A stretch of 62,516 bases of DNA, the filler included, from Sphacelaria rigidula (lineage: Eukaryota): the NCBI GenBank assembly GCA_964200075.2. It is 7 parts of 7 records of this genome, joined end to end, with 100 filler letters (N's around TTAATTAATTAA, not from the genome) between each part and the next. Parts side by side here need not be neighbours in the genome. Positions count along the whole stretch, not along the records: positions 44,729 to 53,572 come from CAXNAA020009956.1; 6 more parts are not named here. One strand, given 5' to 3'. How positions within the stretch are numbered: the first letter of the stretch is position 1; every line of letters starts with the position of its first letter. Positions 1 to 62,516 of this stretch are shown in pieces. The translations under genes and the position numbers were made by a program. The notes beneath the pieces were generated by a model. That model saw only the letters and a program-made list of their open reading frames with translations, was not told where the DNA came from and made no database searches.

Positions 1-258
1 CGTCTATCGCCTCGGCCTCGACCACCGCCTCACCCGAGGCAACACCAGCCTCCTCCGACCCAGGGCTCTTTGCCGGCGCCGGCGACGCAGAAGCTGAACT
101 GCGGGCTTGAGACAACGGTCCTGTCTCCACAGCCGCCGCCACCTCCGCTGCTGCCGCCGCTGTTGCTGCTCCCGAGTGCTCCTGATCAGCGACACAGCCT
201 CCGGCTGCGGATTCTGCAAAACATTCCGTTGCGGTGGCCATCGATGGGTGAGAGGCAT
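1..258 (-). CDS. Possible Ala/Ser/Glu-rich exon fragment running off the contig end
   Basis: Open minus frame ...MATATECFAESAAGGCVADQEHSGAATAAAAAEVAAAVETGPLSQARSSASASPAPAKSPGSEEAGVASGEAVVEAEAID; no recognisable domain; stop just upstream. Confidence 0.25.
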
Positions 259-810
259 TTCAGCGGCGGTATTGACACCCATGGATCACGACATGTCACC
301 GTTTACACGGGCACCCGTAATGCCCTGGGGCGAACTTCTGATGATACAGCCAAGGTTGTTGGGCGGGTGGGTCGCATGTGCGCCGTAACCGAGAGCTGAT
401 GTAGGGTAACTACGTCCACCTTGCGCGTGTGGGGACAAGGTTTGCACAATCCAACAGTAAGCCTGAGGGCAGCATGGCAACCTACACCCATACAACCTAC
501 ACAAGCCGGATACAGAGACAGCACTTGCAGGTCTACTGGACACACTTTCTCTGCGGACGGGCACTCCATGATATCCTTCCACCCCAATACCTTGGCACGT
601 GTCGAACACCTCTTCAAGCTCGAGCAACATAAAAACACACACACACTTTCTCTCTCTCTCTTAGCTACACAAACGCATTCGCGAGTACGCCAGGATTTAT
701 ATTCCAGTGTGCTGGGAACATCCTGAACGAATCTGCAAACGGGGATGCCCTGACCCATATTTTTGTGCTTCTAGAATCGTTAGGAGCCCCTGAACCAGAC
801 AAAATTTCGC

Positions 811-842
811 GAAAAAAGTGCACCCCTACCGTAGCATTGCTC
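811..842. mobile_element. Right terminus of a Sola-like DNA element (same TIR family as 11813-13615)
   Basis: AAAAAGTGCACCCCTACCGTAGCATTGCTC nearly matches the right TIR ending at 13615; abuts and truncates the SINE at 843. Confidence 0.75.
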
Positions 843-1125
843 GGAGGAAGGCCCACACAGGAGCTCTTTTTTTTTTGTTTAATACTCCACCTTCCTTCCG
901 CGGTGCTTGCCTCATTTTTATATCGCGAGAGGGGTCCAGCGGTCCCTTTCCCTAGTGGACCGTGAAGTCGTTTTTGTTTTCATGTACCAACGACATGCTC
1001 GCTGTTCACTGTTGGGCACGGTGTGAGAAAAAATCCCAGATCGTGTGACTGCATCGAGATTCGAACCCACGACCCAACCGTCAGAAGGTTTCGAGGTTAC
1101 CAACGGAGCCACCGGGGCGACCGGC
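843..1125 (-). mobile_element. tRNA-derived SINE (head intact, 3' end truncated)
   Basis: Minus strand GCCGGTCGCCCCGGTGGCTCCGTTGGTAA (A-box-like) ... GGGTTCGAATCTC (B-box); body homologous to 6205-6495 and 17690-17792. Confidence 0.8.
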
Positions 1126-1490
1126 ACACATGAAAGCACTTGCACCGGGGTATTTCGTGCCCGTGTTGGATAGCACAGCGGACAGCCAGACAACCCTGTG
1201 CCGTACGAACAGGTAGGTGTTACTGACACCAGCTCCGTGTGACGGGATACATGCGTTTGGACATGACTACTGTGTATGAACAGGAATAGGGCGATTTGCC
1301 CTCGGTCAAACAACAGCCCATGACACCAGGCGGCCACATCCGACAAACGTCGATGGGCAGCGATTAGAACTTCGGAGCTAGCCCCACACGAACATGCCAC
1401 ACCGATGACGCACAAGAACTATTGGACGTCGATACCCAACCATGCGTCAAGAAGTGTCCACCGCCTGCTCCATCAACAGCCACAACAAAT

Positions 1491-1750
1491 CGAGCGACAG
1501 TGTGGGAGAGGCAGGTTCGAGAGTGAGATCGTCCCACGCTTTCGCCGACGGCAACCGTTCCAAGTCGAGGCGATGTCTGCGTCGGTGGTGGAACGGCTGC
1601 ACTTGCCGTCGCCGGCAACACCCTATATCGTCGCCGACGGCAAGCGCAGCCGTTCCACCGCCCACGCAGACGTCACCTCGACTCTGGAACCGTTACCGTC
1701 GGCTAAAGCGTGGGACACTCTCGGACCTGCCTCTCCCACACTATCGCTCG
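1491..1750. repeat. Long imperfect inverted repeat (fold-back; arms ~125 bp, tiny loop)
   Basis: 1491-~1619 aligns with the reverse complement of ~1626-1750, with scattered substitutions, one 6-nt and one 1-nt indel. Confidence 0.92.
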
Positions 1751-2099
1751 TTTCTTCGTCGCCGGGACCCCGAACAGGGACGCGGCGGCGGCAGCAAGGG
1801 TGTACCGACCATTCGTGCGTAGAGTTTGCACATGTTCCGATGGCGGATGCCTAGGATACCTGCACATGTACTGTCGTTCCGAAAAACACTGCGGGTGCTG
1901 GTTTTCCACGTTTTCCACCAGTCCACGAACTTTTGAAAGTGCAGAGAATACTGATAGGGAAAGGCTCTCCCCATTCTATGTATGTAGCACCCTGTCCGCT
2001 GGTATGGGACGTTCCACATGCACAGCACTGTAAGGATGCCAGTGGCATCCAAGAACGCACCGAGTGTGACGATTTTCGTATGCAAAAATCTGCCGTGCT

Positions 2100-2667
2100 G
2101 CTGAAACATATCGTTTGACACGTAGTGGCCGATGAAATCACGTTTGAAGAACATTTTGGTCCTTGGCACGCTCGTAGAGGAGCCCAAGGCAACAAGGCAG
2201 CCGGGCAGCCTGACGATGTGCGTGCAACACCTCGAATGACTGACTTCATGCATTTTTATTGTCAATAGGCACGAAATCCGCAAGCAGGATGGTGATTGGC
2301 AATGGCGTGAACATGTACTTCCACTGATGACGCTCACAACGGCATCATTCGCTAGGCTACTTGAGGCCGAGCTGATCCAACCAGTTAGCTTTTATGCTAT
2401 TGGCGCACGGCTTATTGCCACCGCCGAGACATGGGCGAGATCGGCGCACACGGTGTTCGAGGATGACACGCCTGGCAAGGGCAGGCAGGTTGAGGTGGCG
2501 TGTGTTTGATGCAAATAGCTCATGGGCTCGGGTTGAAGTCGAGCAGGCGCGCGAAAGGCAGAACGAACGGCAAAATTCCCGTCGCCCTCCCGCTTGACCA
2601 CACCACCTGAACCTGCCTGTCCTCGCGTACACTCCTCGATCGCCGTGTGCGCCATTCTCGGCTGTGT
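2100..2667 (-). pseudogene. Putative OTU-like cysteine protease domain, frameshifted
   Basis: Across shifting frames, in OTU order: VVKREGDGNFAVRS (cf. GDGNC), AHELFASNTRHLNLPALARRVILEH, NWLDQLGL / SLANDAVVSVIS, DFIGHYVS; acceptor TTTCCCAG ending at 2668. Confidence 0.35.
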
Positions 2668-2867
2668 CTGGGAAAGTCGACTGTACTGCGGGTCCGGAGG
2701 GCGGTTGGCGAGTAAGAAGGAGCCGGGTGTGGATTATGTTTGGAAACCGCAGTCTGTTGCTCATGTACGGCATGGTACGTCGTTTGGTGTTTTCTTGTGT
2801 TGTGATGTACAGATTGTCGAGCTTGAATGCAGAGGCTGTCGCCGAGCAGTACGCCAAACATGCTTAC

Positions 2868-3675
2868 CTGTCCACGGTAGCCTCGTAAAAGCCACCTCCC
2901 TGCTGTCCCCCAACCTGGGATTGTTGCTGCTGCTGTTGGAGGTATATGTATACTCTAGCTGCTGGTGCTGTGGCTGGTAGTGGTACGGAACTTGCTGCTG
3001 CTGCTGCTGCTGCTGGTGGTTCATGTACTCCACTTGCTGTTGCTGTTGTTGCTGCTGCTGGTACGGCTGATACGGCTGGTACGGCTGATACGGCTGATAC
3101 GGCTGGTACGGCTGGTACGGCTGATACGGCACCTGCTGTTGGACTAGCTGCTGCAGCTGGTACGGCTGCTGGAACGACTGCTGGTACGAGACTTGATGAT
3201 GAAGCTGCTGCTGCTGCTGCTGCTGATATGGGACCTGCTGCATGAGTTGCTGCTGCAGCTGGGGGTACGCAATATTGTGTGCTTGGGGCTCTTGGGGGTA
3301 CGGGTGACCGTACCGAGCTTGCTCTTGATGCACGCCCCGCGGGTACTGCTGGTACTGCAACCACTGCTGCTGTTGCTGTTGCTGTTGCCGCTGCCGATTG
3401 TCTGCAGGTTGCCAGTGGTGCGGGCGCGGCCTTCGTCCGCCCGAGCGCCCTTCGCCACGCCTATCACCCGCGCCTCCGCCTCGACTGCCGTTGCTGGTTG
3501 ACATTACCACCCCTGTTCGGTGTAGTAGCGGAGGAGACGGACGGAGTGCAGGCAAGCATACGGATTGGTGGAATCTAACGTCCGCCAAAAGAACGGGGTT
3601 ACCGCACCGGGCACATAGCGCAAAGTCTAGCGCGGTAGCAGCTATGCCTCGTACGTGTCGCCTCTCTCGTTCCAT
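2868..3675 (-). CDS. First exon of a Q-rich protein with an N-terminal C2HC Zn-finger-like motif (probably pseudogenised)
   Basis: ATG at 3675; CARCGNPVLLADVRFHQSVC (C-x2-C-x11-H-x3-C); polyQ and PYQ tracts; donor CAG|GTAAGC at 2868/2867; apparent frameshift near 2945 where polyQ continues in another frame. Confidence 0.55.
3058..3129 (-). repeat. 9-bp coding tandem repeat (CCGTAYCAG)x8 = (PYQ)8
   Basis: Directly visible. Confidence 0.95.
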
Positions 3676-6204
3676 CAGCAGCGTGGTGTGTTTTGCGTCA
3701 CCTGCCGTCTCGAAATGGTAACGTCAAAAATAGCGTGCTTTGGCGTAACAGCGGTACCGCTGCACTAAAACACATGCACATTACTTCGTGGGTAAATACT
3801 GGAGTTCTCCGGCATCTTGGGGCGTTTGTGCATATCGTACAAAATGAGCATTCTACAGATAACGGGTGCACTTGAGAGTCGACATCACACCATCGACATG
3901 AGTTTGGGAAAAGTAAGGCTACAGCTGATGAGAGTAGGTCTTCGGGTACGCTCTACCCGGGGGTCAGTTGTCAGGACCGGGTGGATCGCGGGTTTCACCA
4001 TTTTCGCGGCCACCGCGTCGTCAAGCGAACCTCCAAATCCAGTAGTAGAGCATACAGTACAGTGTAGTACACACGTCAGAGGAACCGAATGCACTCAAGG
4101 GTCGGCAAATATGGTTGACCTGGGACGAACGTGACATGTAGAGACACTACACGATGGAACATGCAGGCATAGTTCGAAGTAGTCAGGCTGTGCATGGTGC
4201 ATCATGTATCCATCGCATTCGAGTTACGCATGATGCTGGTATCAAGTATCAAGTAGGCGCTCGTTCTACTTGCCTACTGTGCATTTGTTGCTAAGGGTCA
4301 TGGTTTGTGGGGTTACAGAGTAGCATATCAGCGATCCGTCCCCGATCCGTGATGTATGTAACACTCGTCGTCATGCAGCAGACGGTGGGGTCATAACGTC
4401 ATCGTGCGCGTCTAGTACACATATTTTGGTCCGTTATCTAGTCATTCGTTGCCTCGATAAAACACGCTTCGATGCTCGTGCTTCACCCATAGGGCCAGGC
4501 CCCATGGCGAGAGGATAAGCGTCCCATGCACACATTATGGAATCGCTCCGAGCACGAACTAGTACTCGCAAACACGCTAAAACGTCTACAGCATGCATTT
4601 TATAACATTTGTGCTAACATCCGTCAAATCTGTCCAGGAAGAACTCAGGCGGAGCCAAATGCGGAGAAGGAATACGAATATCCGCCTAAATTCGCAATCT
4701 GCGGGTTCCGCGGATTGCTACCCACCCATGTGCCTGAACTCCGGACACCCACCCCGACGTTGTGAATTGAGCTTATCTCTTATTGCATAGTTGAGCTGTC
4801 CGATACGACATGGCTTTCTACGTGCGTTTGATATCATTGGCTGGAGAAGAAAGTCACGTTACGATGACATCAAACACTCTCCTTCGCGCCATGACGCTCT
4901 CGAGTATTGATCCCCCTGTGCTCGAGGGTCCATGGTTTGCATTTCGTTGGGGTTGGGGTCAGCGGTAGGTTGGGATGGTAGGGTGCTCCGACAGTTGCAC
5001 AAGCGACCGCTTCGTGAGAAAACCTTCACATGTACCCGACTAGGCATGAGTGGGGGAAGCTGGATCAACACGTATTCTTATACGCCGTTGCAGTTTTGGT
5101 GAACATTTCCGGGGTATGAGTGAGTGCATGCGCATTGTGCGCAAGACCTTCTACACCTGAAGACATGCTGCAGAGGTCGGTCATTTCTGAAGATTATTAT
5201 TATACATATATATTGTTTGTGTTGTGTTTCTTTTGTTTTCTCGGTCTACTCTTTCTGTTCTACCCTTCTGTTTCACTTTCGTTAAGCGAGTGCTTTGGTT
5301 TTGTTTACCTTGGGTACAGCCACCTCATGACCACGACTGGGTGCCTCGGGGAACCGTCCGACGGGTTCTCATCGGAGATGATCGACCATGAAAAGACAAA
5401 ACACTTCTGACTGGTGGCTGCTATACCGCCCCCTGAAAAGAGTGCTCCATAATCACTGTTGCAAACAGTGATTTCGTGTATCACGCACGGGAGCATAGAT
5501 GTCCCGTTGACGGGGGCACATGCAAAGGCTTGACACACAGACCAACAAAATCAGAGGTGAACCTGGGGAACGCGTTGCCCCCGCAAATCGAAAACACACA
5601 GGTCGGTGTGTCGGTGCCGTGATGCCTTGTTGCGTCTGGTCCACAGCAGTACAGACATGTTGCGGTGCTGTTCATTTCCGATAATATGGAGGCTTTGTGG
5701 GGACTGGTTTCTCCGGGGCGCAGAATCCATTTGAAAAAGTCATGCTCCACGGTGTGAAATATGCTGAGGTTAGAAGGGCACACGTCCTTGCAAGACAGGT
5801 GTCCACGTCAGCATGGAAAGCTGGTGCTACAGACGACACCCTTGACCGAGGCACCCGGATGGCAAAGAATGTACGTCACAGTGTAGGGAGGAAGCACTGA
5901 ACCCTGTTGACCGCGAGGGTGGGTGATCCGTCGAATCGGCATCATTCGTCTTATTTCTCGGGTGTAAACGGTGCCGACTCAACTCACCGCCTACCCTCGC
6001 GGTGGAAGGGTTTATTTACGAAATGTATCATCCCACGAGAATTCACGATGGAATTGGCACTGTGTAGTTCGAGCCGGCTGTACCGTACTGACTGGACGAC
6101 GCGAAGCAAGCCTCGGCAGGGCTACAATACCCACGATCTATCCGTAAATATCGAAACTTGCTCCCTGTCACACTCTGAGAGCAAGCATGTGTTGCGTACG
6201 TGTT

Positions 6205-6495
6205 GTCATCCCAGCCATTCTGGACGATAGGCCGCGCCTTCCGGTATACGTGGGCGCATCAGACGGGTTCACACAGACAGGACAGGAGTGCCATCATTTG
6301 TTTTGTTTTGATACTACACCTTCACTTTACGGTGTTGGCATTCCTCTTTATCGCGAGAAGCGTTCAGCGATCACTGTCCTTCATCCACCGTGGAGCCGAA
6401 CTTTGTGTACCTACACGTAATCGCTGTCGACCGTTGGCATGATGTGAGAAGAAAAAAAAAACAGACCGTGTGACTTCATGGAGATTCGAACCCTA
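6205..6495 (-). mobile_element. Diverged copy of the tRNA-derived SINE (A-box part missing)
   Basis: Homology to 843-1125, including the B-box (plus strand GAGATTCGAACC, 6481-6492). Confidence 0.7.
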
Positions 6496-6701
6496 TCCAA
6501 TTTCAGATTGATTCTGAGAGAAGACACGAGCAACCGCCTCCGTTGTGGTCAGTCTGTCGTGACGTCGGCCACGCAAGCACTGGTACTGTCTCCAACGGAA
6601 AGCTGTCCCCTTTCGGCACAGGTTCGCCGTCGTCCGTGGCAGAAGACACTGTTCTCTTCGACTCGGCCGTACGGCCACATCTTGCGCGAGACGGTGTATA
6701 A

Positions 6702-7097
6702 GCTAGAGCTCGGAAATGGTTTGTCTAACCATTAACCAGTTGAATGGTTACGCGGAGCGCGCTCATTAACCAGTAAAATGGTAATGGTTTGGTCATCGAG
6801 CAGCGCAGCCGCGAGCCAAAAAGCCCTCCCCGGCAGAGAGGACCCCACCGGAGGCGCCCCCGGAAGATCCCGCTGGAGGCGCCGTGCCGGAGGCCCGTTT
6901 TTACGCGATTTGGCTTCACTAGAGCTAAAAAAAGGTCAGATTTGGGCAATTTTTCATGGGCTGTATGTAGCATACGTAACCGGTAACGGTAAATACTGGT
7001 TTGAAACCATTATACAATTTTTTCATACAACCATCACCATTGTTACCATTATAATGATAATGGTCAGTTATAACTGGTACCATTTCCGGGCTCCAGC
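6702..7097. mobile_element. MITE with ~19-bp TIRs and subterminal AACCATT/ACCAGT repeats (possibly hAT-derived)
   Basis: GCTAGAGCTCGGAAATGGT vs reverse complement of right end GCTGGAGCCCGGAAATGGT; no clean TSD. Confidence 0.65.
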
Positions 7098-8846
7098 GTA
7101 AAACCTAACGGCAGCAACCTCAAAGATATGAAGAATCCTGAATGGTGCTTATTTTTGCGATTGTGAGCGTCGACGGATGACGAGCCCGACATGAACAACT
7201 ACGCTAGCGAGATCTGCCGCCGCCTGCGATTCCATTTGATATCGTTCCCACTATAACTGTCGTCAGAAAGTGAGAAAAAATGCGAAATGAGTGTCAGCAT
7301 GGTGCATGATCATCCTTCCAACCGACAGCGCACAGAACGTCTTGGCCCATACTGTTGCGCCAACACCCACCTGCGGCCTCAACCTACACATACGTGACGT
7401 TTCAGCACCACCAGACTCCAGGTTCGCTGTGGTTGGACGCCTAACTTTCCAAAATACCATCTCCATGCGATTGAAGAGGAACACGGGTTGAACTTATGCC
7501 TACTTCGATCTCGACAAAAACACATTCGCGGTAAGACTCAAACAGGTCGGTGCGGAGACAGCCTTTTCTCCAAGAAGATTTCTCCAGAATGCTTCATCGA
7601 GTATCATCTTCGATACAGACCCACCGTATCCCTTCGATCGCGAGCATAGGTCATCCGTTGAACCAGCATGTACTCCACTTGAATAATTTGTACATTATCA
7701 GATTACCTACTCTGGCGGTCAAACGGTTAAATGCGATGATCGAATCGATCAATCGATCGGCGGACGGTTTGGTAACCAGCTCCCCAAGCCCCGGCGAGAG
7801 GGCAGAAAACAAAGCGTACAAACATCTGTGGCGTGAAAACGTTAATGCTTGTGTAATAATACTGTACGAGCTAGGCCGGCAGTAAATCTCGCATCCTCTC
7901 TCCGCACTTCAGCTTCTCAAGTTTCCCAAATCAGCGCGACCTGAGCATATCGCTGTGAACTGCAGACTAACCTGGGAACACACGGCACTGCCGCTGCTTG
8001 GTTGGCGCAGTGCGATGATGTTATTGTACTGCATTGAGTACCGGGTACGTCTCCTGCCGTTGCGTGACAACGTGTCTGGAGGCGTTTCGTCTCACAAAAT
8101 GCGGTGGATTTACGATAGACCGTTGCGCCGCACAGGCACACGCACACCCGGCATGCCCAGCAAGAGCACTTTGGTGTTGCTGCAAGATGGCATCAAGCTC
8201 GTCATGATCTACATAATGGGAGAGAACCTCCGGGCCAACTGTCGTTTATCACCGCACGAGGGAGAGATACTACTTGAAACTGCGCTATACCACCCCCCAA
8301 AAAGCAAGACCGTCACCAAAATATCGAGACCCTTTGGAACCCAGAGGTACGAGAGTTTATGCACGATTACTTTGCACACGAACGTTTTTTGTCGTGTCGC
8401 GATTCGAACTCGTGACCTGTGTGATTTGAGGCTGTTGTATCAGTGTGACCACCAGGGTCACACAAAAAGTGCGACGCAAAGCCCAATTTCACGTATTTTT
8501 GGCTGAAACTTTACAAAGGATGTGGTTGACGCGAGTGTCCGTATGTGCCGGAGCGTTGTCATCGTTTTTTATCAATTTTTGACAAAGTTGTAGCATATTT
8601 ATTCGTTTTTTCTGAAGCTTCAACTCGCTCTAGCTTCCTGTTTTTGTTTCTTCCCCCGTGACACCCCTTGCAGGGTTGCAAGGGTCGGATAAATATTGAG
8701 TCGTCTGGAAAATACGTGTTTTTAGTATACTTGATTCGCCTCGTGATGAACCAATCCCTAGGCATTATTTCAGCGTTGCAACCCAGGTACACGCAGCCCA
8801 GACACGCGGAATGGCGCGAAAGTTGCGTGGATACCCCTTGGACCAG

Positions 8847-8946
8847 NNNNNNNNNNNNNNNNNNNNNNNNNNNNNNNNNNNNNNNNNNNNTTAATTAATT
8901 AANNNNNNNNNNNNNNNNNNNNNNNNNNNNNNNNNNNNNNNNNNNN
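8847..8946. other. Artificial contig linker (N44-TTAATTAATTAA-N44)
   Basis: Fixed 100-nt spacer with stop codons in all six frames; identical at six places. Confidence 0.98.
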
Positions 8947-9099
8947 TGTGCCGGCAGAATATTGCATCAATATGCGAGGTAAGCGTTTTATCCATTAATG
9001 CAGGCACAACCGGATTGAACCCCAAACCTTGATGATAGGGCTTCAGTGGTTTTCACTCTACTATACTGTAGCGTGTCCGAATCATTGACCAAGCGGGGG

Positions 9100-9694
9100 T
9101 GTTACGGAATACGTAGTATACCCGGTACTCGGCCAATTAGGTAGACTCGCCAGTAGGGTCGATGATTAGTGAAGTACTTCCCGGGGAAAAGAGTTGTTCG
9201 AGAAAAATTACTTCGAGAATAGCGGGTGATTAGCACGGGTGATTTTCCTAGCGAGATCTATACTTGGATAAAAGCGGGTGATAAGCACGGGTGATTTCCC
9301 TAGCGATGTCTATACTCGGAGAATAGCGGGTGATGACTACGGGGGATTTCCCTGGCGATTTTTAGACGTCGAGAGGTGGGAAGAGCTACACAGGCAGAAC
9401 AGCCCCAGCCTTGCTCTCTCTCTTCAAGCTTCCTTCTGACAGCTAGCTTACTGCTGTCCACGTCTACTCCTCGGTAGAGCATCGTACGCCAAGTATATAT
9501 CCTTGCGTTAGTTGGGGATTTAGAGTGACTGGGAACCATCACAGCTCTTCGATGATGATGAGATGTTTCAATCATCTTCATCAAGACACGCCCGACTGCT
9601 GTCTGCGCTATCCATTTTTCCAGCGTCTAAAACTGGGAAGTCGTGTTCAAGTCCGTGAACCCCATCGAATTAGATCACTCGGACACGTTATAAC
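9100..9694 (+). repeat. Putative 5' LTR of Copia 1
   Basis: Starts TGTTAC, ends ...GTTATAAC before a PBS-like GGTGACTACC and gag; boundaries approximate, no second LTR on the contig. Confidence 0.5.
9215..9362 (+). repeat. 52-bp tandem repeat x~3 inside the putative LTR
   Basis: Units start at 9215, 9267 and 9319 (GAGAATAGCGGGTGAT...TTTCCCTAGCGA). Confidence 0.9.
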
Positions 9695-9903
9695 GGTGAC
9701 TACCAACGGTTCGGGTTTTTATGGAAATCGAGAAAGATGGATACGCGTTCGTCAAGTGCGGCGTAATAGGGATAGAAAAGTTTTGTCAAACTTCACGGCT
9801 GCTGTACAAGCGATGATGCGACAGCAACAGCAGTTTCAACAACAAGTACAGCAGCAAGTCCAGGCTCAGGGGCAACAGCAGCAACAAGCGCTGATGGACA
9901 GAA

Positions 9904-9905
<2 letters not shown>

Positions 9906-9956
<51 letters not shown>
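9906..9956 (+). repeat. (CAG)17 microsatellite encoding polyQ in Copia gag
   Basis: Directly visible. Confidence 0.95.
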
Positions 9957-9959
<3 letters not shown>

Positions 9960-10916
9960 GAACAACAACAAAAACAACTACAGCAGCTTTCATTGCCTGG
10001 GTCCGCACCAGCGGACCCACGACAGGCCAACGCCAAGATCGAATTCCAGAAATTCCCCGGGGGAACCCGAAGACTGGAACGACTGGTGCCAAGCACACCG
10101 GGCTCAGTTGACGGCGCTGGGATGCATCGATGTGCTTAGTTCCATCGGTGACGAAGAAGTGAGAGTGGGACGAGAGGAGTTCGACAGCAGCGGCCTCGAC
10201 CCACACTCCATAAGGAAGATCAATTACGTGTGGGTTTCCGTTATCACCACTTGTAAGAAAATCGCCCTTGAGGTTGTACGGCCCTCTGTTTCTCCCAGCC
10301 AAGCCTGGTGAGGGCTGGTGGAACACCACCACGCAAGCGGCTAAAAAGAACGAAAGAAGCTCATCAGGAAATTCTACGGTTTGAGGGTGGAGCTCGGGGA
10401 GCACACTCGGAAGTATCTACTGAGGGTTGATCGCCTCTTTCGAAAACTTGAGCGCGTCGGAAGGACATCGACGTCCTAATCATATCAGGGCTGATGAACC
10501 AGTACGACGCGGAGGCTCGGATGCTCGAAAGTTCAGCCAACTGCTTCGATCTAGACTGGATCGAACGCACGATCCTCAACCAGTACGAGCGTCTCGAGAG
10601 AGAAAAGACAGCTACACGCTCACACGTACTCATACCTACGAACTCGGGTAACGACAGATCTGCTTCATTCTGCGCCCTCTTCCCCAAGCCCGGGCACGAT
10701 GCAAGATATTGCCGCAAGTTTCAAATGATCGCCAGCAACCGAGGCGGAAGACGAAGTTCCAACCGCCGTAAGGGCAATACCACAGGACGGAACAACGCGG
10801 GAGACCGCACGACCCCCAACTTGGCATGTTTTCTATCGCGAAGGGCCACGAAAGACTTCCGAGTGTCCGAATCGCCCCAATAATGTAGGAGCGAAAGGCC
10901 GTCAGCAATGCATGAT

Positions 10917-11360
10917 AACACGGGATCTTACAAATTGGGGATGGATCTTTTATTGGGGATGAGAAACCCGGAGAATTAAAATCTTCGTATCCACACCAAA
11001 TCTTCGAAATATGGTTCCATTTCTTCACCTACCGATAACTATTAACAACTGCTACACGCTGTGGAAGTTTGAATTTCGATCACCGAAATTTTGGGGTCCT
11101 GGTGAAAAGAACAATTTCGGAACCATTTTGGCGTCCGTTCGGACACCCGGAATTCCCCCAAACCGGTTCTTCACCTAGGACCCCAACATTTCGGTGATCG
11201 AAATTCAAACTTCTATGGCGTGTAGCAGTTGTCAATAGTTATCGGTAGATGAAGAAATGGAACCATATTTTAAAGATTGGGTGTGGATACGCAGATTTTA
11301 ATCCTCCGGGTTTCTCATCCCCAATAACAGATCGATCCCCAATTTATAAGATTCCGTGTT
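10917..11360. mobile_element. Fold-back MITE (444 bp, ~190-bp TIRs, 4-bp TSD TGAT)
   Basis: AACACGGGATCTTACAAATTGGGG ... CCCCAATTTATAAGATTCCGTGTT, with TGAT on both sides; removal restores in-frame QQCMMATADSTG. Confidence 0.92.
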
Positions 11361-11812
11361 TGATGGCGACTGCCGACTCGACAGGCACCCTCTGCGATAG
11401 ACTGCTGGCCAAGACTTCCACCACTAGCGGGCTCATCGCCAAGAAGAATCAAGACGACAAATTCTGGGTAGCCGGAAGCAGAGCATCGGAACACATAACC
11501 TCGAGCGCCGCTAATCTACGCGACTACCACACTACCTCAACGAACGACCGCATAGAGACCGCCGACGGAGCATTTCTCCCCATCGCCGGATACGGCCGGC
11601 TACACCTCGAAGTTGACCAAGACACCGGCGACTTGGCTACAACCACGGAGGACCTTGAGCTATAGCGCGTGGCGCATGTGTCCCAACTGGGAAACCACGA
11701 CTTGCTTTCGGTGGCAAAACTGTCCAAGTCACCCCACGCGCCCCTTCAAGTGTGACCTGCAGCCAGCTCCATCAAACCACCGCAGGGACCAAGGTAACTC
11801 ACGTTTCGAAAG

Positions 11813-13615
11813 GAGTAATACTACGGTAAGGGTTGCACTTTTTTCATCGAAAGAGTTTCCCGGGGCTGCTCGGGGCATTGGACGGGTCATTTTGTGAATT
11901 GGCATTACTTTTTCTCGAAAAAGACCGAAAATGATGCCGATTCACGAAAAGGCCCATGCGTGCAAACACGATGTTTCTGGGATCGAATTTGCCCGCACCC
12001 ATTGCACCGAAGGGTTATGTCCTGGAGTCAAGGGCTTGTACCTCGGCTGGGTATAGTCGGCGGAATGGAGGTACTTTTGAAGCGGTTATCTATTCTGCGG
12101 TCAACCGGGTAACTACGAATCATGACGTTTGACGGTTTTTGTTATGGGCACCATGGAACGTCATCGAACGCTGACCTGTTAGGGAATAGCATGAACGTCA
12201 CTCGCGTGTAGTTTCGGAAATGGAGCATGTGTGGAATTTTCATGCATGTTTTTCTAGAGGCGACCGGAGTTCAATCTCTTTTCATCTTCTGGTGAACCGT
12301 GATTCTAGCTCTTGGTTTTTGGGTCTCCAGCTTCGGTATAATATAATAAACAAGTGCGTAGTTTTCAACACCTTCATTTTTCGACCTGCCCCTGGCCCGT
12401 GACTGGCCCAGGCAGGATATATTTACAAGGCACCATGCCACAAGGCACCCTTGTATCTCTTCTGCAATCACGCTAGCGCAAGGAGCTTCGGAGAACGAGA
12501 ATTCAAGGGGGTAGCAAGGAGTATAGGTTTTGGGATGAATCGCCCAAAACTCGAAAGTCTGTCACCAGAACAGGAAAACATTGTAAGAGAAATATTGAAA
12601 AGGCAACAGCATGATCACGAGAGGAGTAAAATAGAGGCCTTGAGTAAGCAAAAGGAAACCTTGCTGAACGAAAGAGCGCAGGAACGGCACCCACGTCTTG
12701 AAGAGGCAACCCCGGCAAGGAGCACGGCGACCCTTCGGCAGGAGCGACCCGCAGCGACCATTGAGGAGCAGGACCCACGACACCAAGGGCAGCACACTCC
12801 AATCACGGCCCACACGGATCACACAGGCACGTTGAGATTCCGTCCACTCAATATTATAATACCATGAAATGGGTGAGTACAAAGTGGCGAAGTTTTGAGT
12901 AAAAATAAAAACAATATTCAAGCTACAGATGAGCACGTACTTGAAGCAATAAAGATGCTTTTCAGTTTTGTCTCCCCAGTTTCCGATCAAGGTTCACTTT
13001 GACAGGGTGGATCCGTTTAAGATGAAGTTTGATGCAGACGAGGTAGACCAGGCTATCAGAGCATGGAATATCAGCATGGAAAATATTGTATATCTCCCTT
13101 GGTTGATCAGATCACGATGCTAGGATCCCCGAGCGAAGCATGAGATCACATCGTCAAGCTTTACCAAACTCTACCCACGACAGACAAAGCTAGGCTAGAG
13201 GTGGAATGGAATAGTATAGAGATGACCGTAGGAAAGATTCCATTCATGTACTTCAGCAGAGCCAAACTCATCCGTCATAACAGAGCAAGGCATGGGATAT
13301 TCTTGAGCGCATTGTGACCATGGTTCATGGGGAGAGTGAACTCGCGAAAGCCAGATCAGGCAACAGTCAGGACAGCGCCCTCTCGACGCGACCTCCATTT
13401 AGCTGCAGCAACTCTTTAGCGAAAACTGATCCTGGCCCGTGACTGGCCCAGGCAGGATTCATTTACAAGGCACCACGCCACGAGGCACCCTTGTATCTCT
13501 TTTGCAATTACGGTCTGCGGAGATTTGGGTCGCACAATAAGCCCAATATATTTGCTCTCCTACAAGATTGAGAGCCCCAAAAACAAAAAGTACAACCCCT
13601 ACCGTAGCATTGCTC
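11813..13615. mobile_element. Non-autonomous Sola2-like DNA transposon (GAG...CTC termini, 4-bp TSD AAAG)
   Basis: GAGTAATACTACGGTAAGGGTTGCACTTTTT vs rc GAGCAATGCTACGGTAGGGGTTGTACTTTTT; AAAG at 11809-11812 and 13616-13619; removal restores LTFRKLHTESDLHEIKARR. Confidence 0.8.
12391..13512 (+). mobile_element. Segment bounded by 82-bp direct repeats (12391-12472, 13431-13512) enclosing a Copia gag fragment
   Basis: Repeats differ at 6 of 82 positions by manual count; interior translates across shifts to gag-like GSPSEA*DHIVKLY...DKARLEVEWNSIEMTVG...YFSRAKLIR. Confidence 0.75.
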
Positions 13616-15305
13616 AAAGCTCCACACCGAGAGCGACCTTCACGAGATCAAGGCCCGACGCCATTGTGCCACGCCGAAGCCCAACAACGCGTCACCACCA
13701 AAGCCCGACCAAGTGGTGCTTGGAAAGCCGCCCGGTTCGAAGCTCGACGCCCAAGACATCATGGTTTTCCACGAGATACTCGGACACCCCAGCGAGGAGA
13801 TAACGGGCGGGACTGCCAAGATGGTCGACATACAGCTGACAGGCGAATGACGACCATGTGCGCCCTGCCCCAAATCACGCGCGCTGATACGCGCGCTGGG
13901 CGATTCTTCGTCGATCTCGCCGGATCCTTTGCGGGCACATCGTTTTCCGGTACCCGCTACGCAATATTGTTTATCGACGACTACAGCCGGTTCAAGATCA
14001 TACGGTGTCTGGAGAAGGACGATACCACTGCGGCTTTTAAGGACATCCTCGCCTCGCACATCACCCCGGAGGCATCAAGATCGACATCATCTGTACTGAC
14101 GAAGGTGAATTCGAGGGGGGGCTCCAAGATCTCCTCAACAAGCTGGGAACAAAGCACGAGCCGCCACCTCACACTCCTCAGTACAACGCGGTCGCCGGAA
14201 TGGGAATCCGATCGCCTCTAGGCCGAAGCCATGCAATACGCCTCCGACATGACCAACAAGAGCGTCACGTCGTGACTGGGCCGCGGACTTACGCCCTACC
14301 CTGGTATGACCAGAAACCTTCCTTCACTGGGATTCTTCCGTTCGGCACCGTCGGCTACTTACGCCGGCACAATCCGCCACACAAGCTGGCCCCGCGCGGA
14401 AACAAATGTATCCTGCTAGCCACTGCGAAGGATCACCCGTCGCTCACATACCGAGTGCGAAACCTCACCGCCCGATCAATTGTTCTGCATCAATCCGTTG
14501 TCTGACACCCCCTCGAAGCCACCTGCATACGACGGGCCGACGGCCGCGAAGTCGGGGGGGGGGGGGACAAGCACACCCTCACGCCGGTTGGTCACTCGAA
14601 CGACCTTCAAGACCGTTGGCGAATACCCCTCCGAAAAAGAGACAGAGAGAGCTCGAGCGGTATATTTCCGAGCAGAAGGAGGAAGAGCAACTCAATACGA
14701 CGACCACCACGCCCACGACCGCTTCTACACGCAAATTGGCAAGCTAACACACGGGCGAAACTCCAGTCATCCTACCGCGATGCACACGTGGAGGAGGGTT
14801 AACTGCGCTACTCAGTTCCGCGATAAAAGCTCAGACCGCGGACATGGAGACCAGGAAGTTGGAGGATACCATGGCCGAAAACGTGGCAGCCATCGTCACC
14901 GCTAAGCGAGCTACCAGAAGAACGAACAACACTGGTACAGGCACAATCATCACCAGAATGAACCCAGTGGCGAAATGGTACAACTCTCTCGCGGGGTCCG
15001 CGAAACGGTAGACTGCCCCAAAGGCAGAACTGTTCTTGGCACCAGACTCGTCTTCAAGAGGAAGATCAACGAGGACGGTCAGATCGAGAAGTACAGATGC
15101 CGATTTGTCGCCCACGATTTTCACCAGATGCCCGGTACCCACTACCAGGAGTCCCCCTCTCCCACATCAGCGAAATCCAGCATCCGGATGGCACTTGCGC
15201 TCATGGCGAGACGCAACTGGAAAGGATGCTAACTGTGGAGATGACCTACCTCGAGGCGGACGTCGAGGAATAAATCATTAACAGTATTCGAGTAGAGGAA
15301 TACTG

Positions 15306-15883
15306 TGTTGGAAGTACAGCATTTTTCGGTACAAGTTGTGACTGTTCAACGAAATCATGAACCATGTAGTACCGTTTCATGTGTATCTTTTGACTGAAGA
15401 TATCCTTCCACGGTTATCTACATAGCTCATAGGGTGCTGCAGTAAGAAATGTGCTGCCGTGGTTTGTTACACAACAGTGTCCAGTATCAAGGTAACTAGG
15501 TCACGTAGCTTGCAGTAGGTCTAGTGCAAAGAGCTGGTAAGACTAACACATCAATGTTGCATAGCATTATACAATTTGGTCTCACGCACATGTACGGACT
15601 TTGCTTTTCGTTCCAGGATTGCAAGGGACGATTGGACTCAGTCACCTCGGCCCCCAATGCCTTCACTCTCCTTTGTTCCATTCAGCTCTCTGCTTTGAAA
15701 AGATACTGTTTGTTTCTGCGTTGGCCAAGTGAAGCGCCCGTGAAAACCACCTGCTTTGTTTTGTTTTTGCTGCAGAAGTGATGTAACAACCACTGGTGCA
15801 CCTCTGCCACACACTACTGTCCGGTGCTGCAGTAGCGATCTGTCCTCCAAGATAGCGCCACACGAAACGAGCATTTTCCAACA
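15306..15883 (+). repeat. 5' LTR of a second Copia element
   Basis: Perfect 8-bp inverted termini TGTTGGAA...TTCCAACA, followed directly by a PBS. Confidence 0.8.
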
Positions 15884-15894
15884 GGTTATGAGCC
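15884..15894 (+). promoter_or_regulatory. Primer-binding site of the half-tRNA-iMet type (GGTTATGAGCC)
   Basis: Immediately after the LTR CA; resembles the copia/hemivirus PBS GGTTATGGGCCC. Confidence 0.75.
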
Positions 15895-16499
15895 TCGATT
15901 CGTGACCGCACAAGTCGGCACCAGCGAGGAGGCGTGCCATCAAGGTCGGCACAGCAGAGAAAGTGAGAAGAGTCCAGTACCCGGAATATTTCTTGGACAA
16001 TTTCCAGGCGTGACAATGTGTTACACGTTATTACAGATGAATAACCAAGGATAGTCATCTATTACATAGCTCATCGAGAGCATGAGTAAATTCAATGGCA
16101 GTGCGTCTCTCGAATGGAAACGCTGTACACGCGCCACCATCTCCCTGACGCATCTACGAATATCTGAAATCAACAATGGGGGTGTTCGCCCCACGGAACA
16201 TTTTGGTGACGCTGTGCGCATACATGATGTAGAACCACAGCCAGTTTCGAGATCGACGTCATCAAGAAGAACTCCCATTGATACCTGCTAAAGAGGCCGC
16301 CATCAGCATACTAGTCGTACGCGTTTGTCATCAGAGGGGGCAGCCGAGGGAAGTTGAGGATCATGCAGGCGGTGCGGCGGGCTTTTCCCGGACACACGTG
16401 AGGTTTGTCGTGAATAAGACAGAAATTGAAAATTTGGATTGCTGTAATGAACAGTCGTTGAATTTTTACACCCAACAACAACCGGCCCAGCGGCAAGTT

Positions 16500-17210
16500 T
16501 TATTCCACTCTTCAAGTCAAAGGGTCTTGAAAATCCTAAGGGGAAAATATCGTGGCAAGGTCTGGTCGCAAAAAATCAGAACTCCTCGAAACAGAGACGC
16601 TGCGTTTTTATGCGGCAGTTGTTGAACAACGTAAAAATGTCTAGTGGTCAAGACCCTGACGTGTTCTTGATACAAGTTTATCAACTCCGAGACGAGTTGG
16701 TGCACATGGGCGAAGTCATCTCCGACGAGCGAGTGACGGGCATTGTAATCGAGGGTTTGATGGACGACTACGACCAAATAGAGTATAATGCTGAGTGTGA
16801 CCCCGATTTCAGCATTTCCGACATTGAAGTCATGATGCGGAACATGTACTTCAATCGCGTTGCGCGCTGTATTTTAAAGGAGATCCATAGTAATGAATCA
16901 GCCATGGTAGCGGCCTCACCGCTCGATTCATCAGCGTAATCTACAAAAATTCAGGGAAAATACTACTTCCGTGTGAAACCAGGTCACCATATGCGTGACG
17001 GTCGTCCCAAAAACAGCCCAACAAACAGTAAAAACAGGCGGGTAAAGTGGTGCCGTCTTCATTGTACCGGTAGACACGACAGTTCTGAGCGCAAGAGTCA
17101 AATTTTCAACAGAAGTGCGTACAATAGCAATAGCGAGAACAACAACTACCAAAGGAGAAGCAACAACCGACACATCAGCAACAACAGCAACGACAGTAAC
17201 GACAGCAATA
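16500..17210 (+). pseudogene. Copia gag fragment (UBN2/Retrotran_gag_2-like plus degenerate Zn knuckles)
   Basis: LLNNVKMSSGQDPDVFLIQVYQLRDELVHMGEVISDERVTGIVIEGLMDDYDQI; KPGHHMRD; KWCRLHCTGRHDSSE. Confidence 0.85.
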
Positions 17211-17689
17211 CAGAATTTTGCACGCCCTACATTTTGCAAACCCTGCATTTTGCATAGCGTTTTTGTCGAAACCCTGCAAGCAACCCTGTGGAAAGGTCCT
17301 TCCAATTTTGAAAATTCTAAATTATTCCTTTGAGGCCCTCGGCCGAAAAGGGTTCTACTGGACCGAAATTCAAAAAGTGTCCTATCCGTCCGCTCTAACA
17401 ACGAAGGTCAGAACCACGCATTTTGTTTGCCCGAATGGATTCGAAGCCGCGCTGCTCGAAAAAAACCATCCCATCGCTCTTCTAACATTAATCGAGACGC
17501 TCTCAAGAAGTTTCAGCTTGATTGGTGCTCATGGCGTTGTGATTCGCTTCTATCTGTAAGCGGTCTCAAGAACAGCCCAGCTCGACTCCTTTTGACCGGC
17601 ACGACGTAGTCGCTCTCCACTGTAGAATGGACTTGTATCTCCTCGAGAAAAGAGGCGTCCCTTTATCCCCACTCACCACGCCAAAACGT

Positions 17690-17792
17690 TCATATGTGGG
17701 TGCATCAGCCGGCTCACACAGGAGGAAGGTCAACACAGGAGTTTTTCTTTTTTTGTTTGTTTTTAGTACTCCACCTGCCTTCTGCGGCGCTT
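17690..17792 (-). mobile_element. Partial copy of the tRNA-derived SINE at the contig end
   Basis: GGAGGAAGGTCAACACAGGAG-T-run-TAGTACTCCACCTGCCTTCTGCGG matches 843-905. Confidence 0.7.
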
Positions 17793-17892
17793 NNNNNNNN
17801 NNNNNNNNNNNNNNNNNNNNNNNNNNNNNNNNNNNNTTAATTAATTAANNNNNNNNNNNNNNNNNNNNNNNNNNNNNNNNNNNNNNNNNNNN
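17793..17892. other. Artificial contig linker
   Basis: Same 100-nt N/TTAATTAATTAA/N spacer. Confidence 0.98.
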
Positions 17893-20800
17893 TTCAGACA
17901 TTTGTTGTCCCGCCTGGGGGGGGGGGGGTATTGGGGTTTCAAAACATGTACGGATTTTGACCCCAGCTTATCCTCTCCCCATTCAGCTTACTATTGGTAT
18001 TTTGACTCATTCTCATGTTGCGGTATCACTATACCTTGTACTGACCGTTTTGCAACGGGCTGGGTGTGTGGAGCACTGAAATAAGCGCCACCTGTCAAGA
18101 GCGATCGGCACTCCCGACAGGTGAAGTGACGGTGCTGATTCCATCAGACGGTGAGTGGCTATTATTTCTTTGTTCCCCTCGTCCTGAAATGCCAGCAAAC
18201 CTCTGCCCCCCTTCCTACCGTTTGAACGGATCTTGAAACAAGACCGTAACGAGCCACCCTTGGCGAGGTACGAACAAGAAGAGTCGGACATCGATGATCA
18301 CTTCATTGACAACCGCCCTACATCTTCTCGAAGACATGCGGGCCATAACCTCATTACCGGGGGATTCAATACACAGTTACCCTCCGCTCACCGTTGACCA
18401 ACTCGCCTACCGCCGTCCTGGTCGACCCTGCTTCACCAGCAGAGCCAAGACAAGTACCGCCATGTCCAGGTTGAACTCCCAGCACTACTGGTACCTCGGT
18501 AGCGGAGGGTCCAGCGAGCACAGGACGTGAGGGCGAAACGACACCGTGTGCGGACGAAGATGAAGCGCCCCCGCTGCGTGCGGCTTGACTATTTCGCTCA
18601 TCGTCAGCTGCATCGGTGCTAGCGGACGGCCTCGCCGATGTCATGGTGTGGTTTTCCATTAATTGTGTTCCTGTTCCGGTTATCCTTGCGGGACCAGGCG
18701 AAAGTGGTTTGCATGATCTCGTCCTCGCTGTGCTGTGTCTACTGTCACTTGTAACAGCTTTGGTGCGGGTTGGAGAAGTAGCCTTTTCGCCGATTGTAGC
18801 GCCTGAACGTTTGTCAAGGAATTGAGAGCGTCGCAGGGACGGCGTGAAATTCAGAGAGAGGGAGCAGAGGGTATGGCGCATCTTCTGTTTCCACAGCAAA
18901 ACCCCAGAAACTGTGCTAAAGGTTTAGGTGAAGCTTGATACATACAGCACAGACATGGACGCTGCGTCTCTCCCTGCGGGAGAATATCGCGATTTCGCAG
19001 AAGCTGGCAAGAAGGGAAATTCTTGCTCCAATACAAGGGGTGTTGTCCCCACCCTTCCCCTCCCCCGGCAGCTTACACTGCAAATGTCCAATAATACCAT
19101 TCCGCTTGGTGTGAGAAAGTAATTATGACAAAAACAACTGGTGTCATCACTATGAAAGTCAACTTCGGAGGGTGAGTACCGAAAAATAGCTCCGTCTCGA
19201 CACAGTAGGGATGCGACGCCAGCGATGAAACGACAGGCGTAGGCATTATCACGAGTACACCCACGTATCACAACGTTTATGGGGACTATTGTGTAGTACA
19301 AAGTATATATGTTTGAAATGACTTCGCGAAGGTAAACCATTCAAGAATGTTCCACTTGTGCTCTTACCATGATTGTTCTGCTACTAACTCCTCACCACCC
19401 CCACCCCGCAACCCTTCCAATCGCATTGAGGACTCGCGTTGGGTAATCGAATCAAAACACGAAGGGGCGGCCGCGTCCGAGGTCGACAATTCCACGCTGT
19501 GTCGCTTTATGAAACGGTGATCTTTATCGACCATCACGCCGTCACCACTTAGTTCACGTGAATCTGAATCCCTTTTTTCTAGAACAATAAGACGGGCACC
19601 TTGATCCCTGCCGCCAGACGCTGATGATACAAGATCTCTTGTACCGTCTCCAGCCGGTGTTCCGCGTTGTTCCTTGCGGTCTCCGTTGGTTTTATCGTCA
19701 CGAATTCGGGCATCGTAATGGTTGAGGAGGTGCTGATGCACTTGGCCTAAAGATGCTTTCCCTTCTCCAAACCTGGAACATCAAAATATCCCCGTGGTCG
19801 TTCAAGGCCGAGGGCGATAGAGACAGCAACGTATCCTACGGTACGAGGGCTTGCATTCTGAATAAGCGCTGTGGTAATACGCATTGCAGTGGGACCCGTG
19901 AGGTGTGAACGCGACCCTAAGATGGGATAAGTGTCATCATCTTCCCACGCCACTCGCCACTATGCCAAGCTCTCACGAATCAGTCATGTCGGAGGATCGA
20001 AGGCGAACGCCCAGGTAACGCCTAGATCAAGGTACTCTTCGCCCACAGTTCACCGATATGTAGTGAAGGTGTTGCCGCCTTGCACCACTCACTGTGTGGT
20101 TGGGTTTCATAACCACGCGTCTGTAATGGAGTTTCCTTCGGGAAGCCAGCCGAAGCCGTGGCCACGTCGCCAAAACGAATCAGTATTCGTGTGCGTTGCT
20201 TCGGAAGACAGCTCCGTGTGAGATAGGCTGTACACTACGCTAACGGTTGCAAAGGTAAATTCAACTAACTGGCCGTACCTACCCGCCAAAGTTGAGGTAC
20301 GGCTAGCACCAGACGGCATACAATCGGGTGCGCTTCGTGCGCGTTCGTTCAGGACGCTGCTCCGGGAGGTGTACGGTCGCTAGCTTCGGTATCGGCGAAA
20401 TATTGGAATTAAAAGCATGCACGAGCGCACGACCGTTCAAATAATCGGTCAAGACACCGCTTAATCAGTTTAAAATTGTGTCTCCAACCTCGAAATGTGT
20501 AGGTTCGTTGAACCCCCTCGCGGGACAAATTACGGTTGCCACCCTTCGCAGAGCAAACAGACAGCGCGGCGTGCTGTATAGCTGTTGACAAGAGACAAAG
20601 ACAACTGCTCAAATCACGGTAGTACAACATGCCAAGCAGGCGATAAGAGCGTGAAACGATTTGTCGAAACCAGGAAACGAGCCAACTAACGGCTGCTACT
20701 TTAAGACACAATTCAAGGCGGCTACCTTACCTCGCCGGTTCAGCTTGGTGTAGTCGGCGTAATGTTTCCACTGCGGCATCTACCACCGGGTCATCCACAT

Positions 20801-22534
20801 CTTGTACCCTGCCAACAACCCCCTCCAGCACAGCGTAATACTGTCCCTTATCCAACGTCAGACCGCGGGCCTTAACCCCGACAAGACAACGGAAACGGCA
20901 AAGAGCAGTAGGTGGGGCACACACCCTGTAATGCCGGGCACACAGTTCCGGCAGGCGCCTAAGCAATGTGATGTCTATCATAAGACCACTCGAACATCGA
21001 CAGTTGTCATTCCTGACAAATATCACGAATGGGTGCTACGGAGTGAGAGCGACAAGTACTACAAGCTAGAGTATGGCATCCAGATGCTGAACACGGCATT
21101 GGGCAACCGCAGTTTTTCTGCCGGCCAACGGAAGTGGCGATAGCCATCTCCTACAGTACGGTAGCATGCTGCCGTTTATCGAACGTCACGCTTCAGGCAT
21201 ATTCCGGTGCAATATGAAGATTTGATAGCAATTTACAAGTTACAACCGGTGACGAACAATTTTTCAACCCACAGCGCCCGGACGGTTGATACTACATGTC
21301 TAAAGTATTTTGAACATATGACACATGTCGACCATGATGTTCATGCCGGAAGTCCAAGTGACAAAATATGGTCAAGGTCAGGTAAATTCTCTCGAAAGCG
21401 CTCAGGTAGAACGAGGCGGATGGGATACCTTTGTTCCGGCACGGGATGCGACAGATGATCGTCTGTCACCCTTGAAAGCAGAAGTGAATAATATTTAGCG
21501 ACCCACTGTGCTCGAAGTGCACACCAGATTCAAACGATAGACAGCTGTCGTGGTTCGGTTTTTAATGAGCACAAACTACCGTGGTGGGACAATCTGGTGC
21601 CATGATACTCATCGAAGGGAAATATCCTCATTCTAGATGATTATTTCTCGGCCAAATCTACACAGTCCACCCTGCATGCAAATCACGCTCACGTCGCTCA
21701 CCATTAAGCGCGCAGGAACGAGCGTGCTCCATAGTCGGATGGTGGCGTCATCATGCTCCATGCCGTGGTGGACCAACTGATCGACCAAGATAGCGGCGAT
21801 GTCCGGCAACTGCTCCTGCATGAATGAACCCCAGTACAACTCAGCGATGTATTTGATAGAAGTACAATTCAGTTATCCCTTAGTGCTTTTGTGTGTTGCA
21901 CTATGTACTGTTGTGAGCGGATCAGGGGTCAATGATTAGCTTGGGCTTCATTCTGTAAATTTGTACAGAACGCACTAAAACGCCCAGTGTTGGCCTTAGT
22001 AGCCCCTGCAGGCTGTGCTGGACCCATCTCAGCGGTAGCACTCCGTCTTTCACGGGTGTAGGATACTGCACATCTGGAACGAAAATCTTAATGACAAACA
22101 GCGACATACCACGGGAAAACCAATAGCACATTACAGAAAGTTAGGAGTGGCTTCGTTCAGTTGTTGGCGAGAGAGGTGGAGACCGCACGGCGCGTCCAGC
22201 CACCAACTGCGATCGGCAATGAAAACATGGGACAAGTAGGCGTATATCCTCGTGGTTTCAAGCTCCGAGAACATATTGACATCAGCAATTCTAGGCTTCT
22301 ACTTATTATCCTAGCACGGTTTTTGAAGACTTCGTTTATCTTGAAAATAATGTGGGGTCTCTATGAAGTAACACCGTGCGAGCATAATAAGTAGAAGCCT
22401 AAGCAACTCCGTGTGTACACCGGATTGGCGCAAGGGGCCTTGTCTCAGTCCAAAGGGGTTGCGAAACATGTGCGACTTGCCTGGCCTTTCACGCATTCAC
22501 CGAGGACATCTTCGGCGGGGGCTCGGAGAATTTT

Positions 22535-22859
22535 CCGCGAGAAGCACTCGATCACCGAAGGGACCGTTGCGGCGATACAAGCTCTTGTTGCGTGTGACTC
22601 GTGAGAAGGCCCCAACTAGTGGATTACCGCACACATGGACGGACCGAAACAGTTGAAAAGAGGGTCTCATAGTGAACGCCACAGCACCCTAGTCGAAGTC
22701 CGTGAAGTGCACTCGGTCGCCGAGGGGACCGTTCCAGCGAATCAAGCTCTGGTTGGGTGTGACTTGTGATCAGGGCCCTTCAGGTTAATTGCCGCATAGG
22801 CATATGACTCGAAACGGTAGGGAAGCGAGTTCTATAGTGAACGCTATAGTACCCTAGTT
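22535..22859. repeat. Degenerate ~165-bp tandem duplication
   Basis: Two units share GCACTCG-GGGACCGTT-CAAGCTCT-GTGTGACT-CGAAAC-ATAGTGAACGC-ACCCTAGT in order. Confidence 0.8.
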
Positions 22860-23235
22860 ACAAAACAAATCAGACACGTACGGGATGAAAAAATCCAAAG
22901 AGCATGGTTCGTGATGCGTGCGTTCCCGCATGATCTTCCGGATAGCGTCAGGCCAATCCCACTTCTCCAATCCCACCTTTGTATGAAACAAGTGCCTATC
23001 ATTAGCGATCATTAGAAGAACATCGTGGCTAGAATCATGGGTATCCCACCTATCAGGCGACTCCTACGCAATAAAATACGACTGATGTACGTGCGTCTTG
23101 CATGGAGTATTTGCACCAGACAGTCATAAGGGATGGCCTATACTGCATTGGCGCCGTCTCTTCAAAGTGGACGAGTGACAGAATCTTTGGTGCTGTTCCC
23201 CGCAAAATATGAAAAGAGCGTTTCAACTAATTGAT

Positions 23236-23315
23236 CGAAAAGGGATATTTACGTTCCAACACTGCCGTTCAATCCCGAAAAGGGATATTTACGTTCCAAC
23301 ACAGCCGTTCAATCC
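23236..23315. repeat. 40-bp tandem duplication
   Basis: CGAAAAGGGATATTTACGTTCCAACACWGCCGTTCAATCC x2. Confidence 0.9.
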
Positions 23316-26300
23316 TCATATGTTATCGGATTCACCTTGAGCCGGAGATGATGTGGCTCGATAGATCTAACCTCCTTAACTTTGCCTTCTCGCCCATGCG
23401 CTCGAGTCAGCCACGCCATAGCCTCCACAAGCACCCGCAAACACTCAAGGGCCACCTGTACATACGCGAATTTGGTGAGGTCGATGTACACTAGAGTAGA
23501 CGGAAACGTCAGAAATACTCCGTGTTCGTAGGAAGAAAGCAGTACACTGTTGGGCCAAATAGTATCATAAAAGGCATCCCAACCCCCTCTTTCCCGATGG
23601 CTGAGCTCCCTTCCTCAGGTCCGTAGAAACTTGTCTCCATCCTTTCTGTTCCTCTACATCATGTCCCACCGCACATGGCCCCAGCGCACCACTCGACCCC
23701 TTACTCGAAAAAACGAAACAAGAACAGCGGAGCAATTTCAAACCTTCCCAAGAAGTAGTACCGAAACCACGCTCCCTCGATGAATGGATGCCGATATATA
23801 GCAACACCATACGTCCCCATAACGCGCATAGTCTTCTCCTAAATGTAAGCACGAGACATTTCCCCTTCTCATCTCTTCCCCCCCTCGCGTGAGCCCCGTC
23901 GTGAAGTTCTCGAGCCCCAACACACCTCTTCGGAGCCCGGATGATCACCGGCGTTTTGCTCCAGCAGGATCCGGATGCCCTTAAAAATAGCTGCAGCATC
24001 TGGAGGTATGTCCCGCGCAGCATGACGAGGTGATGATGTCGATGTACTGCGAGAGGACCCGGGTTCTTCATGCCATATCCCTATCGAATCGCCCGTGCTG
24101 AGTTCGTCTCTAGTGAGGAGAGACCGAATGCGGCCCAGGGATGCAAGGTTTGCAGCTGCTGCTGGTGGCAGGGTTTGATGGTGCTGGGATGAGGCGTGTC
24201 CTGTACGTCGTTGAGCCACGAAATAGCAACGTTGTGGCTAAGAATGACCATGATGTAGTCCGGTTGTCGACTCTCGTCCACACTTATTCTAAGTTACACG
24301 GCGGTCGGTACTTCAAACGCTCAACTGTTCAAGGCTATCAGGTTGGCGCGAGGAGTGTCCACCTCAGGGCACGTGATGAAAAAAGTCGTTTCTAAACGCG
24401 GGGAATACATTGCGAGTTGAGTGGCTCAATTTCGAGCCTTAAGCTGAGGTTGAAGTGTAGACATTCGTCCACACACTTTGATGCTGAGAATTACGTCCAA
24501 CACAAACTGATGTTGTCTTCAACGTACAAGTAAATATCACGGCATAATGGTTTTGGTTAGCAAAGAGTCAAGCAGCAAGCACGGAATCATCAAGGACAAA
24601 ATCAATCGATGGCAGCCATCGACAAAAAGTGTTTTTAGACCAAGCGTCATGTCACCGTCCTTCCGGAAGAAAACATCTCTCCTCCCAGAACTTGACAGGA
24701 GGCGACAACATACAACTCAGGCAACAATTGACTGATGGAACACTTTCCTCGGTTCAACTTGCCAATGATTCACGTCCGATATCGTAGATTGCATGGCTTA
24801 CCAGTGTTGTTCCTGGTCTCCTCGCCGAATCCTTCAGATGGAACAGTAACTAGACCATGCCCGAGACGATCAAGCAACTGCATGGTTCCGCTACTCGAAG
24901 ACCGTCGGTGACCTTCGACTCTGTGGCTATCCCCCATGGGTTACTGAGGTATCGTAGTGGCTGCAGATTGAGCCTCTAGGGCAACACGCTGCAGCAGATC
25001 CGCACAAGGGCTGGCATACGCGACAGACGTAACTAGCTCTTGGTGTCGTAGCTTGCGTACATTGAGCCTGATGAGGCTTGTACGGTGGTGATGGGCACAT
25101 CAAGGGGGCGACGGCGTGCCGGTATCGCCGGAAGCCACGTACGCTGAGGGACAACACGCGTCCTCGATGGAGCCGATTCAAGGTGAGTTGGATACTTGTG
25201 CAACATGGAACATCGAGTCCACGGACACACCTGCACCAGCTGCTGAGTTCCGGCGCAGATTCATTTCCTGTGTACACCGTTGTGTTGTTGGCAAGAACGA
25301 AAAGAACGCAGGAGCACCGTCATTGACCGACAGTGCACATATTTCGAAGTACACGATTTGTAAGGCACCTGCGGTGATATCCATGCGCAAGTATCCGATT
25401 TCGCCTAGAGTAATCGTAGGCAAGAACGCACCCAAGCCAGAATGCTATCGCGGATAGTGTGATGCCGCCAGTCTTGATCAACATCTACGTTGGACTGTCT
25501 GTCTGCACTAGCATATGGGGTTAATCCGTCGTTCACACGTGGTTGTCTGCACAACTTCATGCACGGTACTCTATTGTGCGGTAGTGTACCGTACCGCGTC
25601 CACGAAAAGTTCAAGACCGGCGACAGTACACCGTTTAGTAGCCATATGCGGCAATGCTTGGAGGGACCAGCAAAATTCAATCGGAGACACGAAAAAGCAC
25701 GGAAACTGTCACAGCACTCACACGGGCCTAGTCCAATTCTAGCACGTCCTCTCAACTTGTCTTGGGACCCACCACGGCAGCGCCTAAGATCTCGGGAGGT
25801 GGTTATGTATCGCTGTATCTTGATGTTGGCTGAATCCTGGACAGTCTTCGTGGTGCGTTCTATGTTTACTGTATACTTCCGTAGCGAGCGACGAAACCTA
25901 GAGATCCACACTTGGAGCGCACAACGTCTGGATAAATGCTTGAGCATAGAACATGCAGAGCGTACAAATCCAAGCAACTCTCGATAAGCAGAGTCAGTTG
26001 ACCCACCCAAAATACACGTACGATGCTTCTGATTTCACCGCAAATCAGTCGATACGCGAAAATTATTGGTCAGTACAGTATAATTTTCCCCGAAGTCATT
26101 GGTGAAGGTCGCTGTCATTAATTTGTATCGCGGGAGGTACACTCTTTTCAGTTGCGACGAGGATGACGTACGTAGAAGCTGTAGAGGCGAAACTAAAAAT
26201 GTTGTGCCCGCACCCTATGTTAAGATCAGGCACGCGGTTCAAGCTGTTCGCGCGTCCAGTGACGTCGAACGAAGGGTATATTGTATAACCTACACGGTTC

Positions 26301-26344
26301 TGCGTGTCGACCGCGGGTCTGATTATGGCCAATTGCACTTGTAG

Positions 26345-26550
26345 CAGCATGGGGAAACATGGAATACGAACCAGGGGCACGCTGTGACAAGTTGATCCTG
26401 GCAGCATCAAACATGATGCGCTTTATCGATCCATACGCTGTAGCTCTGAGCATGTTAATTGGTTCTGTGGGATTCGGAATGACCTACTTCTTCAACACCA
26501 ACTTCTCTACCTGGGGAATGCAGGAGATCGGATATCCTGCCATGGCGATG
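26345..26550 (+). CDS. Internal exon of a membrane protein (possibly MFS transporter); upstream exon ends at 25182
   Basis: Acceptor TTGTAG|, donor |GTACGT; hydrophobic helix PYAVALSMLIGSVGFGMTYFFNTNFSTWGMQEIGY; splice from CAAG|GTGAGT (25182) is in phase (QAAWGNMEY). Confidence 0.5.
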
Positions 26551-26738
26551 GTACGTTGTATAGCACCCCTACCCCGAAAGTAGCGCAAGAAGTAAGCAGT
26601 GCATCCCCAGTAAGGAAAGGAGCGAGCGTGGGTTGTAGCAGACGGGGGGCGGGGGGCGGGGGGGGGGGGGGGGGGGGTCTGGTTCGAGAAAAAGGGTGAT
26701 GGTGTGGGGGGGTGGGGGGCCCGAAATCACGAAAGAAA

Positions 26739-26838
26739 NNNNNNNNNNNNNNNNNNNNNNNNNNNNNNNNNNNNNNNNNNNNTTAATTAATTAANNNNNN
26801 NNNNNNNNNNNNNNNNNNNNNNNNNNNNNNNNNNNNNN
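26739..26838. other. Artificial contig linker
   Basis: Same 100-nt spacer. Confidence 0.98.
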
Positions 26839-27819
26839 GCGTAACGTAAGTGTGGAAGGATGTCTGGCACACTTATGAGCCTCGTTTTTCGGGCAACCAA
26901 ATACCCCCCCCCCCTATCGTAGGATGACTCGATTGGTATACATGGCTTGAAAAGCGGTTTGAGCCATGAATTTTTTTTCAGTATGCTCGTGAGTTGAGTG
27001 GCGCAATGAGGCTTTGAAGCTTCCACGAGAAAGAGGTGTGCAATGCATACGTTTTTTACGGAGCTGAATAAGCAAGGGACCAGCTGCGTTCTAGACGTGA
27101 TGGATACTTATTTTATTCTAGTTTCAGGTATATTGCTTGGCTGTTGCATTCCGTTGCGCAGGTGTTGAACGTACGAAAGAGCAATTTGTATGTTGAACGG
27201 TATCGAATGCGAGATAAGATTTTGCCACGATGGTTTTAAAATTTGAAGTTCGTCTACGTTTGAGATTTCTTTGCCGGTTTGGAGTCAAGAGACTTGCTTG
27301 GGGCATGGGTTTGAGAATTGGGCGTCAGCTGTCGCTGCGTGACTGGGAGCGATGCAAGTAGCGTGACTACGTGTTCATGATGGACGTTTTGGATCTCTTG
27401 CGAGTAGTTCGGAAATTGGACAGATTGATTGATTGATTATCTCACATTAGCTGATTGCAACAATCCAGCCTGTGGTCAGGAGCAGCAAAAAAAAACAGAA
27501 TAATAAAAAAATACAATGGAGAAAAAATGAAACAGAAAAACGACAGAAGCAACTGCCTCAGAAAGGAAAGAAAGGGGGCAGCGATAACAACAAAAAATTC
27601 CACCACCACCACCACGACCAACAACAGCAACAAACAATAACAGGAACAAACAACAGCGGTAACAACAAAATAACGACTTGTATGGCTGTTATCGTATACT
27701 GCGGTAGGGATTGCCATTCGAGGCGGAAATTGACGGTAGACTTCGGCAAAAATAGTGTCTGAGTTTACCAAGCTCTAGTTTGACTACTTGGTGGTAGTAA
27801 GCGAGCTTTGGGGGTACTG

Positions 27820-27893
27820 TAGTCTCCGGGCAACATTGTTACCGTGGTTCGGTACATGGCTTCAGTGGAGAAAATGCATAGCAGGCGTTTATA
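27820..27893. mobile_element. 74-bp short interspersed repeat / mini-MITE
   Basis: Near-identical to 46118-46191 on another contig (TAGWCTCCGGGCAACATTGTTACC...ATAGCAGGCGTTTATA). Confidence 0.75.
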
Positions 27894-28126
27894 GGCTTGC
27901 TCCCTCACCAGGGCCTGGAGACTTCAAGACAGTTGTCATTCATAAACACACAGCCTTCGTTATCGGAAGTAACCACATACGTGAAGCATGTGATGTTCAA
28001 ATCCACATAGTCTGCCGATCAGACCCGCAAGTCCGTCAACCAATAGAAAACGCCTAGAGCAGATTGTTCCACTTGTAGATCATCATGAACCTGCACGTAC
28101 GTGTACTGGAGGTGGACTACTCTACA
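27894..28126 (-). repeat. 3' LTR (partial) of Gypsy 1
   Basis: ~11 mismatches over 233 bp vs 33575-33807 (manual count); starts TGTAGAG right after the G-rich PPT. Confidence 0.9.
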
Positions 28127-31100
28127 GCACCCCCCAAAACTCCGCACTACTCGAAGTAGAACGCGAGTTTGACAAAACAGTAGACCCCGAGTATCACGTA
28201 TGCTACCTTTGTCCCCTCGGTAGTGACACACGACCTTGTACTGTCATGTTCCACAAAAACAGTAACGTGAACATCGACACTCAACGCCAGTGTCTCAAGC
28301 GAACTCAGGAAAATCAACCATTCTCCAACGGTAATTTCCACGTAAGCATTCTCACATAAAGCAAAGGTGTCAAGTGTAGTACCATCTTAACCAGTAGCAT
28401 TCGATATCATCATATTTTCAAAGCTTCATACCATACTTTGCCTGCAAACGTGCTCGCACCTTTTTTGTTAGTCCCAACTTACGCAGCTCAGATTTTGCAA
28501 GTCGCGGGGCTCCGTCCAAAGTATTTTCCAGAGGCTCCTACGAGTTTTCATCTTTGCCAAATCTGACCCACTCCACTTGTACATAAAATCCATCTCCTGC
28601 CTCGTCCTCAGATATACCGACAATAGCCGCCATCTCGAACTCGCCTTGTGCAAAAGCATACTGGAACACCTCCTTAACATCAGCCGTAATCTTCAGCTCC
28701 TTGTCCGCATAAAATCGAAAGCGGGCGATATGCACATCCTGTACCTCGCCTTTCACAATGTTCTGTACCCCGTACACATGTTATTGTTCCGCCGTCACAA
28801 TCCGCCGAGGCCCCGTCCACGTACTCACAAGCTCCGGCGTGGTTCCCGAACGCCTCACCCTCGCCGCCAGCACGTAATCGCCCACCACAAAGTTAGGAAG
28901 CTTCCCCTTACTAGCCACACGTCTCTGTAGATCGCGATTCTTGTCGACACGCTGCGCCACCTTCTTGTGCAACTCTTGCTGAGCCTCAACGATTGACGTC
29001 ACCTGTCGTCTCAAAGCGTCTTCGTCAAGCACATCGACGCTCCATTCGCCCCCAGTTGACGATGCCAGAGTAGAGAAACTGGTGCGCGGTGCCCGGCCAA
29101 ACATAACACGGTCTGGCGTGCTAGCATAACGCTCTCGGAAAGCAGTGTTCAATGCCCACTGCACTGCAGGTACCAAACTCACCCATATACGAACATCACG
29201 CCTTTCCTCTTGCAACATTGCCTTCAAGGTACGAACAATCTCACGCATCATTCGCTCACAGATACCATTAGACCATGGCGCGTTAGAAACCGCGAATCAG
29301 CGATCCATCTTCAGCGCTTTCTCAAGCGATGCCGTATCGCTGACCCATACCTCTGGCGACCCCAGCGTTTTGCACCATGTCAACAGATGCTTCACCGTCG
29401 TGGCCGCCGTACAAGACTCCGTGGGCTCCAACCACACGAAGTTGCACAAATCGTCCATCATGACTAAGATATACTTGAACCCATCTCCTTCGTCCAAGCC
29501 ACTAGTTCCAAGGGGGCCACTCTCGCCAACGTAGAGAAAATCAAAATGCAGCACCTCCTCTGGGCGGGTACCATCATGCACCGTCTCCCCGAAGGGACGC
29601 GGGATCCTCTCCCCCGCCTTGAAATCCAAACAGTGCAGGCATTGCTTCACAAACTCAGTCACATGAGTCTCCATCCGGAACCAACAGCAATACTCTTGTA
29701 AGCGCTGTAAAGTTGCCACAACCCCTCGCTGATCAGCCCCTTTCATGTGAGCGCATACCATCAAGCGTGTTTGTAGTTCTCTCGCTTCCGGTGGGATCCA
29801 CAGTACATCCCTTCCTGGAACATGCACGCGAAATAAACCCTCATCGTCTTTGAAGACACGCTCAACAGCGGCAGTAAACGTCTCGGCCCCATCAACCATA
29901 CCTTCTAACCCCTCACGGGCTTGCTCTTGGGCTTCACGAACGGCCTCTTTCGACGGTAGCATCTCGTCCGGCTCTCCATTTGCAAAAACAGCGATGGCTC
30001 TCACGGATACCGCTGGAACGTTCACCCATCGGGACAGTAGATCTCCCCAGCAGTTACGCTCCCCAGAAATATGCCTGATTGAATGATCATACTGCTCGAG
30101 TACAGTCTTCCACTATTCAAGACGCTGGGCGGCAGTTTTCGCCAGTGTGGGCACACAGGCTTCTTTCTTCGGGATCAAAAACATAAGCGAGATTGCGATG
30201 GTCCGTAAATATGGTCACTCCTCCCCTCAAAAGGTACTCCAACCTACGAAACGTACTCACGATGGCATATCCTTCCTTGTCCACCGTAGCTCACCGCAAC
30301 TGCGCTCCTCGAAACGTCCCACTAAAAAATCCCAGGGGCTCATGACTCATGTCCTCCACCGCTATATTACGGTCCAATTCAGCGCTCGGTACCTGGGTCA
30401 CGAAACTACCCCAATGAAGATCCGACGCGTCTGGAAACATCATCACCTCATAGCCCTCCTTGGGATGTGACAGGGCAACAGCATGTGCCACCAAATCTTG
30501 CGCCGCTGTCCAAGCTTGCGCACGCTAAAACGTCCACGCCGCTTCCTTGATTGTTCTGTTTGAAGCAACCTGCTTTGTACGACGCACGTTGCCCACCATA
30601 TGCTCCTCGAGCAAAAGACGAAGTGGCTCCACCACTTCAGCCAGGCACGGAAAAGACGTCCGCAGCCAAGTCACCGCTTGCAAAAATTGCATCAACTCGC
30701 CCGCGGTTCGAGGACGCCTCATATTCGCCAAACCGCTCAGCCGCTCCCTGTCGTGAGCCACCTGCCCACCTGAGAGAACTTTCCCGCACCACGTAATTTG
30801 CGTATCATAAAACATACACTTGTGTGCAGCCGCAAAAAGACCAGCATCCTCGAGGCGACTTAAAATCGCATTCAGCATGCACAGTAAGTCATCTTCATTT
30901 GCCCCCCACCACAAGATGTCATCTACCCACACCTTACATGGAAGTCCAGTTAATAGCTTCGTCATAGTACCCTGAAAATACCCCGTAGCGTTGAGTACTC
31001 CTTAAGGCACGCGCGTAGGCGTGAATAACCCGTCAGGGGTTGAAATAGTGAAGATTTCTTGGGCATCTGCCGCCAAAGGCATCTGCCAGTATCCCTGCAG

Positions 31101-33437
31101 TATGTCTAGCTTTCCAAAACAAGCAGCCCCTTACAAATCCGCCATCTCCGCTTCTTGGTTTGGCATCACAGTCAGCACTTTCTCAATCTGCTTAGTAACG
31201 GCACGGTAATCACTCACCAGTCTGAAACCGCTTTTTTTAGGCGTTGCAACAGCCGCGCTCGCCCATACTGCCTGCAAACTGCGATACACGAGCCCGAGCG
31301 CCACCAACGTCGCCATGCAACGTGCCAACCATGCCATGTATTGGAGAGTATGCTCACGGCCTAGCCTTAACTGCCGTAGCACCAGGTTTGAATGTCACCT
31401 TGAGAGGCTCGACACGAGCGGGCGGATCACCACGTAGCGCTCGCCAAAAAGCATTCGCACGGCGGTTTACAAGCTCGCGAAGCTTGGCCACGCCGCTCGC
31501 GGATATACCATTCTTGGCAGCTGCTAGTACCGCTTCCTCCAGCGCGATCTTACGCTCAACCAGCTCTTTTTTGGGGGTCATACTCATCTCCGGACCGCGC
31601 GACACCAGCCGCTCGACTGAGGGATCCACGGGCTCCTCTCGATCACCTTGGTGCTGCAGAGCCTCAACCGCGATGTTGATACGTCGACAATGATTGAATT
31701 CAGGCGTGTCTACACCACGCACCGAAATGTTTCTCGCCCGTGCACAGGCACCTAAACTACTGTACACGTCGATACCAAGCTCCTCTAGCATAGGGCTCCC
31801 CATGATAATGACATCATCGGTACCCGGCATGACCGCATAGGAGCATGGGTCCGATTCAACCGGACCCCAGCTGGTGTGCAAAGCGGTTCGGACAGGGCAA
31901 GTTTTCTGCTTCACGCGCTCGACATTGCCATTTGCCAATTTCACCAACTGTTCACCAGCCATCAGTCTCACCACTTGGACATCTGGAACCATGGCTTGCA
32001 ATTTCGCCGCCACACCAGCTGACATGGTCGTAAGTCCAGATCCTGAATCTAAAATAGCCTTGACCGGACAAAGACCCTTTGCCCCTGCACTCGGGACAGA
32101 CAAGTCGGCAAGACACCACCTTTCCTTGTTATCTACTTGCAGACCCTCAGATTGAAAACCTGACACCTCACCCGCTTTGAGCGATCTCCATGCTGGTACC
32201 GCCGCAGAGCTCGAACCCGAGAAAGAGTGCGATGAGATGGTCTGCTGCACGCCACCAGAAAAACCGACCGGTTCTGGTGGCAACGTCGCCCCCCCCGCTG
32301 GGAGCACTTTGTCCATCGGCTAAAAAGATAGCCCTTGTAGGAGCAGGACTCGTGCCCCCTCCGCGAGGCAGCTGTCCAGGGCCCTGCGACAGGTGCTGTT
32401 GTTGCTGCTGCTTGTCGCCAGCCTCCGTCTGCTCACCGTCACTACGTTGTGTAGCAGTAGCCTGGCCTTGCTGCTTGCAATCCTCCCGGGAATGGCCCTT
32501 GTTTCCACATATGAAACATCCTGCATAATTTGGGGCTGGTTTGCGGGTTTTCCCGAAACTGGCAGTCCCATTTCCACTGCTCGCCTGTTTTCCACCATTT
32601 GGTTGGCGCTTGCTTCCGGAGGTCCCGCTACCACACCTTTGTTTCAGCTGCGGCTGCTGACGGCGCTGCTTATCCGCTGCTTCCACCGTCTTACATGCCT
32701 CCGCTGCTTCCCGAGCCGTGTTAAACACAAGCCCAGGGTCCTCTTTCCACCCCCCCTCCATGTTCAACATGTTGAGGACTTTAGTTTTGAATTCGGGGGG
32801 GGTGAGTCCATTCAACATTTCCCGCGTTATGATTTGGGCCGGTCCTGGTTTGAAACCTGCATCATCGCGGAACGCACGCTCAGCACTAGTATTCTCTGCA
32901 AAAAAATCCTCCAGGGCACCCCATTGCCCTTCTACTCTTCCCATTGCAGTTTGCTCGTTGCGGGCAGCCAACGCTTTCCGCACACCAGCAGCAGTAACTG
33001 AAGGATCAATCTCTTCATCCTGCTAACATTTCGCGTGTCGGCCTAGTGCCTGCTTGAGGTCATTTTCGTCAAGCACGGATCCGTAAAAAATCGTGCGTGA
33101 CAAACACACACGGATTTACCTCGGCACCAGATCAGTAACAGTCAGTAAGACGGCCTGCATGCTACGTCCTTTGTTGTTCATTCTGACCGCCTCTTTATAC
33201 TCGACGTATTTCCGATAAAAACGTCGGGACGCATTTTCGCTAAAATGCCGTCCGTACTATGGGGCTTTCAGCGATCCTGCAGGCATAAGCTCAGTGAACT
33301 TCAACTTCACCTCTTTACCTGCATCGCCATCACCCCCTCTCTTGCGCGTTGCCATAGCTGCTCGCAACAGTTCCAGCCAACCTAGCCGTCTCTCCGTTGT
33401 CAGTGAGCTCCCTCACGTTACAAAGTGCACACTCCTG

Positions 33438-33807
33438 TGTACAAATTTTTAGATAATTTCTCCGCAGCTGCCCACAGCTGCAAAACCTCTTCCAGAAACC
33501 AGCGGGTTCCTCTTAATAAACGTTTATTATGGAGCCCTTCTGGACTCAGAACAAGGTCACAAAATTGCTCCAAGGGCTTTCTCCCTCACCAGGGCCTAGA
33601 GACTTCAAGACAGTTGTTATTCATAAACACACAGCCTTCGTTATCGGAAGTAACCACATGCGTGAAGCATTTGATGTTCAAATCCACATAGTCTACCGAT
33701 CAGACCCGCAAGTCCGTCAACCAATAGAAAACGCCTACAGCAGATTATTCCAGGTGTAGATCGTCATGAACCTGCACGTACGTGTACTGGAGGTGGACTA
33801 CTCTACA
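33438..33807 (-). repeat. 5' LTR of Gypsy 1
   Basis: TGTAGAG...TGTACA on the minus strand; inner boundary approximate. Confidence 0.8.
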
Positions 33808-35293
33808 GTCCTCGTCATTCCACACGTACATCGGAGCCATCTCCTTCGTGACCCGCAAATATACCCACGATGGCCTTCATCTCATACTCTACGTGAACAT
33901 ATGCATGCTGGAACACCTCCTTCAGATCCGCAGTGACCTCCAGTTCTTTGTCCGCATAGTACCGAAGACGTGCGACATGCGCTTCCTTGACCTCGCCATT
34001 CACGATATTCTGAATCTCGTAGACATATTTCTGCTCCGCTGTCACGATCCTCCAAGGCCCTGTTCACGTACTTACGAGTTTCGGCGTTGTTCCTGAGCGC
34101 CTAATCCTCGCAGCCAACGCATGATCACCCACCATGAAAATTTGGCGACCGCCCCTTACTGACAACACGTCGTTGCAATTCACGAATCTTCTCAACACGC
34201 TGCGCCACCTCCTTGTGCAACGCTTGCTGCGCCCCCACGACTGATGCCACCTTCTCCCGCAGCATGTCATTATCCAGCACATCAAGTCGTCACTCGCCGC
34301 CAGTCGACGATGCCAGGGTTGAAAAACTTGTGCGCGGCGCCCGTCCAAACATCACATGGTATGGCGTACTGGCGTAGCGCTCGCGGAATGCCGTGTTCAA
34401 TGCCAACTGTACCGCAGGCACCAGTCCCACCCAGTCACGAACGTCGCGCCTCTCTTCTTGGAGCATAGCCTTCAAAGTAAGGACAACCTACCGCATCATC
34501 CTTTCACACGTACCATTTGACCACGGCGAGTCGAGAACCGCGAACTCCCTGTCCAGCTTCAGCGCCTTCTCCAGTGCTCGCATCACATGGTTTTTAAAAT
34601 GCGACGCGGTGTCACTAACCCAGACCTCCGGCGGACCCAACGCCTTGCACCACGCCAACAGATGCTGCACTGTCGCTGCAGCTGTACAAGGCTCGGTGGG
34701 CTCCAACCACGCGAAATTGCACAGATCATCCATCATTACAAACATGTACTTGTACCGGTCGCCTTCATTCAGGCCGCTCTCGCCGGTCGCCTTCATTCAG
34801 GCCGCTCTCGCCCAGCGGGCCACTTTCGCCAACGTGCAGATAATCAAAATGTATCACCTCACTGTCTCCCCTAGTGGCCGCGGGACCGTCTCACCCGCTT
34901 TGGAGTCCACACAATGCAAGCATTCCCTCACAAAATCTGTCACTAACAGCAATACTCTTGCAGCCGCTGCAGTGTCACCACAACACCCCGATGGCCCGCC
35001 TCCTTCATGTGAGCACAAACCATCAAGCGTGTTTGCAGCTCTTTTGCTTGCGGGGGGAACCACAACACATTCCGCCCTGTTACATGCACGTGAAATAAAC
35101 CCTCACCGTCTTTCGAAACTCGCCTAATAGCTGCTGGAAAAGTAGGGGCTCCAGCAACCATCACTCCGAACCCGGCTTGAGCCTGCTCTTGGGCCTCACG
35201 AATAGCGTTCTTCGACGGCAGCTTTTCATCAGGCTGACCACTCGCAAACACGGCCGCAGCACGCACAGACACCGCCGGAACGTTTACCCACTG
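33808..35293 (-). mobile_element. Related Gypsy fragment (integrase plus chromodomain), interrupted by Gypsy 1
   Basis: LQTRLMVCAHMKEAGHRG, MMDDLCNFAWLEPT, SPWSNGTCERMMR, HVARLRYYADKEL parallel to 28468-30025. Confidence 0.9.
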
Positions 35294-35352
35294 TGGACTC
35301 CAGCAACCATTGTTACCTAAGGTTAGGGACATTGTGTGGAGTTGCGGGTCTG
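35294..35352. mobile_element. ~59-bp mini-MITE related to 27820-27893
   Basis: TGGACTCCAGCAACCATTGTTACC...GTTGCGGGTCTG; imperfect TIR; shares CATTGTTACC. Confidence 0.55.
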
Positions 35353-35683
35353 ACTGCCGGACTCTGTGATGGGCGACCTCCATAACGTGAGGCTTGGTTT
35401 TGCTACTCTGGTGGAGAGAGGCTATGGTCCTGTTCTCCTCTACTGTGCTGAGGGTCAATATATGAATGACTAAAGCTGCTGAAGTCGATGTGCCTGTGAG
35501 GGGAGGAGTCCATATGGCGATCTGATCTTGAGTGACAGAAGTCTATTCTAAACGTTCATTGAGTCCGCTGAGGCGGTACGTCCGCTGAAAAGCAGCTGAC
35601 ACTTCAAGATAGGGAAGTCTGCAGGCCTGATCAGTTTGCAGCAAACAAGACCAGGTCAAGGCGTGTTGACGTCGCGATGAGTT

Positions 35684-35783
35684 NNNNNNNNNNNNNNNNN
35701 NNNNNNNNNNNNNNNNNNNNNNNNNNNTTAATTAATTAANNNNNNNNNNNNNNNNNNNNNNNNNNNNNNNNNNNNNNNNNNNN
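35684..35783. other. Artificial contig linker
   Basis: Same 100-nt spacer. Confidence 0.98.
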
Positions 35784-36844
35784 CACTCATGCGCCATACA
35801 GGCTATCTCCCAAATCACGCGGTTCCGTAAAAGTAGATCAACTCCCCCCCCCCCCCCCCTCCCCCCCTGCGAGAGCCAATCCGGCAGAGGGCAAGTCGAT
35901 CGTACCAACTCCGTTTGCAAACCCTGCGGTGGGTCTGCTGAGGGCAACTCAGCCTGGATATCGCGTCACGTCACGTCGGCGCTACGATTCATTGATACTT
36001 GGCGGCAAAAACATTTTTTCAGAACAAAATGGGCACCATGGGTGCTGGTCTGTGTGCTTGCCGTATCGACAGTAGTGGCTACAACAACCCAAGATGAGCA
36101 CTTTCCTCATCTCCCACGCCCGACCCTTCAGTGTTGCTGATCGTTTTCGTTGTTGGAGACAACGACACCGAAAGGACGGCGCACGAATTCTGCTGTGGAC
36201 GGGACAGCCCAGAGATGGAGGCGAAGAAGAAAAAGGGGAGTGCGAACTCTGTGTCAATACGAGCAAACAGTCACCAACTTTGTCGAAACACGCTGCGGGC
36301 AATCCCCTCCCGCCGAAAACGACATTTCCGTGTCCCGTTATCCACCCGTCTACACCACCTTCATGAGAGGGGTATCTGACGATCCACCAAGAGAAGCGAC
36401 CAAAGGAAGCAAAGAAAAGAAAAAACAAATCAACACCAAGCTCCTCTCCGCAACGTTTCCCCCGTTTCCCCCCCGGTCCCCCCACCCCCCACATACACAT
36501 TTTATCCACTAGCTATTTCGCTACCCGCTGTTACTCCCCCCGACTGTGCTCTGACGAGCAACTGCAGACGCCTCTTTCACACAATCTCCGGCAGCAAAAG
36601 GCGTGTGGTGTGCGATTAGACTCCGACACACTACATCATGCCAGGCAAGCAGGCAGGCGATTCGCCGTTAGTGAATTGGAGTCAGACCATGTTAGCACGC
36701 ATATTGCAGCCGTGGATCAGATTATTTGACCCCAAGCTTTGCCGAGATGATGGCAGACACGGTGGCGCTGAGGGATGATAGCCGAGGTAGCGATGTACAG
36801 CGACGGGATAAAAAAATACAAGGAATTTCAAGCACCAGCGAACG

Positions 36845-39265
36845 TCAGAACCTGCGCAGTTCTCCGAGGGGAGAGCGGGTTGCATTGGCAGGCGAACCGC
36901 GTGATTTTGACCCAGCGCTGGACCTCACCGGGGCGCGGACGACCCCGAAATGTCCGTTGTGCAGCGGCTGACTCCTAGTGATCGCATTTGAGCCAGGATT
37001 AAAGCCGATGCCACCATCAGAGCTGGACTTGTTGGTCGCGGGTTTCCGCGGGCGCCCGGTGGAGGACGGGGCGGTTGTCTTCCCGTGAGTATTCTTGCAG
37101 TCCTTGCAGCGACACTTTTCGGAACAGGCGATGCCGCCGTTGAAGCATTCACAGTATCGCTTGAGGCAGGCGGACTTGCTGCATCCGCAGCCGGTGGTGT
37201 GGACGAGCGCCGAGCTGCTCTTAGTCGCGCCTCCATCGGCCGTCGTCATCTGTACCTGAGGTAAGACAAAGAAGGATTACGGGGTCATGGCAGATGCTGA
37301 GTTTCTCGTGTGGCAGGTCGATGAGGCGGCGATTGAGTCCATGTGTTGATTGCGAGGTGTACACCTGTTGTTAGATACGTCCGACGTTCAGCACTGCGTT
37401 ATTTCCGTTTCATACTTCATGTCCCAAGTTTTGTCGGAGAACGTCTGTAGCCTCCACGCAAATAATATTTTGTGTATACTGCATCATGCCGGACCTCCGT
37501 TTTGCAGATCTTAGCGTCGAACGCGTGCGGAGCCCGGCACAGCAATTCCCGCACAGCAGTCTTTCGCTCCGTCTCGTGCTCCGTGGAGTTGAAACAATTC
37601 TCGCACTTGCACGTCTCCGAGCAAAGGAGCTGACTCGCGAAGCATTGGCAGTACCTATGGCGGATATAATTCAACGGGAGAGAGGCCAATAGAGGCGGGG
37701 GCAGAGATTAGGAACTGGGCTACGACCTGATGGGGGCATTCCGAAAAACCATGCGAATATATGCATGACGGGCGTATTGGCAGTCAGCAGCAGTTTCGCG
37801 ACTTTGTCTTCGCTCACCTCAAGGCATCATGTCCCGCTCTAATCCTGCTGATTCCGACATCAAATCTTGTACGTGTGATCAACTCCACACCTAGAACATC
37901 TAACCCCTTGATACTGACTGCAGTAAAGGAGAAAAAGAAAAGAGCAGATACGTGACTACTTGAGTTTACATATTTTCATTTCAAATGAAAACGCCCAAGA
38001 GCCGACCCCCAAAAGGACACTCACAACTTGAGACACATGGACTTCTTGCAACTGCAACCCTCCGTCGCCGTTGTACAAACCGCCGCCACTCCCAGAGCAC
38101 CATTACTCCCCGAAGCGGCCGTGGTCCCTAACCCACTTCCCGTCATCGCGTGCGAGGTGGACCGCCTTTGCGTCTGGCTAGGTATCGCGGAGCCTGCCCC
38201 CGGGCTGCCGCCACGTCCCACTCCATGCTTCTTGCCACTCGCGAGCATGTCCCGCGCTGCCCCGCGGTCCCTCCCTCTGGCTACCACACTGTCCACCGTG
38301 ACGTTGATCGCGTCGCCTTGCCCGGATATCGCTCCCGGTGAATCCTTCTTGATTCCGCCCCCGACACTATCGCCACCGCTCCTGCGCCTGCTACTACCCC
38401 CCGTAATCCCGGCAGCAGCCCCTGACACTGCTGAGGCGACGCCGTTGGCGGTATTACTCCTAGTGTTACTGTTACATTGGCCTCTGACGGGGGTAGATTT
38501 CCCGGTTTTCCGTCCCTTGCTGTCACCCGCCGCCTCCGCCGCCGCCCCTCCCCCCCCCTTCCGCGCTGCCGTTCCCACCGACGCTGCCGCCATAGTGGCA
38601 GCCGTCTTGTGGCGTTTCTTATGGGGCAACGAGGACGCTGGTGGCACGACCACGGCGTGGGACGAACGAGTAGAGCGCTCCCTCGCTGTGTCCATCGCTC
38701 CACAGGCGAATGGTCTATGCTTGACAGGATCGCTGCTGTCATCATCAGGGGAGCACATCTTTACATCGTTCATTTCGTTGCTATCGCCGCCGCCCGACCC
38801 AGCCCCACCTCGGTCATCATCTTCGGCGGCATCAATAAGTGGGGGGGTTGTTGGTTTGGGCCGGCCGGGCGGAGGTGGTGCAACGGGTGTCGCCGCGAGA
38901 GACGGGGAAACCGCTCGATTGCGCCAGCTACTCCGTAGATGCAAGAGCAGATGTGCTGTGCTGGTTCCCGGGGTGAACACGGTGCCGGCGCCGGCGGTGT
39001 CCGAGCCATCATCTGCCTCTGTTGCTGGTTCCCCTGCTCGGTCACCTTTGACGCTGTCGCTGTGGCTACTATCTTGCGCTCCTCCGCGTCGAGATCTTCG
39101 CTTACCGGCGGGTTCAGGGGTCAAGAGCGTCGAGTCATTGATACGCGATGACATCCGCGGAGACGCCACGGGGACGTCGGTGGCAGCCGACGGGGCTCTT
39201 GCGGCGGCGGCGGCGGCGGATCTCTTCCTCCCCTGTTGGGGAGACCCGTAAAATGGTGCCGCCAT
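36845..39265 (-). CDS. Tesmin/TSO1/LIN54-like protein with two CXC (CRC) domains; spliced
   Basis: Exon 39265-38025 (ATG...[19 protein letters not shown]); exon 37654-37495 ([26 protein letters not shown]...[10 protein letters not shown] hinge); exon from 37255 ([34 protein letters not shown]); both splices in phase; 3' end either donor at 36929 or stop at 36845. Confidence 0.92.
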
Positions 39266-42200
39266 CTTGTTGAAGGTTTCTTTTGGGATCACTGTCCTTT
39301 GCTCGGCTGGCAATTTTGCAGTTTACTCGTCTGCAAATTCGCGACAAAACTGATAAGCTAAATATAAATATCTGACAGGGAGAGCGAGTGCGAGAGCGAG
39401 CGAGCGATGGCGTGCAAATTGGAATGCAGATGAGATGAGAGAAGTAACAATCAACGAAGTACACCGCTGACAGGGTCAGAGATGGCGTAAAGCAAATTTT
39501 AGATTTTCATTTTCATAGTCGGTCATGGCGATGAACGCTTGAGGACATAGGCAGAGTAGATGCCGTAGAAGCCGAGGGTGGTAAGAACACGAAGGCAGAG
39601 GATGTTGTTCACGTTCGACTTCAACTTGGAAAGCACAGAATCAGGGGGATCCGCCAGCTTTGCAGTAGAGGTGCTCGCGACAAGGGACTGCTGCACTGCA
39701 AGGTGTACTGCATCTCAGTAGTCATCAATGCGCATATGTGGCCATGATAGATTGCAGTAAACATATTTCAGCAGCGGCTGCTCGTTTGTAGGTGATAAAC
39801 ATGAGTGTCGCAGCTACACGTGCTCCGGGCAAGACGCACCTTGCTGGCATCGAGGACCGCACACAGGCTATCAAGCATCGGCTGTAGGACTGACGGCATT
39901 GTAACCGGACAGCGCAACGCAAACGCCACATACTGTTTACAGTCAGTGGTACAAACGGTGCTACTCGTACGACACATTCGAATTCAAAGTGAAACAATAC
40001 GGTACAACTGCCAGGAGTGCTCAAGATACGCAACCGGACAAAGAAGACATTTTTTTAAAATATACTTTGCCAGTGACCAGTTCGGCCCTGGGGAACTCTG
40101 CACCGATTTTATCGAACCCACTACTCGGAGCGGCATGTTCACATCCACGGCCGCACGCCGATATACATACAGTAGGTCAGGTTGATGTTTGCGTGCACGG
40201 CTCTGCCCGCCTCGACTCCCTGATTTTGCATGGTCATATGGCCATCGTGAGGCATGTTTAGATTCGGGTATCTCGTCGAATCTCAGCGGATCATGCATCA
40301 GTCTTTCCACCTCCTCTCAAAACACAGTACCACCGTATAGTTTTAAATGGTACAGAACTGTACATTGTAGTGCAGTCATGAGTACAAGGAGCGGAGGAGA
40401 CGGAAAAATAGGAACTGTCACTTCTCGGTTTGTAAAACCACGGCGCTTTTCCGGCGGCGATACCACACGAACACACACCAAAGAGAGAAGTGGGCGAACT
40501 ACAGTGGCTGCAAAGGGAGTGGGTGGACTCAGACGTTTGGGCACACTCTCTTCATCACAACGTGCCCCTGTTTAAAATACGTGCGTCGTTTTTGCATGGC
40601 ACACACAGCTCGATGGGTCTGTTGGGTTTTAAAAAACCGGTGCTGCGGAAAACAAGGTTCCGAGCATACTTGTTTTCAAATCAAATTATTACAGTTGGGC
40701 AATTTACTGCAGCACTTTTTGCAGGGCACAAGAAAAATGAACCGCAGCAGTTTTGGTTTTGCAATCGGGTAGTCTGAACAAGCCTTGACGTCTGATTAAG
40801 TGCTGGGATGATGCAGACGGAAGCAGTCACAGGAGAAAACACCCGACCATGTCGCTGGCCTCGGGCTGTCCTAGCCAGTGCTACGAGCAGAAAAATTTAA
40901 ACGGTGTGTGTAAACTCTATGCGAGCAGGGGCCTGAGATCTGATTGAAAAATTCCATGTATCAACAGTTTCCACGCAGAGTGACAGCAAGACAAAAGGAA
41001 AAGAGCGAGGCGAAAAGAGGGGAGAGAAATAGAGAGAGAGAGAAAAGGGAGCCAGAATTGACAAAATCATCAAGGTCACGGACAAAACCAGAGGCGATGC
41101 GGCATAGACTTGCAATATCAATTGCGACCTTTGACGCCAGCAATGAGCCACGACAACGTGGGCACTCCGGTTGTTGATTTGACCTATCCATTGACTGTTC
41201 CAAAACGGGTCTAGCATACAAATACAGGGCGAACCCGGATTTTGAAGTTAAAAGGTGGTGGGTAGCCGCAGCACAGCAAGTAACAGACGGCTGCATACGT
41301 GAAAAGACTGGTTATCTTCGGCAAATACATTCACCTATCCATCATGTCACGCCTGGATCGTCAACAAACCCATGAGATCAGCGCAGGCGTGCGTCACCAG
41401 GCGCCAGTCACTGTGGCTGACAATCGGTGCGTGAGACAACTTGGTGTTGAGCACTGCCTCGAAATTGCCGTTGTCGATCACGCAACTGTCTGTAACGTAC
41501 GCTGAGACTGACTTGCTTTTTGAACCATCCTTTCACTTGTATCGACATACCTACGCGGATGGCGAGGCACCACGTGCCAATACTGGATTCTGCGTGTACA
41601 CATACCTCGAATTCCAGTGCAGTGCTGAGCACAACGAAGGGTTGCTGACCGTTTGCCAATACAGCTTTCTCCTAGGGTGGAGCAAAGCAATTTTTGACGG
41701 AGCTGTGAAGTTGTTTTGAGTTACAGTTGTGAAAAAGTCGAACGGCCGCAGAGGGTACACTCCCAACTCGTGTTATTAATAAGGTACAAAGCACAAAGAC
41801 ACAGCAAAATAGTACCGTTCACTTATTGGCATAATCCACTAAAGTCCTACACATATTAGTACTCTACACGCCATCGTCTAGCAAACGGTAGGGTGGTTTC
41901 AAATGTTCCTTGTTGCAGTATGAAGATAATCGTTTTAAATTTTGTCGCTGTTTTGATACATCTTCGACTATAGGTATGAGATATGCGCTGTGCTCTCGAC
42001 ATCTTTTGTGTTGGAACGCGGGTCCGAACATGTATGGAAAATACGTACAAAAACTCAAGAGCTCATTTCCCCGCAACCCTCAACACTGCCTCTTTCGATC
42101 AGCAGTCAACACTTGTGGGCTCTCCTTGGCCGTTGAGTTTCTTGCCGCAGTACAACATCAACATGACATGTACATGCTGGAGACCACATGAAGTGTCAGC

Positions 42201-43554
42201 GCAGACCACAATCGACAGAACAGCTGAAGATACGAGAATCTTTACTCGTGAAGAAAGCAAATGCTGAGGGGAGTGTCGCAGATTTTCTGCCAGATGAATT
42301 CGCCCTTTCTGGATCAGCACCAGTTCAAACGGAGCAAAACATCAACAACTTACACGTCGCCACGTGTCAGCGAAAGTGAGCGTCCTGGTCACACAGGGAA
42401 ATCAAAGCCAGCAGCGTATGTATAGGTTCTGCGGTTGAGGCCGGATTCGAAGTACACTGGGTAGACATCGCTGCACTGACAGGGTAGCAAGCGCATACGG
42501 TGTGGCGAAAGCAAACGCTTCCAAGAAAGATCCTCGATGAGCGGGCTCCTGGCGACCACCAGCGCCCAAGCGTGAGACTGTCAAGAACATCCTACTGTAC
42601 AACAGTTGGAAACAGGATTGAGACGAGCAGCATCCGGATGAGCAAGATCAATCCCCAACAGGGCCAGATGTCCGGCGGGGGAGTGCCATTGACCATAATC
42701 TGCGAGTGTGGGGCGACGCATCAAGAACTTCGTACGAGCCAGGCAGTGACATAATTGACTCCGAGAAAGGGCAAGAAGGCTTCCGCAGCCAGCATCATGT
42801 ACACCGTCCGTGCTGCGGATGGAGATCAATTCTGCGGTATATTGAGGCCGCCGGCGAGGAGTTCGAGGTGCGGCTTGTTTTCGCAATAAACGACATACCC
42901 AGCACCCTCAGGTCCAGTTTTATCGACTGAGGTACCAAGGTAGTACCGATGTAAAACTTACATGGTCGATATTAATTATATCTTGAGCACAAATAGTTCG
43001 GCAGATAGTGTTTCCTACGTGGGTTCTGCGATGATGTGGGATTGTCGATGTAAGTACGAACTCTCTTCGTCGTGGTTGCGTGTCTGGTCCTTTTCACTAC
43101 CCCAGCGTTACGCCCCCTTCAGTGTCACGTTCTTCACCACCCCACAAAACAAACATGGCAGGGTCAGCAACTTCGATGCAGCATGAACTCACCGATCATA
43201 CTGGCATACAACTATCAATTGCATTCATAGCTGCCTCCCCCAAGATCTCCGGGTCAGTTCCATTCACCACATCGCACAGACGGTGAACACTTGCCAACCC
43301 TGGCGAAATATATATGATTTCTCCGTAGACACGGTGATATTTCATGTGTAATGCTGCACTCGGCCCATGGGGTAACCTTGGCCATTGCAAGGCCGTGTCT
43401 AAAGGCCTGCCTTACAAGCTGCTTCAAATTGAAAACCCAAATTTCTGTCATTAGCAAAGGCCTTACGCAATACGCACCCAATAGTCGCATACATGATATC
43501 ATACTGACCGCAATGAAGAGACGAAAAGGGTGACATAGCCGGATTTTCGTTTAA

Positions 43555-43652
43555 CCCTTAGACAGCGAGAGTAGTCTTTCGGGATCATGCATACTTTTTT
43601 CCACTTTAAATTGATGCCGATTCAACAGAAGACTAACCTCGCGGTCTAAGGG
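43555..43652. mobile_element. 98-bp piggyBac-like MITE with TTAA TSD
   Basis: TTAA|CCCTTAGACAGCGAG...CTCGCGGTCTAAGGG|TTAA. Confidence 0.9.
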
Positions 43653-44628
43653 TTAAGGCCACTGCGGTGGCGCTATGGAGAAAAAATTGTCTCAACCAAT
43701 CAGCGCCTTTCAAATTGTTCCGAAATTGAAAACATGAATTCCAAGCCCAATTCCCACCGGATCTCCACATGCTTCACATCGCAGTAACTGTCATCAGATT
43801 CGAAAACGGTTCCAACGGGGTCGATTTTTGCCTGAAACCGTCATGTTTCGGTGATGTGGAGCTATGGCGTCGTATGATTTCCACTTATGATACGTACGAA
43901 AGACCCACGGAGCGCCGTGACGATTTCCCTTTTATCTGTTGTAGAAAAGCTCAGATCACCCTCAAACTTGGCAGTTCCGTAGATATTGATGCTTCCAATG
44001 GAAAGATTGCATTCTCGGCAAGATTTCAAAGTATCCCCGTTCTCTACAGGCTTCCGGGGGTCCCAGCATAAAGACCTCCCTGAAACCTGTACAGAATGCC
44101 TCAGCCCCAAAAGTTTGACATCTTAGGTTCAGGTGGTATCCCAACGAACATGTGTACCAATTTTCGTTGCTCAACTCGAAAAACTGAATCGGCTGGGTCT
44201 TGTACCGTAAAAACAACCCTCAACAAGGGCTATTCTGTACTTTAATGAAGTAATTAGGCGGGCCGGCAGTCTTTTTTATACTTCGGCGTACGTTGTCGAA
44301 TTTCCTCACGCCGTTTTTTCGAGTAAGACCACGAAATTTTGCACACATGATCTCGAAGTCGTTATCTAAAACTCGAAGAATGGGCAATTTTATTTTGTCG
44401 TTTGCTGACCGGTTATCCAGGGTCGCGGTTGACCAAGTTGACCGAGGGGGGGGTGCGAATCCCGTCATCTTGACCCCTGAACCAAGAATAAAAAAGTACC
44501 ATTCTTCGAGTTTAGATAATGTCTTCGAGAACATGTGCGCAAAATTTCGTGGTCTACGAGCTGGGCCGGGCAAGAAGCCTACTATCAGTCAGTCGAGTCT
44601 AGCTCTGCCGCTCTAGCGAGTTTGGACT

Positions 44629-44728
44629 NNNNNNNNNNNNNNNNNNNNNNNNNNNNNNNNNNNNNNNNNNNNTTAATTAATTAANNNNNNNNNNNNNNNN
44701 NNNNNNNNNNNNNNNNNNNNNNNNNNNN
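44629..44728. other. Artificial contig linker
   Basis: Same 100-nt spacer. Confidence 0.98.
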
Positions 44729-46117
44729 TATCTTCCCTGCAATGAAGGGATGGGACTTCAACCTCATATTTTGTTTCAACCCCAAAAATTAGGATCGGCT
44801 GTTTTATCGTGGCGGCGAAGCCGCAGAAACGCCACGTTGCGGTTGTCGTGTGCTCGACTGTCCTGCTATTTGTGGAGCCTGTTTCGTACAATGGGTCATG
44901 TCTGTGATGTTGAATCCGGGATTGTCCGTGTTGCGGGAGATATCGGTCGCTACTGTTGGTCGAGTGTTCTTTGCTGTTAATGGACAGCTTTCGCACGACG
45001 GGATAGTCTGTCATGTTGAATCCGTGGTCGTCGTTTACCGTGTTTTGGGGGATATCGGTCGCTACTGTTGGTCGATTATTGTCTTACTTCTTCCGTTTCT
45101 TTTATATATTCACTACATTGCGGGTGTTGCCTGCTTCATTGTTGCCCACGAAGGAGGGGGAATGGATATTTTATGCCTTTTCAGTTGCTGTTTCTGGACC
45201 CTGTTACGTACGATGGGCGTTTCTGCGGTGCAATAGTACTGGACTCATAATTGCGAACACTCGTGTGTGTCCGTCGCAAGTCTTTGTGTCCCCGGGTATC
45301 GGGTTCCTACTCGTTGCTGTGGGTGGAAAACGTGAACAGGTGTCTTCGTATATGTTCTTCGACGGTGGAGGTAGTCTTTTGCCCGTTCTACCGTATCGGT
45401 ACAATCGTCAAAACATCATTAAGCCTCTTCTTCATACCCTGCCCCCGGGACATGGGTCTCCATATGCACAAAGCGCAATATACTGCACTTGAAGCTATGG
45501 TCTGTTCCGTCACCTAGTGCGAGCAACGATTACCGGTCCTCATGTACCTTGGCTATCGACCTCATTAAGCGTGGCGGCGGAAGCCGCCGAACCCCTTATG
45601 TATATATATATATATATATATTATCCTGTGAGAATTGTGCTATTTTGGCCAAACACCGTCAAAATGACCCTTGCTTCTTGTATTGTGTCAAACAACTGCA
45701 GCATGTGTGACACATTTTTCATGGGATGTTTTTGCACTTTGGTGGAGGCTGCATCAGTTAGGTATACATGACTAGGCACTGGGACACCGACCGGTCCACG
45801 GGCGCTTGAGGTATTCCTGCCCGGGTTCTGGGATGCCTTCGGTTCCACTGGCACTGGAGTAGGACAAAGTCTTAGCGTTAGTACCAAAGCGATGGGTCTG
45901 ATGTTCATCGTGCGAGCATGGTGCTCTTTCGTGAAACATCGACATGTTCTTTCCTTCGTATCATTGTGTGGCATATAAGCGTGTCACAGTGATCTATTTC
46001 CACGACATGCCTTGCCCTTTGGTGCTGGATGCATCTGCTGTTTCTACATGCCCAGGCACTGGGACACTGATCGGTCCACGAGCGCCTGAGTTATTCTTGT
46101 CCAGGTTCTGGGATGCG

Positions 46118-46191
46118 TAGACTCCGGGCAACATTGTTACCTTGATTCGATACATGACTGCAGTGGAAAAAATTCATAGCAGGCGTTTATA
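46118..46191. mobile_element. 74-bp short interspersed repeat / mini-MITE
   Basis: Homologous to 27820-27893. Confidence 0.75.
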
Positions 46192-46460
46192 GTCTGGTTG
46201 ATGGATAACGAGTCTGAGAGTATGATCGATGGACTCCGTGATGTATGATGTTTGCATACGAGGTGCAAGGTCACTTCTGGTTAGCGAAGACTGCTGTTTG
46301 TATAACTGCTTGAAGTCTTGAAGTCTCTGGAGCCTGTGACAGGGAGGAAGCCTCTGGGGCAGCACTGTAACCTTGTTCTGATTCCAGGCAAGTTCACAAT
46401 AAACGTTTACTCAGGAAACTTGTCGTTTCTCGATAGGGTTTTTGAAGCCGCACCCCACAG
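46192..46460 (+). repeat. Truncated LTR related to the Gypsy 1 LTR
   Basis: GTCTTGAAGTCTCT...ACCTTGTTCTGA...AATAAACGTTTA collinear with the reverse complement of 33480-33730. Confidence 0.7.
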
Positions 46461-47791
46461 TCTGTAAAACGGGGGACGCTCACGTTGAAAAACAGGGGGG
46501 AAGGAAGCGGCGGAAAAAGAGGCGCTGGTCATATAAGCCGAGGCAACTGAAGTGCAGAAGCCTATTAGAAGGATGGCAGCGCGCAGGGTTATGGCAGGAG
46601 TAGAGCCGAGAAGGTTCTGAGGTAGTGCTAAGGTGCGCTTTAATATCGGTTGATCAACAGCTGGGTTGCCCGGAGAGCCTGCCAAAAAACGCGGCGCAGT
46701 TACTACCCCAGACGGGAGAACTGCAAGAGGGCTGGTTCAAGGTTGGCCAGCCGCGTTCAAGAAGAGGAGTCTACGAAGGACTTCAAAACATCGTGAGAGC
46801 TGCGTGACAAAAGATGCTGTGGTCGTCATGGTGTGGTGACAACGCTCGTCTTGGTGTCGGGCAGAGTTGCAGTTTCTATGCTTGGGAAGTAGTTGATTAT
46901 TGTTATTTTTTTTATAGCTGAACATGTTCGCCCCCTCTGCTCTTTTGGGGTACATAACCGTCACGACAAACGAGTTATGATGATGCGAGGAAAACAAGAT
47001 AATATAGCGTGCACCATATGCCAAGAGTATGACCCAAAGTACCGAACCACTGAGCAAAGATACAAGAGTCATACAAGAACAACCTAAACGATGCCTGGAG
47101 CCGGCTGCGAGACAAGCACAGCAACTGAAGCTAATTCAAGAGAACTACACGATACCCACACGAAACCTCAGATGCCGTGATGAAGCCCTGTACTCGGACA
47201 CGTTTCTCCTGACTACAGCTATAGACCAACCATCTATTCGACTAGTGGTCACCCAGAAGAATCGGCTGCCACAATAGTCGGCCTTCCTGGGTTTCGATCG
47301 ACACAGTCTTGTTGTCCTCGGACACCTTGACATCTGCGTTCCCGGTGTCGCGGCCTATCTTGGACAACCACGACAACGTTGCCGTCCACTGCCCCCTCGG
47401 CTAGGAGGACCGGAACACGGCATTCGTCAAGTCTTCTGTCTACGCTTCCGCTGAGACGGGAATAGAACAACGTCCTCATGTTAGTAACAAAGCGGGGAGT
47501 ATAATGTTCATCATGCGAGCCTTGTGCTCTTTGGTTGAAAATCATCGATATTTTTTGTCAGCACTACCCCGATTGTTGAGAGGCTATCGTCCTTGGGAAG
47601 TTGCACCCCAGTCACCGTCGACATGTCAGATATTTTTCCGTTCATGCCTGCATTGTTCTAACGTCGTTTTTTTGTTTTCTTCTCTTGCGACTTCCCTTGA
47701 TCTCCGAATTGTGACCCCGGGCTACTGCTCAACCCGTGAGCGTTTTGCTAGGACGCTCGAACAGTCTGTTGAACAGTCACCTCCGTTTCCG

Positions 47792-49640
47792 TTACCTGGT
47801 ATCTTCGGATTTCGACTCCGGATGTGAGCGCTTTGCTAATCCGTTGCCATGACGGTATATATCGAGGAGGTGTCTACCTTGTGGTGTTTCATCAGCTGCT
47901 GGGCCGTAGCTTTTGAGTCTCAACCTATACTTATGGTTATGAAGACTTTTCCGACCTGGTCCTGGAGCGTAGACCACCACTTTTTCGACAGCGTAACGTT
48001 GTAGGCAATGTTTCGTCTGGCTGGTCTCTCTGGTAGAGGTATCTGTTTGTCTAGGAACAACTCGCTCGATTTATCGACATCTGATGCGGGGGGCGTTTCC
48101 CGCGGACGATATTTCTCCAAATGTGCGGGATTCACCGACATTTCTTTAGAATCGTTGCATATTTTGATCATGTACCCAACCAGTGATCGTCTCTTGGTTA
48201 TCATGAAAGGTCCTCTGCATGGCAATTGGAGTTTCGGGCTCGGCCCTTATCAATCCTGGTATGATTGGTACGTGTGTATCTTTTGACTGGGTTTGAACAC
48301 TGGGAACGGTTACTATTTGTTTCTGCTTTCTTGGTCGTTCGCTCTTTCTAGTAGAGCTTATCTCGCAATTTCAAATCCAAACTGTAGGTTTTCCCGTGTT
48401 TCTTTGGAAAATTCTTCGGGTGTTGCGGATTTTCCCGGATGCCAAATATGGTAAAACTCTATCAATAAACGTTCTGGCTGTCGACATGGCTTGTCTATTT
48501 GGTATCGAAATGAGAAAGGCATACCCTGTGAGGTGGACCATTACGGACAGTACCTATCTACATAGTACTCCAGCGTTTTGACATGGAGAGCTGTTTTGTA
48601 CTCGACTAGGTCTTTCGATACTCTCTCGTATGGCCGTCCTACCGGAACGTGTCCCATCGGCATATTCTGGCCGGTTGACTGACAGCTCTCGGTCACTTTG
48701 CACTACCTTCAAACGGTCGAGCTTTTCAGCTGACATTTGACGGTGATATGTGGTTGAGCTATTTGCAGCGCGCATGGTCTTTTGGCCCCTTACCGCATAT
48801 TTGGGTAAGCGACGGTTTGATTTCAGCTTTTTGTCGCTCTGGAGTAGCGCAAACAGTCGTGAGAGGATGCGCGGAACATCATGAAGTTTCTCCGGTTTTT
48901 GTCTCTCACCATTGTCATAAAGTGTTTCCGGGATTTACATGTCGGCTCGACAGGTTGGCGATTTGTACCATTTCCGTTTTATTCGTCGCCGACTTCGTGC
49001 GTGCTGTCCTTGAAACAATGATGCGCGTGAATGCTTGAGGTACATAAGGCGATCGAGTGTCTTCCTCAGCTATTGTGCGTGGCTGCACGACAGCTATTAT
49101 TGTTGCTGACGGGGTGTTTTCTGTTTCAACTAATGCTTCCATTTCATGCAGAAACCCTCGGATTTTTTAGGGGGGGGGCGTCCGCGCTTCTGAGATCGAT
49201 GGGTCCTGGCGGTACTGGTTTTATATCATCAGCTGCCATGATGGACGGGTGTTCATCTATGATTTGTTTTACACATCGGACAGATCATGAGCTATCTGAA
49301 ATAGCTAAGCGAAGAGAACTCTCAGATACTTTGCACAAAAATACAAAACACGTGACAGCGGTGTCCGAGAAGCCAGAGCGTTACCTTTCTGCTAGATCGC
49401 GTGCTCGGCGTCCCTCGCTGCCAGGAGCTAATACGGAAGTAGTGGCCAAATGAGCTAGCTCATGATCCGGATCAGTACTCTAAGAAGAAGTGATATCGAG
49501 GTAGCTCATGAGCTGTCCGACGTGTGAACTTTTTGCTGATACACGGCACATCTGCTACGGAATCGATTGTGATTTTTTCAGCGGGGGTGCCGTTTACGCT
49601 GGCCGCGACTCTCACACGGGCTGACGCACAGGATGGCGCT
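47792..49640 (-). mobile_element. Highly decayed Gypsy pol remnant
   Basis: Protease ITIDSVADVPCIS; integrase GHVPVGRPYERVSKDLVEYK and VLSVMVHLTGYAFLISIPN; GPF motif CRGPF; chromo-like KYRLRLKSYGPAAD. Confidence 0.75.
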
Positions 49641-52378
49641 AGGGGCGCATCTATATACCTGGCGAGCGATGATGCGTTGTATGAGTCATAACAGTGATCA
49701 TTCAAGATCGGGTTTGAAAATGAAGATTGGTGTTTCGATTTGGAATCAGCAACCCCTACTTACAACGTCATTGCTTTTTCTGGCTGCCGGTTGAACATGT
49801 GTCGGCGCGGAATGTAACGTTACCGATTTATTGGGGTATAGCGCAAAATGTTGCATGATGGGAGCCTCAACAAGTTGAGCTTCATATTTGATGATGATGG
49901 ACGTTCGTGTGGTGTAATACTTTTTCCACGTCTGCTCTGACTACTGCCTAGGAATCAACTCTCATCGTGCTCTTTTCCAGCTTCTGCTTATATTATGTAA
50001 TTTCACATCACAAATGAGGGCTGTTTTGGTGCCCGTCTGGAGGAGTTATTGTACTGACTAGGAAACCCGTTTCTCTCCAACCTTTTTTTCATCAGACGGT
50101 TGGCACTTCTCCCATTTCATGCGTACTAAGGTGCGGAATAATGAACTGTGTAGTTTCAACTTCTCTCAGCTTGTGGGCTGGAATGCGGTAAGACCATCCC
50201 ATACACCTCCTTCTTTCGCTTGCTATGGTAGGGAATGACAAGCTCGTGCATTCGCAGGTTGGGTAAGGTTTTTGTTAGTACTATTTCGAGTCACCGCGTT
50301 TATAAAGGTCGGCCTGCTTGATTAACTGCCGTGCCTTTCGCACTATGGTGGTGAAAAGTTGGTTGATAGATGTAGTTTCGCTGTTTTAGTAGCCATTCTG
50401 GTGACATATAATGCACGCTGACGAGACCAATTTCGCGTTTTCGCTGTTTGACTTGCCATACAGGTGACATATACTGCACCCTGAGGAGTCTAACTTCGCT
50501 TCCCGCTCTTTGATTAGCCATGCGGGTGACATGTAAATGCACATTGAGGGGGCTAATTTCGCGTTGACTCAAACACATGGCTCCAATAACCTTTTAACTC
50601 GAATAATTATGCACATGACCCATACGTTTCACCTGGAGTAGCGTTCCTTGCGGGACCCTAGTGTTTCTGGTGTCGAGGAGCAGTCGATTCTCGTCCTAGA
50701 TTTTTGCTTCTACGGCCTGTCTTGCTTGAGTTCTTTTTGTGGTGTCGCCAATGTGAGGAAGGCGTATCGCTAGAGTAGTCAAAGACCTACGGGAGAGACT
50801 GCCGTCCTGATGCCGAAGGAACTCCGAGGCTGGCGATGATCTCCTCTTGCATATGTAGGCAAGAAGGGATCAGACTAGAAATGGTCGCCAGGGGCGACCA
50901 GTACCTCGGGGGATTGGACCGTCCTAATATTAGACTCTTCCTGACATCACCCCGAGCTGTCTAGTTACGTCGGCATTACAGGATCCTCGGTAACCTGGTC
51001 CTTCCGGACCGTTCCTACCTTGTCCCTGCTTGCGCTGGTTCTTCACACATGTGTGGCATCAGTCTCTGATATGTCACTGCAAAGATATATCTTCCACACT
51101 TTATATAATTTGGTGGGCCGAGAAATTAAGAGACGAGGCGGGGTGGCCTTCGCCGGATCCATGGCGGTAATCCGAGGAGTGGGTAGTCCACGGAACCGAA
51201 GACGGGACTAACACGAAAAACAAGAAAGAAAGAACCAGCCAACGATGGCACGCAACGGAGTTGAATTAAGCAACGGAAACACATACCAAAAGAAAAGAAA
51301 AGTACCCACAAGTGACAGAAAACAGAGACATAAAGACATGCAAAATCGCACACAAACATTTCCCAAAGAAGAAAAGATAAGGAACCACTTAACTCTGGGA
51401 CACAGTCGATTTGAATCAAGCATCGAAAACACAAAAAAGTAGATTATGGTACAGAAGTGTAGACAACTACCGAAAAAATCAGAATACGGACACATCCAGG
51501 AATGAAAAATCGCAGATGTAAATTCTCAAAAAAATGAAATGAAAATTCAACCACAACAAGCAATCAATGTAAACAAAGAACCACTCTCAACAAACAAACA
51601 AGCAAACTATATAGATGCAACGAATCAGTAGGAAGACGTGGTCGTATGAACCCTCCGGCTAGACCCCCAGGGAAGGCACAGGATACCCCATCGGATAACG
51701 ACGGCAGACGAGTGGCGATGAGGTCGACAAATCAGATTGTATACATGAAGACATGCGAACACCCTAGTCCACACTGTACGATGCGGCATAACGCAGTAGT
51801 TGATATACACAGCACGAAAAAATATTGCACGACGTCCGAGGACGTCCGTCTCGGCGAAACCACACGAGGTGCATCTTACACGAAGAGCGAAGAACGTATG
51901 CCGAAAAAGCAGAATATTCACACGGCAAAAATAAGGGAAGGAAAGATCATTCAAAAGACACCCGAAAGGATACTGACACACAAATAGTAGCAATCACGGC
52001 GCTGGTCGTTTTGTACTGTACGGGGATAGGGTTTGCTGCAATGCCGTGCGAAGAAGGGAAACCCTGGGAAAAAACAAAGAACACATGAGTGAAGGAGAAC
52101 TAATTACAATCAATCGAAGAATAACACAGAAATGCAGAGGCAGCTACGTACGGCTACGACGCTCGCCAAGGGTGAAGCCAGCACACTAAGGACACGTCCG
52201 GCGGGAGTCGTCGGTAGAAGCGGAGAGTCGTCTGCAAGTTGAGTGGAGTAAGCCGTCGCAGGACCCGTCACACGGTGCCATGCCGATAGAGCCAACCGTG
52301 ATACTGTCAGGTTCGGTGCAAAACAACCGAACTAGAAGCGGCAGGTCATCCGAGCCGTCGTCCGGAGAACCAGGACCC

Positions 52379-53501
52379 TTACAGAAAGAGGCGTGAGGGA
52401 ACGAGGGCGGCACGCGGGCTGAACACCATCGTCGGAATCGCTGTCCGAGCCAACGGGGAAGTATGGCACACCTGGATCCGGACGTCGGCGGCGGCTGCGG
52501 AAGCCCGGCGGCGATTCCTCAATTCGCCTACGGCGTCAACGGCATCGGCGACCTTCGCGCGGCGTCCAGCGTGGACCTCAACCTGGTTGCACGTGAGCTC
52601 TATCCACTCGGCGTCTTGGTGGTCCCAAAAAGAGCGTCTGTCACCGGAACCGCTGGAGAAGAAACGGGTGAAAGCATGCTCACAACGGAAAAGGGTGGGG
52701 CACACCAGAGCGACAAAGTAAGCCTCGGCCCTCAACGCTTCCATGGGGTGCGCGCTCGTGGGATAAATCCAGGAGGAGCTGGGGAGGTACTCCCAATCTT
52801 GGATCATTGAGGTGAGGATGGCCACAGGAGACGGCGTCAACGGACGCAAGAGCTCCTCCCGAAAGCGTAGGACGCAAGACCATACATTCTTCTTTCCGAG
52901 ATCGAGGCGCACTCTTTCACCACCTGTCGCTGTAGTTTCCGGTATTCGGCAAGGGGTGACGTTGATCTCCGTGCACGATACGTTCTTACCCGCGGTCGGG
53001 AAGTGCCCTCTCTGCCGATACCCTTCGAGCAGTAGCCGACCATAGCTGGAGAAAAATAGAAGGCACAAGGAGAAAGGAGCGACACGAACGGAAGAGCGAT
53101 GTGAGGCAATGGACAGGAAACGAGAGGCTAGGAGGGAGGATAGGGTCCAAAGTGAAGGCCTAAAGTGAGATGCGTAATGTAGGAGGGAGAGGTAACGGTC
53201 GGGGAAACGGAGGAAGAGTTCCAGCAAATATTTGCAAGTGAGAAATGAGAGTAGCAAACTAAGAGTGTGCAATATGTAGCAAAAAAATAAAATAAAATTT
53301 GGAAGGGAAGGACGAGGAAAAGATCTTGCCTTCAAAATGTCTGTTTGCGGTCGAGGGGCTTAACGTTAATGTTGAGTCGGAGATCCGATCCCCAACTCTC
53401 GAACATCTTCAGGTTGTTGCGTACGTTCGTATTCATCTTCTTGTTGTCAGCATACGCCTTCATGATTCCCAAAGTAAAAACCCCCTGGACGTGAAGGTTC
53501 C
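52379..53501 (-). pseudogene. Replitron-like Y1 HUH endonuclease transposase, intron-containing, frameshifted, 5' part beyond the contig end
   Basis: Exon 53501-53330 NLHVQGVFTL...KPLDRKQTF(E); intron 53329-53046 (GC donor, TTTTTCTCCAG acceptor); exon from 53045 AMVGYCSKGIGR/GHFPTAGKNVSCTEIN/LAEYRKL/...LTSMIQDWEYLPSSSWIYPTSAHPMEALRAEAYFVALVCP. Confidence 0.75.
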
Positions 53502-53572
53502 CTTTTGAAAAGAGGAGGAAGTAGATTGATAGAATTGCCTCTGTGGCAAAGCAATAGAGAGCAGAAGTCATA

Positions 53573-53672
53573 NNNNNNNNNNNNNNNNNNNNNNNNNNNN
53601 NNNNNNNNNNNNNNNNTTAATTAATTAANNNNNNNNNNNNNNNNNNNNNNNNNNNNNNNNNNNNNNNNNNNN
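53573..53672. other. Artificial contig linker
   Basis: Same 100-nt spacer. Confidence 0.98.
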
Positions 53673-56633
53673 TCCAGAGACAGCCACGGCTTTTACACTA
53701 CCTCATGGGTGTCTAACTGAGGGGGGGGGTACTCATTTGTTGCTTGCCTTAGTCGTTTGACCATTGACCACGCATCCCTTTCGAGACGGAGTTTCGAGAA
53801 TGATGTCAATCACCGTGTCTGCTGTACGACGCTCTTAGTAGCTTGTTCGTACGATAGTACCCGCGTATGTCGAGATGACGTACGATCAGCAATGATTACC
53901 TTCAACTTACGTCGACCCTCGGTGAATACTTAACACGGCACAAGTCATTTTATTTTACTCGGTGTAATTGCGGAGACACGTATTTCTGTACTGTCCGTTC
54001 GATATCTCTTTGCCGTCATGCTCCCTATCTGCTCCGACACCAGAATCATCGAAGGTCTCAATACTCCAACAATTCACAAATGTGTCTCCTTGCCAACGGT
54101 GACGTAATAGGTAAAACACGACACTGCGATGCCACGGACAGCGTTTTAAACCCCTTGCGTCACATTTTCCCTCGTCTTTTTCGCTTTCAACAGTGACAAG
54201 GCTCTGTTGCAGTGGGCTCAACTTGACCAAAAATGCCACAGCTATATTGCGACGCGCGGTCGAGAAAACTGATCACTCTTTCCGTACACACAGTACACTT
54301 AACGGAAGTGACTTTTATGTTTTAGAGGCAATATTTGACTTTGCTTGTGCTTGGACCAACAACGAAAAGAAAAACAAGGACCTCGCAATCGAATGTAGAG
54401 GTACCATCGTGTAGGTCGAGAGTTGAGTTGCACTTGAGTTGCACGATAGAACCACCTACATCTCCGGATAGGCACCCAAAGGCACAAAAAAAACATTTGA
54501 ACACGCGACCGATTGTTGCGGGTTCACTCTAATTTGGCCGGAAGCGTTGACGCTATTTGTTAGCTTTGTCACTTCGAGAAAACGGACTACTTCCAGGTAA
54601 ACTGCCTGCGTGGCATTCATCTCGAATCCGACAACCAATCGCCGAGCCTTCTTGGTTTGATCTTATCCGTAGCTAATAATTTGGTGATGTTCGGCTCCAA
54701 CTGCGTCACGAGTTGTGCACGCGTGCGGTACGCATACCACTTACTGAACACTTCCACGCCGACCAAAGGATTACCGCAGGGTGTTGTGTTTGATATTCGG
54801 CGTGGTGATGAGAGACGAGTCTATGATATCGCTTTTACTTGTCAGCATCGGATAGTAGACAACCCGGATGATTTGCGAATCATGTTTCCCACTTGCTTAG
54901 GTCGATGCAAGGAGGTCTACAACGTTTCTCTCGGGAACCCTACCCCTTTCTTGCCCCTCCCCTCCACCCAATTAATTCGGGCAAAATACGGGTTTATCGC
55001 AGTTATTTCCAGCTCATATATATATATACATATACATATAATTTCAGCAGCTGTTTTAATCCAAACGCGGATATCTCGTAGTCCAGGCAGCGCCCAGCGA
55101 TCAATTATTTTTTCTCGTAAAGAATACGAGCTGGTCACAGTTGTGTCGAATCAAATACCGAATTCTCTAGGCCGGACAGCCCCTGGGCATAGTGCTTTCA
55201 TCTCCTGCAAAATGAGTTGGTGAAACTGTGATGTGGTGGATAATTACATAGTATCATGCGTAGCCCCCGTTCCCCACTCCCACCCCCGCCCCCCCCGTTC
55301 TTTCCCGATTTGATGATGGTGGGGGTATGTATCCTGGAAAATGTCACTGCGGGCCCCCTTGATTCATGAGGATTTTGGCATTCGATACTCATATTTTTTT
55401 GTGCAGTTGTGTCAATTCATATATTCTCAGTTTATGTTCTGCTCAGTGCTCGTATTTCTTATTTCGATTGTGTCGCACTCCCTACGTACTTCTGTTGTTA
55501 GTTTGTTTCGTTGCAATCACTGGTGGGTTTACTTGCGCTCTCTACTGTCTTGTATTTGGGGTTGATGGTTGTGATTTGTAATCTGTGATTGGCAATTCAT
55601 CTTCGGATCACAACGGAATGTATGCTTGATTGAGTTTCATACCGCGCTTGATCCTCATTTTTTTCTCAGAGCTCTTTCCTGTGTCTGCACGATGACTATC
55701 GGGGTGGCACACTTTCGTTGATTGGAAATGTAAACACGTATATCAACACACATGTACAGTGCAGCATGCCACCTACTTTACCCCAACTTTCCGTGAAATG
55801 GCACAGTGCCGTGGTTTCAGATTCTCGCAGTTCCAGCGATATTATTGTTTTACAACATGGGTACCGCGTTCGCCCGGCCCCGCAGCGGCCGTACCGTATT
55901 CTCAGGATACCAGATACCGGGGTACTCCAGGACCCACGATAACAAAATACCACACCCTACGTACCGCAATGTACAGGTATCAAGCACCCTGTAGTGCGAT
56001 GATACCGCGGCAGCCATGTACGATACCGTCACTCATTTTCAGTAACCATTCCCGTGGAAAGCTCTGGTGTCAATTGGTATGGTGTACACGGCGCAACTCT
56101 TGAGAGCACGAGAGCTGCACCCAGTACACCACGGGCATGAAAACCACGGTTTCCCTCGGCAGAGGTGGACAAAATGTTTATGGTTTGGTGCTTTGTTATC
56201 GTGGGTTGTATCCAGAAAATCGTAAAAAACACGCCATTGCCTTTATTATAGCAAGGAATGCGGGCAATGTGTAACGCAAAATAGCTCCTCGTTTTGTTGC
56301 TGTGATTGGTCAGAGACGACATCGCTTTCTAATGATACACGTATAGTTGGCCTCGGAAGCTACTTTGTCGATTCATCTGGGACTTCCCCCACCCCATTCC
56401 CCTCTCGAAGCCCCTGGACACTCCGGAACTGTCGGCCGAGAGAGCTGTTCCAAGGTTAGGTTCACGGCCAAAGGTTTCATCCTGCACACAATATACCCGT
56501 GTCTTGAACTTGCAGTAAGAAACTACAGCTTTCAAAATAGTAACCGAATAGTGTCAGTTTTCACTTCTTAAAAGCAGCCCTACACCTAATCGAAAAGCGA
56601 CTTACACCCTTAATCTCACGAGCGCCACCTTAC

Positions 56634-58162
56634 CTGGACGGCACATGGAAGGCAGCGTGACCGCCATCGACCAGTTCTCCAGCCCTTGCTCCTACGGATC
56701 GCACACCCAGGGCCGAGTCCAGTGCTTGCGACAACGGTGGTTGAACTGTAGATACCATATTTTCCACCTGTACCGTGCCGGACACCGCCATCCCTCGAAC
56801 CAATGACGCATTTGTCGCGGGAGCACCATCACTGCCGTGGTGATCGACGTTGCCGTCAGACAAGTCCGGAGGGGGTGTCGCGGGCGATATGACGCCTAGG
56901 CTTCGAACCCCACTGGTGAGCGATTCCATAGGATTTGTATTCAGTCGTTGGACTTTCAAGCTGCGATGGCGAGGTCGGCACCGTAAACCAGTAGACGATG
57001 ATCCGTCGGTAATCCACGTGCTATCCGCGAAGAGAGTGGGCTCGTTAGGTGTACGCACACCGTGATGATCCAGACAGTGTGATGCGCCCTCGCCTATCTC
57101 GCCGCTCGCTGCTTCACGGCCGGTCCTCATAACGCTGCCGATACTGTTCTCGCTCTGCCCCCCATCTTGCCTCATAGCGGGCGAGTTAATTAAATCCCGT
57201 GGGGTTGAGTTGCGCGGACTTCGCCTGCTGGTATGCGATGTGATACCACGGTTCGACACTGTTCCCTCTGCAAGAGACGCGCTCCTCGCCGATAGTCCTG
57301 CCGATTGCCTTGGCATAGCAGACGTCAGATTCGACCCCGCCTGCGGGATATTCCTTGTACTGTTTGTGCTAGCAACAACACCGTTGCGTCGAATGAGTCT
57401 GTGTGGCGAGCTCACTCGTCGCCCCTCATCGCCCTGTTCTTCATCTCGGTTGTCAATGCCTTCTAACGGTCGAATGCGCTTTACTCCGAAATGCTGATGA
57501 GCATCGTCCCTGACACAAGGTTTTTCTGCCCGAGCCTTGCGAGGCCGTGCTCTTCGTGTGTCTCGCGCCCCCCCGGATGTTCGTCGGACCGCGCACATAA
57601 TCGGAACTCCGTCTGAAGATCCCTGGTTGCCCCCACCAACAGTTGCAACGGTCGCGACACCACCTGCCGAGTGAAATATCTGAGATTGAAAGCCACCCCT
57701 ACTTGTTGCTGCGTGCTCCGCCACGTGTTGCGATTCTCTCTCGCGTCGGCCTCTGCGGTGGGAGCTCCAACCCCGAGGAGACCAGTCATCACGTGCTGCC
57801 GTAGCTTCCGCCGTTGCGATTGGGCCGAGGTTACGGCCGGCGCCGGCAAGCAAGGGTGCGGGTACAGGTGCTGTTCTGCCAGAGGATGCTTGCACGCGAT
57901 TGCCGCCAACGGCGGCATGACCTCTTTCACGGTTGTCTCGCGAAACAAAGGCCACATTGTCCCCGGGATGGGGCACTGTGTCTCTGTTCACGGCATAGTC
58001 GCCTTGCATGTTGAAGCGTCTTGGATTCCCTGCCGCGCTAGGCCAGTGCTGTAGATCGCGTGGCGGAGCTTCGTCCAGATTTGCATTGGTGGGGCTTGTT
58101 ATCGCAAAGCTAATCATCATTCCTGCCGATACTCGAGAGGAGGCCGCCTGCGGTTCCGCCAT
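56634..58162 (-). CDS. Long first exon of an uncharacterised low-complexity (Ser/Gly/Arg/Ala-rich) protein
   Basis: Within an uninterrupted 526-codon ORF; ATG at 58162 (MAEPQAASS); donor CCAG|GTAAGG at 56634; candidate next acceptor near 56482. Confidence 0.55.
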
Positions 58163-59530
58163 CCCACCGTGTGTAAGCTGGTCTCGTCGCGAACGAGGCA
58201 AGACGAGCACGCGCTAGCGAACGTTTACTGGCAGCACTCCCGCGGTCGATTGCGTAAGCCTGCTGCACTGTATGGTGGCGGCGGTTAGGATCAAAGTATG
58301 ACTGGGAATTGAGGGATTGTTAGGATAGCGGCGAGGAGTTGTTGGGGTGTGCTTCCTTGTACGGGGTTTCTCCGAGTCGGTGCGGGGCTGTGAACCGAAA
58401 CGAGTGTAAATCATGATCGCTCTGAACATCTCCCGCTTCCACAATCTACGGTTTTGATGTGATGGATCTACAAAAAACAAACATGTCACGAGCTCCCATG
58501 TCCGGGATTCGTAATTTGAATGTTGCTCTGTGCACCAACAACAGTCAACACATTGTTGGTACAACTGTCTTCGTTCATGGATACGAAGGGAGAGTGAGCG
58601 TAGAGATGTAGATCTGTTAGAAGAAACAAGATACTTCGGTGAAGGGGGGGGAAACAGGCTTCGGTGACAGGGCCCGGCGCCCTTAAAAGTGACGTGGCGT
58701 TGAGGATGCAACCCACGAGATGCTCTCCACAACAAGTCTGATATACTGATTTGTGAATCGAGTGTGACGTAAAAAAACAACTATTTTCTTTTAGGTTACC
58801 CCGCGTTTCAGGATACCTAGCCAGCCAGCTTAACCAGTCCATCAGTCAACGTTCTACTAGACGCTAGTAAACCAGAGGCCGCGGTGGACGACGCAATCTA
58901 CGAAGTGTAGAGCCCTCGAGATATTTCGGGTAGTTATGGAAGTGCGGTGGCGGCTATTCGCGAGGGATGTGCTGTCCATGACCTCCTCATTTGAATTTGG
59001 CCGGCCATTGCGTACTGTGCGAGGTCTGAGGCTGTTAGGTGTAGTGGTGCATAGATCAAAACCTACTGCTGGTGCTGGCTTAGGATATGCTGGGACAAGA
59101 ATCGGTACTGTTGCGGCGGATTTGGCGGGGATGGGTATACTTGGAGTTGGTGAGTTCATAAATCCCCACTCGCGCGATATGCGTAGCCACAGCTCAGTAC
59201 AGTAAAGTACGGTACGATGAATACAAATGGGGTCAAATACCAGCAAGTAGTAGTAGTACGGACCGTGCGCCCCCTTCTACTTCGTGTATTTGTGATGGAA
59301 GAACAATCCAACGAGAGCATGTGCTCTGCTGTACGACATGCGCCGATAATGCTTGCTACTGTAGTGTTTCACACTCAGAACGAATAAACGACTCGTCCCG
59401 TACGAATCGTGGTTGGGAAAAATACGGACTTGGATGAAAATCGAGGGCGGGGGGAAGGTATCTCAAAACTATCCAGCACAAGCCTCAGGCGAAAAATATC
59501 GATGAGTGACTTATCTTGTACTACTGTTAA

Positions 59531-59628
59531 CCCTTAGACCGCGAGGTTAGTCTTCTGTTGAATCGGCATCAATTTCAAGTTTTAAAAAGTCTGCATGATC
59601 CAGAAAGACTAATGTCGCGGTGTAAGGG
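59531..59628. mobile_element. 98-bp piggyBac-like MITE, opposite orientation to 43555-43652
   Basis: TTAA|CCCTTAGACCGCGAGGTTAGTCTTCTGTTGAATCGGCATC...TGTAAGGG|TCAA. Confidence 0.88.
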
Positions 59629-60340
59629 TCAACACGTCTCTGAGGAGCCTGGAATTCCTTCTTCTCACCGATGAGTGGTGTTGTGACGCTGTGGCCGATC
59701 TGGTCGCCAGAACCGATGTTGGCCGCTGTAGTCACGGTGGCAGAAGCTTCCGTGCGGGGGTGATGAAGGAAAGTTGAAATATATACCACAATAATAGATT
59801 TTTTTTGTAATATCGATGACTCGATATGTACACCCGATTCCCTGGTGGTTCCAACACGAAAACCCGAAAGTTGAAGTCTGGTGGAGAACTGAAGACTGAG
59901 GACAAAGGGAGGTGCGCAGCACCCTGCAGCCCATAAGAAAACACTCGTAGGAATCGCTGCACAATTTTGCAGACAACCCCCTGCCCCCATTTCTATCGGT
60001 TTCATGATGCATTCCTTGCCCACCAAGGTCCCTAGCCCCGATAACAGACACACCTTGAGACAGGCATGACCCTCGGTCCTCTGAACAATCTCAGAACCTC
60101 TCGGCTACGGTGAACCTTCCCCGAAGAGCGTGCCCAAACCCTACGACCTCCCTGAAACGGTATGTAAGCTGCCACGTCCATCCCGTCAGACCACTGTACT
60201 TTGGCCATTTGCTTGGGGTGGTTTGAATACCACCCCCCCTCAGAATTTAATCTCTGCCGTAGAAAAACATGCCAATTTGACTGATTATGAGACTGAAAAC
60301 TGTGCTCGCGACAAGTAGGGGAAATGGCGAAAATATAGTA

Positions 60341-62420
60341 CAGCACGAATCACGTGAAGAAAAATATTTGAATCTTTGGAAGAATCCTGCCGTGGGAATC
60401 AAGGGAGGGGAAACGTGCGAGAGAGTCGTACCGTACGGATAATGATCAAACTGTGAAAATGTGCGAAATAGTTATATATTAATAGTACGAATCAAGAGTG
60501 GGAGAAATGTTTGGACGAGAACGAGTCATACCATACGAAACAACGGTACGGAATACGTTGGATGAGCGCTTAGGATAGCGTATGATACTCCAGGTACTCT
60601 CTGGATTGTTTCAGAATATTTTCAGTGCTCAGTACTTCAGAATACGTGGAGTATCGACTGCCGAAAGTATCGAGTATTCCGGAGTACCTGGGGTGTCGGC
60701 ACCTCAAAATGACTCGCTTCCGTACTCCACCTTGTCCAAAGTGTCTTTGCAGCGCTCATCACTTTCGTAGCGGCAAGGATCAGTCCATTTTAACTTGACG
60801 GCTCTTGTTGGATTGTTCCTTGCACACGTTTTCCCGATCCTCGGACGGGGCTCTTTCAGCGTACACCTTGAGTCGATGTGCATTCTGTAAAATCGTTTTC
60901 GAATGTTTCCTCTCGTATCATCATGTGAACAAGTGGGTAAGTATATGGTACGTGTGTACTGACCACTTGATTCGCGGTTTTCAGCGCTCAGGTCACAGGT
61001 CACGGGGACGCTTTTGTATGTGCACGATGAGGTCCCGACAACAGAGCGCGGATTCTTGAAAGAGTAAAGGGTAACTGACTACTCCGGAGCACCGCGAGTA
61101 TCGAAAGTAATGTGTATCAAGATTGTCGTTAGTACTCAGTACTGGAGTGCACCTGGAGCATTGACCGCCGAAAATACCTAGTATCGACACTGCGAATTGC
61201 TTTTACCCATATTCTATCCTTTCCTAAGCACCTTCAAGATGTTACAAAGGGACATACCGCACGAATCAAGCATGGGGGGAATGTGTAAAGGAACCATACC
61301 GTACGAATCAATGGTACGGAAAATGTGCATAAGATTGTGCCGAACGAATAGAATCAACGGTATCAAGTGTATCAAGGGTGGAAAAGACGTGGTGAGTAGT
61401 CGTCCAGTACGAATCAAGGGTGAGATAAATATTGGAAAGAGTTATGGCGTACCGTACGAATCGAGGGCAAGGGTTATGACACATCGTACCGTGTGAGTCA
61501 ACCCTTAGACAGCGAACGTCGCCTCGGAACAGTTTCACAGGCTGACAGTCCGGAGACTTCCAGGGGTTTCCAGTGGGGGGGGTGGTTTTTGAGGGAGGGA
61601 GGGGGGGTTCTGTCCGCAGAGCAGCCGGAAAGCTCACCAAGTCAACCATGTGTGTTTGGACGTTTCCCGAGAAAGATTCTAAGCCAGGAACGAGGCCCGA
61701 GACGTGCGGAATGACCATTCTGACCAATCACGGCCGTCGAAATGAGCATTTAGTTTCCCTATAGATGGGCTACTTCGCTGTCTGGCGGTGTTTCTCATTT
61801 TGTTGATGGCAATTCAACCATAGATTACCTGGGCATAAATAACGCGTTTTGTACCCTGCTCGTGGTCTGTGCCCCCTTTGTGACCCTCATGTGTTTTCCA
61901 GCATAGCTTCACACTGCCTGCAGTATTGTTGTGGAACACTTAGAGGTATCAGCAGCATGCAGTAAATTATGCTCAGTGGAGGGTGATGGCACGCTGACTG
62001 TTTCTTGGCGTTGTATCCTGCGGAGACATACCGCACACATACTGACTCTGCGTGCTATAGACTGCACCGTCAACACCGGTCAGGGGTTCTCCGGAACTAT
62101 TTTCTATGTAGATGCCCAGCATCCCCATGATCATGGCAAAAGGCATTTTGCGTAGCGAGAAAAGAGCTGTGCTGAACCCCAAATGTGGCGTAGTCCATCT
62201 CAATCCACCTGCGGGGGGGTCGCTGTCTAAGCGTCAAGAGCGGGAAAAATGCTGGAAAGAAGCGTGTCGTACGAATCAAGGATGGGGGGAAAGTTGGAAA
62301 GAGCCATGCTGTAGCGGGCGAATCAAGGTCAAGGGAGGTGTTGCCATAATTCGTACCGTACGAATCAAGGGTGTGGAAAATGTTGGAAAGAGTCATGCTG
62401 TACCGCACGGATCAGGGGGG
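60341..62420 (+). repeat. Degenerate ~40-45-bp minisatellite (core ACCGTACGAATCAAGG), interrupted by insertions
   Basis: Blocks at ~60341-60560, 61250-61501 and 62234-62420; inter-core sequence is also related (GGRAAATGTTGGAAAGAGTCAT). Confidence 0.8.
61502..62233. mobile_element. 732-bp piggyBac-like non-autonomous element with TCAA TSD
   Basis: TCAA|CCCTTAGACAGCGA...TCGCTGTCTAAGCG|TCAA; same TIR as the 98-bp MITEs. Confidence 0.85.
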
Positions 62421-62516
62421 GTACAGAGGCGGTCACCACTTAAGAATACCTTATTTTGAGCGAGGCTCAGTTCTTGTTGGCTGCCCCAACCCGAGCACAA
62501 GTTCTTATTCTACATG

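Follow-up and report, generated by a model that had tools for sequence, protein, structure and literature searches.

A dead, low-copy locus in the brown alga Sphacelaria rigidula is very probably a Replitron relic

In a composite stretch of 62,516 bases of DNA from Sphacelaria rigidula (hereafter, the window), we found a locus that is very probably a dead, low-copy relic of a Replitron. On the minus strand, positions 53505–52144 are the relic of a Replitron transposase gene, which is cut at its 5′ side and broken. This gene relic hops between reading frames and is split by an intron, and it can be recognized from the raw sequence. The locus is one more decayed Replitron locus for brown algae: Replitrons are already known, as is their presence in this host group, and both the host range and the general picture of Replitrons are unchanged. 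A PHD-like zinc finger at the C-terminus of the transposases of the brown-algal lineage is the sole point that is possibly undescribed.

The window consists of seven segments of approximately 8.84 kb, which are joined by linkers of the form N44-TTAATTAATTAA-N44, and its GC content is near 50%. Because of this composite structure, features at segment ends are artificially cut, and adjoining segments are not contiguous. The relic lies at the far end of the sixth segment (44729–53572), with the gene on the minus strand. Since the segment stops at 53572, the 5′ part of the transposase gene, which would include motif I, is absent from the window; position 53572 is a segment end and no gene boundary, and the 5′ cut is not biological. 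The next segment was considered as a continuation beyond 53572 and was rejected: the N-terminal part of P0025, a full-length relative described below, was unmatched there by tblastn, and the consensus of the loose-end contigs past 53571 differs from the start of that segment. The features of the locus, together with the linkers, are as follows.

8847–8946, 17793–17892, 26739–26838, 35684–35783, 44629–44728 and 53573–53672: linkers
53506–53572, minus strand: upstream stretch, diverged exon or terminal part of an intron (67% pyrimidine; weak colinear tblastn alignment to 53547)
53330–53505, minus strand: exon coding for the HUH (Rep) domain, with motif II in the HUQ form (Pfam Replitron_HUH; tblastn with P0025)
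53046–53329, minus strand: predicted intron of 284 nt with GC..AG ends (homology to P0025 and P0024)
53011–53045, minus strand: beginning of exon 2, which contains motif III (G-Y-C-S-K; alignments to P0001 and P0025)
53009–53010, minus strand: frameshift, two surplus bases in an AG repeat (the alignments to P0001 and P0025 pass from frame −3 to frame −2 between the G-R and G-H-F codons)
52912–52957, minus strand: stretch in another frame between a +1 and a −1 shift (block L-A-E-Y-R-K-L-Q only in frame −3, flanks in frame −2)
52475–52911, minus strand: Replitron_C (putative oligomerization) domain, followed by a helix (Pfam Replitron_C; 74% identity to P0025 over 183 residues)
52389–52475, minus strand: acidic Ser/Asp linker (frame −1 alignment, 83% identity to P0025 residues 507–535)
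52144–52388, minus strand: PHD-like (C4HC3-type) zinc finger and basic tail (frame −3 alignment, 68% identity to P0025 residues 530–615)
51063–52143, minus strand: low-copy non-coding sequence 3′ of the stop codon, up to the next high-copy repeat (depth)

The gene is first readable in the block K-G-N-L-H-V-Q-G (53505–53482, frame −3), and its H-V-Q codons (53493–53485) align as motif II with H-V-Q of P0025 and H-C-Q of P0024. Exon 1 closes with K-Q-T-F (53346–53335), and a TGA codon follows at 53334–53332. Beyond the intron, M-V-G-Y-C-S-K (53043–53023) contains motif III, G-Y-C-S-K (53037–53023), with a lone catalytic tyrosine (Y1; codon 53034–53032), after which comes glycine and not a second tyrosine. 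With the intron taken out, HVQ and GYCSK thus follow each other in the expected order and at the expected distance. Where the family has its conserved Glu, the window would read Tyr if the stretch upstream of exon 1 is exonic, judging from the weak upstream alignment of P0025. A sequence-only reading of this DNA had quoted peptide blocks of a Replitron-like transposase hidden across frames, and all of these blocks are present on the minus strand; those that come after the motif III block (53043–53011) alternate between two frames down to 52475. The same reading had ended the gene at 52379; this end has to be moved, as the gene runs on through shifts at approximately 52475 and at 52388–52387 and through a premature TAG to the stop at 52146–52144. 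This TAG is the natural stop common to the family and lies approximately 235 nt 3′ of the end proposed earlier. The 3′ third of the gene, with the acidic linker, the PHD-like finger, two frameshifts and one stop, had therefore been missed.

Pfam searches with the raw, uncorrected pieces of the window matched Replitron_HUH (53332–53571, profile positions 40–92, E 0.0071) and Replitron_C (52382–53008, E 6.8e-4), in N-to-C order, and no competing family, including Viral_Rep-type families and helicases, was matched on these pieces. The scores are under the curated cut-offs of Pfam: 17.1 vs 28.5 bits for Replitron_HUH, where 17.1 bits is the score of exon 1 by itself and not of the joined exons, and 20.4 vs 27 bits for Replitron_C. 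Exon 1 falls under the Replitron_HUH cut-off because the domain is split by the intron, a frameshift and the segment end. The profile comparison that the sequence-only reading had suggested thus gave the two Replitron families and neither Viral_Rep nor Helitron models, with the window pieces themselves scoring below threshold. The alignment of P0025 to the window is far stronger: tblastn gave E 5e-111 with five high-scoring pairs in three frames, which reach the last residue of the protein beside the TAG at 52146–52144, and exon 1 is 65% identical to P0025 over 71 residues. P0001 traces the same path through the window in tblastn. By sequence comparison, the match of P0025 is far above what would be expected by chance.

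Relatives of the gene were collected by an exhaustive HMMER search of 1.84 billion representative proteins with a 209-aa piece of the window (cut-off E ≤ 1e-3), which returned 23 proteins. P0008, P0020 and P0021 were discounted among these as long repetitive proteins that were matched in 7–19 stretches; Pfam found no Replitron domain in P0008 and P0021. Word-indexed searches added four proteins, P0025, P0026 (375 aa), P0027 and P0028 (from S. rigidula), and exon 1 as the sole query gave zero matches in a word-indexed search of longer proteins. P0025 is a full-length protein of 615 aa from S. rigidula with 74% identity to the window. It matches Replitron_HUH with 83.4 bits across the whole profile (1–128), and it is accounted for by N-terminal disorder, the Rep domain, the C domain, the linker and the finger. 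Its counterpart P0024 from Ectocarpus fasciculatus (486 aa) reaches 125.1 bits with Replitron_HUH. Both keep motif I (S-L-T-I in P0025 and S-V-T-I in P0024), the Glu before motif II, HUQ and GYCSK. The tyrosine block of P0001 scores 42.4 bits with Replitron_HUH (profile positions 95–128), and P0013 scores 31.8 bits with Replitron_C, above the cut-off of 27. In the disordered N-termini of P0025 (approximately 25–65 and 180–195) and P0024 (approximately 150–230), several R-G-R-P-R-type motifs occur, which we take to resemble AT-hooks.

All seven relatives with a named source are from brown algae, namely Ectocarpus sp. 13 AM-2016, E. fasciculatus, Ectocarpus sp. CCAP 1310/34, Laminaria digitata and S. 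rigidula (three proteins), in agreement with the stramenopile host assumed in the sequence-only reading. The suggestion in that reading that the element may be a new family or extend the host range is not supported: the nearest named relatives are brown-algal, and brown-algal Replitrons are already included in Craig 2023 (PMC10288648), which places Replitrons in "diverse stramenopiles including brown seaweeds", chrysophytes, dictyochophytes, pelagophytes and labyrinthulids, and reports none from diatoms or oomycetes. Our literature search beyond that paper found nothing further on brown-algal Replitrons.

In an 18-member alignment of the relatives, Replitron_HUH was detected in 10 members and Replitron_C in 13 (E ≤ 0.1), and Pfam families of helicases, Viral_Rep or Helitrons in none of the 18 at the same threshold. 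A helicase fused to the Rep domain in homologues, which would have pointed to a Helitron or a CRESS virus, was therefore looked for and found in 0/18. Together with the Pfam matches of the pieces and the tblastn alignment of P0025, this bears out the identification as a Replitron-type Y1 HUQ Rep without a helicase. These data also bear on a possible viral insertion, in which a piece of a Rep from a CRESS-DNA virus or plasmid would have become endogenous. Motif II in the HUQ form and a single tyrosine are common to circovirus-like Reps (Craig 2023, PMC10288648), and a smacovirus Rep domain appeared at rank 17 (E 0.15) in the non-significant Foldseek list of the P0025 model. However, an SF3 helicase or Viral_Rep domain is found in 0/18 relatives, and in full-length P0025 a PHD-like finger forms the C-terminal end in its place. 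The C domain specific to Replitrons occurs as well, and the gene carries a spliceosomal-type intron. Nor does the family have a relative among the IMG/VR viral contigs, where 29 pattern matches were obtained and 0 were upheld by tblastn. We regard a viral origin as extremely improbable. Among JGI metagenome contigs, 160 pattern matches were likewise reduced to 0 by tblastn.

Structural comparison was less informative. The AF2 model of P0025 has a pLDDT of approximately 46–64 in the HUH part and above 90 in Replitron_C, and Foldseek of this model against PDB gave nothing at E ≤ 0.001. Owing to the low confidence of the model in its HUH part, the fold comparison by AlphaFold and Foldseek envisaged in the sequence-only reading thus matched no Rep at a significant level. 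A profile search of PDB sequences with the 18-member alignment gave two matches only (E 0.2 and 1.4).

The intron was delineated by homology. P0025 and P0024 align straight across the 284-nt interruption at 53329–53046, which is 75% pyrimidine on the coding strand vs 44% in exon 1, and which splits an Ala codon (G|CT) two residues ahead of the Met of the tyrosine motif. At other loci, the predicted proteins P0001, P0004, P0009 and P0026 begin exactly at the Met after the intron position, and P0003 and P0016 read into pyrimidine-rich junk right before that Met. Because gene callers behave in this manner at introns, the lineage appears to have kept an intron at this position. The intron that the sequence-only reading had proposed directly before the tyrosine exon is hence predicted at 53329–53046 and supported by homology; its ends are GC..AG, so that its donor is GC and not the usual GT, and the contigs of all four public runs examined below contain the interruption as DNA, aligned with 0 gaps. 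Of the at least two introns proposed in that reading, homology supports this one, and the stretch before the second proposed acceptor, at approximately 53502, can also be read as a diverged exon. The 70 nt upstream of 53505 are 67% pyrimidine and end in a pyrimidine tract and AG, and the tblastn alignment of P0025 continues colinear and gap-free to 53547 but with 3 identities in 14 residues upstream of the K. The stretch 53506–53572 may therefore close a second intron or may be a diverged exon.

Alignment to P0001 and P0025 revealed seven breaks in the gene. One surplus base in a T run (53337–53334) creates the TGA at 53334–53332 at the end of exon 1, and two surplus bases lie at 53010–53009. 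A +1 shift at approximately 52957, in a C run, is undone 15 codons later by a −1 shift at approximately 52912. A further −1 shift lies at approximately 52475 and another shift at 52388–52387, and an in-frame premature TAG (52188–52186) stands 14 codons ahead of the natural stop. The corrections proposed in the sequence-only reading (an extra T, an extra AG, compensating shifts and the splice) are upheld by these alignments. In addition, the Replitron_C region has an in-frame deletion of four residues and carries Ser and Tyr at positions where the relatives have Trp and Cys, respectively, and the second Cys ligand of the zinc finger is replaced by Ser. The copy in the window is dead and unable to make the protein, because of six frameshifts, the TGA at the end of exon 1, the premature TAG and the loss of conserved residues; that the copy is decayed, as the sequence-only reading had held, is thereby confirmed.

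We considered whether the gene is nevertheless functional, with the frameshifts being assembly errors or being bypassed by more introns or by recoding. The +1/−1 pair at 52957/52912 restores the frame, and the indels are located within homopolymers or dinucleotide repeats, where sequencing errors typically arise. However, contigs from four public runs, which represent three samples and two studies, span 52141/52197–53557 with 6–17 substitutions and 0 gaps relative to the window, over the whole gene. P0027 (177 aa, 97% identity), which is derived from a 1417-nt contig of an independent run, carries the same frameshifted reading of the linker and stops at the same frameshift-induced stop as the window. 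Because the contigs of the four runs and P0027 agree, the indels are not errors of the present assembly. Moreover, six shifts, a TGA and a TAG cannot all be spliced out without losing conserved blocks, and a conserved Trp, a Cys and a zinc ligand are substituted. A working gene is thus hardly credible, and we retain the reading of a dead transposase gene. One of the runs with matching contigs is labelled "algae metagenome".

The depth of the contigs sets the relic apart from its surroundings. Per-contig depth over 51063–53557 was 64–86 in run X1 vs 72–74 for other unique stretches, and the summed contig depth of the flanks (44729–51218 and approximately 53558–53572) was 10^2–10^4 times that of unique stretches in the four runs, with a factor of 10^3–10^4 in the last bin before the segment end. 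Contigs of all four runs end at 53557. The relic is a low-copy island between high-copy repeats. In the high-copy flank, many joints and inverted junctions were seen at approximately 49260–49530. A 354-nt contig of run X4 matches 52420–52629 at approximately 90% identity (20 other letters and 1 gap), and at 52555, 52579 and 52588 three contigs per run have another letter. These suggest either a diverged second copy or paralogue or haplotypes of the relic. We found no further Replitron copy within the window by tblastn and no convincing direct or inverted repeats in 50600–53572. The right end of the element could lie within 51063–52143.

Retroelement debris is abundant elsewhere in the window. 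Stop-interrupted Ty3/gypsy-type remnants lie at 28781–33022 and 34943–35542 (both on the minus strand). They comprise the zinc-binding and core domains of an integrase, part of a reverse transcriptase and an aspartyl protease, these three at approximately 28.8–32.3 kb, as well as a gag-like ORF that has a zinc knuckle. Copia-type fragments at 14041–14505 and 16451–16939 (both on the plus strand) gave weak, sub-cut-off Pfam matches to a retroviral polymerase SH3-like domain (14041–14502) and a copia-type gag (16451–16936). A probable host gene is represented by an exon-like ORF at 36848–37276 on the minus strand, in which Pfam recognized a Tesmin/TSO1-like CXC domain (TCR, E 3e-12). Long poly-Q or Q-rich ORFs with hexapeptide-like Y-Q-P repeats occur at 2761–3723 (minus strand) and 9447–10139 (plus strand).

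The single-copy-like depth raises the question of whether the host had domesticated a Replitron-derived gene with a PHD finger as a single-copy cellular gene, which only recently turned into a pseudogene in this lineage. Such a history would also accommodate the conservation of the intron position across loci, the occurrence of a PHD-like reader domain typical of chromatin proteins, and the same broken allele in runs of two studies. Several points speak for a transposon instead. The three distinct S. rigidula proteins are 65–88% identical among themselves, so that one species has several diverged paralogues and the family is multicopy elsewhere. Many relatives are fragmentary, and intact ones keep the catalytic motifs, as expected of an active transposase. 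Low copy number is, moreover, normal for Replitrons outside land plants (Craig 2023, PMC10288648). We therefore consider domestication unlikely, and the locus is best described as a low-copy Replitron relic.

Among relatives whose C-termini are complete, a conserved Cys/His pattern is present at the C-terminal end of P0025 (approximately 550–607), P0001, P0009, P0010 and P0023, and partly in P0002 and P0017; it is duplicated in P0026 (two copies), and its decayed form occupies 52386–52147 on the minus strand of the window. This shared pattern is suggestive of a PHD-type C4HC3 arrangement. Pfam searches with the tails of relatives gave Znf_SCAND3 in 3/3 (E 4.7e-4 to 0.016) and PHD in 2/3 (E 0.007–0.012). 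The AF2 model of P0023 has a pLDDT of 85–89 at residues 200–240, the finger region, and ING3/4/5-type PHD fingers head its Foldseek list, where the best match (E 0.58) is not significant. In the main text of Craig 2023 (PMC10288648), the finger is absent: "PHD" occurs 0 times and "zinc" once, in the legend of Fig. 1 and apparently not for Replitrons, and the C-terminal flanks are called unalignable. We tentatively suggest, as an idea that is rather more doubtful than probable, that the transposase of the brown-algal Replitron lineage, whose N-terminus carries basic, GRP-type AT-hook-like motifs, gained a C-terminal PHD-like (C4HC3) finger, which would read chromatin or histones and direct an HUH rolling-circle transposon to particular chromatin. 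If real and undescribed, the finger would point to an HUH transposon whose integration is guided by chromatin.

A working ancestor of the relic can be pictured as follows. Replitrons are copy-and-paste DNA transposons of eukaryotes with a Y1 Rep-class HUH endonuclease as their sole enzyme. The ancestral gene would have coded for a disordered basic N-terminus, the Rep domain, the helical Replitron_C domain, an acidic linker and the PHD-like zinc finger, with an intron just ahead of the tyrosine exon; its Rep domain would have held motif I (SUTU), the metal-binding Glu, motif II (HUQ) and motif III (GYxxK). By analogy with the Replitron family, the tyrosine of GYxxK would nick one strand (ssDNA) at the end of the element, with the metal held by the His, the Gln and the Glu, and the transposase would then be covalently linked to DNA. 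Strand displacement would presumably be left to host replication or a host helicase, and multimers formed through Replitron_C could supply the second tyrosine for strand transfer, leading to copy-and-paste insertion. The finger may guide the transposase to chromatin.

Among known systems, the transposases TnpA of IS200/IS605 share with the reconstructed protein a helicase-free Y1 HUH organization, multimerization and dependence on host replication. They differ in being prokaryotic and in lacking Replitron_C, and Craig 2023 (PMC10288648) reports that sequence does not link the two. Reps of CRESS-DNA viruses, e.g., that of porcine circovirus 2, are also Y1 HUH endonucleases that have HUQ and, behind the nuclease, a small helical domain, but they have a fused SF3 helicase and belong to small circular genomes with a capsid gene, unlike the helicase-free relatives of the window (0/18). 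Helitrons (RepHel) are, like Replitrons, eukaryotic rolling-circle-type transposons with a Rep nuclease; their Rep is, however, Y2 with HUH and not HUQ and is fused to an SF1B helicase (Craig 2023, PMC10288648), in contrast to the one tyrosine and the lack of a helicase here. The closest system is that of the Replitrons themselves (PF21859 Replitron_HUH and PF21860 Replitron_C), with which the locus shares motif II in the HUQ form, the single-tyrosine GYxxK and the adjacent helical domain of approximately 90 aa. It further resembles them in having no helicase, an intron-containing transposase gene, a low copy number as found outside land plants, and a brown-algal host. The window copy differs from them as a pseudogene without its 5′ part, in which the termini and short direct terminal repeats are not visible, and, relative to Replitrons as described, its brown-algal lineage appears to add the C-terminal PHD-like finger.
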